A DNA stretch of 64,000 nucleotides from an uncultured Gammaproteobacteria bacterium (GCA_964535655.1 CAZHTP010000004.1:11108-75107); one strand, 5' to 3'; positions 1 to 64,000 are shown, numbered from the stretch's first letter. Translations and numbers: made by a program. The notes: generated by a model not told the origin, from the letters alone.

Positions 1-263
1 AACTTATACTTTGCTGAAGTTTAATTATTATTTTTATCATGTGCTTCAGTAGTTTTTCTTTTTATTTTGAGAACCGCCTTATCTACTCCTGAGAAAGAAT
101 GTTATGAATTCTTTGAAGTCGTATCTAAGTCAGATTCTCAAAACAATTGGAATTTGATATTACCTAAAATTTTTATACACTATTTACTTGCATCGGTGTA
201 GGTAGTCATTGTTGCTTTTACTGTATCAGTTTTGGTTTTTATTTGTGTTATCATAATTTCCTT

Positions 264-440
264 ATGGAAGAAAAGGTTGCGATTCGTCCTTTGATTAGAA
301 ATGTTGATTATGAACTTGATTCTTTAGGACGGTTTGTTTTGACGCGGCGATACCACTTGCGGCGAGGTTTCTGTTGTGGTAATCATTGTATACATTGTCC
401 TTTTGACGGTATAAAAGGGAGCCGCGAAATAAAAAAATAA
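264..440 (+). CDS. Small Cys-rich protein (C-terminal RGFCCGNHCIHCP cluster; resembles DUF5522-type mini-proteins)
   Basis: ORF track 243..440 starts at TTG; first in-frame ATG is at 264. The C-terminal CCGNxCxHCP cysteine cluster is the recognisable feature. The stop lies 4 nt before the start of the radical SAM gene. Confidence 0.5.
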   Translation: MEEKVAIRPLIRNVDYELDSLGRFVLTRRYHLRRGFCCGNHCIHCPFDGIKGSREIKK

Positions 441-444
441 AATC

Positions 445-1473
445 ATGTATCTGCCCACCTCACTTGAAAATGCAGTCTTTGCTGCGGAGAATCATTTAAA
501 AAAAAGTCACGTTGTACAAAAAGAATTTTTTAAACAAAAAATGCGTTGGAGTTTTCCAATGTCCATTAATTTGGAAACAACAAACCATTGTAATTTGCGT
601 TGTATAATGTGCCCTCGACATTTAACTGATCGAGGATTTGGGTTAATGGATGATTCGTTATACCAAAAACTTATTGACGAAATTGCTGATCATGGAGGCG
701 TGCAGGTTTTAACACTTATTAAAGATGGAGAATCTTTAATTCATCCACGGGTACATGAATTAATTAAGTACGCTAAAGATCGCAAAGCTGCACATCGTAT
801 TGAAATTTTTTCTAATGCAATTTTACTTGATGAGGAGCGTTCAATTAAATTAATTGAAGCAGGACTTGATGTATTAAATGTATCGCTTGATGCGATGAAT
901 AGTGAGACATATAAAAAGATTAAGGGCCGGGATCAGTATTCTGTTGTGGTTAAGAACATGCGGCGATTTGCTGAAATTAAAAAGGAGATAGGAGCGCGTA
1001 AGCCCTTACTTGTTGCTAAGTTTATTGGTATGACTGAGAACGCTGATCAATTAGATGAGTTTAAGCAATATTGGAAAGGTGTTGCCGACCAAGTATTAAT
1101 TTCTCCATACCATAATTATGGTGGAGGGACGGTTGATCGATCACTAAAAACGCAAAAGAAAGTGGGTTGTCGCTATCCTTGTTTGGTTACTTGGTTTAAC
1201 CCGGTAGTTTTGTGGGATGGCCTGGTGACTACTTGCTGTGTTAACTATATGAAGAATGAATTAATAATGGGCGACGCTAAAGAAAGTACGATAGAAGAAA
1301 TTTGGTGCGGTGAAAAATACCAGAAACTGCGTGCAGATATGTTACGTGGTGATTTGAGTGACTGGAAAACATGTTCTAAATGTACGTATTGGCAAGGGTT
1401 TGCGGATATGGCTAATTGGTTGGATAAGAAGGAAAGGGATGCAGGGAATCCGTTTATCTCTTCAACAGTATAA
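445..1473 (+). CDS. Radical SAM / SPASM-domain protein
   Basis: CNLRCIMC near the N-terminus is a CxxxCxxC radical SAM cluster motif. The C-terminal Cys-rich region (CRYPC..TTCCVNY..CSKC) is typical of a SPASM/twitch auxiliary Fe-S domain. Confidence 0.8.
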   Translation: MYLPTSLENAVFAAENHLKKSHVVQKEFFKQKMRWSFPMSINLETTNHCNLRCIMCPRHLTDRGFGLMDDSLYQKLIDEIADHGGVQVLTLIKDGESLIHPRVHELIKYAKDRKAAHRIEIFSNAILLDEERSIKLIEAGLDVLNVSLDAMNSETYKKIKGRDQYSVVVKNMRRFAEIKKEIGARKPLLVAKFIGMTENADQLDEFKQYWKGVADQVLISPYHNYGGGTVDRSLKTQKKVGCRYPCLVTWFNPVVLWDGLVTTCCVNYMKNELIMGDAKESTIEEIWCGEKYQKLRADMLRGDLSDWKTCSKCTYWQGFADMANWLDKKERDAGNPFISSTV

Positions 1474-1649
1474 TTTCTCTGCTAACTTATTTCGTTCTGG
1501 GACTTTGTTTGCTGCGGAAGCTATCTTTTTCAACCATAGTGACTTTTTGCTCACTAGCTTTTATTGATTTTTAATCAATCGTTTTCGGTTGCACTATGGT
1601 ACTTCTGTGCAACCTCCAGCTGAATGTCCTCGCGGCACAAAGTCCTAGC

Positions 1650-1681
1650 ATCGAAATTTTGTTTTTCGATTATTTTATTCT
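1650..1681 (+). terminator. Hairpin (ATCGAAA / TTTCGAT, 7 bp stem) followed by a T-rich tract; possible terminator of the rSAM transcription unit
   Basis: Inverted repeat 1650-1656 / 1664-1670, then TATTTTATTCTTG. Confidence 0.3.
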
Positions 1682-1687
1682 TGTCTC

Positions 1688-1716
1688 TTGACCTAAGCTA
1701 TTGTTTGCTCTAATGT
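1688..1716 (+). promoter_or_regulatory. Putative sigma70-type promoter TTGACC-17-TAATGT
   Basis: -35 at 1688-1693, 17-nt spacer, -10 at 1711-1716. A GGAGGG Shine-Dalgarno site lies 5 nt before the ATG at 1748. Confidence 0.35.
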
Positions 1717-1747
1717 TAAAGATATATTAGTAGTATGGAGGGTTTAT

Positions 1748-1987
1748 ATGAAAACATCGCAGGAGAAAGATGCTTTGCTGGCATTAATTTCTACTCTCAC
1801 TGTTGTGTTTGTTGTATTGTTTTTTAGTATTGCGTATTTTCTGACATTGCGTGTTGATGTAACTCATAAACAAGCAACTATTGATCAAGAACTTGCAGCA
1901 CAGCGTGTTAAAGATCAGCAATCTGCTCAAGGTTATGTTGCTGGTGTTCAAACGGAAGAGCCTGTTGATGTAGGTGATGACTACTAA
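1748..1987 (+). CDS. Small single-pass membrane protein, hypothetical
   Basis: Strong Shine-Dalgarno site GGAGGG. The N-terminus has a hydrophobic helix (LLALISTLTVVFVVLFFSIAYFL). The 3' end overlaps the start of the GT4 gene. Confidence 0.5.
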   Translation: MKTSQEKDALLALISTLTVVFVVLFFSIAYFLTLRVDVTHKQATIDQELAAQRVKDQQSAQGYVAGVQTEEPVDVGDDY

Positions 1988-1991
1988 AAAA

Positions 1992-3404
1992 ATGAAAATT
2001 ACAATTATTCATTGCTCCTTTATTTATACGGGGGGTGGGGAAAGAATTGTTTTGGAACAATTATCCCATCTTCGTGGGCTTGGGTATGATGTAGATTGTT
2101 ATGCTCCTGTTGTTGACTTTAACTCGTGTTTTTCAGATATAATTCGTTCTTACAATATTAAGTCGTTTTTACCGCAGCTTCCACACTGGTTTCCATTGCG
2201 ACATGCTATTATTTTACTTTTTAGCTGTTTGTTAATTCCTTTTTTCGCTTTAAAATTTAGATCTACAGATTTATTTATTGGAGAGAATCAACCGGGAGCC
2301 TGGTTGGCATTTGTTTTATCTAAAATTTTGAATAAACGCTATATTGCTTTCTTGAATCATCCTAATCGGATTTTGTATCCTCGGGAACACGAAGATTGGG
2401 CAACGGTTAGTGACTTTAAGTTTCTTAGTAAATTTTTTGCTTTTTTTAGACCTTTGCTCGCTTATTTTGATCGGATAAGTATTAATGGCGCTTCTGAACG
2501 ATATGTTAATGGGTATTTTATAGGGTGTGAGATAGCCAAAATTTACCATTCAAGCTGGGTTGCCTGTCCATCGGGGACATCGTTTTTAAATGATTATTCT
2601 GAACGAATCACGAGTGATTCAGTCAAAATCACATCAGATAAGCCGGTTTTTACTTTACCTTTTCCTTCTTCTCTTTATGCTCATCGACATTTTTCCTATT
2701 TAGATCATGCACATCTTGCTCAGTCTAAGCAGGATTCACAATGGGGAAGCTTGCTTGGAGGAGAGATCGATAATAAATTTGCATTGAGGCGTATGATGCA
2801 CCAATCGAAGGTAGCTTGTGATGATCCTTCTGGCACTGCTCACTTTATAAAAGGGTTTGATTTATCTCAAATGTTCATTTTATACACCGGAAGACATCAA
2901 CCGTGGAAGCGAATTGATTGGCTTATTGAAATATTCTCACTCATTAAGTCGCAGAATGTTTATTTAGTAATTCCTGGTCCTTTTACTTCACATACAGTAG
3001 AACTTCAGCGGCTTGCTGTACAGTTGGGTGTTTCAGACAAAGTACAATTTTTAGGGGAGATTGATCAGCGTGAGTTATTTTTACTGTATCGCCGTGCTGC
3101 AATTTATGCGTTTCCTTCGGAACGAGAAGATTTCGGCATTGTAGTTATCGAAGCAATGGGACAAGGTTTGCCTGTTGTTGCGTGGGATGTGGGTGGTCCA
3201 ACGGATACTGTTGTTGATGGGGTAACAGGGTATTTGGTTTCTCATTATGATAAAAAAATGTATGCTAGGAAATTAGAAAACTTACTTCAGGATCGACACT
3301 TACGCGAGGAAATGGGGCGTGCCGGAATTGAACTGGTCGGTGCGAAATTTAGTTGGAAAAACCATATTTCTGTTCTTACCCAACAATTTTCTACTCATAT
3401 TTAG
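1992..3404 (+). CDS. Glycosyltransferase family 4 (GT-B fold, group 1)
   Basis: N-terminal MKITIIHCSFIYTGGGERIV resembles the GT4 motif. C-terminal EREDFGIVVIEAMGQGLPVVAWDVGGPTDTVVDGVTGYLV is the canonical GT4 EX7E region. The ATG at 1992 is in frame with the track's GTG at 1974. Confidence 0.8.
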   Translation: MKITIIHCSFIYTGGGERIVLEQLSHLRGLGYDVDCYAPVVDFNSCFSDIIRSYNIKSFLPQLPHWFPLRHAIILLFSCLLIPFFALKFRSTDLFIGENQPGAWLAFVLSKILNKRYIAFLNHPNRILYPREHEDWATVSDFKFLSKFFAFFRPLLAYFDRISINGASERYVNGYFIGCEIAKIYHSSWVACPSGTSFLNDYSERITSDSVKITSDKPVFTLPFPSSLYAHRHFSYLDHAHLAQSKQDSQWGSLLGGEIDNKFALRRMMHQSKVACDDPSGTAHFIKGFDLSQMFILYTGRHQPWKRIDWLIEIFSLIKSQNVYLVIPGPFTSHTVELQRLAVQLGVSDKVQFLGEIDQRELFLLYRRAAIYAFPSEREDFGIVVIEAMGQGLPVVAWDVGGPTDTVVDGVTGYLVSHYDKKMYARKLENLLQDRHLREEMGRAGIELVGAKFSWKNHISVLTQQFSTHI

Positions 3405-4449
3405 TTAGAGCTTCATTCAATATTTCTTCAGCTTCAGATAAATTTTTTGATTGTATCAGTTTTATTTTAATTTCCGTTGAATTGGGAAAGTTGGCAATAT
3501 AGAAGCTAAATTGTTTACGCATTTGTAAAAACAGCTTTTCGTTTTTTGCCTTGGCATGATACATAGCATGTTCTTTGGCGAGCTGTAACCGTTCCTTGGG
3601 GGTAAGGGAATATTGCGGTTGACTCCAAATAGCTGGGTTGCCTAAGGCTGCCCGGGCAATAAGCGCTCCGTCAAGATTATATTTAGCAATTTTTTCTAGC
3701 GCATCTTGGCGGGAGGAAAGATCGCCATTCCCTAAAACGGTCGTGCTGGTGGATTTTATCACTTCAGCTCCTTGAGCAATTGCTCCCCAATTCGCAATCC
3801 CTGTATACATTTGCTTAAGTGTTCGCCCGTGCAATGTGATGTTAGCAGGATTTGTTTCCAGCAAGTGTTTAACCCATTCCGTGATGGTAATATTTTCAAT
3901 ACCTAATCTTGTTTTAACGGATACAGGAATAACCTTTCTATCGATATTTTCTGATTGGGAGAATTCTTTTAATTCTGCAATTTTTTTAACTTTTATTTCG
4001 TCGAGATCTAAATCTACAATATTCTTACCGTTTGACCAGTCAAACACTCCATTCTGGACTGATCGGATTATTTCCTTTGCCAGTTTAGGGTTACCTATTA
4101 GGGCTGCTCCACCGCCGTGATGGGCGACGTTTTTTGCTGGACATCCCATGTTTATATCGATTCCATCAAATCCTAATTCCGCGCAGATAATAGCGGCTTT
4201 ATAGAAATATTCGGGAGTTGAACCAAAAATTTGAGCTATGATCGGTCGCTGAGCAACTTGGTACCGTAGATCATTAAGCAAATGATCGGCTGAGGACATG
4301 AACATGCCTTCGACGTTCGTGAATTCAGTAAACATGACATCTGGTTTGCCATATTGAGCGTGAATTTGACGAAATGCGAAATCTGTTAGCCCATCCATTG
4401 GGGCAAGTCCGATGATCGGTTTTGGTTGTTGTTGCCATGAAAAACTCAT
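3391..4449 (-). CDS. dus: tRNA-dihydrouridine synthase
   Basis: GLAPMDGLTDFAFRQ and FDGIDINMGCP are characteristic motifs of the Dus TIM-barrel flavoenzyme family. Confidence 0.85.
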   Translation of the reverse strand: MSFSWQQQPKPIIGLAPMDGLTDFAFRQIHAQYGKPDVMFTEFTNVEGMFMSSADHLLNDLRYQVAQRPIIAQIFGSTPEYFYKAAIICAELGFDGIDINMGCPAKNVAHHGGGAALIGNPKLAKEIIRSVQNGVFDWSNGKNIVDLDLDEIKVKKIAELKEFSQSENIDRKVIPVSVKTRLGIENITITEWVKHLLETNPANITLHGRTLKQMYTGIANWGAIAQGAEVIKSTSTTVLGNGDLSSRQDALEKIAKYNLDGALIARAALGNPAIWSQPQYSLTPKERLQLAKEHAMYHAKAKNEKLFLQMRKQFSFYIANFPNSTEIKIKLIQSKNLSEAEEILNEALTKYE

Positions 4450-4508
4450 TTTAGTATTATACCAGCTTTTGGTTTAAACTGTTAACACTAATGGTGTAAA
4501 ATGGTACT

Positions 4509-5726
4509 ATGCGATTTTTCCGCTTTGGAAGTATTTATTTGATTTCACTGTTACCTTTATATATCGTGCGATTCTCATTATTTGGGTTTCCTAGTACGCT
4601 TTTGGAGTTTAGTTTTTTAATTCTTTGGCTTGTTTGGGTGTTTGAAGTTGTACGAGAAGGGAGAATAAGTCACGTTTGGCATGCAATACCTCTTAAGGAA
4701 ATGGTGGGTTTTTTTTTACTGGCTGGGCTTGTCAGTGTTTTAGTGTCTGATGAGATTCGTAGTGGTATTGGGCTTTATCGAGCATACTTTGTGGAGCCAG
4801 TTTTATTTTTTATTCTGTTAACTGATTTAGGGAAACGCCGCTACTTGTTTATAAGTGATGTACTGGTAGGATTGGCAATAAGTGCATTTTATTTAAGTGT
4901 TCTTGCGATTATTCAACATGCGTTTCACTCTGATTTGTTTGCACCACACGAGACTGCTTCTGGAAGGGTTAGCGGGGTGTTTAACAGTGCAAATGCTTTG
5001 GCGCTTTATTTGGAGCCTATTATTTGGACGCTTGGAGTGGTTGTCTTTCGTGATTTTAAACTTAGTAAGCGCAGTGCATTTTTTACTTTAACTCTCATTT
5101 TATCTGTTGTCGCGATTGTTTTGAGCCGATCAATGGGAGGGTTTGTTGCTTTTATCTGTCTTGCTGGAATTTTAGTACTGCGTCGATTTATAAAAATACA
5201 CAGTTCGACTTTTTTATGGTATGTGAGTGGATTATTTGTGGTAACGGCGCTATTGATTCAACTTGCTTATTCTGTGGTAGGAAGAATGCACGCAGTACCT
5301 TATGCAGGACCTAATACTTTTTTGATTCGGATGATTGTCTGGACAGGTACTTCGCATTTGCTGTCAGAACATTGGATAACTGGTGCTGGTTTAGGAGGAT
5401 TTAAAGAACGGTATGCGATAAGTTATTTACCAGTACAGTATACAGAGCAATTGCAGTATCCTCATAATATTTTTCTTAATTTTTGGAGTGAAACCGGTTT
5501 GTATGGATTAATTACTTTTATTCTCCTTTGCTATTTCTTGTTTAAAGAAGCGGATGCTAAAGAGATACAGATACGAATAATAATTTATGGAGTTTTATTT
5601 CTACTTTTTCTGCACGGGCTGGTAGATGTCCCTTATTTTAAGAATGATTTAAGTATGGAGTTCTGGATTTTTGCCAGTTTACTATTTTTTATGCGAGGTG
5701 GGGAAAATGGATCAGTTGTTTCTTGA
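4509..5726 (+). CDS. O-antigen ligase (Wzy_C)-like polytopic membrane protein
   Basis: About 10 predicted TM helices. WITGAGLGGF periplasmic-loop motif as in the RfaL/O-antigen ligase family. Confidence 0.5.
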   Translation: MRFFRFGSIYLISLLPLYIVRFSLFGFPSTLLEFSFLILWLVWVFEVVREGRISHVWHAIPLKEMVGFFLLAGLVSVLVSDEIRSGIGLYRAYFVEPVLFFILLTDLGKRRYLFISDVLVGLAISAFYLSVLAIIQHAFHSDLFAPHETASGRVSGVFNSANALALYLEPIIWTLGVVVFRDFKLSKRSAFFTLTLILSVVAIVLSRSMGGFVAFICLAGILVLRRFIKIHSSTFLWYVSGLFVVTALLIQLAYSVVGRMHAVPYAGPNTFLIRMIVWTGTSHLLSEHWITGAGLGGFKERYAISYLPVQYTEQLQYPHNIFLNFWSETGLYGLITFILLCYFLFKEADAKEIQIRIIIYGVLFLLFLHGLVDVPYFKNDLSMEFWIFASLLFFMRGGENGSVVS

Positions 5727-6648
5727 TCGATTACAAATTTTATTAGGAGAGAGGTATTCAGAGGCTGTTGATTCATTTGAACATGATAAGTTGCCCAGTT
5801 TTCGCGTTAATACTCTCGTAATTTCTGAGAGTGAAGGGATTGACGTACTTCAATCGAACGGGTTTGAAATTGAAACGGTTCATTCTTTGCCCAATGCATA
5901 TTTAGTAAAAAATAAATCCAAGCGTGAATTCACCGATTTTCCTCAGTATTCACAAGGTTGGTATTATTTGCAGTCTTTTTCAAGCATGGTTCCTGTATTT
6001 GCCTTGGGAGATCTTACCGGTAGGCTTCATGCATTGGATATGTGTGCTGCTCCGGGTTCAAAAACGTCGCAGCTGGCAGCGGTACTTGATTCTCGGGGAT
6101 TAATTGATGCGTATGATTTGAGCAGACAGCGTATTTTTCAGATGAAAGCGGTGCTTTCGCAACTTCATGTTAAAAATGTATATATTCATCAAAGTGATGC
6201 ATCGGGGATTTGGAGAAAATATGGCCCAGTGTTTGATGTTGTTTTACTTGATGCTGTTTGTAGTGGAGAAGGTAGATTTAAGACGAGTGAGCCTAAAACT
6301 TATGCTGATTGGGAATTGAGGAAAGTTAAGAAAATGGTGGAGATACAAAAAAGATTACTTTTTTCTGGAATTATGTGTCTCAAGCCAGGTGGGGTACTTA
6401 TTTACTCTACGTGTACATTTTCTCCTGAAGAAAATGAAGGAATAATACATTTTGCATTACAAAAATTTGAAGGTGCTATCGATATTGAACCAATTGATTT
6501 GCGTCCGTATCCTCCAGCAAGATCATTTGTTCCTGGTACTACTGAATGGCAAGGGGAGATTTATGATGAACGGATAAGTCGAGCTATACGGATTGTTCCT
6601 GATACTACTTGGGATGGGTTCTTCGTTTGTAGAATTAAGCGAAATTAA
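5707..6648 (+). CDS. RsmB/RsmF (NOL1/NOP2/Sun) family rRNA cytosine-C5 methyltransferase
   Basis: DMCAAPGSKTSQLA is a SAM-binding motif. LDAVCSGEG and IYSTCTFSPEENE carry the catalytic Cys motifs of m5C RNA methyltransferases. The ATG at 5707 is in frame with the track start 5671. Confidence 0.8.
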   Translation: MDQLFLDRLQILLGERYSEAVDSFEHDKLPSFRVNTLVISESEGIDVLQSNGFEIETVHSLPNAYLVKNKSKREFTDFPQYSQGWYYLQSFSSMVPVFALGDLTGRLHALDMCAAPGSKTSQLAAVLDSRGLIDAYDLSRQRIFQMKAVLSQLHVKNVYIHQSDASGIWRKYGPVFDVVLLDAVCSGEGRFKTSEPKTYADWELRKVKKMVEIQKRLLFSGIMCLKPGGVLIYSTCTFSPEENEGIIHFALQKFEGAIDIEPIDLRPYPPARSFVPGTTEWQGEIYDERISRAIRIVPDTTWDGFFVCRIKRN

Positions 6649-6662
6649 TTACTATAGAGGTA

Positions 6663-7967
6663 ATGAAACTTTTTCTTGTAGTAATAGTAGTTTTAAGTGC
6701 GGCTATTTATCCTTCGTATATTCTTGCTGGGCAATATCGATTACAGCGATTTTCTCAGATACAGAAAGCTGATGTTGGGGTACTTTCCCAACTGGATAAG
6801 CGTAACACTGCACTTACTATTCTTACTTTGTCCCAAAAAAATGTTTTTGATTTAAGTAAGGAAAATATTAGTACTGAATCAGCTACTATTGTTTTGAATT
6901 CAATTCGTGCTTCATTTGCAAAAGGGGATTATGATTCAGTAGGAACTTTAAGTGCTCAACTTACTTCTGGGATAGTGAAAGCGCGAGCTGATGACAAAAA
7001 TTTGTATGATGATTTCTCACACAAAATTGTTGAGTTAGGGGAAAAGCGGGATGCTTATAAAAAGCAGGGGGTTACTGTTGCAACGATCTCGGCAGGAATT
7101 GCTTCGGCTAGTGCGAGTCTTTTGGGTAAAGACTATTTGGTATTACCTTCACTCTTAACACTGCTGGATGATTCTCTCACTTCGCTCCTTGTTCAAAAGA
7201 AAGAGGCTGATAGAAAGGCGGCGCTTGCGGCAGCCGCAGCAATCGCTGCGCCAGTTGCGCCACAATCAGTGGGTGGTATTACTTATGAAAGAAAAACTAT
7301 TGGTACTTCCGTAGGATCATTTAGCGTTGATATTCTTACCGTTGATCTTAATCGTGTTAAGGCTAAAACATTTACTGCAAGTGATAGTGATTGTGTAACT
7401 AACTGTCCTTTGAAACCATTGGCTTCGTATGTTTTGGAAAACGGGGGTATTGCTGGAATAAATGGATCGTATTTTTGTCCGGCAGATTATTCGTCTTGTT
7501 CAAGTAAAGTTAATGCCTTTGATCTGCTTGTATTTGATTATCGTAGTAAGCATTATGCTAATTCTGCACAGAATCAATATAGGGTTAACCCACTCATTAG
7601 TTTCTATCCTGACGGAGCTCACTATTATACTCAGGCTTTAGGTTTTGGTCGAGACACCAGTGCTTATGGAGCTATATCCAATTTTCCTACTCTTATTCAT
7701 AATGGTGGAATTTCTGTAAATGGAGGACTCGACGCAAAATCTGCGGGGACAAAAACCTTTCGTGGCGGAATCGGATTTAGAGGTAAAACTTTATGGACCG
7801 TAATGACACGAGGTGCTACTGTCCCCGATACGGCATACGTTTTTCAAGCATTAGGTGCGCAGTATGCGATGAATTTAGATGGTGGAGGGTCGGCTGCCTT
7901 GTATTTTGGAGGGTATAAAGTAGGGCCGGGGCGCAATCTTCCCAATGCTGTTGTATTCACTCCGTAA
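6663..7967 (+). CDS. Secreted/anchored phosphodiester glycosidase family protein (NAGPA/DUF2233-like)
   Basis: N-terminal signal/anchor. INGSYF and MNLDGGGSAALYFGG are motifs typical of the phosphodiester glycosidase domain. Confidence 0.55.
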   Translation: MKLFLVVIVVLSAAIYPSYILAGQYRLQRFSQIQKADVGVLSQLDKRNTALTILTLSQKNVFDLSKENISTESATIVLNSIRASFAKGDYDSVGTLSAQLTSGIVKARADDKNLYDDFSHKIVELGEKRDAYKKQGVTVATISAGIASASASLLGKDYLVLPSLLTLLDDSLTSLLVQKKEADRKAALAAAAAIAAPVAPQSVGGITYERKTIGTSVGSFSVDILTVDLNRVKAKTFTASDSDCVTNCPLKPLASYVLENGGIAGINGSYFCPADYSSCSSKVNAFDLLVFDYRSKHYANSAQNQYRVNPLISFYPDGAHYYTQALGFGRDTSAYGAISNFPTLIHNGGISVNGGLDAKSAGTKTFRGGIGFRGKTLWTVMTRGATVPDTAYVFQALGAQYAMNLDGGGSAALYFGGYKVGPGRNLPNAVVFTP

Positions 7968-7994
7968 CTTTCAAGCTGCTGTTATACTTTCCTC

Positions 7995-8022
7995 TTGAAC
8001 TTTTTACCACGATGTATATTAT
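7995..8022 (+). promoter_or_regulatory. Putative promoter TTGAAC-16-TATTAT
   Basis: -35 at 7995-8000, -10 at 8017-8022. It would drive a roughly 170-nt transcript ending at the terminator at 8176-8198. Confidence 0.3.
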
Positions 8023-8141
8023 GAGTTTATACTTTGTTCGGTAACATCGGTTAAATACCGAGGCAGTGCCGCTACTGTAAAGCCAGAAAACGAACAAAAG
8101 AAAATATCCCGAGCAGGAACACCATTTGCGGTGCGCCTTTA

Positions 8142-9794
8142 GTGCAGTTGTTGTGCTGGAGGTTAACCTTCTCGAGAGCCTCGGGGAGGTTTTTTTTGAT
8201 TGAATATTATTCTTCTTTTGAATCTAATGGATATGAGCGGTTAGTTTCCGTCCTTGGAGCGCAAGAATTTTCCACTTTGTTTAGGATAACTCCAGAAGAA
8301 CTGGCTGTGCGAATGCGTTCATTATCTTTGAGACGGCGAAAATTATCTGATAGTGAAGTCGAGAAACGGTACGATGAAGGGTTTTTGAAAATTCACTCGG
8401 TAACACGCGATGTAGAACGATTTCAAGAAGCAGAGATTAGTGTGCAAAAATTGCGAGATGAAATTGCTGGGATTGGTGTTCCTGGCTTTGAGACGCTTCT
8501 TAAAGAGTATTTGTTTGGGAAAAATACTTTTTTTTATAACAAAGTGGTGCAGAATCCCCATACAAAGGAGTTGAAAATTGTCGCGTATGATCCTATTTCT
8601 CATTGTAATGAATCATGGACTCAGGCATGGGAGCGAGAAGATTTGAGGGAGTCGTACCGGCGTTTTATTACTCGTAAAAGTGAAGAAGATCCTCACTATT
8701 CTCGCCGGCTACAATACCGTGATGATTCTGAGCTTGAGCTTATGGATATGCTTCTCGCGCAAGGTGTTTGTTTTATGCAAACACCAAGTTCTGAAAGATC
8801 GCCAATTATTATGTCCTTAAGTCCTGCTCCTAAACCAAGTAAATACGCGCGGGATATGGGATATGCAAGCTGGTGGACGAAGCGACTTTCGCATTGGAGA
8901 AGTTATGGTTTTGAAATGACTGAGGGGGGGGTGTTGATTCATGCCTCTACGGTGTTTACGTATAGAAATATTAACCGAATGCGGCATTTAATGAAGGAAG
9001 TTGTTCATAGAGAAAATGAATCAGCAATTCGCAAGCTATCGATTATTTCTGATGATAGGGAATTGCTTGCAACTCCGTTTGTATCGCGGTTTGAACAGGC
9101 AGGACGAACAGACTTAGTAGCCGTGACTGAGCAGATTGATACTTCACTGAATAGTGATTCCGCCTGGTATGATCCACTATTCGTTTTTTCCGAGAAAGCT
9201 ACCCGTTGGCATAATGCTAAACGACTTACTGATGCAATTGTCGAAGAGAGGATTTTGGGAGAACTATTTCAAAAATATCTGCTTGAATATTATGCGGTAC
9301 TGCTTGCATGTAAAGGGAAGCCAGATCCTTATTTACTTCAGGAGATACTTATTGAAATGCGTGATGCGGCCTTTGAACTATACAGTGATGCGATGGCTGA
9401 TGCTGTTATCTCTTCCTCTACAAAAAGTCTTGATCGAGAAAAAATTAAGTTGGGATTTATAGCGAGCGCAAAAATTCGCGGGGAGGGAGGTAATTGTCCT
9501 ACTCTGAAGAAATTGCGTCGTGTGCAAAATGCTGATGATGAAGGGAATACTGATTATTCGGATGAAGAAAGCTGCCTACTTCAGTGTAGAGGTAAAAAAC
9601 TAGATACTCTTTTGGATCTTGTAGTAGATTGTCATTGGAGTGCGCGTGCTGAGAAGGGGAAAGTGTACAAAGAATGTCCTGATTGTGGTTGGTATCCAGG
9701 GAAAGTTCAGAATTTTGATTTTGTAAAGACATTACTTGAGCCCCTTGTACTCGACTTAGGTTCAAGAAATTATGAAATGGTATATGTTAGGTAA
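8142..9794 (+). CDS. Hypothetical protein with C-terminal Cys4 zinc-ribbon (CLLQC..CPDCGWY); start uncertain
   Basis: Long ORF with no motif I recognise apart from the C-terminal CxxC..CxxC. The track start overlaps the upstream terminator, so the true start is probably downstream (TTG at about 8199 or ATG at about 8316). Confidence 0.35.
   Translation: MQLLCWRLTFSRASGRFFLIEYYSSFESNGYERLVSVLGAQEFSTLFRITPEELAVRMRSLSLRRRKLSDSEVEKRYDEGFLKIHSVTRDVERFQEAEISVQKLRDEIAGIGVPGFETLLKEYLFGKNTFFYNKVVQNPHTKELKIVAYDPISHCNESWTQAWEREDLRESYRRFITRKSEEDPHYSRRLQYRDDSELELMDMLLAQGVCFMQTPSSERSPIIMSLSPAPKPSKYARDMGYASWWTKRLSHWRSYGFEMTEGGVLIHASTVFTYRNINRMRHLMKEVVHRENESAIRKLSIISDDRELLATPFVSRFEQAGRTDLVAVTEQIDTSLNSDSAWYDPLFVFSEKATRWHNAKRLTDAIVEERILGELFQKYLLEYYAVLLACKGKPDPYLLQEILIEMRDAAFELYSDAMADAVISSSTKSLDREKIKLGFIASAKIRGEGGNCPTLKKLRRVQNADDEGNTDYSDEESCLLQCRGKKLDTLLDLVVDCHWSARAEKGKVYKECPDCGWYPGKVQNFDFVKTLLEPLVLDLGSRNYEMVYVR
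8176..8198 (+). terminator. Intrinsic-terminator-like GC hairpin (GCCUC-GGG-GAGGU) followed by U8
   Basis: agcctcggggaggt followed by tttttttt at 8191-8197. It lies immediately upstream of the most plausible start of the 8142..9794 ORF. Confidence 0.4.
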
Positions 9795-10459
9795 AGACTA
9801 GCGATAAGATAATAAAGCGGATAAATAAGCGAGATGGTGACAAGATTGATATTGGGAGTTGGTAATTGCATCATTAAAATTAGGTAGGAAATAAACCAGA
9901 GCAGGGTTAGTACTACGGTACTTCCTTGCATTTGTTTAGTTCTTGATGGATATAAAAACTTAATAGGGATGAAAACTAGAATTGAGCAGGCGAGTAGTGT
10001 TATACTTGTCGCCAGTGATGACAGATTGGCGACAATCGCGTAAAAGGCAATGATATTCCAATAATCAGGGAATCCGAGGAAATAATAATTTTTATTGTCT
10101 GTTTTTGCGTCTGAGCGGCAGAATTGATAGCACGATGAAAGTAATATGGTAGAGATAATTATTAAGCCTATATTATTATGCGGAATATATCCTCCTGTCC
10201 AAAAAAGCACGGCAGGAGCAAATGCATAGGTGAGAAAATCTACAATATTGTCCAAGGTTGCTCCATCAAACCACGGCAGATTCTTTTTTACGTCAAACTT
10301 TCTGGCTAAATAGCCATCAGTTCCATCAATTATCATGGCTGAGAGCGTTAGCCAAAGAAATGAAGATGTGTTGTGCTCAATTGCTGCTATTACCATTAAG
10401 AAGGCTAAAACCGCTCCACAGGCAGTATAAATGTGTACTAGCATTGCTGGAAACTTCAT
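9770..10459 (-). CDS. CDP-alcohol phosphatidyltransferase family protein
   Basis: DGTDGYLARKF..FDGATLDNIVD matches the D-G-x2-A-R...G-x3-D-x3-D signature. Multiple TM helices. Confidence 0.75.
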   Translation of the reverse strand: MKFPAMLVHIYTACGAVLAFLMVIAAIEHNTSSFLWLTLSAMIIDGTDGYLARKFDVKKNLPWFDGATLDNIVDFLTYAFAPAVLFWTGGYIPHNNIGLIIISTILLSSCYQFCRSDAKTDNKNYYFLGFPDYWNIIAFYAIVANLSSLATSITLLACSILVFIPIKFLYPSRTKQMQGSTVVLTLLWFISYLILMMQLPTPNINLVTISLIYPLYYLIASLYLTYTIS

Positions 10460-10530
10460 GGGTCAAGAGTAATTGCTTTGAGCTTGTGAGTCAAGGAGTC
10501 TCTTTGAGGTTTTGTTCAACTCCAGTATAA

Positions 10531-11463
10531 TTGACTACTATGGAATCTTTTGAAGACCTGATACGAAGATATGCAGTAAAATCGGCAGAGGAAATTAGGC
10601 CTGTGCCGGTTGAGTCTATTCTATCTACTTTTACTTACACTCCACTTTCGAGTGGTACTTTTTTTCGGGTCTTTAAAATTAAGGATGAACCGTGGGTTCT
10701 TAAAGAAGGGAAGTGGGATGTTCACTTACATTTGCACGATAAAATTAAGTTACCTATGCCTCCTGCTGTTACTGATGGCGTTTTAAAACGATTCTCATCG
10801 CAGATTTTACCTACACTTGAAGAAGTAAAGCGGCAATATGAAACCTATTTGAAATTTGTTGAATATTTTGGCTTTTTTAGTTCAAATGATGATATTTTTC
10901 TTGTTCATACTGATGATTGCCTTGCGTCGCAACGAAGAGTTCGAGATTCTCTCGTTTCGTTACTTCCTGCTATAGAAAAATTTTATGATATCGCGATTTC
11001 GCGAAAAATAGAGCCAATTTTAGCCTCTGATTTACGTTATTATAATTTTCTTCCTAAAGAGTATAGTTTTTATGGTGCTTCGATATCTCCAGAAAATAAT
11101 GGTCATGACACCATATATATTGTACAGGAGTTTGTTTCTGGTATAACATTACATGATATACGTCGCAAGAACATGTCGTATGCTCAGAAGGCACAATTAA
11201 TTTTAATTATTTATCTTATTCTTGTTATGCATTATGAAATTCGATTGTTGCCTGATACTCGACCGCGATACCCTGTGTTTGAGTTATTTGATTGGCTTCC
11301 TAAAACCGATAATATTATTTTGTCTGATGATGGTGTTCGGTTTGTGGATACGCGTTGGTTCTGGGAAACGCAGGCTAATTTTGTCAAAAGAGGTATGGTT
11401 ATACCTGAGCTTTCACTTAATGCGTCGAAACATTACTTGAATCGTTTACTTGAAACGTTATAG
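10531..11463 (+). CDS. Hypothetical protein, possibly protein-kinase-like fold
   Basis: VLKEG (beta3 Lys), IYIVQEFVSGITL (hinge-like) and TDNIILSDDGVRFVDT (catalytic loop / DFG-like) resemble atypical kinases. Weak. Confidence 0.3.
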   Translation: MTTMESFEDLIRRYAVKSAEEIRPVPVESILSTFTYTPLSSGTFFRVFKIKDEPWVLKEGKWDVHLHLHDKIKLPMPPAVTDGVLKRFSSQILPTLEEVKRQYETYLKFVEYFGFFSSNDDIFLVHTDDCLASQRRVRDSLVSLLPAIEKFYDIAISRKIEPILASDLRYYNFLPKEYSFYGASISPENNGHDTIYIVQEFVSGITLHDIRRKNMSYAQKAQLILIIYLILVMHYEIRLLPDTRPRYPVFELFDWLPKTDNIILSDDGVRFVDTRWFWETQANFVKRGMVIPELSLNASKHYLNRLLETL

Positions 11464-11994
11464 CGGGGCACTGTCTAAATGTAGTAAATATCCAATAAAC
11501 TTACTAATAATGTGTAAAAAAAAGAAAAGCAGTAAGGTTATTAATAGAAAACCGGCACGGTAATCAATAATATTTGAGGTTGCAATAAGTGCACCTGAAA
11601 TCCAATCGAGTTGATCGAAAGGCATCCAAGAATCTCCTGGTTTTACCTGGAATTGTCTCTTAAAAAAGCTTTTTAGCGCGTCGCCGGTAACCGCTCCTAA
11701 TCCTAAAAGTAAACCGAAATAATACGGTAGGGTGTCATAATTTATATAGCTAATAGAATAGAAAAAAGAATTACTGTATAGGGCGATTTGGAATAAGTAA
11801 ATGATTCCGGCGCAAAGAATTCCAAACGTAAAACCTCGAATTGTTTTATGGTCACCAAGGACTCGAATACCGCGGAACTTTTTATTGCAGTCGAGTGGAT
11901 AGGTCCATTGCGGAAAAAACTTAGCAGAGAGCGCCGCCCCGATATTTGCAAAAGCAGCTGGGAGAAAAAGGTATAAAATGGTAATGATAGTCAT
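11458..11994 (-). CDS. CDP-archaeol synthase (CarS/DUF46) family membrane protein
   Basis: LPAAFANIGAAL..PLDCNKKFRGIRVLGDHKTIRGF and GAVTGDALKSFFKRQ..PFDQLD match conserved blocks of the CarS/CdsA-related DUF46 family. Confidence 0.55.
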   Translation of the reverse strand: MTIITILYLFLPAAFANIGAALSAKFFPQWTYPLDCNKKFRGIRVLGDHKTIRGFTFGILCAGIIYLFQIALYSNSFFYSISYINYDTLPYYFGLLLGLGAVTGDALKSFFKRQFQVKPGDSWMPFDQLDWISGALIATSNIIDYRAGFLLITLLLFFFLHIISKFIGYLLHLDSAPL

Positions 11995-12010
11995 AAGATT
12001 TGTTAGTGTG

Positions 12011-12571
12011 TTATTTATCTACTGTTAACTTTACTATTTGTTCTACTATTTCATTGAAATTAGTATCAGTAACTGTGAATATTTTTTTATAGAGTTTTTC
12101 AATTTGAATGAAATATTCTAATTCTTCTTTTTCATGCTCTAGTCGGTTTTCAATACTTTCTGGTGGGTCACCACGGAAATTCATACGCTTAATTAGTAGC
12201 TGTTCGCTTTCTGGTTTTAAATAAATGGCAATTGTGTTGGGGTAGGCATTTAAAAATTGTGGAACAACTGTGGGTACTACAACTGTGATAGGAATGCGAT
12301 TATTAGCCGTAATCTCTTCAACCAGTCTTTTTTCAAAACCTCTCCAGCACCCAAGGGCAAAGGCTGATGTAATAAATTTATTTTGCTTTTCTCGCTCTTT
12401 GTATTCTTTCTCCGTGATAAAATTGTAATCTACTCCGTTTTCTTCGCCCCTTCGAATTGGCCTGGTAATGGTTGATTGTATTCGTTCAAAACGATGGTTG
12501 GCAATTAAGTACTTTTCAAGGTAGGTTTTTCCGACACCTGATGGTCCAGATATGATTAACGGGTGCATCAT
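12011..12571 (-). CDS. Guanylate kinase-like P-loop kinase (paralog)
   Basis: ISGPSGVGKTY is a P-loop. STITRPIRRGEENGVDYNF matches the Gmk S/TTRxPRxGE motif. The track start 12670 (TTG) adds 33 unlikely residues; ATG-ATG at 12571 is the likely start. Confidence 0.55.
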   Translation of the reverse strand: MMHPLIISGPSGVGKTYLEKYLIANHRFERIQSTITRPIRRGEENGVDYNFITEKEYKEREKQNKFITSAFALGCWRGFEKRLVEEITANNRIPITVVVPTVVPQFLNAYPNTIAIYLKPESEQLLIKRMNFRGDPPESIENRLEHEKEELEYFIQIEKLYKKIFTVTDTNFNEIVEQIVKLTVDK

Positions 12572-12589
12572 GATGAATATTTTACCATG

Positions 12590-13720
12590 TATTTTATTGA
12601 ATAAGTTCAGATAGATAGTAAACGGTTGTAAGTACTTGAGAGAGAGAATAAACAACCAAAGCAGGTACAATGGGAGCCATATGAAATATGGCTCAAAGTT
12701 ACCAGGAATAACAGAAATATCACGAATTCATGAAGTGTCAAAAGAGGCAAAGAAACGGCTTGAATGGATAGAGTGGTATCGGAGCCATGAGGAGAATGCA
12801 GAACTGACGTGTCGTCACTTCGGTATTTCAAAGCGAACATTTTACAAATGGAAGAATGTGTACAATCATAAAAATCTTCAATCACTTGAGAGTCGATCAA
12901 AGCGGCCACATAGATTACGACAGGAAGTAATTGATCCTGAGCTGGTAAAACACATTGTAGCGCTTAAGAAACAGTATCCACGATGGGGTAAGAAAAAGAT
13001 TGAAGTGCTTCTAAAAAGAGAGTATCCCACCGTCATTATTTCAGAGTCAAGCATTGGACGAATACTGCAGCGACGAGGCTTGGTTCATATGTTTGGAAAA
13101 GTAACAAAAGGGAGGAAACGAGGCAAGCTACAAGGAGCGAGAGCACGGTCAACAAGGGAAGATCGAGATCATTCACCAGGACACATGGTACAAGTCGATG
13201 TAAAATTTTTACGTATTTTAACCCGATGGTTTTATCTGTTTACTGCAATCGACACTAAGACTCGTATACGAGTCACACGGGTATATCCAAAGCATTCATC
13301 AGCCTGTGGCGAACAGTTTCTCACGGTACTGAATGACCAGTATGAGAATGCTTACTTCCAGTTTTCTCTTGAAGGTTACCAAACAGATAATGGTTCAGAG
13401 TTTTTAGAAAAGTTTCATGCTTGGATTGAAGAGCATAAAAAGAAACATTATTTTACGTACCCTAACACCCCTCAAATGAATGGACGTGTTGAACGAGTCA
13501 TTAGAACAAACCAGGAAGAGTTTTGGGATTTCCAAGATGAGGTACTTCCGAATCTCAAAACACTCAACCTTCTCGCTCAAGAATCTGATCGTATTTACAA
13601 TACCATCAGACCGCATCAAGCTCTTGGCTATTTGACCCCTATGCAGTATTATGAATCGCTACTTCAAACGGAGGCTACCGTTTACCATGTACTGAACTAG
13701 TACATTTATTTGACATACGC
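12590..13720 (+). mobile_element. IS481-family insertion sequence, single transposase ORF; ends not resolved
   Basis: Contains a DDE/rve transposase. It sits between a gmk-like gene and the gmd operon. Terminal inverted repeats could not be defined by eye. Confidence 0.55.
12681..13700 (+). CDS. IS481-family DDE transposase (HTH + rve integrase core)
   Basis: N-terminal HTH (ISKRTFYKWKNVY). The rve core has D (VDVKF), D (AIDTKTR) and E (QTDNGSEF), and ends with RPHQALGYLTPMQY. The ATG at 12681 is in frame with the track's TTG at 12636. Confidence 0.8.
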   Translation: MKYGSKLPGITEISRIHEVSKEAKKRLEWIEWYRSHEENAELTCRHFGISKRTFYKWKNVYNHKNLQSLESRSKRPHRLRQEVIDPELVKHIVALKKQYPRWGKKKIEVLLKREYPTVIISESSIGRILQRRGLVHMFGKVTKGRKRGKLQGARARSTREDRDHSPGHMVQVDVKFLRILTRWFYLFTAIDTKTRIRVTRVYPKHSSACGEQFLTVLNDQYENAYFQFSLEGYQTDNGSEFLEKFHAWIEEHKKKHYFTYPNTPQMNGRVERVIRTNQEEFWDFQDEVLPNLKTLNLLAQESDRIYNTIRPHQALGYLTPMQYYESLLQTEATVYHVLN

Positions 13721-13738
13721 AGCTTTTTTGAGTAGCAT
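13710..13738 (+). promoter_or_regulatory. Putative promoter TTGACA-17-TAGCAT just after the transposase stop, facing gmd
   Basis: -35 at 13710-13715 is a perfect TTGACA. -10 at 13733-13738. It may lie within, or be created by, the IS right end. Confidence 0.3.
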
Positions 13739-13780
13739 AGCTTCATCTAGATTGTAGAGTTTACATAAAGGAAAAATCAC

Positions 13781-14785
13781 ATGGCTAAAAAGGCGGTAAT
13801 CTTTGGCGTTTCGTCTCAAGATGGCTCGTATCTGGCAGATCTGCTTTTAGAAAAAGGATATGAAGTTATCGGTACAATTCGGCGTTCTACTCACATTCGT
13901 CATCCTAATATTGAACATTTATATGGAAAAATCCGGATTGAGGCTGCGGATTTATTAGATTATGCCAGTATAGAACATGTTATTCGTCGTTATGAACCTG
14001 ATGAGGTTTATAATATCGCGGCGCAATCAGTGCCTGCTGATTCGTGGAGTCACCCGATTTATACTGGAGAGATCACGGCACTTGGCCCAGTGCGTGTATT
14101 TGAGGCAGTACACAAGTTTGTTCCTCATGCGCGAGTTTATCAGGCTACTTCGCGAGAAATTCTTGGAAATATTGAAGCAGATGCAGCAACAGAACAAACC
14201 CCAATCGATGCAAATAATCCATATGGAATTGCCAAAGCATATGCGCATATGATGATTCGTTGCTATCGAGAGTCGTATAACATGTTTACTTGTGGCGGAA
14301 TTTTATTTAATCATGAAAGCCCACGCCGAGGTTTACATTTTGTGACGCGTAAAATTACTGCTGGTGTTGCGTGTATAAAAAATGGGGTTAAGAACCCTCC
14401 CCTTAATGAAATTGGTGAACCACTCGTTGATTCAACTGGAAAACTCCATATGGGATTTTTGGACGCTCAGCGAGATTTTGGGTATGCGAAAGAGTATGTT
14501 GAAGCGATGTGGTTAATGTTGCAAAATAAAGAAGCTAAGGACTATGTGATAGGAACTAATACGTCTCATTCTATTCGAGAGGTATGTAAAGCTGCTTTTG
14601 AACATGTTGGGTTGGATTGGGAAGATCATGTTGTTACCAATGAAAGGCTACTACGTCCAACCGAAATAAAGGTTTTAAAAGGGGACTATTCTTTGGCAGA
14701 GAAAGAGTTGGGCTGGAAACCAAGAACATCGTTTACCGATTTAATAAATATAATGGTAGATGCAGATTTAGAACGATTTAAGTAA
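13781..14785 (+). CDS. gmd: GDP-mannose 4,6-dehydratase
   Basis: MAKKAVIFGVSSQDGSYLADLLLEKGYEV and NPYGIAKAYAHMMIRCYRESYNMFTCGGILFNHESPRRG are near-identical to the Gmd signature blocks. Confidence 0.9.
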   Translation: MAKKAVIFGVSSQDGSYLADLLLEKGYEVIGTIRRSTHIRHPNIEHLYGKIRIEAADLLDYASIEHVIRRYEPDEVYNIAAQSVPADSWSHPIYTGEITALGPVRVFEAVHKFVPHARVYQATSREILGNIEADAATEQTPIDANNPYGIAKAYAHMMIRCYRESYNMFTCGGILFNHESPRRGLHFVTRKITAGVACIKNGVKNPPLNEIGEPLVDSTGKLHMGFLDAQRDFGYAKEYVEAMWLMLQNKEAKDYVIGTNTSHSIREVCKAAFEHVGLDWEDHVVTNERLLRPTEIKVLKGDYSLAEKELGWKPRTSFTDLINIMVDADLERFK

Positions 14786-14787
14786 CT

Positions 14788-15408
14788 ATGAAAAAATGGG
14801 AAGTGCTTGATTCACAACTCGTTTTTGATACCAAATGGTATAAAGTCCGTAAGGATCATGTTCGGACGGAGACCGGGAAAGTTTTTGATGATTATTATTT
14901 GGGTGCACAGCCTGACTTTATAAACCTTGTGCCGGTGTTTGATAACGGTGATATTCTTGTTGATAGACAATATAAGCATGGTGCGGGTGAAATATCTCTT
15001 GAAACTATTGGTGGCGTAATTGAAAAAGGGGAAGATGCTATTGACTGTGCTCGGCGGGAATTACTGGAGGAAACTGGTTATTCTGCTGAAAATATTGAAC
15101 TATTAGGCGTCGTTAACGAAAACCCGACACGGACGGTTAGTAAAACATATGTCTTTTTGGCAACTGGGCTATTTAAAGTTGAGGAATCTAAACTTGACTA
15201 CGATGAGTCGGAAATGGAACTCGTACGTATGCCGCTGGTTGAGTTTATTGGAAGAATTCAGCAAGGAGAGGTCTTTTGCGAGCCGGCTATAGTAAGTGTT
15301 TTTCTTACTAGTTTGAAATTGGGTTTACTTCATGTTGTTACGCCTGAAACTCTAGCAAGAAAGCGACGGTTTAATTGTTTTCCTTTATTATCCCGCTTTT
15401 TTAGGTAA
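14788..15408 (+). CDS. NUDIX hydrolase (possibly GDP-mannose mannosyl hydrolase-like, by context)
   Basis: Nudix box GGVIEKGEDAIDCARRELLEETGY. Position between gmd and the reductase mirrors gmm in GDP-sugar clusters. Confidence 0.7.
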   Translation: MKKWEVLDSQLVFDTKWYKVRKDHVRTETGKVFDDYYLGAQPDFINLVPVFDNGDILVDRQYKHGAGEISLETIGGVIEKGEDAIDCARRELLEETGYSAENIELLGVVNENPTRTVSKTYVFLATGLFKVEESKLDYDESEMELVRMPLVEFIGRIQQGEVFCEPAIVSVFLTSLKLGLLHVVTPETLARKRRFNCFPLLSRFFR

Positions 15409-15411
15409 CCT

Positions 15412-16356
15412 ATGAAAAAAGTTCTTATCACTGGCGTGAGTGGATTTGTAGGAGCTCATTTAGCTCGGGAGCTTGTTTCCCGCCAATATGAAGTTTGGGG
15501 CCTAACGCGAGAAAAAATTGTTCATACTCAGGAAAATGTACAATTTGTTACGGGCGACTTGAAAGATAAACAATCTCTTTATAATGCATTTGTTCAAGTG
15601 CAGCCCGATGCTGTATTTCACCTTGCTGCGCAATCTAAACCAGGATTGTCATTTTCTGATCCGGAAAATACTTTTGAAATTAATACTATTGGTACGTTGC
15701 ATATTCTCGATGTTTTAGGTGGACTGTATTCTCAGTCATATAAACCACGCATGATGCTTGTGGGTACTGCTGAAGAGTATGGAAATGTTCCTCTTGAACA
15801 GCTACCCGTAGTTGAAACTGCTGCCCTTAATCCTAATAACCCATATTCAATCTCTAAAGCGGCAGGGTATTTTTTGGCTATGCAGTATCATAAGTCGTAT
15901 GGGGTGGACGTTATTTATCTTTCGCCGTTTTCGCATACCGGGCCTGGGCAAAAACAAGGATTTTTGATACCTGATGTATGTAAGCAAATTGTAGATATTG
16001 AACGTGGTAAGAAAGAGCCAGTGCTTGTAACGGGAGATTTATCTTCAGAAAAAGATTATACCGATGTTCGTGATATTGTTAAGGGATATGCTCAATTGAT
16101 GTATGAAGGGGTTGGCGGAGAGCGATACAACTTGTGTAGCGGTACTAGTGTGCGCGTATTGGATATTGTTGCACAACTTGTTGCGATGTCGACGATACAG
16201 ATTCAACACCACGTAGATAAAACTAAATTTCGACCAACTGAAGTAACGATAATGCGTGGCAATTATGATAAAATTCATAAGACTACTGGGTGGTTACCAG
16301 AAATCCCTTTAGCAAAAACTTTGCAAGATTCTCTGGAATGGTGGAGAAAACAATAG
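15412..16356 (+). CDS. NAD-dependent epimerase/dehydratase (extended SDR); GDP-4-keto-6-deoxy-D-mannose reductase (Rmd)-like
   Basis: VLITGVSGFVGAHLAREL Rossmann motif and YSISKAAGYFLAMQY (YxxxK) are extended-SDR hallmarks. Operon context with gmd. Confidence 0.6.
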   Translation: MKKVLITGVSGFVGAHLARELVSRQYEVWGLTREKIVHTQENVQFVTGDLKDKQSLYNAFVQVQPDAVFHLAAQSKPGLSFSDPENTFEINTIGTLHILDVLGGLYSQSYKPRMMLVGTAEEYGNVPLEQLPVVETAALNPNNPYSISKAAGYFLAMQYHKSYGVDVIYLSPFSHTGPGQKQGFLIPDVCKQIVDIERGKKEPVLVTGDLSSEKDYTDVRDIVKGYAQLMYEGVGGERYNLCSGTSVRVLDIVAQLVAMSTIQIQHHVDKTKFRPTEVTIMRGNYDKIHKTTGWLPEIPLAKTLQDSLEWWRKQ

Positions 16357-16371
16357 TTCTTATATCTCATT

Positions 16372-16992
16372 ATGAAACGACGACTTATTATGATCTGTGG
16401 TATTAGTGGTGTTGGTAAAACGACCTTAACAGGAGAAGTCATTAGGTGTTTTGATTCCTTACGGTATCTTCAAACTTATTCTACACGAGCACCGCGAACA
16501 GGGGAGGATACTACGTTTGAGCATATGTTTGTATCCCGAGAACGTTATGATTTTTTACGTTCACAATCTACTAATTGGAACCACTTGGATATTTATGAAA
16601 CATATTATGGGATAGATATTGAAGCACAACTTAAACGTTATTCTACAATTCAAAACTTTATTACTATTGTTTCGCCAGTTTCGTCGTATTTGGATGAATT
16701 GCGGAAGCAATTTCCCGGAGACAGTTATCTTATTTATTTCGATGTCGACCATGAAATTGCCTCACTACGCCTGCTAGAAGGTAGACCGATATCTGAAAAA
16801 GCCCGGATTTCTGTAGATACTCAATTAGCTCTCTCTTCCATTAAATCTTCAGCTGATTTTGTCTTTACTCCTAAGCATCGACTTGATGAAGACATAGCAT
16901 CTTTTACTGATTTAATCCGATCACTTCTTTTGGTATCATCCTTGGATGAATATGGAAGAACAAGTTCAAAAGAGGAAACGAGAGCATCTTGA
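16372..16992 (+). CDS. gmk: Guanylate kinase
   Basis: ICGISGVGKTTL is a P-loop. YSTRAPRTGEDTTFEHMFVSRERYDF and ETYYGI (the YGT-like block) match Gmk better than the paralog at 12011..12571. Confidence 0.6.
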   Translation: MKRRLIMICGISGVGKTTLTGEVIRCFDSLRYLQTYSTRAPRTGEDTTFEHMFVSRERYDFLRSQSTNWNHLDIYETYYGIDIEAQLKRYSTIQNFITIVSPVSSYLDELRKQFPGDSYLIYFDVDHEIASLRLLEGRPISEKARISVDTQLALSSIKSSADFVFTPKHRLDEDIASFTDLIRSLLLVSSLDEYGRTSSKEETRAS

Positions 16993-17980
16993 GATATCTT
17001 TGTCTCCTCAAGCACAAACTGGTACAGCCGGATTTGATTCGTATCGTTTTATTCATAACGCTTTGCCAGAAATTGATTTTGACGAAATAGATATATCAAT
17101 TGAGTTCTTAGGGAAGAAACTTGCTTTTCCATTCTTTATATCTTCGATGACTGGTGGTGTTTTAGAAGGTGAAAAGATTAATCGATCTTTACTGCATGTT
17201 GCAGAAAAATATGGTATGGCGATGGGAGTGGGAAGCCAGCGAGCAGCGATAGAAAAACCAGAGTTATCTCATTTGTTTGCTCAAAAATCTTTCGAATCGA
17301 AAGCATTATTGTTTGCCAATGTGGGAGCCGTGCAACTGAATTATGGTTTTACGGTTGAGAAGTATCAGCGGGCAGTTGAAATGATTGATGCCGATGCTTT
17401 GATACTTCATTTGAATCCAATTCAGGAAGCAGTGCAACCTGAGGGTGACCGGAACTTTAAAAATTTATTGCCTCAAATTAGCGAACTTGTTAACAAATTA
17501 TCTGTGCCAATTATAGTTAAAGAGGTGGGATTTGGAATATCTGAGAATGTATGCAAGCGTCTTTATGATGCTGGAGTCCGGTTTATTGATGTTGCGGGAT
17601 GGGGTGGAACAAGTTGGGCGGTGGTTGAAGGAAGGCGTGAAGGAGGTAGTCAGCAGCTTGGTGATTTATTTGGCGAATGGGGTATACCAACGACGGAATC
17701 TATCCGAATGTGTAAGAACGTATCTGATTTTTTGGCGGGTAAATTAACTATTCTTGCAAGTGGTGGTGTGAGAACAGGGCTTGATGTTGCTAAGGCAATT
17801 TCGCTTGGTGCAGAACTGGTAGGGTTGGCTTCGCCTTTTGGCAGGGCGGCGATGGAATCAGAAGAAGCTGTGGAAATGGTTGTAAAGAGACTAGAACGAG
17901 AATTAAAGACGGCAATGTTTGGTGTAGGGGCGAAAAATATTGCAGCACTTAAAGCAATTACATTGCAAAAAGTATTATAA
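16946..17980 (+). CDS. fni: Isopentenyl-diphosphate delta-isomerase, type 2 (FMN-dependent)
   Basis: ISSMTGG, GVGSQRAA, KEVGFGIS and GWGGTSWA are type-2 IDI TIM-barrel motifs. Confidence 0.85.
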   Translation: MNMEEQVQKRKREHLEISLSPQAQTGTAGFDSYRFIHNALPEIDFDEIDISIEFLGKKLAFPFFISSMTGGVLEGEKINRSLLHVAEKYGMAMGVGSQRAAIEKPELSHLFAQKSFESKALLFANVGAVQLNYGFTVEKYQRAVEMIDADALILHLNPIQEAVQPEGDRNFKNLLPQISELVNKLSVPIIVKEVGFGISENVCKRLYDAGVRFIDVAGWGGTSWAVVEGRREGGSQQLGDLFGEWGIPTTESIRMCKNVSDFLAGKLTILASGGVRTGLDVAKAISLGAELVGLASPFGRAAMESEEAVEMVVKRLERELKTAMFGVGAKNIAALKAITLQKVL

Positions 17981-17981
17981 A

Positions 17982-18971
17982 TTACTTTTTTACAAATCCA
18001 ACTTTTTCGTACACTTCATCTAGTTTTTTGTGAGATATTTCATGAGCTCGGGTGGAGCCGTGTCGAAGTATTCCTTCCAATTTATCTTCAGAATTTCGTA
18101 AGTCGTAATATTTGCTTTGTAGTTCTCCTAAGCAATTTACTACTGATTCGGCTACAATTTCTTTAAATTCACCATATCTTTTGCCTTCACATTCTTTTTC
18201 TATTTCATTTACTGGTTTGCCTGAAGTTTGGGAATACAAGTCAAGTAAATTAGAAATTCCAGGTTTGCTTTCCATATCGTATTTAATTTCAGAACCTGAG
18301 TCGGTAGTTGCTGACTTAATTTTTTTTCGGATGGTTTCTTCTTCATCGAGGAGCCAAACTGTGGCATTAGGATTGTTATCGCTTTTGCTCATTTTTTTAG
18401 TTGGATCGATAAGACTGCGAATGCGTCCACCGTGGGTTGGAATAATGGGTTGTGGTAGTACAAAGGTTTCTCCATAGGTATTATTGAATCGTTCAGCGAT
18501 GTCGCGGGTAAGTTCGACGTGCTGTTTTTGATCCTCTCCAACGGGAACTTCGGTGGTGTTGTAGAGTAGGATATCTGAGGCCATAAGGGTAGGGTAGGCA
18601 AATAATCCAACGCTAACAAATTCTTTACCTTCAGATTTATCTTTGTACTGAGTCATCCGGTTCATTTGACCCATGGAGGTGTAGCAGTTTAAGAGCCAGC
18701 CAAGGTTAGCATGATCGGGATTGTGTGATTGGATGAACACCAGGGATCTTTCTGGATCGATTCCCGCTGCAATATATAATGCCGCGAGTTCAAGGGATTT
18801 TTCGTGTAATGTTTTAGGATCTTGAGGGACAGTGATTGCGTGCATATCTACAATGCAAAAAATATTGAGTCCATCGTGTTGTCTTTGTACCCACTGATGG
18901 AGTGCACCGATATAGTTTCCAATATGTAGATTACCACTGGGTTGAATTCCGGAAAAAATTATTTTTTGCAT
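17982..18971 (-). CDS. trpS: Tryptophan--tRNA ligase
   Basis: IFSGIQPSGNLHIGNYIGAL is the HIGH-class motif; KMSKSD is present; about 330 aa, class I. Confidence 0.9.
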   Translation of the reverse strand: MQKIIFSGIQPSGNLHIGNYIGALHQWVQRQHDGLNIFCIVDMHAITVPQDPKTLHEKSLELAALYIAAGIDPERSLVFIQSHNPDHANLGWLLNCYTSMGQMNRMTQYKDKSEGKEFVSVGLFAYPTLMASDILLYNTTEVPVGEDQKQHVELTRDIAERFNNTYGETFVLPQPIIPTHGGRIRSLIDPTKKMSKSDNNPNATVWLLDEEETIRKKIKSATTDSGSEIKYDMESKPGISNLLDLYSQTSGKPVNEIEKECEGKRYGEFKEIVAESVVNCLGELQSKYYDLRNSEDKLEGILRHGSTRAHEISHKKLDEVYEKVGFVKK

Positions 18972-19200
18972 AGCCGAATTATATTTAATTTGGCATTTTG
19001 TGGCTAGAGGGATTATGTTGTTGCAAGGGGAGGCGCGGCATTTTGGTCAAAGGAAATTGACTCCACCTTTTTTCTTCTTTGTTAACTATTTGGCGGCATT
19101 CTTCAAGTTTTTGTTTTAATAAACTAATGCTCTTTTTTAGCCTACTAATTTTTTTTCTCATTTTTTCTGGTTATTCCAGCCTGGCTATTATTATACACCA

Positions 19201-19413
19201 ATGGTATATACTATCTATATGATAAATATGCAGAAACGACTTGTGCGCCCCAAGCAAGGTAGAATGCTGGCAGGGGTTTGCGCGGCAATAGCGAACTACT
19301 TTACTATTGATGTTACAATCGTACGGATTTTGTGGATTATTTTGGCTTTACCAGGTGGATTACCTGGAGTGATTCCGTATATTGTTTTGGCGGTTGTTAT
19401 CCCTTCTGAGTAG
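19201..19413 (+). CDS. PspC-domain protein
   Basis: RPKQGRMLAGVCAAIANYFTIDVTIVRILWII matches the PspC domain. The true start may be the ATG at 19219. Confidence 0.7.
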   Translation: MVYTIYMINMQKRLVRPKQGRMLAGVCAAIANYFTIDVTIVRILWIILALPGGLPGVIPYIVLAVVIPSE

Positions 19414-19414
19414 T

Positions 19415-19798
19415 ATGTCTGAGTTTACTGATGCTGTGATTTATATCTGCCGGCAAGTACCCTTTGGTAGGGTTGCTAGTTATGGTCAAATTGCTGCATA
19501 TACTGGTGTTGCGCGTGCTGCACGACAAGTAGGTTGGACACTAAACCGTATTGAAGGTGAAATTGAAGTGCCGTGGTGGCGGATTGTTAACAATGCTGGA
19601 CGGATTAGTATTAAAAATACTGAATTTAACACCCCCTTACTTATGAAGCAGATGTTGGAGAATGAGGGAGTTGTAGTACGACCCGATTATACTTTTGATA
19701 TTGAAAAATATAGGTTCAGACCAAGTATTGATCAAATGCGTTCGTGGCAGCTTGATGATGTATACATTGAGCGTGTATGCACGAAATATCTTATATGA
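19415..19798 (+). CDS. Alkyltransferase-like (ATL) protein; MGMT DNA-binding domain without catalytic Cys
   Basis: VPFGRVASYGQIAAYTG and PWWRIVN: the PCHRV active site is replaced by PWWRI, as in the Trp-substituted ATL proteins. The ATG at 19415 immediately follows the PspC stop. Confidence 0.6.
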   Translation: MSEFTDAVIYICRQVPFGRVASYGQIAAYTGVARAARQVGWTLNRIEGEIEVPWWRIVNNAGRISIKNTEFNTPLLMKQMLENEGVVVRPDYTFDIEKYRFRPSIDQMRSWQLDDVYIERVCTKYLI

Positions 19799-19813
19799 TA
19801 GTATACTGTTTCT

Positions 19814-20440
19814 ATGAAGGTCTATTTTGTGCGGCATGCCCAGAGTGCTTTTAATGCTCAGGATTTATTACATCAGTATCACGAAGGTGAATTATCTGAA
19901 TTTGGCGTAAGGCAAGCGGAATTTGTAGCCCAGCGTTTTTCCCGGATATCACTTGATGTGATCATTTCTAGCCCGTATGAGCGGGCTCGGGAAACTGCAA
20001 CAATTATTTCAGGTGTTGTGCAACGAGATGTTGTTTTTAGTGACTTGTTATCCGAATTTAAAGGACCGCGAGAACTTGAGGGAAAACGAAAAAATGATCC
20101 TGAAGTTGTTCGCATTAATTCGTTGATGACGAAACATAGAAATAATCCGGAATGGAAATACAGCGATGAAGAGAGTTTTGGTGAACTACGTGCGCGGGCC
20201 GGAAAGGTTTTGGATTTTCTTGCGGCTCAATCTTATGAGAATATTTTGTGTATCACTCATGGCTTGTTCTTGCGAGTGATTATTGCTTCGATGATGTTTG
20301 GCTCGGCAATGTCGCGAGAGGAGATGGTAAGTTTTATGCGATTTGTGCGAATACACAATACCGGTATTTCGGCGTGTGAATTACTGGATACCGGTACATG
20401 GCGGTTAATTACTCTTAACGATTATGCACACCTGGGTTAA
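19814..20440 (+). CDS. Histidine phosphatase family protein (phosphoglycerate mutase-like)
   Basis: VYFVRHAQSAFN contains the RHG catalytic motif. Confidence 0.75.
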   Translation: MKVYFVRHAQSAFNAQDLLHQYHEGELSEFGVRQAEFVAQRFSRISLDVIISSPYERARETATIISGVVQRDVVFSDLLSEFKGPRELEGKRKNDPEVVRINSLMTKHRNNPEWKYSDEESFGELRARAGKVLDFLAAQSYENILCITHGLFLRVIIASMMFGSAMSREEMVSFMRFVRIHNTGISACELLDTGTWRLITLNDYAHLG

Positions 20441-20733
20441 AGAGGACATGCTGCAAATTCGCACGTTGGGGCAACTCTTCCGACGGCAGAACCATCAGGA
20501 CAAATTTTTGCATCCATGCTACACATTACGCCTGTTGGGTGAAGTGGTGGCCGACCAGGTAGCTCTTTTTGAGTCATTTCTGTTTGTTCAATAAATCTTC
20601 CGTATTGAACACCAAAGAGAAATCCAACAAATGGTAGTGTGATGAATACTATTGCTGCTATAGTTTTTGAAAGAGGAGTTACGCGCATTAATTCTTTAGG
20701 GATCTTTTTGTGAAGTTTTTTGTGAAATTTCAT
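20437..20733 (-). CDS. Small membrane-anchored hypothetical protein with Cys-rich C-terminus
   Basis: One TM helix and 5 Cys in the C-terminal 40 aa. Confidence 0.35.
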   Translation of the reverse strand: MKFHKKLHKKIPKELMRVTPLSKTIAAIVFITLPFVGFLFGVQYGRFIEQTEMTQKELPGRPPLHPTGVMCSMDAKICPDGSAVGRVAPTCEFAACPL

Positions 20734-20827
20734 ATTAGCTCTTTATTCTTTTTGTTTCTACTTTAGTCACTTTAATTCTTTTGGGAATACGGATTTTCAT
20801 ATCTATACATTACTGTAGTATGTTTTC

Positions 20828-21241
20828 TTACATGATGTCAATAGAATTGAAGTAGGATTCAATTAATTTTAAATCTTCAAGATCTTTTTCGCGCGCAAGT
20901 TTCTTTTTGTAGTCGCGGATTATGTTCAGTTTCACAAAGGGAAAATCTTGAATGATCTCAACTTGAGCGAGTTGTTCTTCGGCTGTGGCAAATATTTCTT
21001 TATTGGCTTTAAGAACTTTTCCTAAGATTTCAATGCCACCCAGCACGATTTTTTCATCTTGCACGATGTAATCTTGATACTGGTTTTTTAAATCTTCCCA
21101 AAGTTCTTCTGTAACGACAATGTCTAGGTCGTGGGCTTCCCGTAACCCTCTAATGGCCAGCGGTCCTGAAGCGGTGATTGCATAATGGCCTTCAGGTAAG
21201 TTTAGTTCTTTCAATTCGTCGAGTAATTTTTGAATACTCAA
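20828..21241 (-). CDS. Hypothetical; possible minimal nucleotidyltransferase (pol-beta fold)
   Basis: ASGPLAIRGLREAHDLDIVV resembles the GS..D.D nucleotidyltransferase motif. Weak. Confidence 0.3.
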   Translation of the reverse strand: MSIQKLLDELKELNLPEGHYAITASGPLAIRGLREAHDLDIVVTEELWEDLKNQYQDYIVQDEKIVLGGIEILGKVLKANKEIFATAEEQLAQVEIIQDFPFVKLNIIRDYKKKLAREKDLEDLKLIESYFNSIDIM

Positions 21242-21256
21242 TATGTAGTCCTTTGG

Positions 21257-21820
21257 TTACTCATTGAGTAATGTATGTAATGCTATTTTTTTTCTCAGCT
21301 TAAAGTATTCCAGATAAGTATTCGTAATTGCTTTATCCATTATTTCTATTGTATGCAACTCTTTCTCGGAAAAATACTCTATGTCTGAAACATCATCGGA
21401 AGGATTGAGTGTACCTTCAATAATCTTTGCACAAATAGAGAGACCGAGTACAGGGAGGTCAATACCTTTATATAAATAGTTGGCAGGGACGGTTCCAATT
21501 ATCCGTCCAGGACGGATTTGAACTCCTAATTCTTCTTTTGCTTCGCGGATGGCGCTAAAATATGCAGTTTCACCTGGTTCCATAAATCCACCGGGGATAT
21601 CCCACGTTCCGAAGCGAGGTTCGATAGCCCGTTTGGTGAGGAGTACTTTGCCTTCTGCATTTTCAATTATTATTCCTACTGTCGGTGCGGCATTGATAAA
21701 TAGATGGTAACCACAGGTTTGACATTGCATTAAATTATGTATGGTGTGTTTTAAATTACCACAACAGCGGGGGCAGTATTTGTAGGCTTTGTATGGTGTC
21801 ATAGTGTTTCTCACTATCAT
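21257..21820 (-). CDS. NUDIX hydrolase with N-terminal zinc ribbon (NudC-like architecture)
   Basis: CPRCCGNL..CQTCGY zinc ribbon, then Nudix box GGFMEPGETAYFSAIREAKEELG. Confidence 0.7.
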   Translation of the reverse strand: MIVRNTMTPYKAYKYCPRCCGNLKHTIHNLMQCQTCGYHLFINAAPTVGIIIENAEGKVLLTKRAIEPRFGTWDIPGGFMEPGETAYFSAIREAKEELGVQIRPGRIIGTVPANYLYKGIDLPVLGLSICAKIIEGTLNPSDDVSDIEYFSEKELHTIEIMDKAITNTYLEYFKLRKKIALHTLLNE

Positions 21821-21827
21821 TTTACTC

Positions 21828-22384
21828 TTAAACTGTTTTTTTTTCTATTTCGCTTATTAATGATTGCGTAATGTAGGAGTAGTTAAATTTCTTAACATAT
21901 TCGAGTCCTTTTTTAATCATCTCATTGCGATTGTATTTCCCTAACAACATGTTTATGATTTTTTCTTCTAAATCTTTAGGGTTACTGTTTTGAGCGTAAA
22001 CACTGTGTTAACCGGCAGCTTCAGGAACTCCGCCAACGACAGTGGTTATGAGAGGGGTACCTGCGGCTTGGTATTCAATAGCGCAGGCACAGAGCGTTTC
22101 AACGAAGTTTTTGATAGGTTTTATAGGAATTATTTCACTAAAAATCCATACCCGCCTAAAACTAGTGTGGTGTTGGGAAATTGTTTTTTAACATTGTCGA
22201 AAGCAAGAATAAGGTCTGAAATTCCTTTTTCTGGAAATAGTCTACCGAAATATGAAATGATTCGATGATCTTTATTAACTCCAAATTTTTCTTTAACTTG
22301 CTCAATTTGTTTTGGGTGTTTCTCAGTAAAGAATTTATCGTCGAGAGGGGCATACGGAGAGTAGGAATTTTGCCTCACCGTCAT
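21828..22384 (-). pseudogene. GT4 glycosyltransferase remnant: N-terminal domain missing, internal frameshift, in-frame TAA
   Basis: Frame A (22133..22384) encodes ..FGVNKDHRIISYFGRLFPEKGI..LVLGGYG. Frame B (22011..22187) encodes ..FVETLCACAIEYQAAGTPLITTVVGGVPEAAG, then a TAA at 22008-22010. It then continues in frame to 21828 with the GT4 C-terminal tail. No N-terminal GT-B domain lies upstream. Confidence 0.6.
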
Positions 22385-22490
22385 CTAAATGATTGCCCAT
22401 AGAATCAAGTACGTCAGAACCGAGTGCTTTGTCAGTTTACCAATAAATGCTTTTAGGCGTGCTCCGTCAAATAATTGGCCGATTATATTC

Positions 22491-23495
22491 TTAGGGTAAG
22501 TTGATCGCAAGAGGAGTGGTGATGGTTGGAAATTGATTGTTCCAAATTTCAAAAGGGTAGGCGTTACCTGAATCGATGAGCGTTTGGGCATCACTTGGGG
22601 TAAGGGAAAAACCGGAGTGGAGAATTTCTTGATACCAGGTTTGTGACTTAAGCCATTCTTGATTGAGAGTAATAGGGGAGCGATTGAGTAGATTGGTTGT
22701 GAAGGAATGAAGGTCTTCTTGATTAACTTCGTAGCCGGCGGCGCTTTGTGCAGTGAAAGATTTAAATATTATTACTTGGGCGTCGCTTGTTAGTACTGAG
22801 ATTTTTCCTTTTTTAGGAGGACCGGTGATTGGGGGTGGTTGGGCAAGGTGTTGATGATTGATGCTTTGAATTTTTGCCGAAACATAAAGTATGTGATCTC
22901 GCAATTGAGTACGTATTTGAGGTGACCATGCGGTGTTAACAGGTACGCCGCAACGAATATTACTGCCGCGGAGAATTTTTCCTGTTGGATCTTGAGGGAG
23001 ATTGGTGACTACTATCTTTGATCCTTCCTTTAGTTGATCTTGGACAAAGGATGGGAATATTTGTTGGGGCGCTACATTTTTGTAAAATGGATCACTTAAT
23101 AAGGCTTCAGTGTACAGATTTGAAATATCTATGTTTTTCCCTTTGTTAAACAAGAAGGCATAGAGTGCTGCTGCTGTTATAAAGTGACCATTATTTAAGG
23201 CAGTAATTTGAGCGATGTTGTATTTCCACCAGGCCTGGCTTATTTGAGAATCTTTTTCCCCTGGAAATTGATCTTGAATGGCTTTAAGAATGAGTCGCTC
23301 GCCAAAGCCTACTCTCTGTTCAATTGATCCTAGTGGAAATGATTCTAAATATCTGCCAAAAATTCTATAATTCCATTCAAGTCCGATTGTAGTGCCGAAT
23401 GTTGCGAGCAAATATCTGAGCACCCCCCTTCGTTTAACTGTTTTTTGAGGTTTTGGCTCTTCAAGAGGTGGTGTCTGGTGCTGCTCTACAGACAT
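22491..23495 (-). CDS. Hypothetical protein
   Basis: Long ORF. Start chosen at MSVEQHQ (ATG 23495) rather than the track's 23624. No motif I recognise. Confidence 0.35.
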   Translation of the reverse strand: MSVEQHQTPPLEEPKPQKTVKRRGVLRYLLATFGTTIGLEWNYRIFGRYLESFPLGSIEQRVGFGERLILKAIQDQFPGEKDSQISQAWWKYNIAQITALNNGHFITAAALYAFLFNKGKNIDISNLYTEALLSDPFYKNVAPQQIFPSFVQDQLKEGSKIVVTNLPQDPTGKILRGSNIRCGVPVNTAWSPQIRTQLRDHILYVSAKIQSINHQHLAQPPPITGPPKKGKISVLTSDAQVIIFKSFTAQSAAGYEVNQEDLHSFTTNLLNRSPITLNQEWLKSQTWYQEILHSGFSLTPSDAQTLIDSGNAYPFEIWNNQFPTITTPLAINLP

Positions 23496-23564
23496 TACTA
23501 TATAAAGTATAGCATGGGGAAATGGGTTTGGATAGTGCTGGTAAGTAGTAGTATAATGCTGCAC

Positions 23565-24329
23565 ATGGCAGATGAAAAAGCTCCTAGGGAGCGTATAAAT
23601 GATATTTTGCAGGATCAGCCGCAAACTTTGCGTTCACCTCTTGCTGAGGGCGTGAATATTTATGATGATGGTCATTTTGTGGCTGCTTTTGAGTCTATTA
23701 AAAGGCGAAGGATACAAGTAGTTGGTGAAGAAGTTGAAATTGGTGAATATTTGGCGGGTTGTGGTGAAAGGAATGGAAATACTCGTACGTATAGAAAAGT
23801 TTTTCATTTGGACATAGATACTCGTTCCATTGAAGACGTTGTGCTTAGTCATTTAATGACACAAATGGCAAAGTTTTTGCCACTAGATACTCTTGATATG
23901 CAGGAAGGAGATACTGAGCGGCGAGTACGTAAGTACACACAACGTTATAGGTCAGGTTCAAGCTATAGTAATGAGTCTTTGTATAAATTTATGATAGGAA
24001 CATACTCTCCGCCAGGGCGAGGAACCCTTAAAATTAACGTGGGAGGGATGATTGGCGCTGAATTTATTGCAGTTGCGGATCATTTAACTCCATTTTGGAT
24101 TTCATATATACGTAGTATCACTGATGTATATCCAAAAGTTTTGAAAAACAGCGGAAATATACGGCAACATAACATGGCAGAGCTGCCGAAAATTCTTTCT
24201 TATACAGATTGGGCGAAAGAGCAGCAATTGGGATTTAATGCTGGTATTCAAGCTGAATTACGATTTTTGGGGTATAGAGCAACGTTGCGAAAATTCCAGA
24301 GGATGAATACGCGAGAAATTGAGGATTAA
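23565..24329 (+). CDS. Hypothetical protein (possibly leaderless)
   Basis: The ATG at 23565 (MADEKAPRER) lies 8 nt after a TATAAT box (23552-23557) with TTGGAT 18 nt upstream. The track start 23445 would overlap the divergent gene. Confidence 0.35.
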   Translation: MADEKAPRERINDILQDQPQTLRSPLAEGVNIYDDGHFVAAFESIKRRRIQVVGEEVEIGEYLAGCGERNGNTRTYRKVFHLDIDTRSIEDVVLSHLMTQMAKFLPLDTLDMQEGDTERRVRKYTQRYRSGSSYSNESLYKFMIGTYSPPGRGTLKINVGGMIGAEFIAVADHLTPFWISYIRSITDVYPKVLKNSGNIRQHNMAELPKILSYTDWAKEQQLGFNAGIQAELRFLGYRATLRKFQRMNTREIED

Positions 24330-24448
24330 TTGTCTAGGCCGGTTTAGGTATGTGGAGAGAGATTCCAAAGGGCGTGCCAGTTGAGATGTGAGGAGCTGAT
24401 TAATTCAAAGTCACCTATATTTCAAGGTGACCCTGAATCTAAGTATAT

Positions 24449-25888
24449 TTAATACGCCTGCGCAAAGACCCACTTGTGCTTGGCTTCTTTACCACAGCGA
24501 ACGCAGGTATTGCCTGGTTCTTCTTTGGTGTCAAATGGCAAGCATCTTGTCGTTGCTTTGGTTTCTTCCTTAATTTGCTCTTCGCATTCTTTGTTCTCGC
24601 ACCAGTAGGCGTGAAGAAATCCGCGCTTGGTGTTCATGATGTTTTTGAACTTTTCGTAATCTTTGACTTGTGATGTAAGTGACTCTTGCATGGCAATGGC
24701 TTTGTCATACATTTGTTTTTGGATTTGTTCAAGGAGCATGGGGATTTTTTCACCAACTTCTGAAATCGTGATCTGTTCTTTTTGACCGTTGTGGCGAATA
24801 GAAACAGATACTATGCTATTTTCAAGCTCTTTTGCGCCAAGTTCGAGTCGCAGTGGTACTCCTTTTAACTCGTATTCGTTTCTTTTGTATCCTAATGAGT
24901 ACTCAGAACGAATATCTATTTTTGTTCTTAGTCCTTTATTCTGTAACGCTAAATCGATATTCTCGGCAGCGCGGAAACTTTCCCCATCCTGACCAATGGG
25001 AATTATTACTACCTGGGTTGGTGCGGCTTTTGGTGGAAGCACCAAGCCTTGATCGTCGCCATGAACCATTACCACTGCGCCAAGGGCGCGCGTAGAATAA
25101 CCAAAACTGGTCTGCCAGGCGTATTCGTTTTGACCTTCTTTGTTTTGGAAGGAGATATCGAAGGCTTTGGAGAAATTCTGGCCGAGGTCGTGGGAGGTGC
25201 ATCCTTGGAGGGCTTTACCGTCGGGCATTATCATTTCGTAGGTGGTGGTGTTGTCTGCGCCCGCAAATTTTTCGGATTGGCTTTTAACACCTTTAATGCC
25301 TGGTATTGCGAGTAACTCCTGATAGGTTTGGGCGTAGGCATTAATGCCGTCAATTACTTGTGCCCAACATTCTTTGTGGGTAGCGTGGGCGGTGTGGGCT
25401 TCCTGCCATAAAAATTCAGCACCACGCAGGAAGAAGTAGGTACGCTTTTCCCAGCGCACAACGTTATTCCATTGATTTAGTTTCATTGGGAGATCGCGGT
25501 GGGACTGTATCCATTTACTGTACATTGCATACATGATGGTTTCGGATGTTGGGCGTACGGCTAGTTTTTCTTCAAGCTCTTCGCCGCCACCAATGGTAAC
25601 TACTGCGAGCTCTGGTGAGAATCCTTCAACGTGGCTGGCTTCTTTTTTAAGAAATGATTCTGGGATAAAAAGAGGAAAATAGCTGTTTTCGCAACCCATG
25701 TCTTTTAACTTGGCGTCCAAAAATTTCTGGACGGTTTCCCATACTGCATACGAAAGTGGGCGATAGACAATACAGCCGCGAACCGGGGAGTAGTCGGCCA
25801 TTTCGGACTTGGTGATTACATTGATGTACCAGTCGGACATATTGTCTGACTTTTTAGTTACGCCTTTTTTTTCAAATGTTTGGTTCAT
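24449..25888 (-). CDS. proS: Proline--tRNA ligase, archaeal/eukaryotic type
   Basis: Class II core. N-terminal DWYINVITKSEMADYSPVRGCIVYRP. C-terminal zinc-binding tail CVRCGKEAKHKWVFAQAY typical of archaeal-type ProRS. Confidence 0.9.
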   Translation of the reverse strand: MNQTFEKKGVTKKSDNMSDWYINVITKSEMADYSPVRGCIVYRPLSYAVWETVQKFLDAKLKDMGCENSYFPLFIPESFLKKEASHVEGFSPELAVVTIGGGEELEEKLAVRPTSETIMYAMYSKWIQSHRDLPMKLNQWNNVVRWEKRTYFFLRGAEFLWQEAHTAHATHKECWAQVIDGINAYAQTYQELLAIPGIKGVKSQSEKFAGADNTTTYEMIMPDGKALQGCTSHDLGQNFSKAFDISFQNKEGQNEYAWQTSFGYSTRALGAVVMVHGDDQGLVLPPKAAPTQVVIIPIGQDGESFRAAENIDLALQNKGLRTKIDIRSEYSLGYKRNEYELKGVPLRLELGAKELENSIVSVSIRHNGQKEQITISEVGEKIPMLLEQIQKQMYDKAIAMQESLTSQVKDYEKFKNIMNTKRGFLHAYWCENKECEEQIKEETKATTRCLPFDTKEEPGNTCVRCGKEAKHKWVFAQAY

Positions 25889-25903
25889 ATGTTTCTCCTT
25901 TAC

Positions 25904-26104
25904 TTATTTGAATATTTTATCTGTTAAAAATACTGCTCCAATGCTTGCTATTATTACGGCTAAAATTAGACAAATAGTTCCACTCATGTCTTCCGAATAT
26001 AATCCAGCGTGTCTGATTTGGGGTGGCATAAGATATCTGGATACAATAAAAGTCACGATAAGTAAAATTAAAAATACACTTGTTTTTTTTACGAATTTCA
26101 TCAT
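25904..26104 (-). CDS. Small two-TM membrane protein, hypothetical
   Basis: 66 aa with two hydrophobic helices, 16 nt upstream of proS. Confidence 0.3.
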   Translation of the reverse strand: MMKFVKKTSVFLILLIVTFIVSRYLMPPQIRHAGLYSEDMSGTICLILAVIIASIGAVFLTDKIFK

Positions 26105-26454
26105 TTACTCTTGTTTTTCTTGTAATTCTCCTAATGATCTCCGGCTTCGCAAAATTGTATGCGTTCGCCTACGAAAAAACTCGTCGTTGTAATCGAGAAA
26201 TGAATCTCAATTACAAGGACGAGCTGCTTTCTTCGGCTGCGACGTGGTACCACCTTGATTCTTCGAGATCGTTTGAGCGATCTCGAACTTATTGTTACTC
26301 TGTGACGGGAGTGACTCCGGCGTAATTTTGTCTTTTGGACTTTTGGTACGCAGCGTCGCTTATTAGGATAAGCTCAAGTGCTTTTAGTGTTGGATTTAGT
26401 TTACTATATGGGATTTTGTTGTCAAGATGAATTTTTTTTCTTGAGTGGTATAGA

Positions 26455-27609
26455 ATGGAGGAAATGGCAACGTTTAAGAAAATTGAATTCTTTGACTACT
26501 TGCGTGCTGTGGCGATATTGTTTATAGCGTTTTATCATTATGTGCTGGAGACAACGCTTTACCACATTCGGCCGAGTGTCACTTTTAGTTATGCTCAAAA
26601 TATGAAGTTGTTGGAGATTTTTCGTCCGGAGGCTCCTTTTCATGGCTTGGGGAATATTCTGGTTTTTTTAGCGGCGCAAGGTTACCAGTTTGTGGGAGTA
26701 TTTATTTTTATAAGCGGTTTTGGTATGACGTATTCTAAACTTACAAAGGGAAGTAAGCCATGGCAATGGGTTAAGAGAATAGGTAAATTACTGCCACAGT
26801 TTCAAATTGCGATTATTTTTGCATTTGTCGTTAATTATTTTTCTTTGCATTATTTAAAACGCTACTTAATTGCTGCTCCTACGGGAGAACTTTATCCCTA
26901 TTTGCGATTGTTATTGTATCCATTTGTCTGGCTAGATTTTTATGGACTTATTTCTTCTGTTAATCCTTCGCTATGGTTTTCGGGGTTAATTTTACAGTTT
27001 TATGTTGTTTACCACGGATTATTTTGGTTGTTGTTGAAAATTAAGCCTTGGATGTTTTTGCTCCTTATGGGTGGGTTGACTTTCTTGTATCGCTATGCGG
27101 TTTTGTTTCACTTCGAAGGGAATGCTTATTATTTCTCGCTCTTGCCGGTGCGGCTTGTAGAATTTGGTTTAGGAATGGCAGCAGCGTATATATATGTATG
27201 TTATAAAAAAGATATTTTTTATGAATCAAAATGGTGGTGGGGAATAGTAGGATTAGTGATTTGGTATCTTGGGTTTCGGTTAGGGTTTACTGAAATGGGG
27301 AGAGTAGTGAATGATTTCTTAACAACAGTGGGGTTGATGATGATAGGAACGGTTATTTTTAGAAACTTGAAATCTGGATGGCTAGCCACTTGGCTAGGAG
27401 TGATAGGTGTGCAGTCGTATTGGATATATTTATTGCATAACCAGCCAGTAACACAATTGCTTACTCCGTGGACTTTTAAGCAGTGGGACCATGATGGTAT
27501 GAATGGAATGACGTATGTACTTGGATTTGGAGGAATTATCTTCGTAAGTTTTCTTTTTAGTTGGGGACTCAATCAGAGTAAGAAATTTGTGCTACTATGG
27601 AGAGGATGA
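26455..27609 (+). CDS. Acyltransferase family 3 (OatA/WecH-like) membrane protein
   Basis: FDYLRAVAILFIAFYHY is an Acyl_transf_3 N-terminal motif. 10 or more TM helices. Confidence 0.7.
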   Translation: MEEMATFKKIEFFDYLRAVAILFIAFYHYVLETTLYHIRPSVTFSYAQNMKLLEIFRPEAPFHGLGNILVFLAAQGYQFVGVFIFISGFGMTYSKLTKGSKPWQWVKRIGKLLPQFQIAIIFAFVVNYFSLHYLKRYLIAAPTGELYPYLRLLLYPFVWLDFYGLISSVNPSLWFSGLILQFYVVYHGLFWLLLKIKPWMFLLLMGGLTFLYRYAVLFHFEGNAYYFSLLPVRLVEFGLGMAAAYIYVCYKKDIFYESKWWWGIVGLVIWYLGFRLGFTEMGRVVNDFLTTVGLMMIGTVIFRNLKSGWLATWLGVIGVQSYWIYLLHNQPVTQLLTPWTFKQWDHDGMNGMTYVLGFGGIIFVSFLFSWGLNQSKKFVLLWRG

Positions 27610-28625
27610 ACCCTGTTTTACAAGTTCCGAGAGATTTTCTTGAAGATTTTATTGCTCATGCCTCAGTTGCAACGCAGAGAGTATGGGTTCAGGCGATGGT
27701 ATTTGAAGTTGGTGTTGTGTCGGAGCGGTTTTCTGAGGTAATGATTGGCGCGGCACGGCGCGGTTGTGATGTACGCTTCCAAGTGGACTGGAATTCGAGC
27801 CAATATGTTGATGGAGATTTACGATTAACTCCAGAATTTGATTTACGGAAAAGACAGTATGCCAATGAAGTGCATAGAGCTAATGATGATTTTTATGCCC
27901 GGTTGCGCACAGAAGGTGTACAGGTAACGATACTAAATTCTCCGCTGATTATAGCTCGGATATTTCCTATATATAAACGAAACCATACTAAATTGTACAT
28001 TGCGGATAATTTCGGATGGATGGGTGGAATGAATTTGTATGATGAGGCGTATGATTATGTTGATTTTATGGTCCGTTTTGATGATGAACGGATTGTATCT
28101 GCCTTTTGCGTGCAGTTTGCTCAGGTTAATGAACATCGTCCTAAACAAAACTATGCAGTGGATTGTACCCCGGAATATAGATTCCTTGTGGATAATGGTA
28201 AAAGTGGTGAATCAATAATATATGATGCGGCAATTGAAACTGTTTCTAATGCTTTAAAATCTATAATCCTTATTTCACAAATTGTGCCAGAAGGAATTAT
28301 GCTTGCTACATTATTACAAAAAGCGGCAACAGGTGTACGTGTAACAATTGTTACTTCGCCGCGTAAAGAGAACCAGTTTAGGAAGTATCCGCAAAAATAT
28401 TTTTACGATGTATTTAAAAAACAAGTGGTTAACCAACCAAATGTTTATTTTACTCATCTACTGACTACACTTCACGCTAAACTTATTATTGTTGATGAAC
28501 ACGTTGCGCTTTTTGGCTCACATAATTTTGTTGAACAAGGTGTTTTACTTGGCACGGAAGAGATTTGTATGCGTACAGTAGACCCTGCATTATTGAGTCA
28601 ATTGATAACTTTTTCGCGTTTATAA
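27597..28625 (+). CDS. Phospholipase D-like (HKD) domain protein
   Basis: Two HxKx4D motifs: HTKLYIAD and HAKLIIVD. Confidence 0.7.
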   Translation: MERMNPVLQVPRDFLEDFIAHASVATQRVWVQAMVFEVGVVSERFSEVMIGAARRGCDVRFQVDWNSSQYVDGDLRLTPEFDLRKRQYANEVHRANDDFYARLRTEGVQVTILNSPLIIARIFPIYKRNHTKLYIADNFGWMGGMNLYDEAYDYVDFMVRFDDERIVSAFCVQFAQVNEHRPKQNYAVDCTPEYRFLVDNGKSGESIIYDAAIETVSNALKSIILISQIVPEGIMLATLLQKAATGVRVTIVTSPRKENQFRKYPQKYFYDVFKKQVVNQPNVYFTHLLTTLHAKLIIVDEHVALFGSHNFVEQGVLLGTEEICMRTVDPALLSQLITFSRL

Positions 28626-28627
28626 TG

Positions 28628-30553
28628 TTATTGGAACGTAACATCACCGTTACAGAGGATCCATTCAGATTGTAGTTTTCCTGAAGCACAATTTTCGGAA
28701 CTGGAAAATGTGGCAGTGTTTTCGGTTTCAAAATCTTTGCCGTCAATATTTATTTTATCTATCACTAAGTTGCGATCTAGTTGATCACTTGTATATTCAT
28801 CGTTGATGTAGGTAATTTTCACTGAAGCAGGGTTGATTTTGGTTGGAGCATAGAAATAGTATTGGGCAAATTGTCGATTTCTGAGATCTCCTTGAACCCC
28901 ATAATAATTGTGTAGAATTTTATTATTAATACTCACTTTTATCTTAGGGTAGATAGTATCCAACTCGGTACCTGCCGCGTACACAATAAGGCGAGAACCG
29001 ATGGTGAAGGAATCTGAGTTTGCAGATAAATCGCTATTTGTGGTTACTGCTAGTTTGTAATCTCCCGGAAGAACCTGAGGGATTTTCCAAGAATAGGCAT
29101 TATCACCAGATTTACTGGAGAGATCCTGGGCAATGGTGTTAATAACTGCGCCACTTTCTTTTTGCAATAGCAGAGCAGTTGAGAGTGGTGAGCTACTCTG
29201 GACATTCCACTTAATCGGCACAATTTTTCCTGCTAAGAATTGGTTGTCTTTTGTGGGGTTAGTAATGGTTACGGATGTGGAGTTATTAGAGAATACAACT
29301 GGTGCATTGGAAGTAGTTGGAATAGCATTGTTTTTCTGTGCTAATTGAGTATTTCCGGTTAGCACAATGCTATATTCGATGCTTGGACCGGTTTGCCATT
29401 TACCGTCAGTAAAATATTCCATGGTTGCTTGGCCAGCATATTGTCCGTTTGGTTTATTTGTAGCTGCAAAAGTTCGTACGGTACTTGTTTGTCCAGGTTT
29501 GATTATTCCACTTGTTGGTTCAAAGCCTACTCCTGAAGTAGAGGAGCTGTACTTAATATTCCAGATTGTCGCGCCGTTACTGGTAATGGTAAAGCCCTCG
29601 CCATAGACTTTGCTTTTTAAGGTTAAGCTTCTATCAATTGACTCATTTACTGCTGTTTGACTAATACTGATAGCAGCAGTGGAACCATTTAAAGCACTGC
29701 CTGAGTTTTCGTAATTAAGGGTAAGAGGCGGTGTGTCTTCGTTTGTAGGTTGAGGTGTGAGTTGGTCAGGAGAATTAGTCGCCCGAGATGTTGGTGCGGT
29801 GGTTGGTGGATTTGTAGGCGTTGTTGTTGCTGGTGGTGTATCAGGAATAGGTGTTGCCGTGTGGGTTGGTAATGGTGATGGTGTCTTAATTGGGGTTGGG
29901 GATGCCGTTTTAAGTGGGGTTGGAGATGGTGAGCGCGTTGGTGTTGGTGAAGGAGTGTTGGTTGTTCCGGTTGTGAGAGTAGCGTTATCCAACCATACTT
30001 GACCGGTTGTGCCACCCACATTAAATTCATAGCGCGGTGTTGAATCGGTGGCACTGGCCGTAAACTGGTATGTATATTGTTGCCAACTGGTAGTGATGGG
30101 GATTGCTTGCGTGAAATAGTTATTGGAATCATTTATTTTATCCATTTTGAAATCTATACTTCGTGCAGTTGAGGCTTTTGCCCAGAATCTAATTGTATAG
30201 AGTGTACCGCTTGATAGTGATGCTGTTTGATAAAATTGTGCATCAGAATTGAAATCTGATTTCGTAATATCTATTTTTACTGAGTAGCTACCATCCATAT
30301 GAGTACTGCTGTCTTGGGTGACTGTTGCAGTTGCGGTATCCAAAGTTAGATTCCAGTTAGCAATGGGAGAACCAGCGGTTTCAAAAGAGGAATTAGCCAG
30401 GTGATTTATTTCAGCAGCACTTGTTTGATCTGAAGAGCGCAAATCTCCCGGTGTAAACATTGGTTTATTTAGTACAATAAAACCAATGCCTACGGTAAAA
30501 ATAGTGGCACTGGCAATAACAATGAAATGCGATGAAAACTTTTTACTTGCCAT
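28628..30553 (-). CDS. Surface-anchored protein with CBM_4_9-like carbohydrate-binding module and Pro/Thr-rich linker
   Basis: N-terminal TM anchor. The CBM4/9-like block runs NSSFETAGSPIANW..TIRFWAKAS..VWLDNATL. A long PT-rich linker follows, then C-terminal beta-rich domains. Confidence 0.5.
   Translation of the reverse strand: MASKKFSSHFIVIASATIFTVGIGFIVLNKPMFTPGDLRSSDQTSAAEINHLANSSFETAGSPIANWNLTLDTATATVTQDSSTHMDGSYSVKIDITKSDFNSDAQFYQTASLSSGTLYTIRFWAKASTARSIDFKMDKINDSNNYFTQAIPITTSWQQYTYQFTASATDSTPRYEFNVGGTTGQVWLDNATLTTGTTNTPSPTPTRSPSPTPLKTASPTPIKTPSPLPTHTATPIPDTPPATTTPTNPPTTAPTSRATNSPDQLTPQPTNEDTPPLTLNYENSGSALNGSTAAISISQTAVNESIDRSLTLKSKVYGEGFTITSNGATIWNIKYSSSTSGVGFEPTSGIIKPGQTSTVRTFAATNKPNGQYAGQATMEYFTDGKWQTGPSIEYSIVLTGNTQLAQKNNAIPTTSNAPVVFSNNSTSVTITNPTKDNQFLAGKIVPIKWNVQSSSPLSTALLLQKESGAVINTIAQDLSSKSGDNAYSWKIPQVLPGDYKLAVTTNSDLSANSDSFTIGSRLIVYAAGTELDTIYPKIKVSINNKILHNYYGVQGDLRNRQFAQYYFYAPTKINPASVKITYINDEYTSDQLDRNLVIDKINIDGKDFETENTATFSSSENCASGKLQSEWILCNGDVTFQ
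29730..29970 (-). repeat. Low-complexity Pro/Thr/Ser-rich linker coding region
   Basis: TPSPTPTRSPSPTPLKTASPTPIKTPSPLPTHTATPIPDTPPATTTPTNPPTTAPTS. The opposite strand gives Gly/Val-rich spurious ORFs (track 29757..30002). Confidence 0.5.
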
Positions 30554-30603
30554 AAACAGGTGTTCTCTTTTATAGTAACTGAGTAGGGGTTTTTAGACAA
30601 CGT

Positions 30604-31623
30604 ATGGATGAACTGCTCGCCTTTATACAAACTGCTCGCTTTGCTGGTGCGAGTGATGAACAGATTACTGCTATCTTATCAGAAAAAGGGTGGCTAGCTG
30701 ATCAAATTCAAGCTTCATTCGCTCAATTAAAGGCACCTGTTGCGGTTTCAAGCAGTGCCATCCCTCATTTGGAGATTCCCGCAATTCCGGAGATGCCTTC
30801 TGTTGAGCCAATTCCGACTATTCAAGAAAATAGTTATATTCAAGAGGCCCCGCCTATACAGGAACAGCCAATAATTCAAGAACCTCAAGTTCCTGATATT
30901 TCCAGGTATGCAGTGCCGTCCAGTCAAATTATTCCTGATCAAGGATATATTGCGCCATCAACTCCAGCACTTCCAGACTTGGTTATCCCTACAAAAACAA
31001 AAGATGTTGTGCCAGGATATGTTAATGAATCGGCAATGGTTACGCCCAAAGAGAAACACCCTAAAACTACAATTGCGGCGATATGTATTGTATTACTTTT
31101 GGGGGTGGGGGGATTTGCTTATTGGAAAGGCTTACTACCTACTAATTTTTTTAAGCGTACTCAAGTTGCGACTTCAGTTTTTGCCCAATATGAGCCATTA
31201 AAAAGGAATACTGCGATACTCCTTACCGATTCAGTTCGATTTACGATAACCGGGTCGCAAGTGATGAGTAGTGATGACTTTAATGCGTTACAGGAGGATA
31301 GTGATGGAGTACGGGCAACCGCTGATAATGATGTTCTACTCGTATACTATACAGTTCAAAATATGAGTGATACACCACAAGTGTTAGCGACAACAGAAGG
31401 AGATTCTCAAACTTTCTCAGTGGTTGATTCTAATCAAAAGCGAGTAGATATTGCGTCTGGAATTTTTTCAGATAGTCTTACAAGTTTGGCTGATCTAAAA
31501 CCTCGTCAGTATACGAGTAACGCGATATTATTTGAAGTTCCTAAGGCGACAGATGTTCATACATTGTTCTTTATGCTTCAGTCGAGTGATGCTCGACCAG
31601 CTAAGGGGTATTTAGTGTTATAG
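30604..31623 (+). CDS. Membrane-anchored hypothetical protein, DUF4352-like C-terminal domain
   Basis: N-terminal helical domain, Pro-rich linker, one TM (TTIAAICIVLLLGVGGFAYW), and a C-terminal beta domain resembling DUF4352. Confidence 0.4.
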   Translation: MDELLAFIQTARFAGASDEQITAILSEKGWLADQIQASFAQLKAPVAVSSSAIPHLEIPAIPEMPSVEPIPTIQENSYIQEAPPIQEQPIIQEPQVPDISRYAVPSSQIIPDQGYIAPSTPALPDLVIPTKTKDVVPGYVNESAMVTPKEKHPKTTIAAICIVLLLGVGGFAYWKGLLPTNFFKRTQVATSVFAQYEPLKRNTAILLTDSVRFTITGSQVMSSDDFNALQEDSDGVRATADNDVLLVYYTVQNMSDTPQVLATTEGDSQTFSVVDSNQKRVDIASGIFSDSLTSLADLKPRQYTSNAILFEVPKATDVHTLFFMLQSSDARPAKGYLVL

Positions 31624-31906
31624 TTTTTGTTAACTCCTGAATAATTTCCTTATGCGGTTTATCTATTATTTCTTCAGGTACTTCAAGTAGGCCAGCTAGG
31701 CCAATTATTTCTCTAGTAAGAGGATTTACTAGCAGTTCCTTAAACTGAATAAATTCTCCAAATATATCTACAAGATCCTTTTCGGTAAGCAGGCCTTGTT
31801 TATAATATTCGAGTGTTTCTTGGCAGATATGCAAAAAACACTCCTGCTTCCCAGCGGGTTCGGTATGCTTGTATTTATGTATTTGGTTCTGGATGTATTT
31901 TTGCAT
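31601..31906 (-). CDS. Hypothetical protein
   Basis: ORF only. Confidence 0.25.
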   Translation of the reverse strand: MQKYIQNQIHKYKHTEPAGKQECFLHICQETLEYYKQGLLTEKDLVDIFGEFIQFKELLVNPLTREIIGLAGLLEVPEEIIDKPHKEIIQELTKTITLNTP

Positions 31907-31950
31907 ATCTACCTTATGATGATTCTAAGGTGCATAGGAAAAAAGGGGAA

Positions 31951-31985
31951 TGACAATTCTGTCAGGATTTTAGACAATAGTGTCA
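31951..31985. promoter_or_regulatory. Two operator-like inverted repeats TGACA-N4-TGTCA (31951-31964) and GACA-N4-TGTC (31972-31985), centres 21 bp apart
   Basis: tgacaattctgtca and agacaatagtgtca, read directly from the sequence in an AT-rich intergenic region upstream of the 32433 promoter module. Confidence 0.35.
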
Positions 31986-32056
31986 TGATTTTTTGTGATG
32001 GCATAGGAATTTAACTGAGTTACACTTTGGCTCGATTGATGACTAAGGAGTCGTTT

Positions 32057-32269
32057 ATGTTAGATATGTTATTTTTATACTCTCCAGTCTTTTCGCGTTT
32101 TCTGGAGCTTAAGGGTTACTGTTATCCCTTCCTTCCCAGTCTTGTTTTCTTTTTTCTAGATGTATACCATAAAATTGGGTTTTTTGATTTAGCCTTGAAG
32201 TTAACAGTTTTAGATCACATATCATCGTACTTGTATTGTGTTTATGAAGATCTTACAATGTTAGAATAA
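32057..32269 (+). CDS. Possible small F/L/Y-rich hydrophobic protein (71 aa) with perfect SD AAGGAG; may be spurious in AT-rich DNA
   Basis: AAGGAG at 32045-32050, 6 nt, ATG at 32057. The composition could simply reflect T-rich sequence. Confidence 0.25.
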   Translation: MLDMLFLYSPVFSRFLELKGYCYPFLPSLVFFFLDVYHKIGFFDLALKLTVLDHISSYLYCVYEDLTMLE

Positions 32270-32432
32270 TGATTTATAGAAAGTACTTACGGTTAGATTT
32301 TATGCGATTCAGGATGTGCCTTCTAATTGGGATGGCCGAAGATTAATACAGTTTCTTATGTTTACCTACTCGATTGAGTAGGTATTTTTTTAGCTCATTT
32401 TTGATAGTTTAATTTTTTTATGGCTTATAGTA

Positions 32433-32461
32433 TTGACTCGGATCTAAATGTGTGCTATAAT
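32433..32461 (+). promoter_or_regulatory. Near-consensus sigma70 promoter TTGACT-17-(TGc)TATAAT
   Basis: -35 TTGACT at 32433-32438, 17-nt spacer, extended -10 TGcTATAAT at 32453-32461. Confidence 0.6.
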
Positions 32462-32492
32462 CGCGCTCCAAACAATGGTTTGGGGGAAATTT

Positions 32493-32534
32493 ATGAAAAC
32501 TTATAGTATTTTTCTTATTTATTTTTTATTTTAG
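32493..32534 (+). CDS. 13-codon leader ORF MKTYSIFLIYFLF (putative leader peptide)
   Basis: GGGGG SD at 32482-32486, then ATG at 32493. The stop at 32532-32534 lies 8 nt before the terminator stem. 4 Phe, 2 Tyr, 2 Ile, 2 Leu. Confidence 0.4.
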   Translation: MKTYSIFLIYFLF

Positions 32535-32541
32535 CCGAATA

Positions 32542-32570
32542 GCGCTACTCAACTATTGAGTGGCGTTTTT
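32542..32570 (+). terminator. Intrinsic terminator: 10-bp stem (GCGCUACUCAA / UUGAGUGGCG, one G-U) + U5
   Basis: Stem 32543-32552 / 32556-32565, then ttttt at 32566-32570. It lies between the leader ORF and the downstream gene start at 32578. Confidence 0.55.
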
Positions 32571-32577
32571 AGTATGT

Positions 32578-33498
32578 ATGGCAGTTAAAGAGGCGGGTTT
32601 ACCAGAAATTGAATTTAGTAAGATAGAGCCATCGGTTCGAATGCCTAATTTGCGGGCTGTTAAAAGTAACGAAATATTGTATTCCCCAGGTGTAGAGCTA
32701 ACGGCTGAGTATGTTATGAAACATACTGAATTTAAAGATGTAACAACAGATTGTGAGTTGCTAGAAGCTACTTTAAGAACGGTAGCTGCTAACTATGCTC
32801 CCCTAGCTAATCCTGAACATGCGCTTTCTCAAGATGATGTGTACGACCTTCTTTGTAAGGACGGTAATGAAGTAGAAGGCAGATCGGTTGTTCTAGCTGC
32901 AGTTACAGAATTGCCTCACCAACAAGGGCGTGTAGTTACTTCTACGATGCGTTTCGTATTCGGTACAGATCAAGGTCGGCAAGGATTGCCTCCCATTGCA
33001 GAGATGGACTTAGTTGATGCTGTTTGGCCCAACGAAAGGGAAGGTAAGCCATATTCGACGATAGCAACGGTTGGCAGATACTGCTTAACTGAAGATGTTA
33101 GGAAGCTGCATGGTATACCTGGACATTTAACTGGTAATTTATTGAGATTAGGTTTCAATATTGGCAAGCAAAAATATCCTCCTGTAGAGTTTTTTGCTGC
33201 TGTTATGCCTCAAAGAGTCGTTCGTAATGTAAAGGCTGGTAATATTGAAGTTCGTGCTTTAGAAATGCAGTTAAAAAGAATACCGGGTTATGAGCTTGGA
33301 TTGGATTTAAGTGGGAACACTGAGGCTTTAGACTCACTTTATTCAGCTGCTAATTCAGTCGAAGAAATGCGTCGAATTCAAGAGGCTGTTTCTGCAAATG
33401 CCTATTATCTTAAGTTTTCCAAATATTGGTTACCACATTTATATGGTTATCGCGACGCTCCATCATTACATGAATTTATAGTTCCACAGGAGATCTAA
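32578..33498 (+). CDS. Hypothetical protein (about 306 aa), no recognisable motif
   Basis: ATG at 32578 (MAVKEAGLPEIEF). The track's GTG at 32560 lies inside the terminator stem. The stop is 2 nt before the next gene. GC is about 40-44% by eye, above local background. Confidence 0.45.
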   Translation: MAVKEAGLPEIEFSKIEPSVRMPNLRAVKSNEILYSPGVELTAEYVMKHTEFKDVTTDCELLEATLRTVAANYAPLANPEHALSQDDVYDLLCKDGNEVEGRSVVLAAVTELPHQQGRVVTSTMRFVFGTDQGRQGLPPIAEMDLVDAVWPNEREGKPYSTIATVGRYCLTEDVRKLHGIPGHLTGNLLRLGFNIGKQKYPPVEFFAAVMPQRVVRNVKAGNIEVRALEMQLKRIPGYELGLDLSGNTEALDSLYSAANSVEEMRRIQEAVSANAYYLKFSKYWLPHLYGYRDAPSLHEFIVPQEI

Positions 33499-33500
33499 TT

Positions 33501-34712
33501 ATGTCAGCGGAACAATCTTCGTTCAAATCTTCCGAATTATCTATTGAAAATGTTGGTCATGGTGCAAAAGTTACAATTTATTCTCTGAATGATCCTCAAG
33601 AAAAAGGAAATTTTTTTAAGTCATTGCGAGCACATGCGTTGGGCATAGGTAGAGATAACGATAGGTTTTTACTTTGGAGGCTTGGAAATGATGAGCCTGC
33701 AATGTTGGATAGAGCTGTAGAGTTAGGGTTTTTAAAAGATGAATTGCCTTTGCAAGCGATTGATTATGCTAAGTTGAAAGGTGAGGTTGCACTAGGAGAA
33801 AGAAGGCGGATTGGCGAAAAAGTAAATAGCCTTGAAGCTTTAACAATAGCAGAGTTTAGCTGGTTAAACGAAGAAAAGTTTGTAACGATATTGCCTTATA
33901 AGCAAATGCGAGAGGTTGTTTTTTCTAGAAATAAAGGTGTCTTTTCGGATGAAGCTTATGAAAAACTTCGGACTACAAAGATTGCTATCATTGGCGCAGG
34001 AGTGGGTTTTTCTATAGCCGAAGTTTTGATGTGGTTAGGTGCTGAAAATCTGATTGTAGTTGATGGTGGTACTGTAGCTCCGCATGATACTCAAAGGCTT
34101 CCTTCCAGTGGAGTACATTCCTATGGACTAAATCATGCAATACATTTTTTGCAACGGGCTTATGATTTTTTCCCTTATGGTAACTATAATGCTATTGCAA
34201 ATAATGTGGGAATTGATGAAAATTCTGATACTTTAATTGGCCTTAATAAAATACTTAATTGGGTAGGTATGGATGGATTGGTACTTGAAGAGGTTGATCA
34301 ACTCTATTTAAAAGGTGAAATAAGACGTCGTGCTAAAGTTCCGGTGTTTATGGGCTCTGATGTCGCATTAGCAGGTACAAATCAGGTGCATAGACCTGAT
34401 CAATCTTTGTTTGGAGGTCGCTTAACTGATGCTGATATGGATCAGCTTAAGACTTACTATCTCGAAGGAACTGAAATGCCTAGAGAATTCAAGACAGATG
34501 TAGTTAGGAAAGTTATGGGAAACTTCTTAACCCCTGATTTTATGCGGGCATTTGGACAAGTTATACAGTCTGGTGGAGAATATTGGCCTCAATCAGGTAT
34601 AGCTGCACGATTATCTAGCGCTATTGTTGGCGCTGCTATTATGGAATATCTAGAAGGTCATCCAATTAAAGATGAATTAATGATTGATCTTAGGACAGCA
34701 GTAAGACAGTAA
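33501..34712 (+). CDS. Rossmann-fold nucleotide-binding protein, E1/ThiF/MoeB-like (or NAD(P)-binding); no Cys; 160-aa N-terminal extension
   Basis: KIAIIGAGVGFSIAEVLMWLGAENLIVVDGGTVAPHDTQRL resembles the ThiF/E1 GxGxxG..D..D block. There are zero cysteines in 403 aa, so no E1 thioester site. Confidence 0.4.
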   Translation: MSAEQSSFKSSELSIENVGHGAKVTIYSLNDPQEKGNFFKSLRAHALGIGRDNDRFLLWRLGNDEPAMLDRAVELGFLKDELPLQAIDYAKLKGEVALGERRRIGEKVNSLEALTIAEFSWLNEEKFVTILPYKQMREVVFSRNKGVFSDEAYEKLRTTKIAIIGAGVGFSIAEVLMWLGAENLIVVDGGTVAPHDTQRLPSSGVHSYGLNHAIHFLQRAYDFFPYGNYNAIANNVGIDENSDTLIGLNKILNWVGMDGLVLEEVDQLYLKGEIRRRAKVPVFMGSDVALAGTNQVHRPDQSLFGGRLTDADMDQLKTYYLEGTEMPREFKTDVVRKVMGNFLTPDFMRAFGQVIQSGGEYWPQSGIAARLSSAIVGAAIMEYLEGHPIKDELMIDLRTAVRQ

Positions 34713-34756
34713 ATTTAGGTGGTTCCGTTGCAAATTTATGATTTTAGTTTTACTCT

Positions 34757-37534
34757 ATGTATATGGGATCCTTAACGCTAGGGATAGTTGTATTTACTGC
34801 TATTATAAATATTTTCCTTGGGCTATTAGTTTTACTAAAAAATCCTAGTAGCGCCACAAATAGATTAATTACTGCACTTGCAATTATTTTTTCTGCTTGG
34901 TCTGTTTTTAATTACTTTTCACTTAACTCCGTTACAGCTGATGCAACTTTATTTTGGATTAGGATGGTTATGGTTGCAACTGCTCCTTTAGGTCCAACCG
35001 TTGCTTTAGCTTTGAAGGCTTTTCCTTCTTCAGAGTTAGCAATTAATAAAAAGATATTATACGGTTTACTTATTTCTACTGTAATAGTATCAATATTAGC
35101 CTTAACTCCTTTTGTTTTTTCAGGAGTAACATTATCACCAACAATTAGCCCAACACCGAATTTTGGAATTTTATTTTATGTAGTGCTATTTATAGGCTCA
35201 CTTATTTATGGGATTGTTGTAACTGTTAAAAAATATAGAAAAGCGAAAGGGGTTAGCAAACTCCAATTTAAGTATTTGTTTATAGGTGTAATATTAACTT
35301 TTGCACTCCAAGTTCTTACTAATTTTATTGCAGTTGTTTTGTTTAACTTTTCGGGACTTGTGGCTTTAGGACCTTCGTTCTCTTTAATTTTTGTAGGGTT
35401 AATTTCATATGCAATAATAAAACATCGCTTGCTTGATATTCGATTAGCCTTAAGACGTGGTTTGGCACAATTATTAATTGCCTTTACAATTCTAGCTATT
35501 TTTATTGTAGCGGGGATTATGTACGCAAGCCTCAATGGCCTTAAATTTGATACAAATTTGTTATTTGTATTTATTTTTGTTGCATTTCTACTTTCTTTTA
35601 TTTATGACTCCGTGTCTTACTATTTAAGAAAAGCAACCGATAAGTATTTATTTACGAGTTTGTATACACCTTCAGAGCTTCTACGCGAACTAAGTATTGC
35701 CTTAAATTCAACGCTGGATTTTGAAGAAGTGTTAAAGAATGTTTATGGAATCATTAACAATAATCTTCATATTTCTAGTATTGCTTTTGCTGTTAAGCTT
35801 CAAGGTAGAAAAAACATTTCTAACCTGTTCCCACAATCTGATTTTGCAATATATGAATATGGAGATAAAAATAAAAAACTAATTATGGTAAGTATTTTAG
35901 CTGATTTTTTGAAAAATACAGAAGGGGCGGTAGTTTTCGAAGATCTCCAGCGTGATTTGGCTGAAATTGAGGAAGTAAGCAAGCGTAAAATTTATGAGTG
36001 GATGACTGAAAATGAAGTTGGTATTGTACTTCCATTAAAAGTTAAAAATGAAGTAATTGGTGCAGTTATGTTAGGGGAGAAGCTTTCAGGAGATGCCTTT
36101 ACTTCTGAAGATGTAGATGTTTTAGAAACCTTTGCGTTACAAGCTTCAATTGGTATTGAAAATATACTTCTGTTCATGCATTCAAGAGATTTTGGTGAGC
36201 GGTTGAAGATTGAAGTTGAGAAAGCGACGGCAGAACTGAAACAAAAGAATAAAAACCTTGAGATTTTGCGTCATATGGAGAATATTATCACCACGACTTT
36301 AGACTTAAAGGAGATGTGCCAAAAGATTGTAGATACTATTTCTTGGGAGCTTGGCTATGAGGGAGCCTTGATCAGCTTAGTTGATCCTAAACGCAATGTG
36401 TTGGTGCCGACTGCTGTTTCCCAAACTCCGACAATTAAGAAAGCTTTGGCTATTTTACCTGCCCATATGGAAGATATTGTTATGCCATTAACGGAGAAAA
36501 AAAGTATGGCGGTACAAGCTCTCGATTTACGTACTAAAATTACCACAATATCACTTGCAGATGCTTTTGCACCGGGCTTGCCTCGACCAGTATCCGATGC
36601 TATTCAGAAGTTAGTGGGTATGAAGGGCATGATTACATATCCACTTTATTCTAAAGATAAGCCGTTGGGAGTTCTTGCTCTTGCAATGCATGTGTCTCCG
36701 CGCGATGTTCCTTTCTCAGAAATGAACGTTCTTGATGCTTTCATGGATGAGGTGGGAATAGCACTAGAGAATTCGTATCTGTATGAAGAAGCTAAGACTG
36801 CAAATGATGCGCTTGAAGTAAGTAACCAGAAGTTGATAGAGCTGGATAAGATGAAAGATGAGTTTGTGTCGGTGGCTTCGCATGAACTGCGTACTCCGAT
36901 GACGGCAATCAATGGCTATGTGTGGATGCTTCTTAATGGCAAGGGAGGGGAGCTTCAAGAAAAGCAGAGATATTATTTGCAACGTGTTGCGCAGTCTACA
37001 CAGCGGCTTATCAATCTTGTGAATGATATGTTAACTATCTCTCGTATTGAAGGTGGCCGTACAAAAATTGAAAATAAAAACTTTGAACTGGTTGATTTGC
37101 TTAAAGCCGTGAATGAAGAATTACAGATTAAGGCTGATGAAAAGGGAATTAAGTTAGGTTTGCAGACTGAAGATGTGGTGCATGTGTTTGCCGATCAAGA
37201 TAAAGTGCATGAAGTATTGATTAATTTGATCGGTAACTCTTTGAAGTTTACTGAACAAGGTTCGATCACGACCACAGTTCTTGATAAAGGCGATTATGTT
37301 GCTGTTTCTGTCAATGATACTGGCAAGGGGATAGCAGCGGAAGATATGCCAAAACTGTTTACCAAATTTGGACGATTGGATAACCAATATGCTACGGTTG
37401 CACAGACTGCTGGCACAGGATTAGGTTTATATATTTGCAAAAAATACATTGACGGTATGGGCGGGACTGTGTCTGTTACCTCGACAGTGGGTAAGGGCAG
37501 TACATTTACGTTTACTCTTAAGAAAGCTTTGTAG
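34757..37534 (+). CDS. Sensor histidine kinase: about 8 TM N-terminal domain + GAF-like + HisKA + HATPase_c
   Basis: The multi-TM N-terminus spans about 300 aa. H-box VASHELRTPM. N/G boxes LIGNSLKFT, GTGLGLYICKKY. Confidence 0.8.
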   Translation: MYMGSLTLGIVVFTAIINIFLGLLVLLKNPSSATNRLITALAIIFSAWSVFNYFSLNSVTADATLFWIRMVMVATAPLGPTVALALKAFPSSELAINKKILYGLLISTVIVSILALTPFVFSGVTLSPTISPTPNFGILFYVVLFIGSLIYGIVVTVKKYRKAKGVSKLQFKYLFIGVILTFALQVLTNFIAVVLFNFSGLVALGPSFSLIFVGLISYAIIKHRLLDIRLALRRGLAQLLIAFTILAIFIVAGIMYASLNGLKFDTNLLFVFIFVAFLLSFIYDSVSYYLRKATDKYLFTSLYTPSELLRELSIALNSTLDFEEVLKNVYGIINNNLHISSIAFAVKLQGRKNISNLFPQSDFAIYEYGDKNKKLIMVSILADFLKNTEGAVVFEDLQRDLAEIEEVSKRKIYEWMTENEVGIVLPLKVKNEVIGAVMLGEKLSGDAFTSEDVDVLETFALQASIGIENILLFMHSRDFGERLKIEVEKATAELKQKNKNLEILRHMENIITTTLDLKEMCQKIVDTISWELGYEGALISLVDPKRNVLVPTAVSQTPTIKKALAILPAHMEDIVMPLTEKKSMAVQALDLRTKITTISLADAFAPGLPRPVSDAIQKLVGMKGMITYPLYSKDKPLGVLALAMHVSPRDVPFSEMNVLDAFMDEVGIALENSYLYEEAKTANDALEVSNQKLIELDKMKDEFVSVASHELRTPMTAINGYVWMLLNGKGGELQEKQRYYLQRVAQSTQRLINLVNDMLTISRIEGGRTKIENKNFELVDLLKAVNEELQIKADEKGIKLGLQTEDVVHVFADQDKVHEVLINLIGNSLKFTEQGSITTTVLDKGDYVAVSVNDTGKGIAAEDMPKLFTKFGRLDNQYATVAQTAGTGLGLYICKKYIDGMGGTVSVTSTVGKGSTFTFTLKKAL

Positions 37535-37550
37535 TTACCGTAACTGAATT

Positions 37551-39356
37551 TTATCCTTGCAGCACTTGATTTATAACCGGTGGTATTTGATCCGGTGTGA
37601 CATCGGACTTCATAATTAAGGATTTTGCTCCAAGCTGGATGCATTTATTAAGTACCTCTTCGGCGGCGAGGTTGGTGAGGAGGACGACCGGGATAGCAAA
37701 GTTTTTAGAGTGATCCTTTTTCTTTTGCAGAAATTCTACTCCGTCCATTTTGGGCATCATAATGTCTAAAAGCACAAGATCGTAATGATCCATTTCCATT
37801 TTAAGCAGGCCTTCTTGTCCGTTGGTGGCAATGGTAACGTTGTACATATCTGATAAATACTCTCCATACAAATCTTGCATATCTGCATCGTCTTCGATAA
37901 GCAATATATTTTTCTTGGTGTTTGCTTGCGGTTTGAGTGGTATTTCATTTCGTTTACCAATAGCGCGGAGATAGTCTTCGCGAGTGATAATTCCTTCATG
38001 AACAAAATTGGGAGCAACTGCCGGTTTGCGCGGTGCTACCAAGCTTGGTGTGATGGGTAGGGAGATATAAAATGTGGAACCTTTGCCGTGTTCGGAATCC
38101 ACCCAAATTTTTCCTTGCATAATTTCGGTCATCGATTTTGTAATGTATAATCCAAGCCCGGTGCCACCGGTTTCTGGATTAGAAGCGGTAAGAGAAGTAT
38201 CTTCACGGTGAAATTTTTTGAAGAGTTGGGGAAGAAAATCTGGGGCAATACCTCGACCGGTATCTTTGATCTCGAACTGGATATTTTCATCTTTTTTAAT
38301 AATGTGGATGGTAACACCACCTTTATCTGTGAACTTAACGGCATTGCTCACGAGATTCATCAAAATTTCTTTTAAGCGCATATTGTCTACTTGAATAGTA
38401 GGTGGTAAATCGTCGCTTTTTGTTACGGTTAAGGTAATTTTCTTGTTTTGAGCCTTAGCTGTTAAGTCTTTTACTATTTCATCAATAACATCAAGGTAAT
38501 TTATTGCTTGTGGGTTCAGCTCAATGCTTCCGCTTTCTATTTTAGAGACGTCGAGAATGTCATTGATGAGGTGGATAAGGTTTTGTATTCCAGTAAACGA
38601 ATTTTGTAACCTTTCTTTGTCTTTGTCAGAAAGGACTGTCCCTGCTGCCGGTTTAGATAAAATCATCCATAAGTAGTTTTGGACAACTGTTGCCGGAGTG
38701 CGCAATTCATGGGAGGTTACCGCAATAAGTTGGTCCTTCATTTTATCTAACTGATGAAGCTGAGCGTTGGTTTTGTATAACTCTTGTGTGATGGTAGTGA
38801 TTGAGTTTTGCGAATCTTGTAATCTAAACGCTGAGGCAATTAAATTGGAAAGCATTTGCGTGATTTGTAGTTGCATTTGATTTAGTTCAATAGGCGGCTT
38901 GTCTACACCATAAATGACTATACCGCGTAACACTTTAGCGATGTATATCGGTGCAATGAGAATGGCTTGAATTTCCTGTTTATTTTCTATCACTGAAGGG
39001 ATAATAGTATCTTTATCTTGAATTATTGCGATTTTACGATTTTTTAAATCTGTTTTAATGCGGTTTTCCGTGTTTAAAATAGTGTTAGTTTTTTCGTAAA
39101 GTTCTTTTGCTTCACTATTTGCTTGCATATCTGACTGTTCAAATTCCCCAGTCTGCGCGTTTTTAGTATAGATGAGGGCAATTTGTTTTTCGTCATCAAT
39201 GAACAGTGCGCTTAAATATTTGGTGTTAAGATCGATTAATTGTAGTTTAACAGGTACTTGATTAAGTGCTTTGACTACCAGTAGCTCCGTGTCGTCAGTA
39301 TCCAGCATCGACTGCTGGGTTTCAGCGATAAATGATAGGTTGATCTTATCTGTCAT
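37551..39356 (-). CDS. Cytoplasmic hybrid sensor histidine kinase (GAF-like sensor + HisKA + HATPase_c + C-terminal REC)
   Basis: H-box VTSHELRTPA. G-box GGTGLGLYITK. C-terminal receiver ILLIEDDADMQD..LVLLDIMMPKMDG. No TM segment. Confidence 0.8.
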   Translation of the reverse strand: MTDKINLSFIAETQQSMLDTDDTELLVVKALNQVPVKLQLIDLNTKYLSALFIDDEKQIALIYTKNAQTGEFEQSDMQANSEAKELYEKTNTILNTENRIKTDLKNRKIAIIQDKDTIIPSVIENKQEIQAILIAPIYIAKVLRGIVIYGVDKPPIELNQMQLQITQMLSNLIASAFRLQDSQNSITTITQELYKTNAQLHQLDKMKDQLIAVTSHELRTPATVVQNYLWMILSKPAAGTVLSDKDKERLQNSFTGIQNLIHLINDILDVSKIESGSIELNPQAINYLDVIDEIVKDLTAKAQNKKITLTVTKSDDLPPTIQVDNMRLKEILMNLVSNAVKFTDKGGVTIHIIKKDENIQFEIKDTGRGIAPDFLPQLFKKFHREDTSLTASNPETGGTGLGLYITKSMTEIMQGKIWVDSEHGKGSTFYISLPITPSLVAPRKPAVAPNFVHEGIITREDYLRAIGKRNEIPLKPQANTKKNILLIEDDADMQDLYGEYLSDMYNVTIATNGQEGLLKMEMDHYDLVLLDIMMPKMDGVEFLQKKKDHSKNFAIPVVLLTNLAAEEVLNKCIQLGAKSLIMKSDVTPDQIPPVINQVLQG

Positions 39357-39361
39357 GTGAT

Positions 39362-39649
39362 TTAATTCTTTAATATATCCGGCAAATCTTGCGGTTCAAT
39401 TTTGCCTTGTAATGGTTCAATTGCTTCTTTACAGATTTGGACTGAGGCTTGACCGAACAGTTTGGAATATCTTTCTACCAGGCCTTGAATGATTGTTTTT
39501 CCGTCACCTTCGAGTTTAATGTCATTAATATCCTGAATGTGTAGCCCCGGCACCTTGTTTGCTTGTGTGATAGCAATAGGACCAATAATATATTGTTGCT
39601 CTTTAATTATGTATGCTGCAATTTGATTATACAAATCTATGTTATTCAT
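39362..39649 (-). CDS. Hypothetical small protein
   Basis: ORF only. The stop is 6 nt upstream of the hybrid HK start. Confidence 0.3.
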   Translation of the reverse strand: MNNIDLYNQIAAYIIKEQQYIIGPIAITQANKVPGLHIQDINDIKLEGDGKTIIQGLVERYSKLFGQASVQICKEAIEPLQGKIEPQDLPDILKN

Positions 39650-40439
39650 ATTCTCTAAATGAAAGTAATCCTAAAGACATAATTAGAAATGAAGTTGTAT
39701 ATAACATATCTACAACTCCACCGTTGTAATAGGTACCGTTTGCTGTCATGTATAAAAAAGTATAATCTGTAAAATATTGAAAACCTAAGGCAAAAATTAA
39801 GTAAAGGATTCTGCTACGCATATGTCCGCCTAGTACTCCAGTTGATAATCCTAGCGTGATTAAAGCAATAGAAATGGTGATAGCTTCACCAAAAGGATAT
39901 CCAAAATCTAGAAAAGTTCTTATTGGATCGGATATATCGAAGGCTAAATTCTTCAAAAATAGAAAATAGGAGATAGCTACCATGAGTATTGGGATGATAA
40001 CTACGAGCGCTTTACCTTTTATAGTCTTGAGATTATATTTTGCGTTAGAAGCTTTTGCTAAATAAAGTATTCCAATAGCATATAGTGGGATTATCGAAAA
40101 GTATCCTATGTCTGCAATGGATGGATACGGCACTTCGATTTTTGCAATTATATTATAGTATGACCAGACTCCTTGGCCGAAAAACTCTCCTAAAAGTCCG
40201 CAAGAAAAGAATAAAATTCCTCTTCCCATTGCACTTCTATATGTTCCCCATACACGCGAAACTAGAATCCCACTAATTCCTCCAATAAGCGCGATTGCTG
40301 AGTAGAGAAAACCAAAAAGATATACTTCGCTTGTTCCTTTTATATCTAGGATGTTTAATCGTAACCACCACAATAAAAGGAGACAATAGAAAGTTACAAG
40401 AAAATAAGTGGTTTTACTTCTAATAATCGTAGAGAACAT
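39642..40439 (-). CDS. Polytopic membrane protein (about 8 TM), hypothetical
   Basis: Hydrophobicity pattern. Overlaps the downstream small ORF by 8 nt. Confidence 0.4.
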   Translation of the reverse strand: MFSTIIRSKTTYFLVTFYCLLLLWWLRLNILDIKGTSEVYLFGFLYSAIALIGGISGILVSRVWGTYRSAMGRGILFFSCGLLGEFFGQGVWSYYNIIAKIEVPYPSIADIGYFSIIPLYAIGILYLAKASNAKYNLKTIKGKALVVIIPILMVAISYFLFLKNLAFDISDPIRTFLDFGYPFGEAITISIALITLGLSTGVLGGHMRSRILYLIFALGFQYFTDYTFLYMTANGTYYNGGVVDMLYTTSFLIMSLGLLSFREYE

Positions 40440-40491
40440 CTACATTTAATGAAATACTTAATCACTGAATTTGTCAATGAGTGTGAAACTT

Positions 40492-41316
40492 TTATTCAAT
40501 GTCAGCATAAAAATGCGCAAATCCTTCGCCCATTTTATACTTTATTCTAACAGTTAAGCTGTCACCTCTGTTTGCTTTACTGTTTTTAATTGGGATAATA
40601 ATAGGCATGTTCATGTCAGGAGTACCCCACATTCTTTGCTTTTTTGTAAGAGCGACGCGAGTCCTCATACGTATGGCATTACAATGTCCTGAAACTTTAA
40701 TTGGTATTTCTACGGCAGTATCTACTGTGGTATCGATGTACTTTCTAAAGTCAATTTCCTGATATAGAATGCTATCGGACAATACTTTAATAATTTTGTC
40801 ATTTGCTCCGTAATTTCGCGCTTGAATAATGCAAGGCATTTCAAATCCGTAAAAATTAAAATCATAATCTATCGCTTCCACATAACATTCAGCTTTATAG
40901 GGTATTAAAATAGTATGTTCGTCGATTGTTTTATTCTTTCTTAAATTATTTAAAGCCACTGCTTGTTGTTCGGAGACTAATCCTGTGTCAAGCATTTCCA
41001 TGATTAAGACATTAACCTTTACCGGCTCATTGAATTTCTTTAGATCCTGGCACAAAACAGTTATCTTGTTTTTGTAGGGGCTTGCAGCAATATTTTTTTT
41101 TGCTTGCATGATGGTATCTTCCGCTATATCCACTGAGTAAACTTTTTTTGCTCCGGCACGAGCAGCCAATAAGCCCAAGATACCCGTACCTGTGCCTGCG
41201 TCCATGACTACGTGATGGTCTTGAATTGTTGCGTTTATCGCTTTTTCAAAAGCCTCAGTTCTTTTGACATCCAATAAACATTCGTTTATTACTTGTAAAT
41301 TATTGAAGATATCCAT
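40492..41316 (-). CDS. Class I SAM-dependent methyltransferase, protein arginine N-methyltransferase (PRMT)-like
   Basis: Motif I VVMDAGTGTGILGLLAARAGAKKVYSVDIA. PRMT-like double-E loop region VNVLIMEMLDTGLVSEQQ. Confidence 0.65.
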   Translation of the reverse strand: MDIFNNLQVINECLLDVKRTEAFEKAINATIQDHHVVMDAGTGTGILGLLAARAGAKKVYSVDIAEDTIMQAKKNIAASPYKNKITVLCQDLKKFNEPVKVNVLIMEMLDTGLVSEQQAVALNNLRKNKTIDEHTILIPYKAECYVEAIDYDFNFYGFEMPCIIQARNYGANDKIIKVLSDSILYQEIDFRKYIDTTVDTAVEIPIKVSGHCNAIRMRTRVALTKKQRMWGTPDMNMPIIIPIKNSKANRGDSLTVRIKYKMGEGFAHFYADIE

Positions 41317-41323
41317 AAATTTG

Positions 41324-41851
41324 TTACGTCCATCCTTCGGACTGATATACAGCTAATGCTAATGCACAACTTGGGTATTGATTAACTTGAGTATGAGCGA
41401 TCTTACTATGAACATTATTTTTGTCGAAAGGAATGTTTCTGAAATCACATAGATCGTTTAAAGAGTTACTAATTTTTAGCTCTAAGTTACGGATTACTTC
41501 CTCGAGATTTGTTCCTCGTTCGTCGTGTTCAACAAATAATCCACGGTTATCCTGATACTGATACCATCCAATTCCTGCTGCAATTATTTCTTTCGGCTGA
41601 ATACTTCGTATTTCGGCTTTTACGCAATACAGTTTGTGCCCATATTCATTTTCATTCAAATTAAGAATTGGCATTTTTACAACTTTTGAATCAGGAGGGA
41701 TAATAGAGGAAAGAGGTATAAGATTGTAATTACATACACCTGTCGCTTTAAGTGCTGCATCAAATGCAGATAATTCTGTTTTACCAAAACCGGAACCAGA
41801 TACTACATAAATAGTGAGTCCTGTAACAAAATTTTCAGTCATTTCGTTCAT
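41324..41851 (-). CDS. pdaD: Pyruvoyl-dependent arginine decarboxylase
   Basis: IYVVSGSGFGKTELSAFDAALKATGVCNYNLIPLSSIIPP aligns closely with archaeal PdaD, including the SS self-cleavage site. Confidence 0.85.
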   Translation of the reverse strand: MNEMTENFVTGLTIYVVSGSGFGKTELSAFDAALKATGVCNYNLIPLSSIIPPDSKVVKMPILNLNENEYGHKLYCVKAEIRSIQPKEIIAAGIGWYQYQDNRGLFVEHDERGTNLEEVIRNLELKISNSLNDLCDFRNIPFDKNNVHSKIAHTQVNQYPSCALALAVYQSEGWT

Positions 41852-41940
41852 TTTATTGTTGTTTAGTATTTTGTATTATTCTATCAAGATTATATTTTTT
41901 AGTATAGCCAGAAGTCCTTCTAGTTGTTTTTGCCTTTTAT

Positions 41941-41969
41941 TTGACAAAAAAGGACGCCTCTAGTAATAT
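41941..41969 (+). promoter_or_regulatory. Promoter TTGACA-17-TAATAT with GGAG SD and GTG start downstream
   Basis: -35 at 41941-41946, -10 at 41964-41969, GGAG at 41971-41974, GTG at 41980. Confidence 0.45.
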
Positions 41970-41979
41970 TGGAGAATCT

Positions 41980-43026
41980 GTGGAGCCAAATGTAAGCTTT
42001 TCTGAACTTTTTAATAAGTTTAGACATAAAGCTAACTTTCATACTTATTCTCAATTTGGTCAGGCACTAGCTGCCGAAGGTTTTGTATTTGAAGACAGTA
42101 TCTTTTCAAAATGGAAACAAGGAAAGCGATTTCCTCACGATCGTAGAGTCATTTTGGCGATTATTAAAGTGCTAGTAAGAGGCAAAGGGATAACACATTT
42201 GGATGATGCGAATGCTATGCTTGCTTCTGTAGAACAAAGAGATTTATCTCATACTGAAAAACAGCAGATCCTTGAAGGTTTAGTTTCAGAAAATCAAGTT
42301 TATTCTTATTACACACCCACTGTTCGACCTTCGCTAATTCTTCAAAATATTGAAGTTAACGCACATAGTACTTATGTTTTAAATCTACAGGACATTACTT
42401 ATCCTAAGATTCGTAATTATTGGCAATATCAAACTCTCTGTGCAGTCTCCGAAAACTATACTGCTCTTTGTGAAAAAGCTATTTCTTCAGAAGAGGCGTT
42501 TAAAATGCAAGTTGAAGATGATTATGACAAAATTGGATATGGAACTACTCTTGTTGTAGTAGTAATCGATAAAAACGTTGGTAGAGAATATTTAGCTGCA
42601 ACAGGGCGATTCACTAAGGGTAAAAACTTACATTCTGTAACCCTGGATCTAATGAATTTTCTCAACGTAAAAGGAAAGTGGCCTCATGAAGAAAAAAATT
42701 GTCCTCCAGAACTTACGGCTGAATTTGATCGAATTTATATAGCGAATTGGGCTTGGTCATGGAGGAAGCAACTTTTTAGACAACTTCTTGATTCTGTTGC
42801 CGAGCTGGTAAAATGGAATAATACAAAATTTTTGTATAGTATAACTGCTCCTTCATTGCATGTTCTATATCAAGAAAATGAAATTCAATTTGAAAAAATT
42901 CAGGATGTATATTTTTTGGGGAATCTTCCTGAAGCAGCTGTACTTTTTCCTTCAGCTTACTTTGAAGCAACCCATTTTAAAGAATGGTGGAATGCGTATA
43001 CTGGATTATATAGATTAATGTTGTGA
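41980..43026 (+). CDS. XRE-type HTH transcriptional regulator with about 250-aa C-terminal domain of unknown function
   Basis: N-terminal FSELFNKFRHKANFHTYSQFGQALAAEGFVFEDSIFSKWKQGKRFP is an XRE HTH. The track's TTG at 41941 coincides with the -35 box, so the GTG at 41980 is preferred. Confidence 0.5.
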   Translation: MEPNVSFSELFNKFRHKANFHTYSQFGQALAAEGFVFEDSIFSKWKQGKRFPHDRRVILAIIKVLVRGKGITHLDDANAMLASVEQRDLSHTEKQQILEGLVSENQVYSYYTPTVRPSLILQNIEVNAHSTYVLNLQDITYPKIRNYWQYQTLCAVSENYTALCEKAISSEEAFKMQVEDDYDKIGYGTTLVVVVIDKNVGREYLAATGRFTKGKNLHSVTLDLMNFLNVKGKWPHEEKNCPPELTAEFDRIYIANWAWSWRKQLFRQLLDSVAELVKWNNTKFLYSITAPSLHVLYQENEIQFEKIQDVYFLGNLPEAAVLFPSAYFEATHFKEWWNAYTGLYRLML

Positions 43027-43034
43027 GATTCTTT

Positions 43035-43400
43035 ATGTTAGCTAATTGGACCTATTCTCTAGTTGTTCTTATACTCACTACTTTATCAGGTTTTGCTGAT
43101 GGTTATGGTTTTAGTAACGCTTCTAAGTTGTGGAATCCAACATTTAGTTGGTTGACTTTTTTTCATTCTGCGATTGGGTTTTTCGTAGGTATTTTGTTAT
43201 TTTGGTGTTCTGTAAGGTATATGAATCTGCTCGGAATAACTTCAGCAGAAGTCCAATCTTTACTGTGGTTTGCTTCTACAATTGTCAGTGTTGCGATCTT
43301 TACCGGGTCATTTTTTAATTGGACGGTAGCGGATAAAATTATTGCTCTGGTTGTGGTTTGTGGTATAAGTTTATTGATTGTCAGAGTGGGTGCTCTCTAG
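43035..43400 (+). CDS. Small 4-TM membrane protein (tandem paralog 1)
   Basis: GFADGYGFSNASKLWNP loop between TM1 and TM2. Paralogous to the next gene. Confidence 0.45.
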   Translation: MLANWTYSLVVLILTTLSGFADGYGFSNASKLWNPTFSWLTFFHSAIGFFVGILLFWCSVRYMNLLGITSAEVQSLLWFASTIVSVAIFTGSFFNWTVADKIIALVVVCGISLLIVRVGAL

Positions 43401-43420
43401 AAAAATTTAAGATTAAAACT

Positions 43421-43807
43421 ATGTCTGTTGTCATTTATGTTATTGCCGGCCTTTTTTTTGCAGCGGCTACGGGTATTGCTGATGGTAATGCTGTCTATCG
43501 ATCTAGCCTAGGGTGGAGTAGAAATCCAAATAGTTGGCTACCTGTTATTCATATGAATCAATTATTAGCATCCGCGGGATATTTTTTCGTTGGTGTCCTT
43601 CTTTATCATTTATATGTTGGAGTGATGATTCAGGCAAATGTGCGTTCTCCACTTTTACAAAATCTTATATGGGTTACGATCATGTCTATTGTGGTTGCGT
43701 ATAAGGATCAGGTTTTATTTAGCTGGACTTTATTCGAAAAAGGCTTTGCTGTTGTAATATTTATTCAACTCATACTCTTACTTTATTTTACCGGTAAACA
43801 TGGGTAA
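43421..43807 (+). CDS. Small 4-TM membrane protein (tandem paralog 2)
   Basis: GIADGNAVYRSSLGWSRNPNSW loop. Same topology as 43035..43400. Confidence 0.45.
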   Translation: MSVVIYVIAGLFFAAATGIADGNAVYRSSLGWSRNPNSWLPVIHMNQLLASAGYFFVGVLLYHLYVGVMIQANVRSPLLQNLIWVTIMSIVVAYKDQVLFSWTLFEKGFAVVIFIQLILLLYFTGKHG

Positions 43808-43813
43808 TTCTGC

Positions 43814-44320
43814 CTAAAAGGTTTTGAAGTAGATGATATTATCCTCTCTTTGCTTTCTGCCAATTGGGTGGGGGTAATAGTCTGGTAGTACTCCGAGTGG
43901 TTTAAACCCGCATTTTTCGTAAAAAGTTTTTACGCTAGTATTATGATGTTCATTAGAAGTTTCCAAGTAGATATGTTTGCCGCCATGTTCTTTTATTTTT
44001 TCGCAAGCAAAGTTTAGAAGTAATTTCCCATAACCTTTTTTTTGATGAAGTTTTGAAACGAGAAGCCAATTAATCTTGTAATAATTTTCAGTAAGTTCAA
44101 TGTATGAGTACATAATCATACCTATCGGAGTCTCATCATTAAGTAAAACTATAATTTGTTGTTGTTTGTGAGTAGAGTGAAGTTTGAGTAAGTAACCTAA
44201 TAGCTCGTTGCGATAAACCTCGTAGTCTTTTTTAGAGAAAATATCGGGAAATTGCTTGATAAGATCTTCGATCTCTGTAAGGTATTTATCGGAAAATAAT
44301 GTTACATGAATTGCAGACAT
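43814..44320 (-). CDS. GNAT family N-acetyltransferase
   Basis: HQKKGYGKLLLNFACEKIKEHGGKHIYLETS is GNAT motif A (Q/RxxGxG/A). Confidence 0.75.
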   Translation of the reverse strand: MSAIHVTLFSDKYLTEIEDLIKQFPDIFSKKDYEVYRNELLGYLLKLHSTHKQQQIIVLLNDETPIGMIMYSYIELTENYYKINWLLVSKLHQKKGYGKLLLNFACEKIKEHGGKHIYLETSNEHHNTSVKTFYEKCGFKPLGVLPDYYPHPIGRKQREDNIIYFKTF

Positions 44321-44404
44321 AGTGTAATTGTAGCAAAAATGTGTCTTTTCACAATTGTAATGTAAATGTTGTTATTTTAGCCCATCCTTCGTATCATATA
44401 CTCT

Positions 44405-44857
44405 ATGAAAAAGTCTTTTCTAATTTTACCCTTATTATTAACAACGATCGTTTTCTCGGGATGTGTTCGAGAAGCGGCATATGATTCTAAAAAATCTGAA
44501 GGAGGGAAAGTGAGCGGTTATTCAGCAGATGGTTCTTCGAGTTTACAAAAAGAAGATTTAGTTTTTGGTACGGGGGCGGAGGCAATTCCTGGAAAGACAG
44601 TGAGTGTTCACTATGTTGGCACCTTAACCAATGGTACCAAGTTTGATAGTTTGCGCGATCGTAATGAGCCTTTTGAATTCACACTTGGTGCTGGCCAAGT
44701 GATCAGAGGTTGGGATGACGGTGTTGCTGGAATGAAAGTTGGTGGAAAGCGCAAACTAACTATTCCACCTGAATTGGGTTATGGAGCGCGAGATATGGGT
44801 GTTATTCCTCCAAATTCTACACTGGTTTTTGAAGTAGAGCTTTTGGATGTTAAGTAA
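44405..44857 (+). CDS. FKBP-type peptidyl-prolyl cis-trans isomerase, lipoprotein
   Basis: Lipobox [65 protein letters not shown] is a canonical FKBP domain. Confidence 0.85.
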
Positions 44858-44886
44858 TCTCTTCAATTTTTTGCTATACTTGTCCC

Positions 44887-47310
44887 ATGTCTAAAAATTG
44901 TGGGTTAGGTGCTGATGAAGCAAAAAAAAGATTACTCGCTCATGGTCGTAATGAAATCATTAAGACTCATAAGAAGAATCCTCTGGGGATTTTCATATCT
45001 CAATTTAACTCTTTCCTTGTTTTTCTTCTCGTTATTGCTGCAATTGTGTCGCTCTATTTTGGCGAATACATTGACGGTATCTTCATCGTTCTTATTTTAC
45101 TTTTGAATGGAATCCTGGGGTTTTACCAGGAATATAAAGCTGATCAGGCAATTGAAAAATTGCGCGATATGACTGTTACAATGGTGCACGTTTTGCGAGA
45201 TGGCAAAGAGACGCTTGTTTTGAGCCAGGAACTGGTAGTTGGAGATGTGGTGTTTGTTGAAGAAGGTAATAAAGTGCCAATGGATGGTGTCTTATATGAA
45301 GCGATGCACCTGGCGGTTAATGAGTCGGTTTTGACTGGAGAATCTATTGAAGTAGATAAGGTTGCGGTTGGCGATACCTGGAAGGAAGGTGAGGTAGTTG
45401 AAGATGCCCATGTGCTTTTTATGGGGACTGTAATTAGCCGTGGAAGAGGAATTGCGATAGTAACGGCAACGGGGATGCAAACTAAATTTGGAAAAATTAG
45501 TGCTGAACTTTCGGAGATTGATGAAAGTGAAACTCCACTGGAAAAACAGTTGGCAACACTTGGACGATATCTTGGTATTGGAGCTATTGTTTGTTGTATA
45601 ATGCTTTTTCCAATTGGATTTATTAAGGGTGTGGAACCATTCTCACTTTTTCTGACGGCAATATCGTTTGCTGTTGCGGCCGTTCCAGAGAGTTTGCCTG
45701 CGGTTGTCACTATTACCCTGGGATTGGGAGTTTCGCGTATTGCGCAGCGCCGGGCTATAATTCGCAAACTTTCGGCAGTTGAAACACTTGGTGCTACCAC
45801 GGTTGTGTGTACTGATAAAACGGGAACTTTAACTACAAACCAAATGCGGGTGCGCGAATCTTGGCATTTGCATGATACTGATGCAGATCGAACACAGTTG
45901 CTTGAGGCTGGAGTGTTGTGTAATAGCGCGGTACTTAGCTTGAAAGATTCCGGTGAAAAAGTGGTTATTGGTGACACTACTGAAGGTGCATTACTGTATT
46001 TGGCTGAAGAGCAGGGTGCGGATTATCTGTCTTTGCGTGAACAGTATGCTCTTAAAGAAGAGTTTCTTTTTGATAGTGTTCGTAAAATGATGAGCGTTGT
46101 TGTTCAGGATAAAACACGTGGGCATGCTCTTGTTTATACTAAGGGAGCCCCTGAGATGATGCTTTCACGATGCGTACTTACAGATAATGAACGAGCAAAA
46201 ATTCATACCGAGATAGAGCGTATGGCTGAAACTGGACTGCGAACATTAGGTTTCGGTGTAAAGAGGTTATCCCTGGACACTTTGGAAAAAATTCGTTTAG
46301 AAGAGGCTGAAAACGAACTTACTTTTATTGGCCTTGTTGGTATTGCTGATCCACCTCGTGAATCGGTTAAAGGGGCCATAGCTTTGGCTCGTGATGCTGG
46401 GGTGAGAACGGTAATGATTACTGGAGATAATGTGGTTACTGCTCGAGCGATTGCAAAGGAAATTGGGCTCATGCAGGAAGGAGATATCGCTTTGTCTGGT
46501 GATGAAGTGCGAAATCTTTCTGATGAAGCGTTACTTGAAAAGTTACATAGTGTTCGTGTGTTTGCACGAAGCGCGCCGGAAGATAAATTACGGATTGTTC
46601 GACTTTTTGAGAAACAGGGCGATGTTGTAGCGGTTACAGGGGATGGAGTTAATGATTCTCTTGCTTTGAAGCAGGCAGATATTGGTGTGGCGATGGGAAT
46701 TACGGGCAGTGACGTTGCTAAAGAAGCGGCGGATATGGTTTTGTCGGATGATAATTACGCCACTATCGTTGCAGCTATTGAGGAAGGTCGGCGCATTTAT
46801 CGCAATATTGTGAAGGCGGTGCATTACTTGGTATCTACTAATATTGGGGAAATCTTAACGATTCTTATTTCGATGCTACTTTTTGATAAGGGACATACGC
46901 CTTTTACTCCGCTGATGATTTTATGGATGAATTTAGTTACTGATGGATTGCCAGCTTTGGGACTTGCAACTGACACTCTTGAAAAAGATACGATGAAAGT
47001 ACTGCCGCGTAAAGCAGGTGCGCAGATTATCCAACGCTCAGATTGGCCTACCTTGCTTCTCAATGCAGTGCTTATTGCTGGAGTAACCATTGGGGTATTC
47101 TGGTATGGATTACAGCAGGGAGGGCTAGCTTTAGGTCAAACGTATGCTTTTATAGCGATAGTTGCTTTGCAATTTTTGCGGGTTTTAACGATTCGAAAAT
47201 CCTCACCGTTTAATAACTGGAAGTTGATGGCAATTCTTGCGGTAAGTTTTGCTTTGCAGGTTTTTGTGGTTACTTTCCCTCCGACAAGAGAGTTATTTGG
47301 ATTAATGTAG
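44887..47310 (+). CDS. Cation-transporting P-type ATPase (Ca2+/Mg2+-type, P2-like)
   Basis: DKTGTLT phosphorylation motif, TGDN, and VAVTGDGVNDSLALKQADIGVAMG hinge. 10 TM. Confidence 0.9.
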   Translation: MSKNCGLGADEAKKRLLAHGRNEIIKTHKKNPLGIFISQFNSFLVFLLVIAAIVSLYFGEYIDGIFIVLILLLNGILGFYQEYKADQAIEKLRDMTVTMVHVLRDGKETLVLSQELVVGDVVFVEEGNKVPMDGVLYEAMHLAVNESVLTGESIEVDKVAVGDTWKEGEVVEDAHVLFMGTVISRGRGIAIVTATGMQTKFGKISAELSEIDESETPLEKQLATLGRYLGIGAIVCCIMLFPIGFIKGVEPFSLFLTAISFAVAAVPESLPAVVTITLGLGVSRIAQRRAIIRKLSAVETLGATTVVCTDKTGTLTTNQMRVRESWHLHDTDADRTQLLEAGVLCNSAVLSLKDSGEKVVIGDTTEGALLYLAEEQGADYLSLREQYALKEEFLFDSVRKMMSVVVQDKTRGHALVYTKGAPEMMLSRCVLTDNERAKIHTEIERMAETGLRTLGFGVKRLSLDTLEKIRLEEAENELTFIGLVGIADPPRESVKGAIALARDAGVRTVMITGDNVVTARAIAKEIGLMQEGDIALSGDEVRNLSDEALLEKLHSVRVFARSAPEDKLRIVRLFEKQGDVVAVTGDGVNDSLALKQADIGVAMGITGSDVAKEAADMVLSDDNYATIVAAIEEGRRIYRNIVKAVHYLVSTNIGEILTILISMLLFDKGHTPFTPLMILWMNLVTDGLPALGLATDTLEKDTMKVLPRKAGAQIIQRSDWPTLLLNAVLIAGVTIGVFWYGLQQGGLALGQTYAFIAIVALQFLRVLTIRKSSPFNNWKLMAILAVSFALQVFVVTFPPTRELFGLM

Positions 47311-47325
47311 TATAATTCGTCTGAT

Positions 47326-48267
47326 ATGGAAGACAAAATCTATTTGTCGTTGGTGGTGCCGTTTTTTAATGAGCGTGATAATATTGCTCAGCTTCATGCA
47401 GAGATACTTGAAGCATTCGAAAATGTGACTTTTCCCTATGAATTAATCTATGTAAATGATGGATCAAACGATGGTAGTGATGCAGTGCTTTCTGGGCTTA
47501 CCGATTGCACCATTGTAACTATGCAGCGATCTTTTGGACAAACAGCAGCGTTGGTGGCTGGGATTGATGCTTCGGGAGGTGATACGATTGCTACTTTGGA
47601 TGGAGACCTTCAGAACGATCCGCGTGATCTTATTCCGATGATGCAGATTATGGACAATGAATGTTTTGATTTTGTTATTGGTTGGCGAAAAAGACGATAT
47701 GATTCACTTTTAAAACGGATTGTTTCGTGGGTAGCTTTCGTGCTGCGTCAGTTGCTTTTGCATGATGGAATTCATGATGCTGGGTGTGGGACGAAAGTTT
47801 TTCGTAAGCGGGTGATGCAAGATGTTGAGTTGTATGGCGAAATGCATCGATTTTTTGTCTCGATTGTAAAGAGCAAGGGGTATCGGGTAAGTGAGTTTCG
47901 TGTTCGCCACCATAAGCGAAAACATGGAATGTCTAAATATTCGTGGAAGAGGGCAATTAAGGGGTTTTTGGATATGATTGCAGTTTGGTTTTGGGGAAGG
48001 TTTTCCGCTCGGCCGTTGCATGTTTTGGGTGGACTAGGTCTTGGTGTGATTGGGGTGAGTGTTTTTACTTTACTTGTTGTTACTACTCACTTTTTTCATG
48101 ATTATGGATTTCTTACTTCAGAGCGTTGGATTGTTGCATCGGTATTGATGTTTATTTTAGGTGTGCAACTTTTGGTAATGGGTTTGGTGGCAGATATTGT
48201 GGTGCGCGGCTATTTTGCGAGCAGCGGGAAGAAGAATTATGTGGTGCGGAGTGTGAAGAAACAATAA
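47326..48267 (+). CDS. GT2 polyprenyl-phosphate glycosyltransferase (DPM1/ArnC-like) with C-terminal TM helices
   Basis: LSLVVPFFNERDNI, YELIYVNDGSNDGS and a DGD motif. Two C-terminal TM helices. Confidence 0.8.
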   Translation: MEDKIYLSLVVPFFNERDNIAQLHAEILEAFENVTFPYELIYVNDGSNDGSDAVLSGLTDCTIVTMQRSFGQTAALVAGIDASGGDTIATLDGDLQNDPRDLIPMMQIMDNECFDFVIGWRKRRYDSLLKRIVSWVAFVLRQLLLHDGIHDAGCGTKVFRKRVMQDVELYGEMHRFFVSIVKSKGYRVSEFRVRHHKRKHGMSKYSWKRAIKGFLDMIAVWFWGRFSARPLHVLGGLGLGVIGVSVFTLLVVTTHFFHDYGFLTSERWIVASVLMFILGVQLLVMGLVADIVVRGYFASSGKKNYVVRSVKKQ

Positions 48268-48340
48268 AGTTAACCGAGTTGAGTTTTTGCGACTCGAAAA
48301 TTTGAAGTTCAAGTTTTTCTACCTTAATTAACTCAACTCG

Positions 48341-49642
48341 TTATTTGCTAAAAAATGATTTACTAAATTTCAGTGATTTTTCTACGTCATCCAAATTAAA
48401 ATTCTCGTTAGCGCCGTGCATGTTACAGTCTTCGTTGGCGAGCGGAACGAGTACTTGAGGTGCGCCAAAGGCGTTTTTGAAATAGGTGACAATAGGTAGG
48501 CCGCCGCCGCTATATTTACATAATGGATTAGTGCCGTAAGCTTTTTCTAGAAGCTCTTTGGCTTTTGTGACATATTCGTTGTTAAGATCGAGTTTGACTC
48601 CTTCGTGGATATCGTCGACTTGCATCTCAAAATCTACGTATGATGGTAAGGTATCTTTAAGATAATTGCGGAAGAGCTCGGCAATTTTTGTTGGATCCTG
48701 GTTTTTTACTAGGCGAAAATTAATTTTGACAGTTGCTTTGGCATGAATGCCGTTTTTATAGCCTTCACCATTATATCCCGATTGTAGGCCTGTAACTTGA
48801 ATCGAAGGTCGCAGGCCTACTTGAGTGTGGGGGTCGAATTCCGGTTCTTTTAACAGTGCTTTTGCTCCGGTGATGCGTTGGTATTCTTTTTCATCAAACG
48901 GAATTGATTCGGTGTTATCAATGGGGGCTACATCGTCGTAAAAATGAGGAATGGTGATGTGATTATTTTCATCATACAGTTTAGCGATCATTTTTGATGC
49001 TTCATGGATGGCACTTGGCGCAATGCCACCATAGATTCCAGAGTGTAAATCATTAGTTGCGGTTTTAACTGTTATGGTGGTGTTGAACCCTCCGCGAAAT
49101 CCTAATTCAAGAATTGGATGATTGCCGGTTATTTCGCCATCGGAAATTACTACTACATCTGCTTTAAGGAGTTCTTTATTATCCTCGATGAATTTACCGA
49201 GCTTAGGTGACCCAGTTTCTTCATTGCCTTCGATCATAAATTTTACATTATATTTAAGTTTTTTCTCGTTAATTAAGTCGAAAATGGTAGCAATATGAAT
49301 TGCTACCTGACCTTTATTGTCTATAGCTCCTCGAGCATAGAGGCGTTTGCCATCATTAGTTAATTCAAATGGTTCGGAATTCCAGCCATCGGACTTCAGG
49401 GCTGGTTGGACATCGTAATGTCCATAAATGAGACAGGTTTTACATGTAGGATCTGCTTCAAATGATGCAACGATAATTGGATTACCATAACTGTTGATGA
49501 CATTCACTTTAAAACCCTTAGTGATGAATGTATTTTTTAGCCAGAGTGCACACTTTTGAATTTCGGTAGCAAAAGTATTGTCTGTGGAAACACTTTTAAA
49601 TGAGACAAAATCTTTTATGAGGTTGAAATAAGTATCGGTCAT
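48341..49642 (-). CDS. M20/M25/M40 family metallopeptidase (dipeptidase/deacylase)
   Basis: LIYGHYDVQP, GAIDNKG and HSGIYGG metal-binding blocks. Confidence 0.8.
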   Translation of the reverse strand: MTDTYFNLIKDFVSFKSVSTDNTFATEIQKCALWLKNTFITKGFKVNVINSYGNPIIVASFEADPTCKTCLIYGHYDVQPALKSDGWNSEPFELTNDGKRLYARGAIDNKGQVAIHIATIFDLINEKKLKYNVKFMIEGNEETGSPKLGKFIEDNKELLKADVVVISDGEITGNHPILELGFRGGFNTTITVKTATNDLHSGIYGGIAPSAIHEASKMIAKLYDENNHITIPHFYDDVAPIDNTESIPFDEKEYQRITGAKALLKEPEFDPHTQVGLRPSIQVTGLQSGYNGEGYKNGIHAKATVKINFRLVKNQDPTKIAELFRNYLKDTLPSYVDFEMQVDDIHEGVKLDLNNEYVTKAKELLEKAYGTNPLCKYSGGGLPIVTYFKNAFGAPQVLVPLANEDCNMHGANENFNLDDVEKSLKFSKSFFSK

Positions 49643-49668
49643 GAAGTAATTATATCATTGAATAGGTA

Positions 49669-49698
49669 TTGACAATGTCTTGTCTATTTTTTTAGAAT
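49669..49698 (+). promoter_or_regulatory. Putative promoter TTGACA-18-TAGAAT for the aromatic amino acid operon leader
   Basis: -35 at 49669-49674, -10 at 49693-49698. Confidence 0.4.
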
Positions 49699-49742
49699 AG
49701 CTTATTGTGAATATTGTTTTATTTGTTTTTGCTTTCTACTTT

Positions 49743-49808
49743 ATGTCGCTCTTTGGGTATTGGTATACCCAAGGGGCTACTGTTGTTGAAAGGAATCATA
49801 TTCACTAA
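49743..49808 (+). CDS. Putative attenuator leader peptide MSLFGYWYTQGATVVERNHIH (Phe-Gly-Tyr-Trp-Tyr run)
   Basis: A 21-codon ORF. Its F-G-Y-W-Y codons (49752-49766) lie inside the 5' arm of the first hairpin of the attenuator. Confidence 0.5.
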   Translation: MSLFGYWYTQGATVVERNHIH

Positions 49809-49836
49809 TTAGTTTTATTTCTTGATTTTCAACAAA

Positions 49837-49872
49837 AGACCCCTTGGAGTACCGCCAAGGGGTCTTTTTTTT
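49837..49872 (+). terminator. Attenuator intrinsic terminator: 11-bp stem AGACCCCUUGG / CCAAGGGGUCU, 7-nt loop, U8
   Basis: Stem 49837-49847 / 49855-49865, T-run 49865-49872. It lies upstream of the DAHP synthase start, not downstream of any gene. The upstream segment 49769-49776 (CCAAGGGG) can pair with 49840-49847 instead, acting as an antiterminator. Confidence 0.65.
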
Positions 49873-49887
49873 GATGAAAGGATGTTT

Positions 49888-50652
49888 ATGGGAACTTCCG
49901 AAAAAAAAATACAAATTTATGGTCCGTGCGCTGCGGAATCACGCGAACAAGTTTTACTTGCTGCTGATGCTGTTGCTGGAGTTGGTGCTCACTATATGCG
50001 TGCCTGTTTGTGGAAACCACGAACACGGCCAGGATTTGATGGTGTAGGGGAAGAAGGAATGGCGTGGTTAGCAGAAGCTTCATTGAAAGGGGTTGGCGTT
50101 GCAACGGAAGTGTTCTCGCAAGAACAAGTGGAAAAGTTGGCAGAAAAAGTGTTTGGTTTAAATCCGGATGCTAAATTGCTTGTATGGCTTGGTTCGCGTA
50201 GCCAAGTGCATTATTTGCAACGGGAAGTAGGATATGCCGTGTCGCAAGACCCACGCATTAAAGTTCTTATTAAGCATCAAATGTGGGAAGATGAAGCACA
50301 TTGGTTAGGAATAATGGAGCATGTACTTGATGGTGGTGCGTCGGTGGAGCAAGTAATACTGTGCCACCGCGGATTTCATCCGTCAGGTCGCGAGAACCCG
50401 CAAGATTTACGCAATTTACCGCACTATGAAATGGCGATGCGCGTGAAAGAAAAAAGTGGTGTCCCAATGGTGATTGATCCTTCGCATATTGGGGGAAGTG
50501 TAGAAAATGTTGTTAAAATTTTGCTTGAATCAAAGCAATATGACTTTGATGGATACATGGTAGAGGCTCATCCAACTCCGGAACAGGCTCGAACGGACGC
50601 AAAACAACAATTATCTTTATCTCATCTGGAGAGCATGGTTGGGCAATTATAA
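49888..50652 (+). CDS. 3-deoxy-7-phosphoheptulonate (DAHP) synthase, class I-beta-like
   Basis: IYGPCAAES, KPRTRPGFDGVGEEG, ILCHRGF and DPSHIGG match DAHPS I-beta / KDO8PS-superfamily blocks, closer to DAHPS. AAGGA SD 5 nt before the ATG at 49888. Confidence 0.7.
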   Translation: MGTSEKKIQIYGPCAAESREQVLLAADAVAGVGAHYMRACLWKPRTRPGFDGVGEEGMAWLAEASLKGVGVATEVFSQEQVEKLAEKVFGLNPDAKLLVWLGSRSQVHYLQREVGYAVSQDPRIKVLIKHQMWEDEAHWLGIMEHVLDGGASVEQVILCHRGFHPSGRENPQDLRNLPHYEMAMRVKEKSGVPMVIDPSHIGGSVENVVKILLESKQYDFDGYMVEAHPTPEQARTDAKQQLSLSHLESMVGQL

Positions 50653-50660
50653 GGAGGCTT

Positions 50661-50942
50661 ATGAGTGAAGTTAATTTAACTGACTTGCGCGACCGGATTA
50701 ATCATGTAAATTATAGTTTATTAGTGCTTCTTGCTGAACGATTTAGACTTACTGAACAAGTAGGAGTGTATAAAAAAGTACATGGGCTTCCTATTGTAGA
50801 TAAACAGCGTGAAGAGCTTCAGTTAAAGGAATTAGAACGGTTAGCAGGAGAATTAGGAATGGACAGTTCAATTGCTCGGAAAATATTTCGTCTTATTATT
50901 GATGAAGTTTGCATACGACATCAGGCTATACGAGATAATTAA
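50661..50942 (+). CDS. Chorismate mutase (AroQ class)
   Basis: LRDRINHVNYSLLVLLAERFRLTEQVGVYK is the CM_2 helix-1 motif (R..ID..D..LL..R). Confidence 0.75.
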   Translation: MSEVNLTDLRDRINHVNYSLLVLLAERFRLTEQVGVYKKVHGLPIVDKQREELQLKELERLAGELGMDSSIARKIFRLIIDEVCIRHQAIRDN

Positions 50943-50963
50943 TTTTAGGTGTATCATATTTAT

Positions 50964-51809
50964 ATGAATACTGTTGCTTATTTTGGTATACCTGGCTCAT
51001 ATAGTTATGCGGTCGCACTAAATTATTTTAATGATAATAACGCTGAGTTTCTTGCATCTAAACGGTTTAAAGATGTATTTGATGCGGTTCAAACTGAAAA
51101 AGCATTATATGGTGTGATCCCTATAGAAAATAGTTTGGCGGGATCAGTGTATGAAAATTATGGACTTTTATCTGAATCTAGTTTACATATTGTAGGCGAA
51201 GCGTATTTAAAAATTGAACACTGCCTACTTGGTATGTCTGGGCAAGGTTTTGTTTTAGGGGCAATTAAGAAGGTGTTCGCGCATCCACAAGCACTTGCGC
51301 AGTGTTCGCAGTTCTTTGAGAAAAACCCAACTATTGAACAAGTCCCTTATGGAGATAACGCGAGCGCTGCAGAGTTTGTAGCTCAACAAAAGGATAATTC
51401 CCTTGCTGCTATTGCTTGTGAAGGAGCTGCTGAAGTATATAACCTAGCGATTCTCATGAAGGACATCGCTAATAGTTGTGTGAACTATACTCGCTTTCTG
51501 GTGATAGGTCGCAGTGCTATAGAAGAGGGAACTAATAAATGCTCAGTAGCTTTTAACTTGCCGCATGTTGCAGGAAGTCTGTCCAATGCTTTAAAAATTC
51601 TTTCAGATTCGGGTATGAATTTAACTAAAATCGAGTCAAGGCCACTTTTTGATAAGCCATTTGAATATATTTTCTATTTGGATATGGAGTTTAGTGAGAA
51701 GTATCAGCGAGGGGTGATAGGGAATCAGTTTAGAAAAGCGGTCGAAAACCTTAAGGTTTTGGGTATATATAAAAGCGCTGATTCTGATCTTGGCAAAATA
51801 ATTCTGTAA
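50964..51809 (+). CDS. pheA: Prephenate dehydratase (PDT domain + ACT domain)
   Basis: VAYFGIPGSYSYAVALNYF N-terminal PDT motif. TRF/ESRP region and a C-terminal ACT-like domain. Confidence 0.85.
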   Translation: MNTVAYFGIPGSYSYAVALNYFNDNNAEFLASKRFKDVFDAVQTEKALYGVIPIENSLAGSVYENYGLLSESSLHIVGEAYLKIEHCLLGMSGQGFVLGAIKKVFAHPQALAQCSQFFEKNPTIEQVPYGDNASAAEFVAQQKDNSLAAIACEGAAEVYNLAILMKDIANSCVNYTRFLVIGRSAIEEGTNKCSVAFNLPHVAGSLSNALKILSDSGMNLTKIESRPLFDKPFEYIFYLDMEFSEKYQRGVIGNQFRKAVENLKVLGIYKSADSDLGKIIL

Positions 51810-51914
51810 TAGTACACTTGTACATTATTATGAGTGAAATAATAGTATCTGTCGTTCTATTCCTTATTCTCCCTGTATAAGGGGACGGGAAGAACGTAGT
51901 TGATACCTTATACC

Positions 51915-51945
51915 CGTCTCTTTTTCTTAAAAGAGGCGGTTTTTT
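51915..51945 (+). terminator. Intrinsic terminator after the phe operon (10-bp stem with one G-U, U6)
   Basis: ccgtctcttt / aaagaggcgg, then gtttttt. Confidence 0.5.
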
Positions 51946-51961
51946 GTTGTTTAGGGGATTT

Positions 51962-53071
51962 ATGAGTAGTGGTGGACTTGAAAGAGGAAGACCTCAGCCT
52001 GAGCAGAGGGTTACTCGACCATGTTTGAGAGGCTTTAGGGTAGTTCGTGATTTAGATACTATAGTATGGAGCTTAACGGGTGGGTTAACCGCTGCTACGC
52101 GGCGATATATTGATCCTGACGGTTCGCGCATTGTTGACTCGGCTGATGCTGCTCGGGCTTTCAGTACGGGAAACATGGATAGAACTAAGTCGTTTTTTGT
52201 TTTTAGGACTGAGTTTAAGCCTGAACAAGAGGAATTATTCAAGAAATTATGTAGAATGATTCTTCAGGCAAATGTTAAGCAATCAAAAACTAAAGATACC
52301 TATGGTTTTGGCCTTGAGGAAGATGCAGATGTTAGAGTAATTTCTAAACTATTGTCGGGAATAAGTGGTGATCGAATTTCACGAATGAGAATGTCCCATG
52401 TACGAGGAGGATTAGTTTTAAGTTTAGTTTCAGGCGTTGACGGAGATGACCTTCCTGGCCCTGTTCCCTGGGCGGTCCGTGAAGCTTTAGAAATGCAAGA
52501 GTTGCCTGAGATGAGAATGCATTATCCGCGTTATCGTGAGATAGCGCAGCAGTATGGAGTAGGAGTACAGATTTTAACTATGGCCGCAGATCAACATTCT
52601 GTTGATGCCATCTTTAGCTTTTATCGCCGTGATCCTAAGAATAATGATTTCCTGTCTTCACTTTCTGGTACGCATCAATTCCCGTCTGTGAATAGACCAG
52701 GAGATAGAGAGCGACTGCAGATAATAGTTGATGCAATGTCTTATGTTGGCCTTGCCGGTACGTATTGCCGTGTCAACCCAAAAGCATATGAATTGGCATT
52801 GCATGCTTTGGCGACATCAAGATGGGTTACGTTTGAGGATTTGCAACAACCTTCTTATGCATTCGTCACCATGCAGGATCCTGTTGTTCCGGTTGTTATT
52901 TTGCGAAAAGCTTCGGGCGATGATCTTGGGTTTGAATATAATCCTATCGAACATGGAGGTATGTTTATAACCGGGCAAATTACAGATACTTTTTGGAAAA
53001 TTCAGTCGTATGTTCCTGGGAGATCAAGTGAGATTGCTTCACAATCTGCCGCCTCTGTTATTTTTAAATAG
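51962..53071 (+). CDS. Hypothetical protein, GC-rich relative to neighbours
   Basis: ATG at 51962 with AGGGGA SD. About 45% GC by eye versus about 30-35% nearby. No motif I recognise. Confidence 0.4.
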   Translation: MSSGGLERGRPQPEQRVTRPCLRGFRVVRDLDTIVWSLTGGLTAATRRYIDPDGSRIVDSADAARAFSTGNMDRTKSFFVFRTEFKPEQEELFKKLCRMILQANVKQSKTKDTYGFGLEEDADVRVISKLLSGISGDRISRMRMSHVRGGLVLSLVSGVDGDDLPGPVPWAVREALEMQELPEMRMHYPRYREIAQQYGVGVQILTMAADQHSVDAIFSFYRRDPKNNDFLSSLSGTHQFPSVNRPGDRERLQIIVDAMSYVGLAGTYCRVNPKAYELALHALATSRWVTFEDLQQPSYAFVTMQDPVVPVVILRKASGDDLGFEYNPIEHGGMFITGQITDTFWKIQSYVPGRSSEIASQSAASVIFK

Positions 53072-54590
53072 TTGTATCCTCATAATATTTATTTACTTTC
53101 CAAATAGCAGCTTTACCTTGTTTTGCGACAAGAGAAATAAACCCAGCGTTCTCCATATTGGCTAACCCTTCGTCTAGTTTTTGCTCGTTCTCCATGAGTA
53201 GGGTTTTTGGCCCCTGATTGGGATGAGTATCTGTAACTAAATATTTTACATTTTTATGATAACTGAGCCAGAAACATTTTTCTTCACCACAAGGGGAGGT
53301 TTCTTTGCTAAATTTTCGGTAGCCGTTGTTGCGCTTGTATGGCCATAGCACATGGAGATCTTTGCGCTCATTAATGTGCGGGATGAGGTTGTCTTGCGCT
53401 GCGATACCTACACCGGGTGGAACTTGTTTTAAAATAGCATTGTTATCTGCGATGTATTGAGGCCAGGTGTACCAGGTTTTTTTGCTGAGGGTATTAAGGG
53501 GCAGATGATAAGTGTATTGGAAGTAAGCCCAGGAAATGGTGAGTAGTATTGCTAAGGGGAAGTAGGGAATTGAGATTAGCTTGATTTTGCTTCTAGGGAT
53601 TCGTACTTTATCTAAATTATGTAAATTACATACTCCGTAGATTGTGGCCCAGGCAAGTAGTGGCGCAAGTGAAGAGCGGTATTGGAGGAAAATACTCCCT
53701 GTTTCTGGATGATTATTACCCAAGACAAAATAAAATATAAGATCGGCAATGGATGCAATTACTGTGATAGGGGAAAATAGCGGAATGAGTGCAAACCAGA
53801 GATAACTTAGACGCCAAACCTCTTGTTTTTGTGGAGTATTACCTAAGTATCCAATGGTTTCCTGAATCGATACTGGGTTTGATGCAACAAACCGATAGTG
53901 CTCGTCTGTTAGATTTTCCATAATGGGGAACAGAATTTTTAAGACGATAAACATATATAGTAGTGAGGTTATCGCAATTGTAGTTCCGACTTTTCGATGA
54001 CCGCGTAAAAAATAAGTTAACCCAATTGCGAATATGATGACCGGGAAACTTTCTTTCATTCCTAGTATTATTGCCATTACTGTGGCTGCCCATTTATATT
54101 CCTTATTTTCAATTTTCCAAATGAGCCAAGGGACCAATACTGTTCCAAATACTATGGAATGGACGTCAAAGTTGATAGAAAACTGATATCCATAAAATGT
54201 TAGGTAGGAAAGGGTAAGGATTGCTCTTAAATAGATGGGAAGATTCAATTTTTTCGCTAACCAATCGAATGGAAGGGCAGATGCTCCCATCATAACCGCT
54301 TGAAGAATTAATAATGCTTTAGGGTCGCTCCAGATCCAATAGAGTGGTGCAAGTAAAGCCAGACTTGGAGAAAAGTGATTTAATAACGCAAATTTATACT
54401 CAACGGTCACAAATGGGTACAAAAAGCGGCTATACAACCATACTGTTTGATCGTAAATACCAAGGTCGTAGCCATAGGTGTGAAAATGGAAATGACGTAG
54501 GAGCGCGAGCGCTATGTATAATAGTGTAATTATTACGATTATGATGTTAGGGGAATTGGTGTACAGAAAACCAATCACTTTTTTTTGCAT
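53064..54590 (-). CDS. DUF2079-family polytopic membrane protein (GT-C-like)
   Basis: HFHTYGYDLGIYDQTVW matches the DUF2079 signature. 10 or more TM helices. Start chosen at MQKKVIGF (ATG 54590). Confidence 0.5.
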   Translation of the reverse strand: MQKKVIGFLYTNSPNIIIVIITLLYIALALLRHFHFHTYGYDLGIYDQTVWLYSRFLYPFVTVEYKFALLNHFSPSLALLAPLYWIWSDPKALLILQAVMMGASALPFDWLAKKLNLPIYLRAILTLSYLTFYGYQFSINFDVHSIVFGTVLVPWLIWKIENKEYKWAATVMAIILGMKESFPVIIFAIGLTYFLRGHRKVGTTIAITSLLYMFIVLKILFPIMENLTDEHYRFVASNPVSIQETIGYLGNTPQKQEVWRLSYLWFALIPLFSPITVIASIADLIFYFVLGNNHPETGSIFLQYRSSLAPLLAWATIYGVCNLHNLDKVRIPRSKIKLISIPYFPLAILLTISWAYFQYTYHLPLNTLSKKTWYTWPQYIADNNAILKQVPPGVGIAAQDNLIPHINERKDLHVLWPYKRNNGYRKFSKETSPCGEEKCFWLSYHKNVKYLVTDTHPNQGPKTLLMENEQKLDEGLANMENAGFISLVAKQGKAAIWKVNKYYEDTTI

Positions 54591-54625
54591 ACGGTGATTA
54601 TATATTAATTTAACAAATAACAAAT

Positions 54626-54655
54626 TTGCCTCAAATCGCCCGTTTTATGTATAAT
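54626..54655 (+). promoter_or_regulatory. Putative promoter TTGCCT-18-TATAAT for the suf operon
   Basis: -10 TATAAT at 54650-54655. ATG of sufC at 54666. Confidence 0.35.
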
Positions 54656-54665
54656 AGGTTTTGTT

Positions 54666-55409
54666 ATGCTCAAAATTACTGATTTGCAAGTAGAAACTGA
54701 AAAGAAACAAATTCTAAAAGGTTTGAATTTAACTGTTAATTCAGGAAAAATTCATGCCATTATGGGTCCAAATGGCTCAGGAAAATCAACGCTCGCTTAT
54801 GCTCTAGCTGGACATCCTCGGTACCACGTAACTGGTGGGGGTGTAGAATTTTTTGGTGAAGATTTACTGATGATGTCTGTTGACGAGCGTGCTAAGAAAG
54901 GATTGTTTTTAAGTTTTCAATATCCCCAAGAAGTTGCTGGTGTTCCGGTCGAACAATTTTTGCGCATGGCGCAAAGAGAGATTGCGCGATCTAAAGACGA
55001 AAAGCCGCTTTCTGTGCTGAAATTTAAATTGCTTTTAGATGAAGAAATTAGAAAACTGGGTATGAAGGAAGGAATGCAGAAACGTAATTTAAACGAGGGA
55101 TTTTCTGGTGGTGAAAAAAAGCGAAATGAGATTTTACAGATGGCAGTGTTACAGCCTAAACTTGTTGTTTTAGACGAAGTTGATTCTGGTTTAGATGTGG
55201 ATGCTTTGAAGCATGTTGCATATAGGGTAAAAGAATACGTACAGAAACATGCTGATGTATCTGTTCTTGTGATTACACATTATATGCGGATCTTAAAATA
55301 TTTGGAGCCAGATGTTGTATCTATTGTTTATGATGGTACAGTGATTAAGGAAGGCGATAAAGACCTTTCGGAATATATTGAAGAAAAAGGGTATGAAGGG
55401 ATACTTTGA
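54666..55409 (+). CDS. sufC: Fe-S cluster assembly ATPase SufC
   Basis: Walker A GPNGSGKST. ABC signature FSGGEKKRNEILQ. Walker B LVVLDEVDSGLD. Confidence 0.9.
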   Translation: MLKITDLQVETEKKQILKGLNLTVNSGKIHAIMGPNGSGKSTLAYALAGHPRYHVTGGGVEFFGEDLLMMSVDERAKKGLFLSFQYPQEVAGVPVEQFLRMAQREIARSKDEKPLSVLKFKLLLDEEIRKLGMKEGMQKRNLNEGFSGGEKKRNEILQMAVLQPKLVVLDEVDSGLDVDALKHVAYRVKEYVQKHADVSVLVITHYMRILKYLEPDVVSIVYDGTVIKEGDKDLSEYIEEKGYEGIL

Positions 55410-55828
55410 TGGAAGAACAATTACCAGGGAAAGGCTCAATAGCGATTGTTCACTCAAGTAATGAGGAAGGTCGGCGGATTGAGGGGGCCACTGTTTTGAA
55501 ATGGAAGGCTACGATTTTTAAAGCATTGAATGAAGTTGAAGGAAGTGCTGATAAAACTGAAGCTTTGCGAGTGCATGCTGGGAATATATTGTATGATGTG
55601 TTGTATTATGGAAACTTCGCTTTGGTAGGTTCTAATCGCCGGGTAGGGTCGATTAGATTCTTAGGGGCGGGTGATAAGGATGTGGTGGTTCCTGTGAATG
55701 AAGAATTGTTGCGTTCGTTGTTCCTTGCTGAACCTGATATACAAAGTGAAAGCGATGATAGAGAACTTGCGCTATATCGTGAAGAACTGCTTGATCCATC
55801 GAAAGAAGCAGTAGAGATAGTTTTATAA
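55406..55828 (+). CDS. Hypothetical protein between sufC and sufB
   Basis: ORF only. Its 4-nt overlap with sufC suggests co-translation. Confidence 0.35.
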   Translation: MMEEQLPGKGSIAIVHSSNEEGRRIEGATVLKWKATIFKALNEVEGSADKTEALRVHAGNILYDVLYYGNFALVGSNRRVGSIRFLGAGDKDVVVPVNEELLRSLFLAEPDIQSESDDRELALYREELLDPSKEAVEIVL

Positions 55829-55831
55829 TCT

Positions 55832-57229
55832 ATGTCTGATTTAAGCCCTGTTGGGCAATACCAGTACGGTTTTTTTGAAAGTGACGAAAACTATTCGGTT
55901 AAGTTGCCTAAAGGTTTGTCGCGTGAAGTTGTTGAGGCTATTTCTCGATACAAAAAAGAGCCTGACTGGATGCTGCAATTGCGACTTAAAGCCTATGAAA
56001 TATTTTTAAGTAAAAAAATGCCAAATTGGGGTGGTGATCTTTCGCAGATAGATTTTCAGGATATTCATTATTTCTTGCGCGCTTCAGACAAAGCGGAACG
56101 GAAATGGGAAGATGTCCCTGATGATATTAAGCGAACCTTCGATAAGATTGGTATCCCAGAGGCTGAGAAAAAGTTTCTTGCAGGTGTATCGTCGCAATAT
56201 GATTCGGAAGTTGTGTACCATAATTTAAAGGGCGCCTGGGAAGATAAGGGAGTTATCTTTACGGATACCGATACTGCTGTTCGAGAATATCCAGAAATTA
56301 TGAAAAAGTATTTTGGAACGTTGATTCCCCCTGGTGATAACAAATTTGCAGCGCTTAATACTGCTGTGTGGAGTGGTGGCTCTTTTATTTATGTACCTAA
56401 AGGGGTTCATGTTCAAATACCATTGCAAGCATATTTTAGAATTAATGCAGCTAATGCAGGTCAATTTGAGCGAACGTTGATTATTGCGGATGAGGGCTCA
56501 TTTGTTCATTATGTAGAAGGTTGTTCTGCACCAATTTATACTACGGATTCGCTTCATTCCGCTGTTGTTGAGATTGTCTGTTTGGCTGGTTCACGAGTAC
56601 GGTATACGACAATCCAAAATTGGTCGAATAATGTATACAATTTGGTCACTAAGCGAGCTTTTGTGTATCGTGATGCGACGATGGAATGGGTGGATGGAAA
56701 TATTGGTTCGAAATTAACAATGAAATATCCGTCCGTGTTTTTAAAAGAAGAAGGTGCTCGTGGCGAAGTGCTATCTCTGGCGTTTGCTGGAAGGGGGCAG
56801 CATCAGGATGCGGGCGGCAAGGCTGTACATTTAGCGTCGAATACTACATCGCTTATTACCTCAAAATCTATTTCCATGCGGGGTGGGCGAACATCGTATC
56901 GAGGTCTTTTACGGATTGCGAAAAACGCGAAGAATTGTAAGTCTACCGTTAAGTGTGATGCGTTGTTAATGGACGATATTTCAGCGTCGGATACATATCC
57001 AGATATGAAGATTGAAGAACAGGATGTAACTATTGGGCATGAGGCTTCGGTCGGAAAAATTGGTGAAGAACAACTGTTTTATTTAATGTCGCGAGGCTTA
57101 ACGGAAGATCAGGCAGCGGCTATGATAGTGCAAGGATTCGTAGAGCCAATAATACGAGAATTACCGATGGAATATGCGGTAGAGATGAATCGTTTAATTC
57201 AGCTTGATATGACTGGCTCGGTTGGTTGA
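55832..57229 (+). CDS. sufB: Fe-S cluster assembly protein SufB (SufB/SufD family)
   Basis: [22 protein letters not shown] and the C-terminal beta-helix region are typical of SufB. Confidence 0.85.
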
Positions 57230-57288
57230 TCCTTGGCTCCAATGTTATTTCTTGACAACAATTTTCCAATAGCTTACGCTAAAACAAG

Positions 57289-58428
57289 ATGGATAAGAAA
57301 CACCTACTTATTGTTTTGTTTGCACTAGTTTTTACTTCGATAGTTGCTATTGGCCTTCGTGTGCCGTTTCTAAACATTGCTTCATTTTTTAGAACTGATA
57401 GCAGTGATGCGCAGCAGGCTTGCTTTGTTCATACTTTTTCTATTACTAGCCAACCTGTCGGGCATATCTTTTCGCAGGAATGCGTGCGCGATGGCGGACA
57501 AATTTATTCTAATGATCAACGATTTACATTTTATGATGTAGGTGGCGGAGTTTTACCTCGTGGATTTACCTACGTTAAAACGGACGATGTAGCTGCTAAA
57601 AATGACCCAAACCTGCACTGGTCAATTACTTTGCAACAAGATTCGACCATTTATGTTTATTTTCGACGTAAAATTGCTGTTACTCAACCCCCATCTTGGA
57701 TTAATGATACTTTTACTAGCAATACTGCCCAAACCCCCATTGATATTCTTTCGTTGAATCATTACTTGTTGCGCAAGAGTACCACTAATCCAAAAGTTGG
57801 TGCTTATGATGCGTATTTTGCCCAGCGTTCTGCAGGAAGTGTTATTAATTTTGGACCAGCGTATGATGCTAATTCAAAAGCGCTTTCGATGTACATAGTT
57901 GCTGTATTGCCTGATATTATTACATCTGCTCCAACGGCCTCTCCCGTTCCAACCAATAGTAGGACAGCTGCTCCTTCACAAACTGCTACGGCAACTCAAA
58001 GCCCTGTGCCAAGTTCAACAATAACTGTTACCCGAAGCCCTGCCCCAACAGCCACTCCTGCTCCTACTGGGGATAACGCTTCACCTGGTACAACTGCTGT
58101 ACCTAATGCGCGGGAAACATCGGTATATTTGCAGACACAAAATGGTTCTGGTCAGAGCGGATATGCAATTATTACCGAAATGAGTGCAACTCAAACTCGT
58201 GTGTCTCTTAGTTTGTTTGGTGGAAATTATACCAATCAACCAGCACATATTCATTCTGGGACCTGTGCAAATCCAGGTGGTGTAATTTATCCATTAAATA
58301 ATGTAACTGGTACGTCAATTACCTACTTAAATGTTCCCTATGCTACTGTGGTGGGGAATTTGGGTATCGTTAATATTCATAAATCTGTTGCTGAGTCTGC
58401 TGTATACACCGCCTGCGGGGCGAAGTAA
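57289..58428 (+). CDS. Membrane-anchored secreted protein with Pro/Thr-rich linker and C-terminal CHRD-like domain
   Basis: N-terminal TM. PT-rich region at about 57904-58093. C-terminal GQSGYAIITE..PAHIHSGTC resembles the CHRD domain (HIH motif). Confidence 0.45.
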   Translation: MDKKHLLIVLFALVFTSIVAIGLRVPFLNIASFFRTDSSDAQQACFVHTFSITSQPVGHIFSQECVRDGGQIYSNDQRFTFYDVGGGVLPRGFTYVKTDDVAAKNDPNLHWSITLQQDSTIYVYFRRKIAVTQPPSWINDTFTSNTAQTPIDILSLNHYLLRKSTTNPKVGAYDAYFAQRSAGSVINFGPAYDANSKALSMYIVAVLPDIITSAPTASPVPTNSRTAAPSQTATATQSPVPSSTITVTRSPAPTATPAPTGDNASPGTTAVPNARETSVYLQTQNGSGQSGYAIITEMSATQTRVSLSLFGGNYTNQPAHIHSGTCANPGGVIYPLNNVTGTSITYLNVPYATVVGNLGIVNIHKSVAESAVYTACGAK

Positions 58429-58519
58429 ACATTTTTTCTGATACTTTATTGCTAATGAAGATATTGACAGTGATGAGGTGGTATAATCGAGATATATAAC
58501 TTTATTCCCTGAGGAGGGT

Positions 58520-59203
58520 TTGGACATGCACACGATACTTGAGCCAAAAATATTTAGCGAAAATTTAATGAAGATGGATGGGATTAGCGCGAAAACACAA
58601 GAAGAGCATATAAAACTCTATCATGGATATGTAAAAAAATATAACGAATTAATGGATAAAATTGAGGCATTGACTGATGAAGATTATGCGAATGCTAATC
58701 AAATTTATTCGCAGTTGCGTTCATTAAAAACAGATCTCACTTTTGCAATTAGTGGAGTTAAAAATCATGAGATTTACTTTGGCCATCTTGGTGGTTACGG
58801 GGGACGACCAGAAGGTAAGTTACTTGAAATGATCAGTAATTGTTTTGGATCATATGAAAAGTGGGAACAAGATTTAAAGGCAACGGCAATTGCTGCACGT
58901 GGTTGGGTTTGGCTTGCATGGGATCATGATTTAAAACACTTATTTAATTACCTTGGTGATGCGCAAAATACGTTTCCCGTATGGAATGCAACACCGATAT
59001 TTGCACTCGACACCTACGAACATGCCTACTTTATTGACTACGGCGCAGCTCGCGCAAAATACATTGAAGCATTCTTAAAAAATCTTGACTGGAAAGCAGT
59101 TGAGAAAAATTGGGAGATGGCTGTTGAGTGTGGATGTGAAGATGGACAAGAAGGATGCGCTCGCGGTGGAGATTGTGGATGCGGTGGACAATGCGGCCAT
59201 TAA
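58520..59203 (+). CDS. sod: Fe/Mn superoxide dismutase-like protein with unusual Cys/Gly-rich C-terminal tail
   Basis: LEP..EEHIKLYHGYVKKYN, NHEIYFGHLGG, GWVWLAWD and DTYEHAYFIDY match SOD N- and C-domain blocks and metal ligands. The last 30 aa, ECGCEDGQEGCARGGDCGCGGQCGH, contain 7 Cys. Confidence 0.7.
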   Translation: MDMHTILEPKIFSENLMKMDGISAKTQEEHIKLYHGYVKKYNELMDKIEALTDEDYANANQIYSQLRSLKTDLTFAISGVKNHEIYFGHLGGYGGRPEGKLLEMISNCFGSYEKWEQDLKATAIAARGWVWLAWDHDLKHLFNYLGDAQNTFPVWNATPIFALDTYEHAYFIDYGAARAKYIEAFLKNLDWKAVEKNWEMAVECGCEDGQEGCARGGDCGCGGQCGH

Positions 59204-59263
59204 TAGTGTATTATAAAAATATGATTGATCGACTACTTCGGCTTATTGTAGTAGATTACCCTA

Positions 59264-59293
59264 AAGGGACAGCTTAATGCTGTCCCTTTTTTT
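59264..59293 (+). terminator. Strong intrinsic terminator (AAGGGACAGC / GCUGUCCCUU, 5-nt loop, U7)
   Basis: Perfect 10-bp stem at 59264-59273 / 59279-59288, then ttttttt. Confidence 0.7.
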
Positions 59294-59325
59294 ATGGTTA
59301 TTTTTATTATTTTAGGAGGTATCAC

Positions 59326-59469
59326 ATGGGTAGCGCTGATTATGATCTACTTTTACAAGAGATCGTTCGAGATAATAAAAGAGTAGGACTTGATCAAAGT
59401 GGTTATACTTTTACTCAAACTGAGGATGAATCTCCATTGGTGTTTGCCTATCAGGAAGAGGAGGAATAA
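59326..59469 (+). CDS. Small acidic protein (47 aa) with consensus SD, not in ORF track
   Basis: AGGAGG at 59314-59319, 6 nt, ATG at 59326. MGSADYDLLLQEIVRDNKRVGLDQSGYTFTQTEDESPLVFAYQEEEE. Confidence 0.45.
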   Translation: MGSADYDLLLQEIVRDNKRVGLDQSGYTFTQTEDESPLVFAYQEEEE

Positions 59470-59473
59470 TCTA

Positions 59474-60492
59474 TTACAGATTATTTAAGCAATATCCTTT
59501 GCCTTTGCAAGCGGTAATGCAGTCGCGTTTTACGCCGAGTGAAACCAGTTTTGTTCTAAGCCGTTGAAGATTTTTATTGATCGCCCAGATGGAAAATTCA
59601 TTTTCTTCTTTCCATATGATATCTCCTAATTGATCGTAGGTTACTACTTTATTTTCGTTGTCTATTAGTAGTGAAAGTATTAGTTGTTGAATACTAGTAA
59701 GTCGTGCTGAGATTGGCTTATTGTTTAAGTAGATGAGATCAGTTCTTTTTTAAGCTGTTTTTCAAAATATAGCCCGAGGCTTGCCATATATTCTGCTGAT
59801 TCAGTTATGAGTTGGTTTGATTGTCTTTTGAGTGGAGATATTGTGGGGTGAAATGTTGGAAATATTTTTATGTCAACTAGGCGTTGAATGAGAAAATCCG
59901 CAATGCTTTCAATGCCTTCCCAAGGGATATTTAGTTTTTTTTGTTCTGAGTATAATAGCCCTTGAATGATTGCTTCACCAATATTTGCGATAGTCATATC
60001 TTTTCGGATATAACAATTGAATTTTTTCTTTTCTATAGGGTCTATTTTTTCAAAAGATGTTTTTGTACCAAATGAAGTGATTCTTACCTCGATTTCCGTA
60101 ATATTACTTACATGTTGAGGAAGTACTTCGTATACAAATTTCCAAAAAGGTTTCTCTGCTTTTTCCCAATTTTTTTTGAAGGCTTGTATTTCTTTTTCGT
60201 GGAGATTTAGTTGATTGGGAAGCAATTTTTCTACTTTGCTTATGAGATGTGGAGAGTAATTTAGTGGACTAGTGTCTTTTATTTTATTTACTTCGTGCCA
60301 AAAATCTTTAACTGAGGTATATTCTAGATTAGGTAGATACACGGTAGAAGGGTTGCCTGAGATTAAGTATGGTAGTACTGCAAAGTTGTGCCGGTAATAA
60401 AAGCCATTTATGGATTGAATGGCGCTGTGTAGCACGCGGTTCGCTTCAGTTTGGCGAGTCGTGAGAAACTTGATCGGGGGAATTCTGTCCAT
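59474..60492 (-). pseudogene. Winged-helix (OmpR/PhoB Trans_reg_C-type) DNA-binding protein disrupted by a frameshift at a T6/A6 homopolymer (59746-59751)
   Basis: The 255-aa ORF (59725..60492) ends just after the A6 run. The next frame (59474..59749) has no start codon and encodes ..QQLILSLLIDNENKVVTYDQLGDIIWKEENEFSIWAINKNLQRLRTKL..GKGYCLNNL, a wHTH domain. A single-base indel in the run would fuse them. Confidence 0.5.
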
Positions 60493-60551
60493 AACTTGTC
60501 CATTACTTTTTACTATAGGGCAGTATACTATCTTTTTATTCCTATTTAAAG

Positions 60552-61940
60552 GTGCATATGCTTACTTTATCTGAATTAAATCTGCGGCTCCTTAGCACAG
60601 ATTATGCTGTGCGTGGGCCTATTGTAGCGCGAGCTTCAGAGCTTGAAGCTTTAGGCGCTGATGTTATTTACTGTAACATTGGGAATCCTCAAGCGTTGGG
60701 ACAGCTTCCTTTAACGTATATTCGCCAGACTCTTGCATTGCTTGAGTATCCAGAATTATTGCGTCGGTCGGAAAGTGCGGCTTTATTTCCGGTGGACATT
60801 AGGGAAAAAGCACAATTTATATTGGCTAAACATCCATTTGGAACAGGGGCTTATTCGAATAGCGCTGGTATTGGGTTTATTCGGGAGGCCGTGGCCAGTT
60901 ATATAAAGCAAAGAGATGCAATTGCCATTGATAAGGATCAAATATTTCTTACGGATGGTGCTAGTAAGGGTGTTCAGTCGGTTATTTTCTCACTACTTAG
61001 AGATGAGCAAGATGCCTTGCTTATACCTATTCCTCAATATCCGTTGTATAGTGCATCGCTACAGTTGTATGGTGGGAAGCTTGCTGGATATTATCTTGAT
61101 GAAGAACATGGTTGGGAGTTTGATGAAGCTACACTTAATGAAAGTTTGGAAAAAGCGAAAAAAGAAGGTTTAACGGTTAAAGGAATTGTTGTGATTAATC
61201 CAGGAAATCCTACTGGATCAGTGCTTTCTTATGACACGATTCGAATGGTTATTGCATTTGCTAAAAAGCATAATTTAGTTATATTAGCTGACGAAGTATA
61301 CCAGGAGAATATTTATCAGGAAGGGCTTTCTTTTGTTTCTTTTGCAAAGGTTATGCACGATTTAAATGAGACAACAGTCTCATTGTTTAGCTTTCATTCT
61401 GTTTCGAAAGGGTATTTAGGGGAATGTGGTCACAGAGGCGGGTATATGGAGATGCGCAATATACCGCCTGAAGTGTTGGCCGCATTTGAAAAATTGCAAT
61501 CGATTTCGCTTTGTTCTAATATTTCTGGTCAGTTAGTAACCTATCTTATGGTTACTCCACCTCAAAAAGGTGATGCAAGTTATGAATTATATATCCAAGA
61601 AAAAGGGCAGATTCTTACTTCATTGCATACGCGAGCTATCCTTCTTGCTCGGGGATTGAATGCTATTTCTGGTGTATCGGTTGAGGTTCCACCTGGTGCT
61701 ATGTATGCATTTGTTCGAGTTGAAATTCCAGGAGATTTAGGGAGTGAAGCGGAGCGGAATAATGCGTATTGTTTACGGCTTTTGGAGGAAACAGGTATTT
61801 GTGTTGTCCCAGGTTCGGGGTTTGGGCAGCAGCCAGGAACGTATCACTTTCGAACGACCTTTTTGCCTCCAGAAGAACAGATTCTTCGTTTTATAGAACG
61901 ATTTAAAACTTTTCATGAACGATATATATTAATTCATTAA
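60552..61940 (+). CDS. Alanine aminotransferase-like class I/II aminotransferase
   Basis: LSTDYAVRGPIVARA, CNIGNPQALG and the PLP-lysine region SVSKGYLGECGHRGGY are AlaT-family blocks. Confidence 0.85.
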   Translation: MHMLTLSELNLRLLSTDYAVRGPIVARASELEALGADVIYCNIGNPQALGQLPLTYIRQTLALLEYPELLRRSESAALFPVDIREKAQFILAKHPFGTGAYSNSAGIGFIREAVASYIKQRDAIAIDKDQIFLTDGASKGVQSVIFSLLRDEQDALLIPIPQYPLYSASLQLYGGKLAGYYLDEEHGWEFDEATLNESLEKAKKEGLTVKGIVVINPGNPTGSVLSYDTIRMVIAFAKKHNLVILADEVYQENIYQEGLSFVSFAKVMHDLNETTVSLFSFHSVSKGYLGECGHRGGYMEMRNIPPEVLAAFEKLQSISLCSNISGQLVTYLMVTPPQKGDASYELYIQEKGQILTSLHTRAILLARGLNAISGVSVEVPPGAMYAFVRVEIPGDLGSEAERNNAYCLRLLEETGICVVPGSGFGQQPGTYHFRTTFLPPEEQILRFIERFKTFHERYILIH

Positions 61941-61959
61941 CTACTATTTAAGGAGATTT

Positions 61960-62202
61960 ATGAGTACTTTACCTGAAACTAGTATTTTTACAGGTGCGTT
62001 TTTAATTGAAAATGGTGAACGAAAGCCAATTTTTAGAAATGCTCAGTTTGAATACTTCCAATATAATGCACAAGGTCCGTTACTTGTGACCGGTGGATTG
62101 GGGGTGGAAGATTCTCGAACAGGGCATGCCAGCGAAAGATTTTTAGGCTCATTGCCTCCAAGTGTTGATCTTGTTCGCCGCAAGGTGATTGATGAGAGTT
62201 GA
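61960..62202 (+). CDS. Hypothetical small protein
   Basis: ORF only. Confidence 0.3.
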   Translation: MSTLPETSIFTGAFLIENGERKPIFRNAQFEYFQYNAQGPLLVTGGLGVEDSRTGHASERFLGSLPPSVDLVRRKVIDES

Positions 62203-62235
62203 CCTTTTTTTTGGGTGGTTTGATATAATGATTTC

Positions 62236-63387
62236 ATGACTAAAAAGCTTAAAGTGGCTGTTGGCATGTCTGGTGGGGTTGATTCAGGGGTTTCGGCAAA
62301 ACTTTTGGTTGATGCTGGGTATGAAGTTTGCGGGGTTCACCTTCATTTTTGGGCTGAGCATGACCCTTATTTATCTCGGGAGAACAAGTGTTGTTCGACT
62401 GAGAGTTTGATGGCAGCGCGGAAAACCTGTGACATGCTAGGGATTCCTTTTTATACTTTTAATTTTGAAGATATTTTTAAGGAAACGGTAGTTGAATATT
62501 TTCTTGAAGAGTTTAAAGCTCTGCGGACTCCTAATCCGTGTGTTGTTTGTAACCGAAAAATTAAAACTGGGCGCTTGGTCAAATACGTTCAAGGTCTTGG
62601 ATTTGATATGCTTGCAACGGGGCATTACATAAATGTTGCACAAAAGAGTAGTGATGATTACGAGGTTTTAGCATTTGATGATATCGCAAAACGAGCTCAA
62701 ATTTTAGCTGATTTTCCTAACCACCAAGATTTGTTTTTGAAGATGGGGAATGATGACAAAAAGGATCAATCGTACTTTTTGTATACAATGAAGCAAGAAG
62801 ATTTAGTGAGACTAGTGTTTCCTTTAGGGAAAATGGTTAAAGATGATGTGCGTAAGTTGGCTGTAGAGTGGAACTTACCTGTAGCAACTTCAAAAGAGAG
62901 TTTTGATATCTGCTTTATTCCAGGCGACAATTACCGTGACTTTTTACAACGCCATATGCCGGAGTGGATTATACCGGGTGATGTTGTAACTGTTGAAGGC
63001 GAAACTATTGGAAAACATACTGGGCTTCCATTCTATGCAATTGGACAGCGACGAGGGTTTACGACAAATAAAGTCGTACCTTATTACGTAGTTGGTTTTG
63101 ATAAAGATGCTAACCAACTGATTGTTGGTAAAAGTGGACAAACTGATAAAGCTTCGTTTACCGTACATTCTTCTACTTTTGCCAGTGATGCGTGGGGTGA
63201 GGAATTAGATTGTCAGGTGCGACTGCGGCATATGGGTGGATTTACTGAGGGGAAAGTGATGAAAGATGGCGACAATGTGAAGGTTGAACTTTCTGCAGCA
63301 CAGCGAGGAATTACTCCGGGGCAAAGCGCAGTCTTTTACCAGGACCGTGTGCTTTTGGGTGGTGGTGTGATAGATCGGGTCTTGTGA
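62236..63387 (+). CDS. mnmA: tRNA-specific 2-thiouridylase
   Basis: VAVGMSGGVDSGVSAKLL is the PP-loop SGGxDS. CVVCN catalytic Cys region. C-terminal beta-barrel. Confidence 0.9.
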   Translation: MTKKLKVAVGMSGGVDSGVSAKLLVDAGYEVCGVHLHFWAEHDPYLSRENKCCSTESLMAARKTCDMLGIPFYTFNFEDIFKETVVEYFLEEFKALRTPNPCVVCNRKIKTGRLVKYVQGLGFDMLATGHYINVAQKSSDDYEVLAFDDIAKRAQILADFPNHQDLFLKMGNDDKKDQSYFLYTMKQEDLVRLVFPLGKMVKDDVRKLAVEWNLPVATSKESFDICFIPGDNYRDFLQRHMPEWIIPGDVVTVEGETIGKHTGLPFYAIGQRRGFTTNKVVPYYVVGFDKDANQLIVGKSGQTDKASFTVHSSTFASDAWGEELDCQVRLRHMGGFTEGKVMKDGDNVKVELSAAQRGITPGQSAVFYQDRVLLGGGVIDRVL

Positions 63388-63440
63388 TTTCTAGGAATAT
63401 CCTATAGTAAATTGTTTCCTTTTTTGATATACTTTGACGA

Positions 63441-63600
63441 TGAATGAAGGTGGATTAATTGCTTCGGGCCCAGAAACTTTGCATCGCACGGAGGGGGAGA
63501 TCCTTAGAGCTGACGCGCTTCGACGGATAACAATGTTTGACTTTGAATCAAAGTTAGTCCCTCGTCGTAGTGTCGCACTTTCGTAGGACTGATGTTTATG
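63441..63600 (+). other. GC-rich (about 50%) intergenic block; candidate structured RNA or regulatory leader
   Basis: Non-coding in all frames. Much higher GC than neighbouring genes. Contains the palindrome ctttgaATCaaag (63541-63553) and a repeated TCGCAC. Confidence 0.25.
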
Positions 63601-63605
63601 AAATC

Positions 63606-64000
63606 ATGTCGGGTGAAGCAGAGCTCAATACCGAGATTGATAATCTGATATTATCAGCGCAGAGAGAATGGGCTTTAGAAAACCTTGTACGTGAAGTGGC
63701 CGAAGAGACAGGTATTTGTAGAATTCCTGATTCTATCTTGGATTTATCTGCTAATTTCTTGGGCTTTGTTCCTGGATATTCGCCAAACTTACTTGATAGG
63801 GTTGTAGGAGATAAACTTCAACTTCCTTTTGTCTTTAAATATAAGCTTAACAGTTTGCCAAAAATTGATGAGCGTGAAGAACACGATGAAAGTGTCTGGT
63901 TGAGATGGCCTCTGTTTGGTTTTGAGCGACCTAAAAAAGTTGCAGAAATTAGGCCGCTTTTAACTTCTATTTTGGATGGTGAGCTTGTCGTTACTTGTGA
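63606..64000 (+). CDS. Hypothetical protein, 5' partial (runs off window)
   Basis: Open frame from the ATG at 63606 to the window end. It contains FERPKKVAEIRPL, which weakly resembles reverse-transcriptase motif 1 (PKK..G..RPI). Not enough sequence to decide. Confidence 0.3.
   Translation, partial: MSGEAELNTEIDNLILSAQREWALENLVREVAEETGICRIPDSILDLSANFLGFVPGYSPNLLDRVVGDKLQLPFVFKYKLNSLPKIDEREEHDESVWLRWPLFGFERPKKVAEIRPLLTSILDGELVVTC

Follow-up and report, generated by a model that had tools for sequence, protein, structure and literature searches.

What do the two adjacent genes at positions 32578 to 34712 of this gammaproteobacterial DNA make, and which of their neighbours belong with them? The original prediction, drawn from the 64,000-nucleotide stretch that we call the window, described a stand-alone, horizontally acquired module that pairs an unplaceable protein with an E1-like enzyme acting on a peptide or small molecule. 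Comparison with related loci leads to a different view. Because the same membrane sensor kinase lies directly 3' of the gene pair in every relative, the locus is probably a signal-and-receptor cassette, not a peptide-modification island.

Identity of the two coupled genes

32578..33498, plus strand: gene 1, 306 aa, divergent N-acyl amino acid synthase-like protein (FeeM/LuxI-fold GNAT)
33501..34712, plus strand: gene 2, 403 aa, Cys-free ThiF-like, putatively adenylating enzyme of the oxazolone-cyclase (Rv1355c/TrzS) branch

The proposed coupling of the genes was confirmed: they are separated by 2 nt, and a GGAG precedes gene 2. Gene 1 itself matches no family in Pfam or NCBIfam. An exhaustive profile search collected 43 relatives, including two synthase-ThiF fusion proteins in which the synthase is N-terminal; NCBIfam TIGR03694 was hit by 26 of the 43, and Pfam Acetyltransf_5 or FeeM by a few, always weakly and with scores far under the family cut-offs. 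The family motifs D95, R125, W150 and G166-R167 are present in gene 1, and weak PDB matches of the family are the AHL synthases EsaI (0.066) and 3p2f (0.24). An hhalign comparison of the family with a putative TrzA neighbour detected no similarity (E 0.63). The first protein, previously left without a motif, can be placed in a family resembling N-acyl amino acid synthases, and we predict that it is the partner acyltransferase of gene 2.

Gene 1 nevertheless departs from the TIGR03694/FeeM synthases that its relatives resemble in sequence. The window clade carries an insertion of ~35 residues, its genomic partners are a ThiF-like enzyme and a kinase rather than an exosortase locus, and the Glu of the family motif E-x-G-R-F is replaced by Thr. 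N-acyl amino acid synthases have a catalytic Glu (PMC4897644), of which we take the family Glu to be the counterpart. With Thr at this conserved position, gene 1 may catalyze some other reaction or none at all.

Gene 2 matches Pfam ThiF (2.6e-9) and contains no Cys in its 403 residues, as had been noticed. Its best NCBIfam match is the Rv1355c family (8.7e-12; relatives, 1e-24 to 6e-32), against which it scores much better than against ThiF or MoeB models; lacking the oxidase half, it falls short of the full-length Rv1355c cut-off. Over its residues 70-383 it can be aligned, at 27.8% identity (2.7e-10), to residues 6-315 of an annotated member of the Rv1355c family, which shrinks the supposed 160-aa extension to ~70 residues unaccounted for. 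Examined for an N-terminal peptide clamp (RRE domain) of the MccB/PaaA kind, residues 1-140 gave no match to a Pfam family, with E up to 5 allowed, or to a PDB chain, and the model was too poor for a fold search; AlphaFold models of both proteins were unusable (pLDDT 42-43). The GxGxxG motif, R199, E263/D266 and K271 are invariant across the family. Sequence comparison supports the earlier view of gene 2 as a ThiF-like enzyme that adenylates without forming a thioester.

A sensor kinase gene is conserved next to the pair

34757..37534, plus strand: 7TM-GAF-GAF histidine kinase, co-conserved third component and proposed receptor

The kinase gene begins 44 nt 3' of gene 2 on the same strand, and no terminator was found in the gap. 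The order synthase, ThiF, HisKA_7TM kinase was observed in each of the eight related loci whose flanks were long enough (two of them synthase-ThiF fusions), in a small sample of nine loci from uncultured organisms; the outer flanks vary. Orthologous kinases follow the pair in L001/L002, L004, L005, L006, L010, L011 and L013/L014. Their 7TM regions align without gaps at 39-41% identity (E 4e-75 and 1e-56) and are better conserved than the enzymes, whose homologues share 24-34% (gene 1) and 20-32% (gene 2). The pair is thus not a stand-alone module without a recognisable partner: gene 1 is the predicted partner acyltransferase, and the kinase is a third conserved component.

Likewise, the proposed horizontal acquisition found no support. 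Genes 1 and 2 have an ordinary GC content of 40.7% and 38.1% (39.5 +/- 2.5% for 45 long window ORFs), their GC3 values of 27.7 and 24.5 compare with 31.5 +/- 4.6, and the whole neighbourhood is syntenic with that of a relative. The flanking kinase genes, put earlier at ~33% GC, actually have 36.4% and 38.9%; a low-GC stretch at 34750-36000 corresponds to the 7TM-coding part of the kinase.

In LuxM/LuxN, CqsA/CqsS and LqsA/LqsS, the gene for a small-molecule synthase stands beside that of a polytopic membrane histidine kinase, and the phosphorelay runs via REC-only or hybrid components. Here too a synthase gene and a polytopic sensor kinase gene are neighbours in each of the eight loci. The response regulators near the cassette are REC-only, and no DNA-binding one is linked. 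In contrast, neither the enzyme families nor the sensor domain (Pfam HisKA_7TM plus GAF) is related to those of the three systems. Together the conserved trio suggests a cassette of signal synthase and receptor.

Kinase adjacency alone does not prove that the kinase is the receptor of the product. The pair may instead make a non-signalling lipid, such as a surfactant, an antimicrobial or a membrane lipid derived from an N-acyl amino acid, while the kinase answers some other cue and only controls the pathway itself or something regulated along with it, pili for instance. Such roles have been proposed for N-acyl amino acids and oxazolones (surfactants, antimicrobials, stress-linked lipids), and in L004 and L013/L014 the cassette is bordered by genes of a type IV pilus or T2SS-like kind. 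However, the orthologous kinase is retained immediately 3' in every locus where all other neighbours vary, and its sensor domain is the best-conserved part, a pattern typical of synthase-receptor pairs. We consider the non-signalling alternative unlikely, at roughly one chance in four.

The pair resembles oxazolone lipid pathways

Experiments have shown that TrzS, OxzB and TyzB use ATP to cyclise N-acyl amino acids, each of which is made by an adjacent acyltransferase of the FeeM/AHL-synthase fold (PMC12856293, PMC10404671, bioRxiv 10.1101/2020.06.11.147165). The oxazolone systems comprise OxzA/OxzB of Pseudoalteromonas rubra and, in Mycobacterium tuberculosis, TyzACB and TrzAS (Rv2336-2338c and Rv1356c/Rv1355c, respectively). 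As in these systems, an acyltransferase gene, here a putative one of the FeeM/AHL-synthase fold, lies immediately 5' of the ThiF-like gene, and gene 2 is closest to the cyclase half of the Rv1355c family and keeps the adenylation Asp. The Acg-type flavin oxidase of these systems has a counterpart in one relative: L005, alone among the relatives, encodes an Acg-family FMN oxidoreductase (3.6e-45), of the type that acts as the amino acid desaturase of the known pathway, in a gene that follows the ThiF gene and precedes the kinase. Unlike in the known systems, Pfam and NCBIfam reveal no nitroreductase/Acg-type flavin oxidase domain in gene 2, and tblastn with the L005 oxidase finds none in the 64 kb window. 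Further differences are the ~70 extra N-terminal residues of gene 2, which have no known match; the Thr of gene 1; the invariable link to a 7TM histidine kinase, a component unmentioned in the core oxazolone papers; and a predicted leader-peptide attenuator, none being described for those systems.

From these family assignments we infer that genes 1 and 2 most likely catalyze amino acid acylation followed by ATP activation, as in the oxazolone lipid pathway, and the small-molecule option of the original prediction is supported over its peptide option. Gene 2 would adenylate the free carboxylate of an N-acyl amino acid and then either close the ring, giving a saturated oxazol-5(4H)-one, or pass the activated carboxylate to another nucleophile. 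With no flavin oxidase in the window, we do not expect the desaturated oxazolone that the known pathways make. This lack of an oxidase, and the ease with which a saturated azlactone would hydrolyse, count against the proposed reading.

A different chemistry is conceivable, in which the ThiF-like enzyme activates a carboxylate (of a fatty acid, an amino acid or another compound) and gene 1 hands the adenylate-activated group on to an amine (a decarboxylated amino acid, for instance), yielding a non-oxazolone amide. The Thr in place of the family Glu would fit such a scheme, as would the amino-acid decarboxylases of three unrelated folds found near the cassette: PvlArgDC in the window, an Orn/Arg decarboxylase-SET protein in L001, and an adjacent, divergently oriented PLP decarboxylase in L011. 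In the window and L001, however, the decarboxylases are not adjacent to the cassette. The synthase-first gene order and the N-terminal synthase of the fusions match pathways that acylate and then cyclise, and L005 has the matching flavin oxidase. We therefore regard this chemistry as improbable.

A control region with a leader ORF next to a terminator

32424..32433, plus strand: CTTATAGTAT motif, copy 1, abutting the -35 hexamer
32433..32461, plus strand: sigma-70-type promoter TTGACT-17-(TG)cTATAAT, extended -10, 11/12 match
32468..32483, plus strand: 5'-terminal hairpin CCAAAC-AAUG-GUUUGG, from folding
32493..32534, plus strand: leader ORF MKTYSIFLIYFLF, 13 codons
32500-32509, plus strand: CTTATAGTAT motif, copy 2, in leader ORF codons 3-6
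32541..32571, plus strand: intrinsic terminator, 12-pair stem at 32541-32567 and T-run

The control region described in the original prediction was recovered in all its parts. The promoter is the sole such match in 3.5 kb. The 5' hairpin overlaps the GGGGG Shine-Dalgarno of the leader ORF, and equivalent hairpins with changed stem bases are found in L001 and L011. The terminator starts 6 nt past the leader stop (folding of the whole leader, z = -4.1), and the gene 1 ATG lies 10 nt past the terminator stem. Conservation of promoter, leader ORF and terminator had been named as a check, and all three are kept in L001, L011 and L012, where ORFs of 13, 20 and 29 codons, respectively, occupy the same place. 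In the four genomes the leader stop lies at most 6 nt 5' of the terminator or within it and gene 1 has no Shine-Dalgarno; this layout persists even where the gene 1 homologues are just 33-34% identical. The more distant L004, L005, L006, L010 and L013 lack the leader ORF.

The 10-mer CTTATAGTAT occurs exactly twice in 64 kb (0.23 expected). Its copies are exactly 76 bp apart in the window, L001, L011 and L012, and the position of copy 1 is retained in all of them. The pair is probably a binding site for a regulator, and the repeated motif is another possible cause of nucleotide conservation in the 5' part of the leader ORF.

In the proposed scheme, a strong promoter serves a short ORF whose stop codon sits right beside an intrinsic terminator. 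If a ribosome follows RNA polymerase closely enough to reach the leader stop in time, it would block the 5' arm of the terminator and allow readthrough; reinitiation at the gene 1 ATG, which has no Shine-Dalgarno, would then be possible for that same ribosome. Constrained folding in silico agrees: masking a ribosome footprint at the leader stop changes the fold of the window leader from -28.3 to -16.3 kcal/mol, removing the terminator, and likewise abolishes the terminator in L001, L011 and L012. Translation of the leader probably controls readthrough, as first suggested, and we infer this mechanism from the observed stop-terminator geometry of the four genomes.

Ribosome-dependent transcription attenuation operates at the pyrBI leader and at the intergenic terminator of mccA-mccB. 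The present leader is similar in that a short ORF ends at an intrinsic terminator and the ribosome position would decide whether the hairpin forms. It differs in that no alternative antiterminator hairpin is evident, in that gene 1 begins directly behind the U-tract with no Shine-Dalgarno of its own, and in that the 10-mer found at the -35 recurs once within the leader ORF.

The tiny ORF, terminator and E1-like gene recall the mccA-terminator-mccB layout, reportedly described by Zukher et al. in 2014, and the mini-ORF is retained in four genomes. It might thus encode the substrate of a microcin C/PaaA-like pathway, its C-terminus being adenylated by the ThiF-like enzyme. The leader peptides, however, are 13-29 residues long and end in F, V, A and A, without a conserved C-terminus or a C-terminal Asn; they share only (T/S)-Y-S, which coincides with the repeated DNA motif. 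The mini-ORF is missing from the more distant members of the gene trio. Among 40 PDB matches of gene 2 there is no MccB chain and the PaaA match is weak (2.7e-4), its 140 N-terminal residues match no family, and its ThiF domain is closest to small-molecule cyclases. We find the MccB/PaaA/Ubl-type peptide reading very improbable. A canonical ThiF/MoeB/E1 activator of a ubiquitin-like sulfur carrier, for which the Pfam ThiF match and weak PDB matches to SAE1, UBA5, ThiF and MoeB might speak, is scarcely credible: without cysteine gene 2 cannot form a Zn site, a persulfide or a thioester, among the neighbouring ORFs examined we saw no small partner ending in Gly-Gly, and the Rv1355c family scores much better.

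Elements outside the gene trio

31951..31985, no strand: inverted repeats TGACA-N4-TGTCA and GACA-N4-TGTC
32231..32391, plus strand: small conserved transcription unit, candidate small RNA
41941..43026, plus strand: second synthase-like gene of the window, found by tblastn

The paired palindromes exist as described, TGACAATTCTGTCA at 31951-31964 and GACAATAGTGTC at 31973-31985. TGACA-N4-TGTC has no other matches in the 64 kb window (3 strand-hits, 0.35 expected). Their suggested role as operators of the gene 1 promoter found no support: they lie ~480 bp 5' of it, with a terminator in between, and upstream of a divergent gene for 101 aa at 31601-31906 on the minus strand, which shares 61% identity with the corresponding L001 gene. 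In L001 the palindromes are kept at 8380-8420, 5' of a regulator-like gene, HTH-like/synthase-like and 355 aa long, that is missing at this spot in the window. They are probably operators of the 101-aa gene or of the lost HTH-synthase gene.

The L001 355-aa protein matches the gene 1 family profile (99.2% probability, E 3e-19) and has a paralogue in the window at 41941..43026 (34% identity, 1.3e-66, tblastn), a region that the L006 synthase also matches (7e-11). The N-terminal region of this paralogue is XRE-type HTH-like by eye, with no Pfam match. We list it as an uncertain member of the cassette.

The candidate small RNA consists of a promoter-like site TTGTAT-17-TACAAT, a poorly conserved body of ~100 nt and a terminator at 32363-32384 followed by T7. 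Its position, promoter-like block and terminator are kept in L001 and L011, with compensatory stem changes, and in L012. No Rfam family matched it; the best was OmrA-B (E 0.37).

Implications of the locus

That the leader, gene 1, gene 2 and the 7TM histidine kinase form one operon for a lipid-like signal synthase and its receptor is a reading to which we give an even chance. Family membership, gene order, leader geometry and the motif repeat are observed; substrates, product, the pairing of ligand with receptor and attenuation are predictions. The 7TM domain of the co-transcribed kinase would sense the product, or the N-acyl amino acid itself, and the 10-mer repeat would be the probable site of a regulator. 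The locus may represent an unrecognised class of cell-cell or self-signalling, in which an acyl-amino-acid azlactone or carboxyl-activated amide made by a synthase and a ThiF-cyclase is the ligand of a dedicated 7TM kinase; this we hold only tentatively, as a possibility that is doubtful at present. If true, a physiological role would be known for the first time for the oxazolone-type pathway, and a new ribosome-gated attenuator combined with termination-reinitiation would come to light as well.

A histidine kinase gene belongs to the cassette

The original prediction described gene 1 (32578-33498), encoding a synthase-like protein, and gene 2 (33501-34712), encoding a ThiF-like enzyme, as an adjoining pair that forms a stand-alone module. 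The genes do adjoin, with 2 nt between them, but they do not stand alone. We examined every relative with fetchable genomic context, nine loci from uncultured organisms. In L001/L002, L004, L005, L006 and L011 the synthase and ThiF genes are separate and a kinase gene comes after them; in L010 and L013/L014 the kinase comes after a synthase-ThiF fusion protein; L012, whose contig stops within the ThiF gene, was excluded from the kinase count. In each of the eight loci whose flank is long enough, the next same-strand gene encodes a HisKA_7TM histidine kinase. Since the outer neighbours vary among loci, the synthase-ThiF-kinase order cannot be put down to residual synteny. Between the window and distant loci, the 7TM sensor regions align without gaps at 39-41% identity (E 4e-75 and 1e-56), a higher degree of conservation than in the enzymes (24-34% among gene 1 homologues, 20-32% among gene 2 homologues). 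The window's kinase gene (34757-37534) begins 44 nt past gene 2, and this gap holds no terminator. Together with the linkage in all eight loci, this indicates that the unit is leader, synthase, ThiF and kinase.

The pair had also been thought GC-rich and horizontally acquired. Gene 1 has 40.7% and gene 2 38.1% GC, compared with 39.5 +/- 2.5% across 45 long window ORFs, and at GC3 they tend, if at all, to the low side. For the kinases on either side, supposed to lie near 33%, the values are 36.4% and 38.9%; the low-GC stretch noticed earlier codes for the membrane domain of the downstream kinase. Gene order throughout the neighbourhood matches that on a relative's 1.57 Mb contig, and there is thus no sign of a recent island. 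Horizontal transfer of the pair was therefore rejected on GC, GC3 and synteny.

The window's 7TM kinase has no adjacent response regulator; the receiver domain of the convergent hybrid kinase could serve as its phospho-acceptor. Beyond the hybrid kinase lie genes of 95 and 265 aa without a family match, an arrangement kept in L001 only. REC-only response regulators lie downstream of the kinase in L004, L005, L006 and L010, and divergently upstream in L013/L014. These regulators and the pilus/secretion genes that flank the cassette in several distant relatives may hint at the pathway output.

Genes neighbouring the cassette or its homologues
Window 37551-40439 (-): hybrid histidine kinase with receiver domain, convergent to the 7TM kinase across a 16-nt gap
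L004 13010-16379; L013 461-4634 and 10232-10759; L014; L016 1521-2048: T4 pilus/T2SS-like genes (MshEN/T2SSE ATPases, T2SSF, N_methyl pseudopilins)
L004 6882-7979: MiaB-like radical SAM gene (UPF0004 + Radical_SAM), same-strand with the synthase gene and ending 22 nt upstream of it; in L004 only
L009 4749-6523 (Streptomyces plasmid): 390-aa ThiF-family gene overlapping the start of a classical GNAT (Acetyltransf_3) gene; best-covering plasmid match for gene 2's ThiF subfamily, in a pairing that differs from the window's, with the order reversed

The two enzymes are rare and resemble oxazolone-pathway proteins

Genes 1 and 2 both encode very rare proteins. Among 5.8 billion proteins, a word-indexed search turned up three close relatives for gene 1, of which one is the protein of the window itself, and one for gene 2. 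An exhaustive profile search of 1.84 billion cluster representatives returned 43 relatives of gene 1, mostly of ~240 residues, and all family members come from metagenomes or uncultured organisms. The genome scan matched the L001 genome alone, one metagenome scan gave no match and the other recovered the contig of L004 again. AlphaFold2 models, built from alignments of only 3 and 2 sequences, were poor, with pLDDT 42.2 (gene 1) and 42.8 (gene 2).

By itself gene 1 matches nothing in Pfam, NCBIfam, PADLOC or PDB. Its relatives match NCBIfam TIGR03694 (PEP-CTERM/exosortase-associated acyltransferase) in 26 of 43 cases, a few match Pfam Acetyltransf_5 and FeeM, and a PDB profile search with the family gave weak matches to AHL synthases. 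Conserved motifs include D, R (T-x-R-L-V-x-G), W-P-H and E-x-G-R-F. N-acyl amino acid synthases have a catalytic Glu (PMC4897644), to which the Glu of E-x-G-R-F probably corresponds; the window clade carries Thr at this position and a ~35-residue insertion.

The reading of gene 2 as a ThiF-like enzyme is borne out by a Pfam ThiF match. Its top NCBIfam match is the Rv1355c family (8.7e-12), against which its relatives score 1e-24 to 6e-32. A Rhodococcus plasmid encodes a protein annotated as Rv1355c-family, whose residues 6-315 align with residues 70-383 of gene 2; most of the supposed long N-terminal extension is therefore part of the cyclase-type domain. Throughout the family the nucleotide-binding glycines, the N-x-x-R arginine and the pair E263/D266 do not vary, and D266 is the counterpart of the Asp whose mutation inactivates TrzS. 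For the best structural-sequence match, PDB 9EGB, 9EGC and 9EGD, a literature search found no publication. PADLOC gave just weak E1-E2 Rossmann matches, so a defence-system reading was dropped.

TrzS (Rv1355c), OxzB and TyzB have been demonstrated by experiment to be ATP-dependent cyclases; they turn N-acyl aromatic amino acids, which an adjacent acyltransferase of the FeeM/AHL-synthase fold supplies, into oxazolones (PMC12856293, PMC10404671, bioRxiv 10.1101/2020.06.11.147165). The window cassette resembles these pathways in joining a synthase-like protein to an enzyme nearest the Rv1355c/TrzS-type cyclase. It differs in lacking one of their defining features, the flavin oxidase, none being found in the 64 kb window. 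hhalign detected no similarity between the gene 1 family and a hypothetical protein adjoining a Rhodococcus TrzS homologue. Because the oxidase is missing and the acyltransferase identity and catalytic Glu are in question, we do not rank the cassette as a member of the oxazolone pathway. Among the relatives, L005 alone has the full oxazolone enzyme set plus kinase: between its ThiF and 7TM kinase genes, on the opposite strand, lies an Acg-family FMN oxidoreductase (3604-4794, -; NCBIfam 3.6e-45), with a further match to the Rv1355c model in the latter's oxidase half. Another family protein, P0038 (L016 6001-7167), fuses the synthase-like domain to a FAD_binding_4 (PCMH-type) flavoprotein domain beside KAS III fragments; this flavoprotein domain may be an alternative oxidase partner.

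A conserved leader probably controls entry into the cassette

Features of the leader and upstream region
32231-32391 (+): small transcription unit just upstream of the leader promoter
32424 and 32500: copies of CTTATAGTAT, the first abutting the -35 element, the second within leader codons 3-6
32433-32461: near-consensus extended -10 promoter, 11/12 match
32468-32483: 5' hairpin overlapping the GGGGG Shine-Dalgarno of the leader ORF
32493-32534: 13-codon leader ORF
32541-32567: terminator with a 12-pair stem, starting 6 nt past the ORF stop
L001 8499-9566: HTH-like/synthase-like gene directly past the palindromes

The predicted promoter and the 5' stem over the Shine-Dalgarno were both recovered, as were the leader ORF and terminator, with the stem longer and closer to the stop than the 10 bp and 8 nt first described. 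None of 200 shuffled sequences folds as well as the leader (z = -4.1). Four genomes (window, L001, L011 and L012) have the promoter, 5' hairpin, leader ORF and terminator in common, even though the gene 1 homologues of L011 and L012 (P0005 and P0006) are only 33-34% identical to gene 1 in the family alignment. The leader ORFs have 13, 13, 20 and 29 codons, respectively, and in all four genomes end at most 6 nt ahead of the terminator or within it. An in-silico ribosome footprint at the stop codon abolishes the terminator in 4/4 genomes; a mid-ORF footprint, placed in the window and L001, leaves it intact. These foldings support the proposal that leader translation controls readthrough. In the same genomes gene 1 starts with an ATG directly past the U-tract, without a Shine-Dalgarno, which suggests translation by termination-reinitiation. 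The leader is missing in the more distant loci L004, L005, L006, L010 and L013 and is thus a clade-specific control layer, not a substrate gene.

The original prediction did not include the 10-mer CTTATAGTAT, of which the 64 kb window contains exactly two copies (chance expectation 0.23). In each of the four genomes the copies have a spacing of exactly 76 bp. In L012 the leader ATG is 12 nt farther from the motif, yet the spacing is kept. This constancy indicates that the leader-peptide 'TYS' reflects at least in part a nucleotide-level constraint, and the pair would most simply be regulator sites. We infer that the leader ORF is translated and that CTTATAGTAT has a binding partner. Rfam gave no match in the window at the gathering threshold, and just a chance-level OmrA-B match in the leader region. 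The regulatory region would be a compact conserved case in which ribosome-controlled termination is combined with translation of a gene lacking its own ribosome-binding site.

The two inverted repeats reported upstream (31951-31985) are indeed present, as the sole TGACA-N4-TGTC matches in the window. They lie ~480 bp upstream, past another terminator, in the stretch ahead of a conserved, divergently oriented 101-aa gene. A 100-aa gene called upstream in L012 is unrelated to it and is a mis-call across the conserved leader region. In L001 the palindromes precede a 355-aa gene, the C-terminal part of whose product is a canonical gene 1 family member (hhalign 99.2%). The window lacks this gene at the palindromes and has a 34%-identical paralogue 7 kb downstream (41941-43026, +). 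In both proteins the N-terminus resembles an XRE-type HTH by eye, without a Pfam match, and the synthase-like domain keeps an E-x-x-R motif; they could be product-sensing regulators or bifunctional enzymes.

The small transcription unit has a promoter-like TTGTAT-17-TACAAT, a poorly conserved ~100-nt body and a strong terminator (32363-32384, followed by T7). L001, L011 and L012 keep its position and its terminator, the stem of which shows compensatory changes. It matches no Rfam family and could be either a small RNA or a terminator acting as an insulator.

A candidate synthase-receptor system

We infer the substrates and product of genes 1 and 2 from the parallel with OxzAB, TyzACB and TrzAS: gene 1 would attach an acyl group to the nitrogen of an amino acid, and gene 2 would adenylate the carboxylate of the acylated product and then cyclise it. 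As the window has no flavin oxidase, the product would be a saturated azlactone or another carboxyl-activated derivative. The invariant kinase linkage suggests that this product or its precursor is the ligand sensed by the 7TM kinase. LuxM/LuxN and CqsA/CqsS are synthase-receptor pairs, to which the cassette may be likened.

A non-signalling lipid pathway with a linked regulator is a possible alternative, which we consider somewhat unlikely. Less probable still is a different amide-forming chemistry, possibly using nearby decarboxylases. Amino-acid decarboxylases of three unrelated folds do lie near the cassette in three genomes; they may be a coincidence, or a supply or modification step.

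Decarboxylase genes near the cassette
Window 40492-41851 (-): pyruvoyl arginine decarboxylase beside a PrmA/PRMT-like methyltransferase
L001 17949-19568: Orn/Arg decarboxylase fused to a SET domain
L011 3853-5409: PLP-dependent decarboxylase, adjacent and divergent, beside a tyrosyl-tRNA synthetase gene

A microcin C-like peptide system is highly improbable, given the distant loci that lack the leader ORF, and a canonical E1 can practically be dismissed, as gene 2 contains no cysteine at all, just as predicted.

Oxazolone lipids and many N-acyl amino acids were found only recently, and their biological role is posed as a question by their authors; the core oxazolone-pathway papers do not mention a histidine kinase. 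The fixed 7TM kinase after both core enzymes is a candidate receptor for oxazolone-type products and would open the function of oxazolone lipids to direct experiment. As the gene 1 family is rare and entirely metagenomic or uncultured, the cassette may represent a signalling mode of poorly known bacteria.
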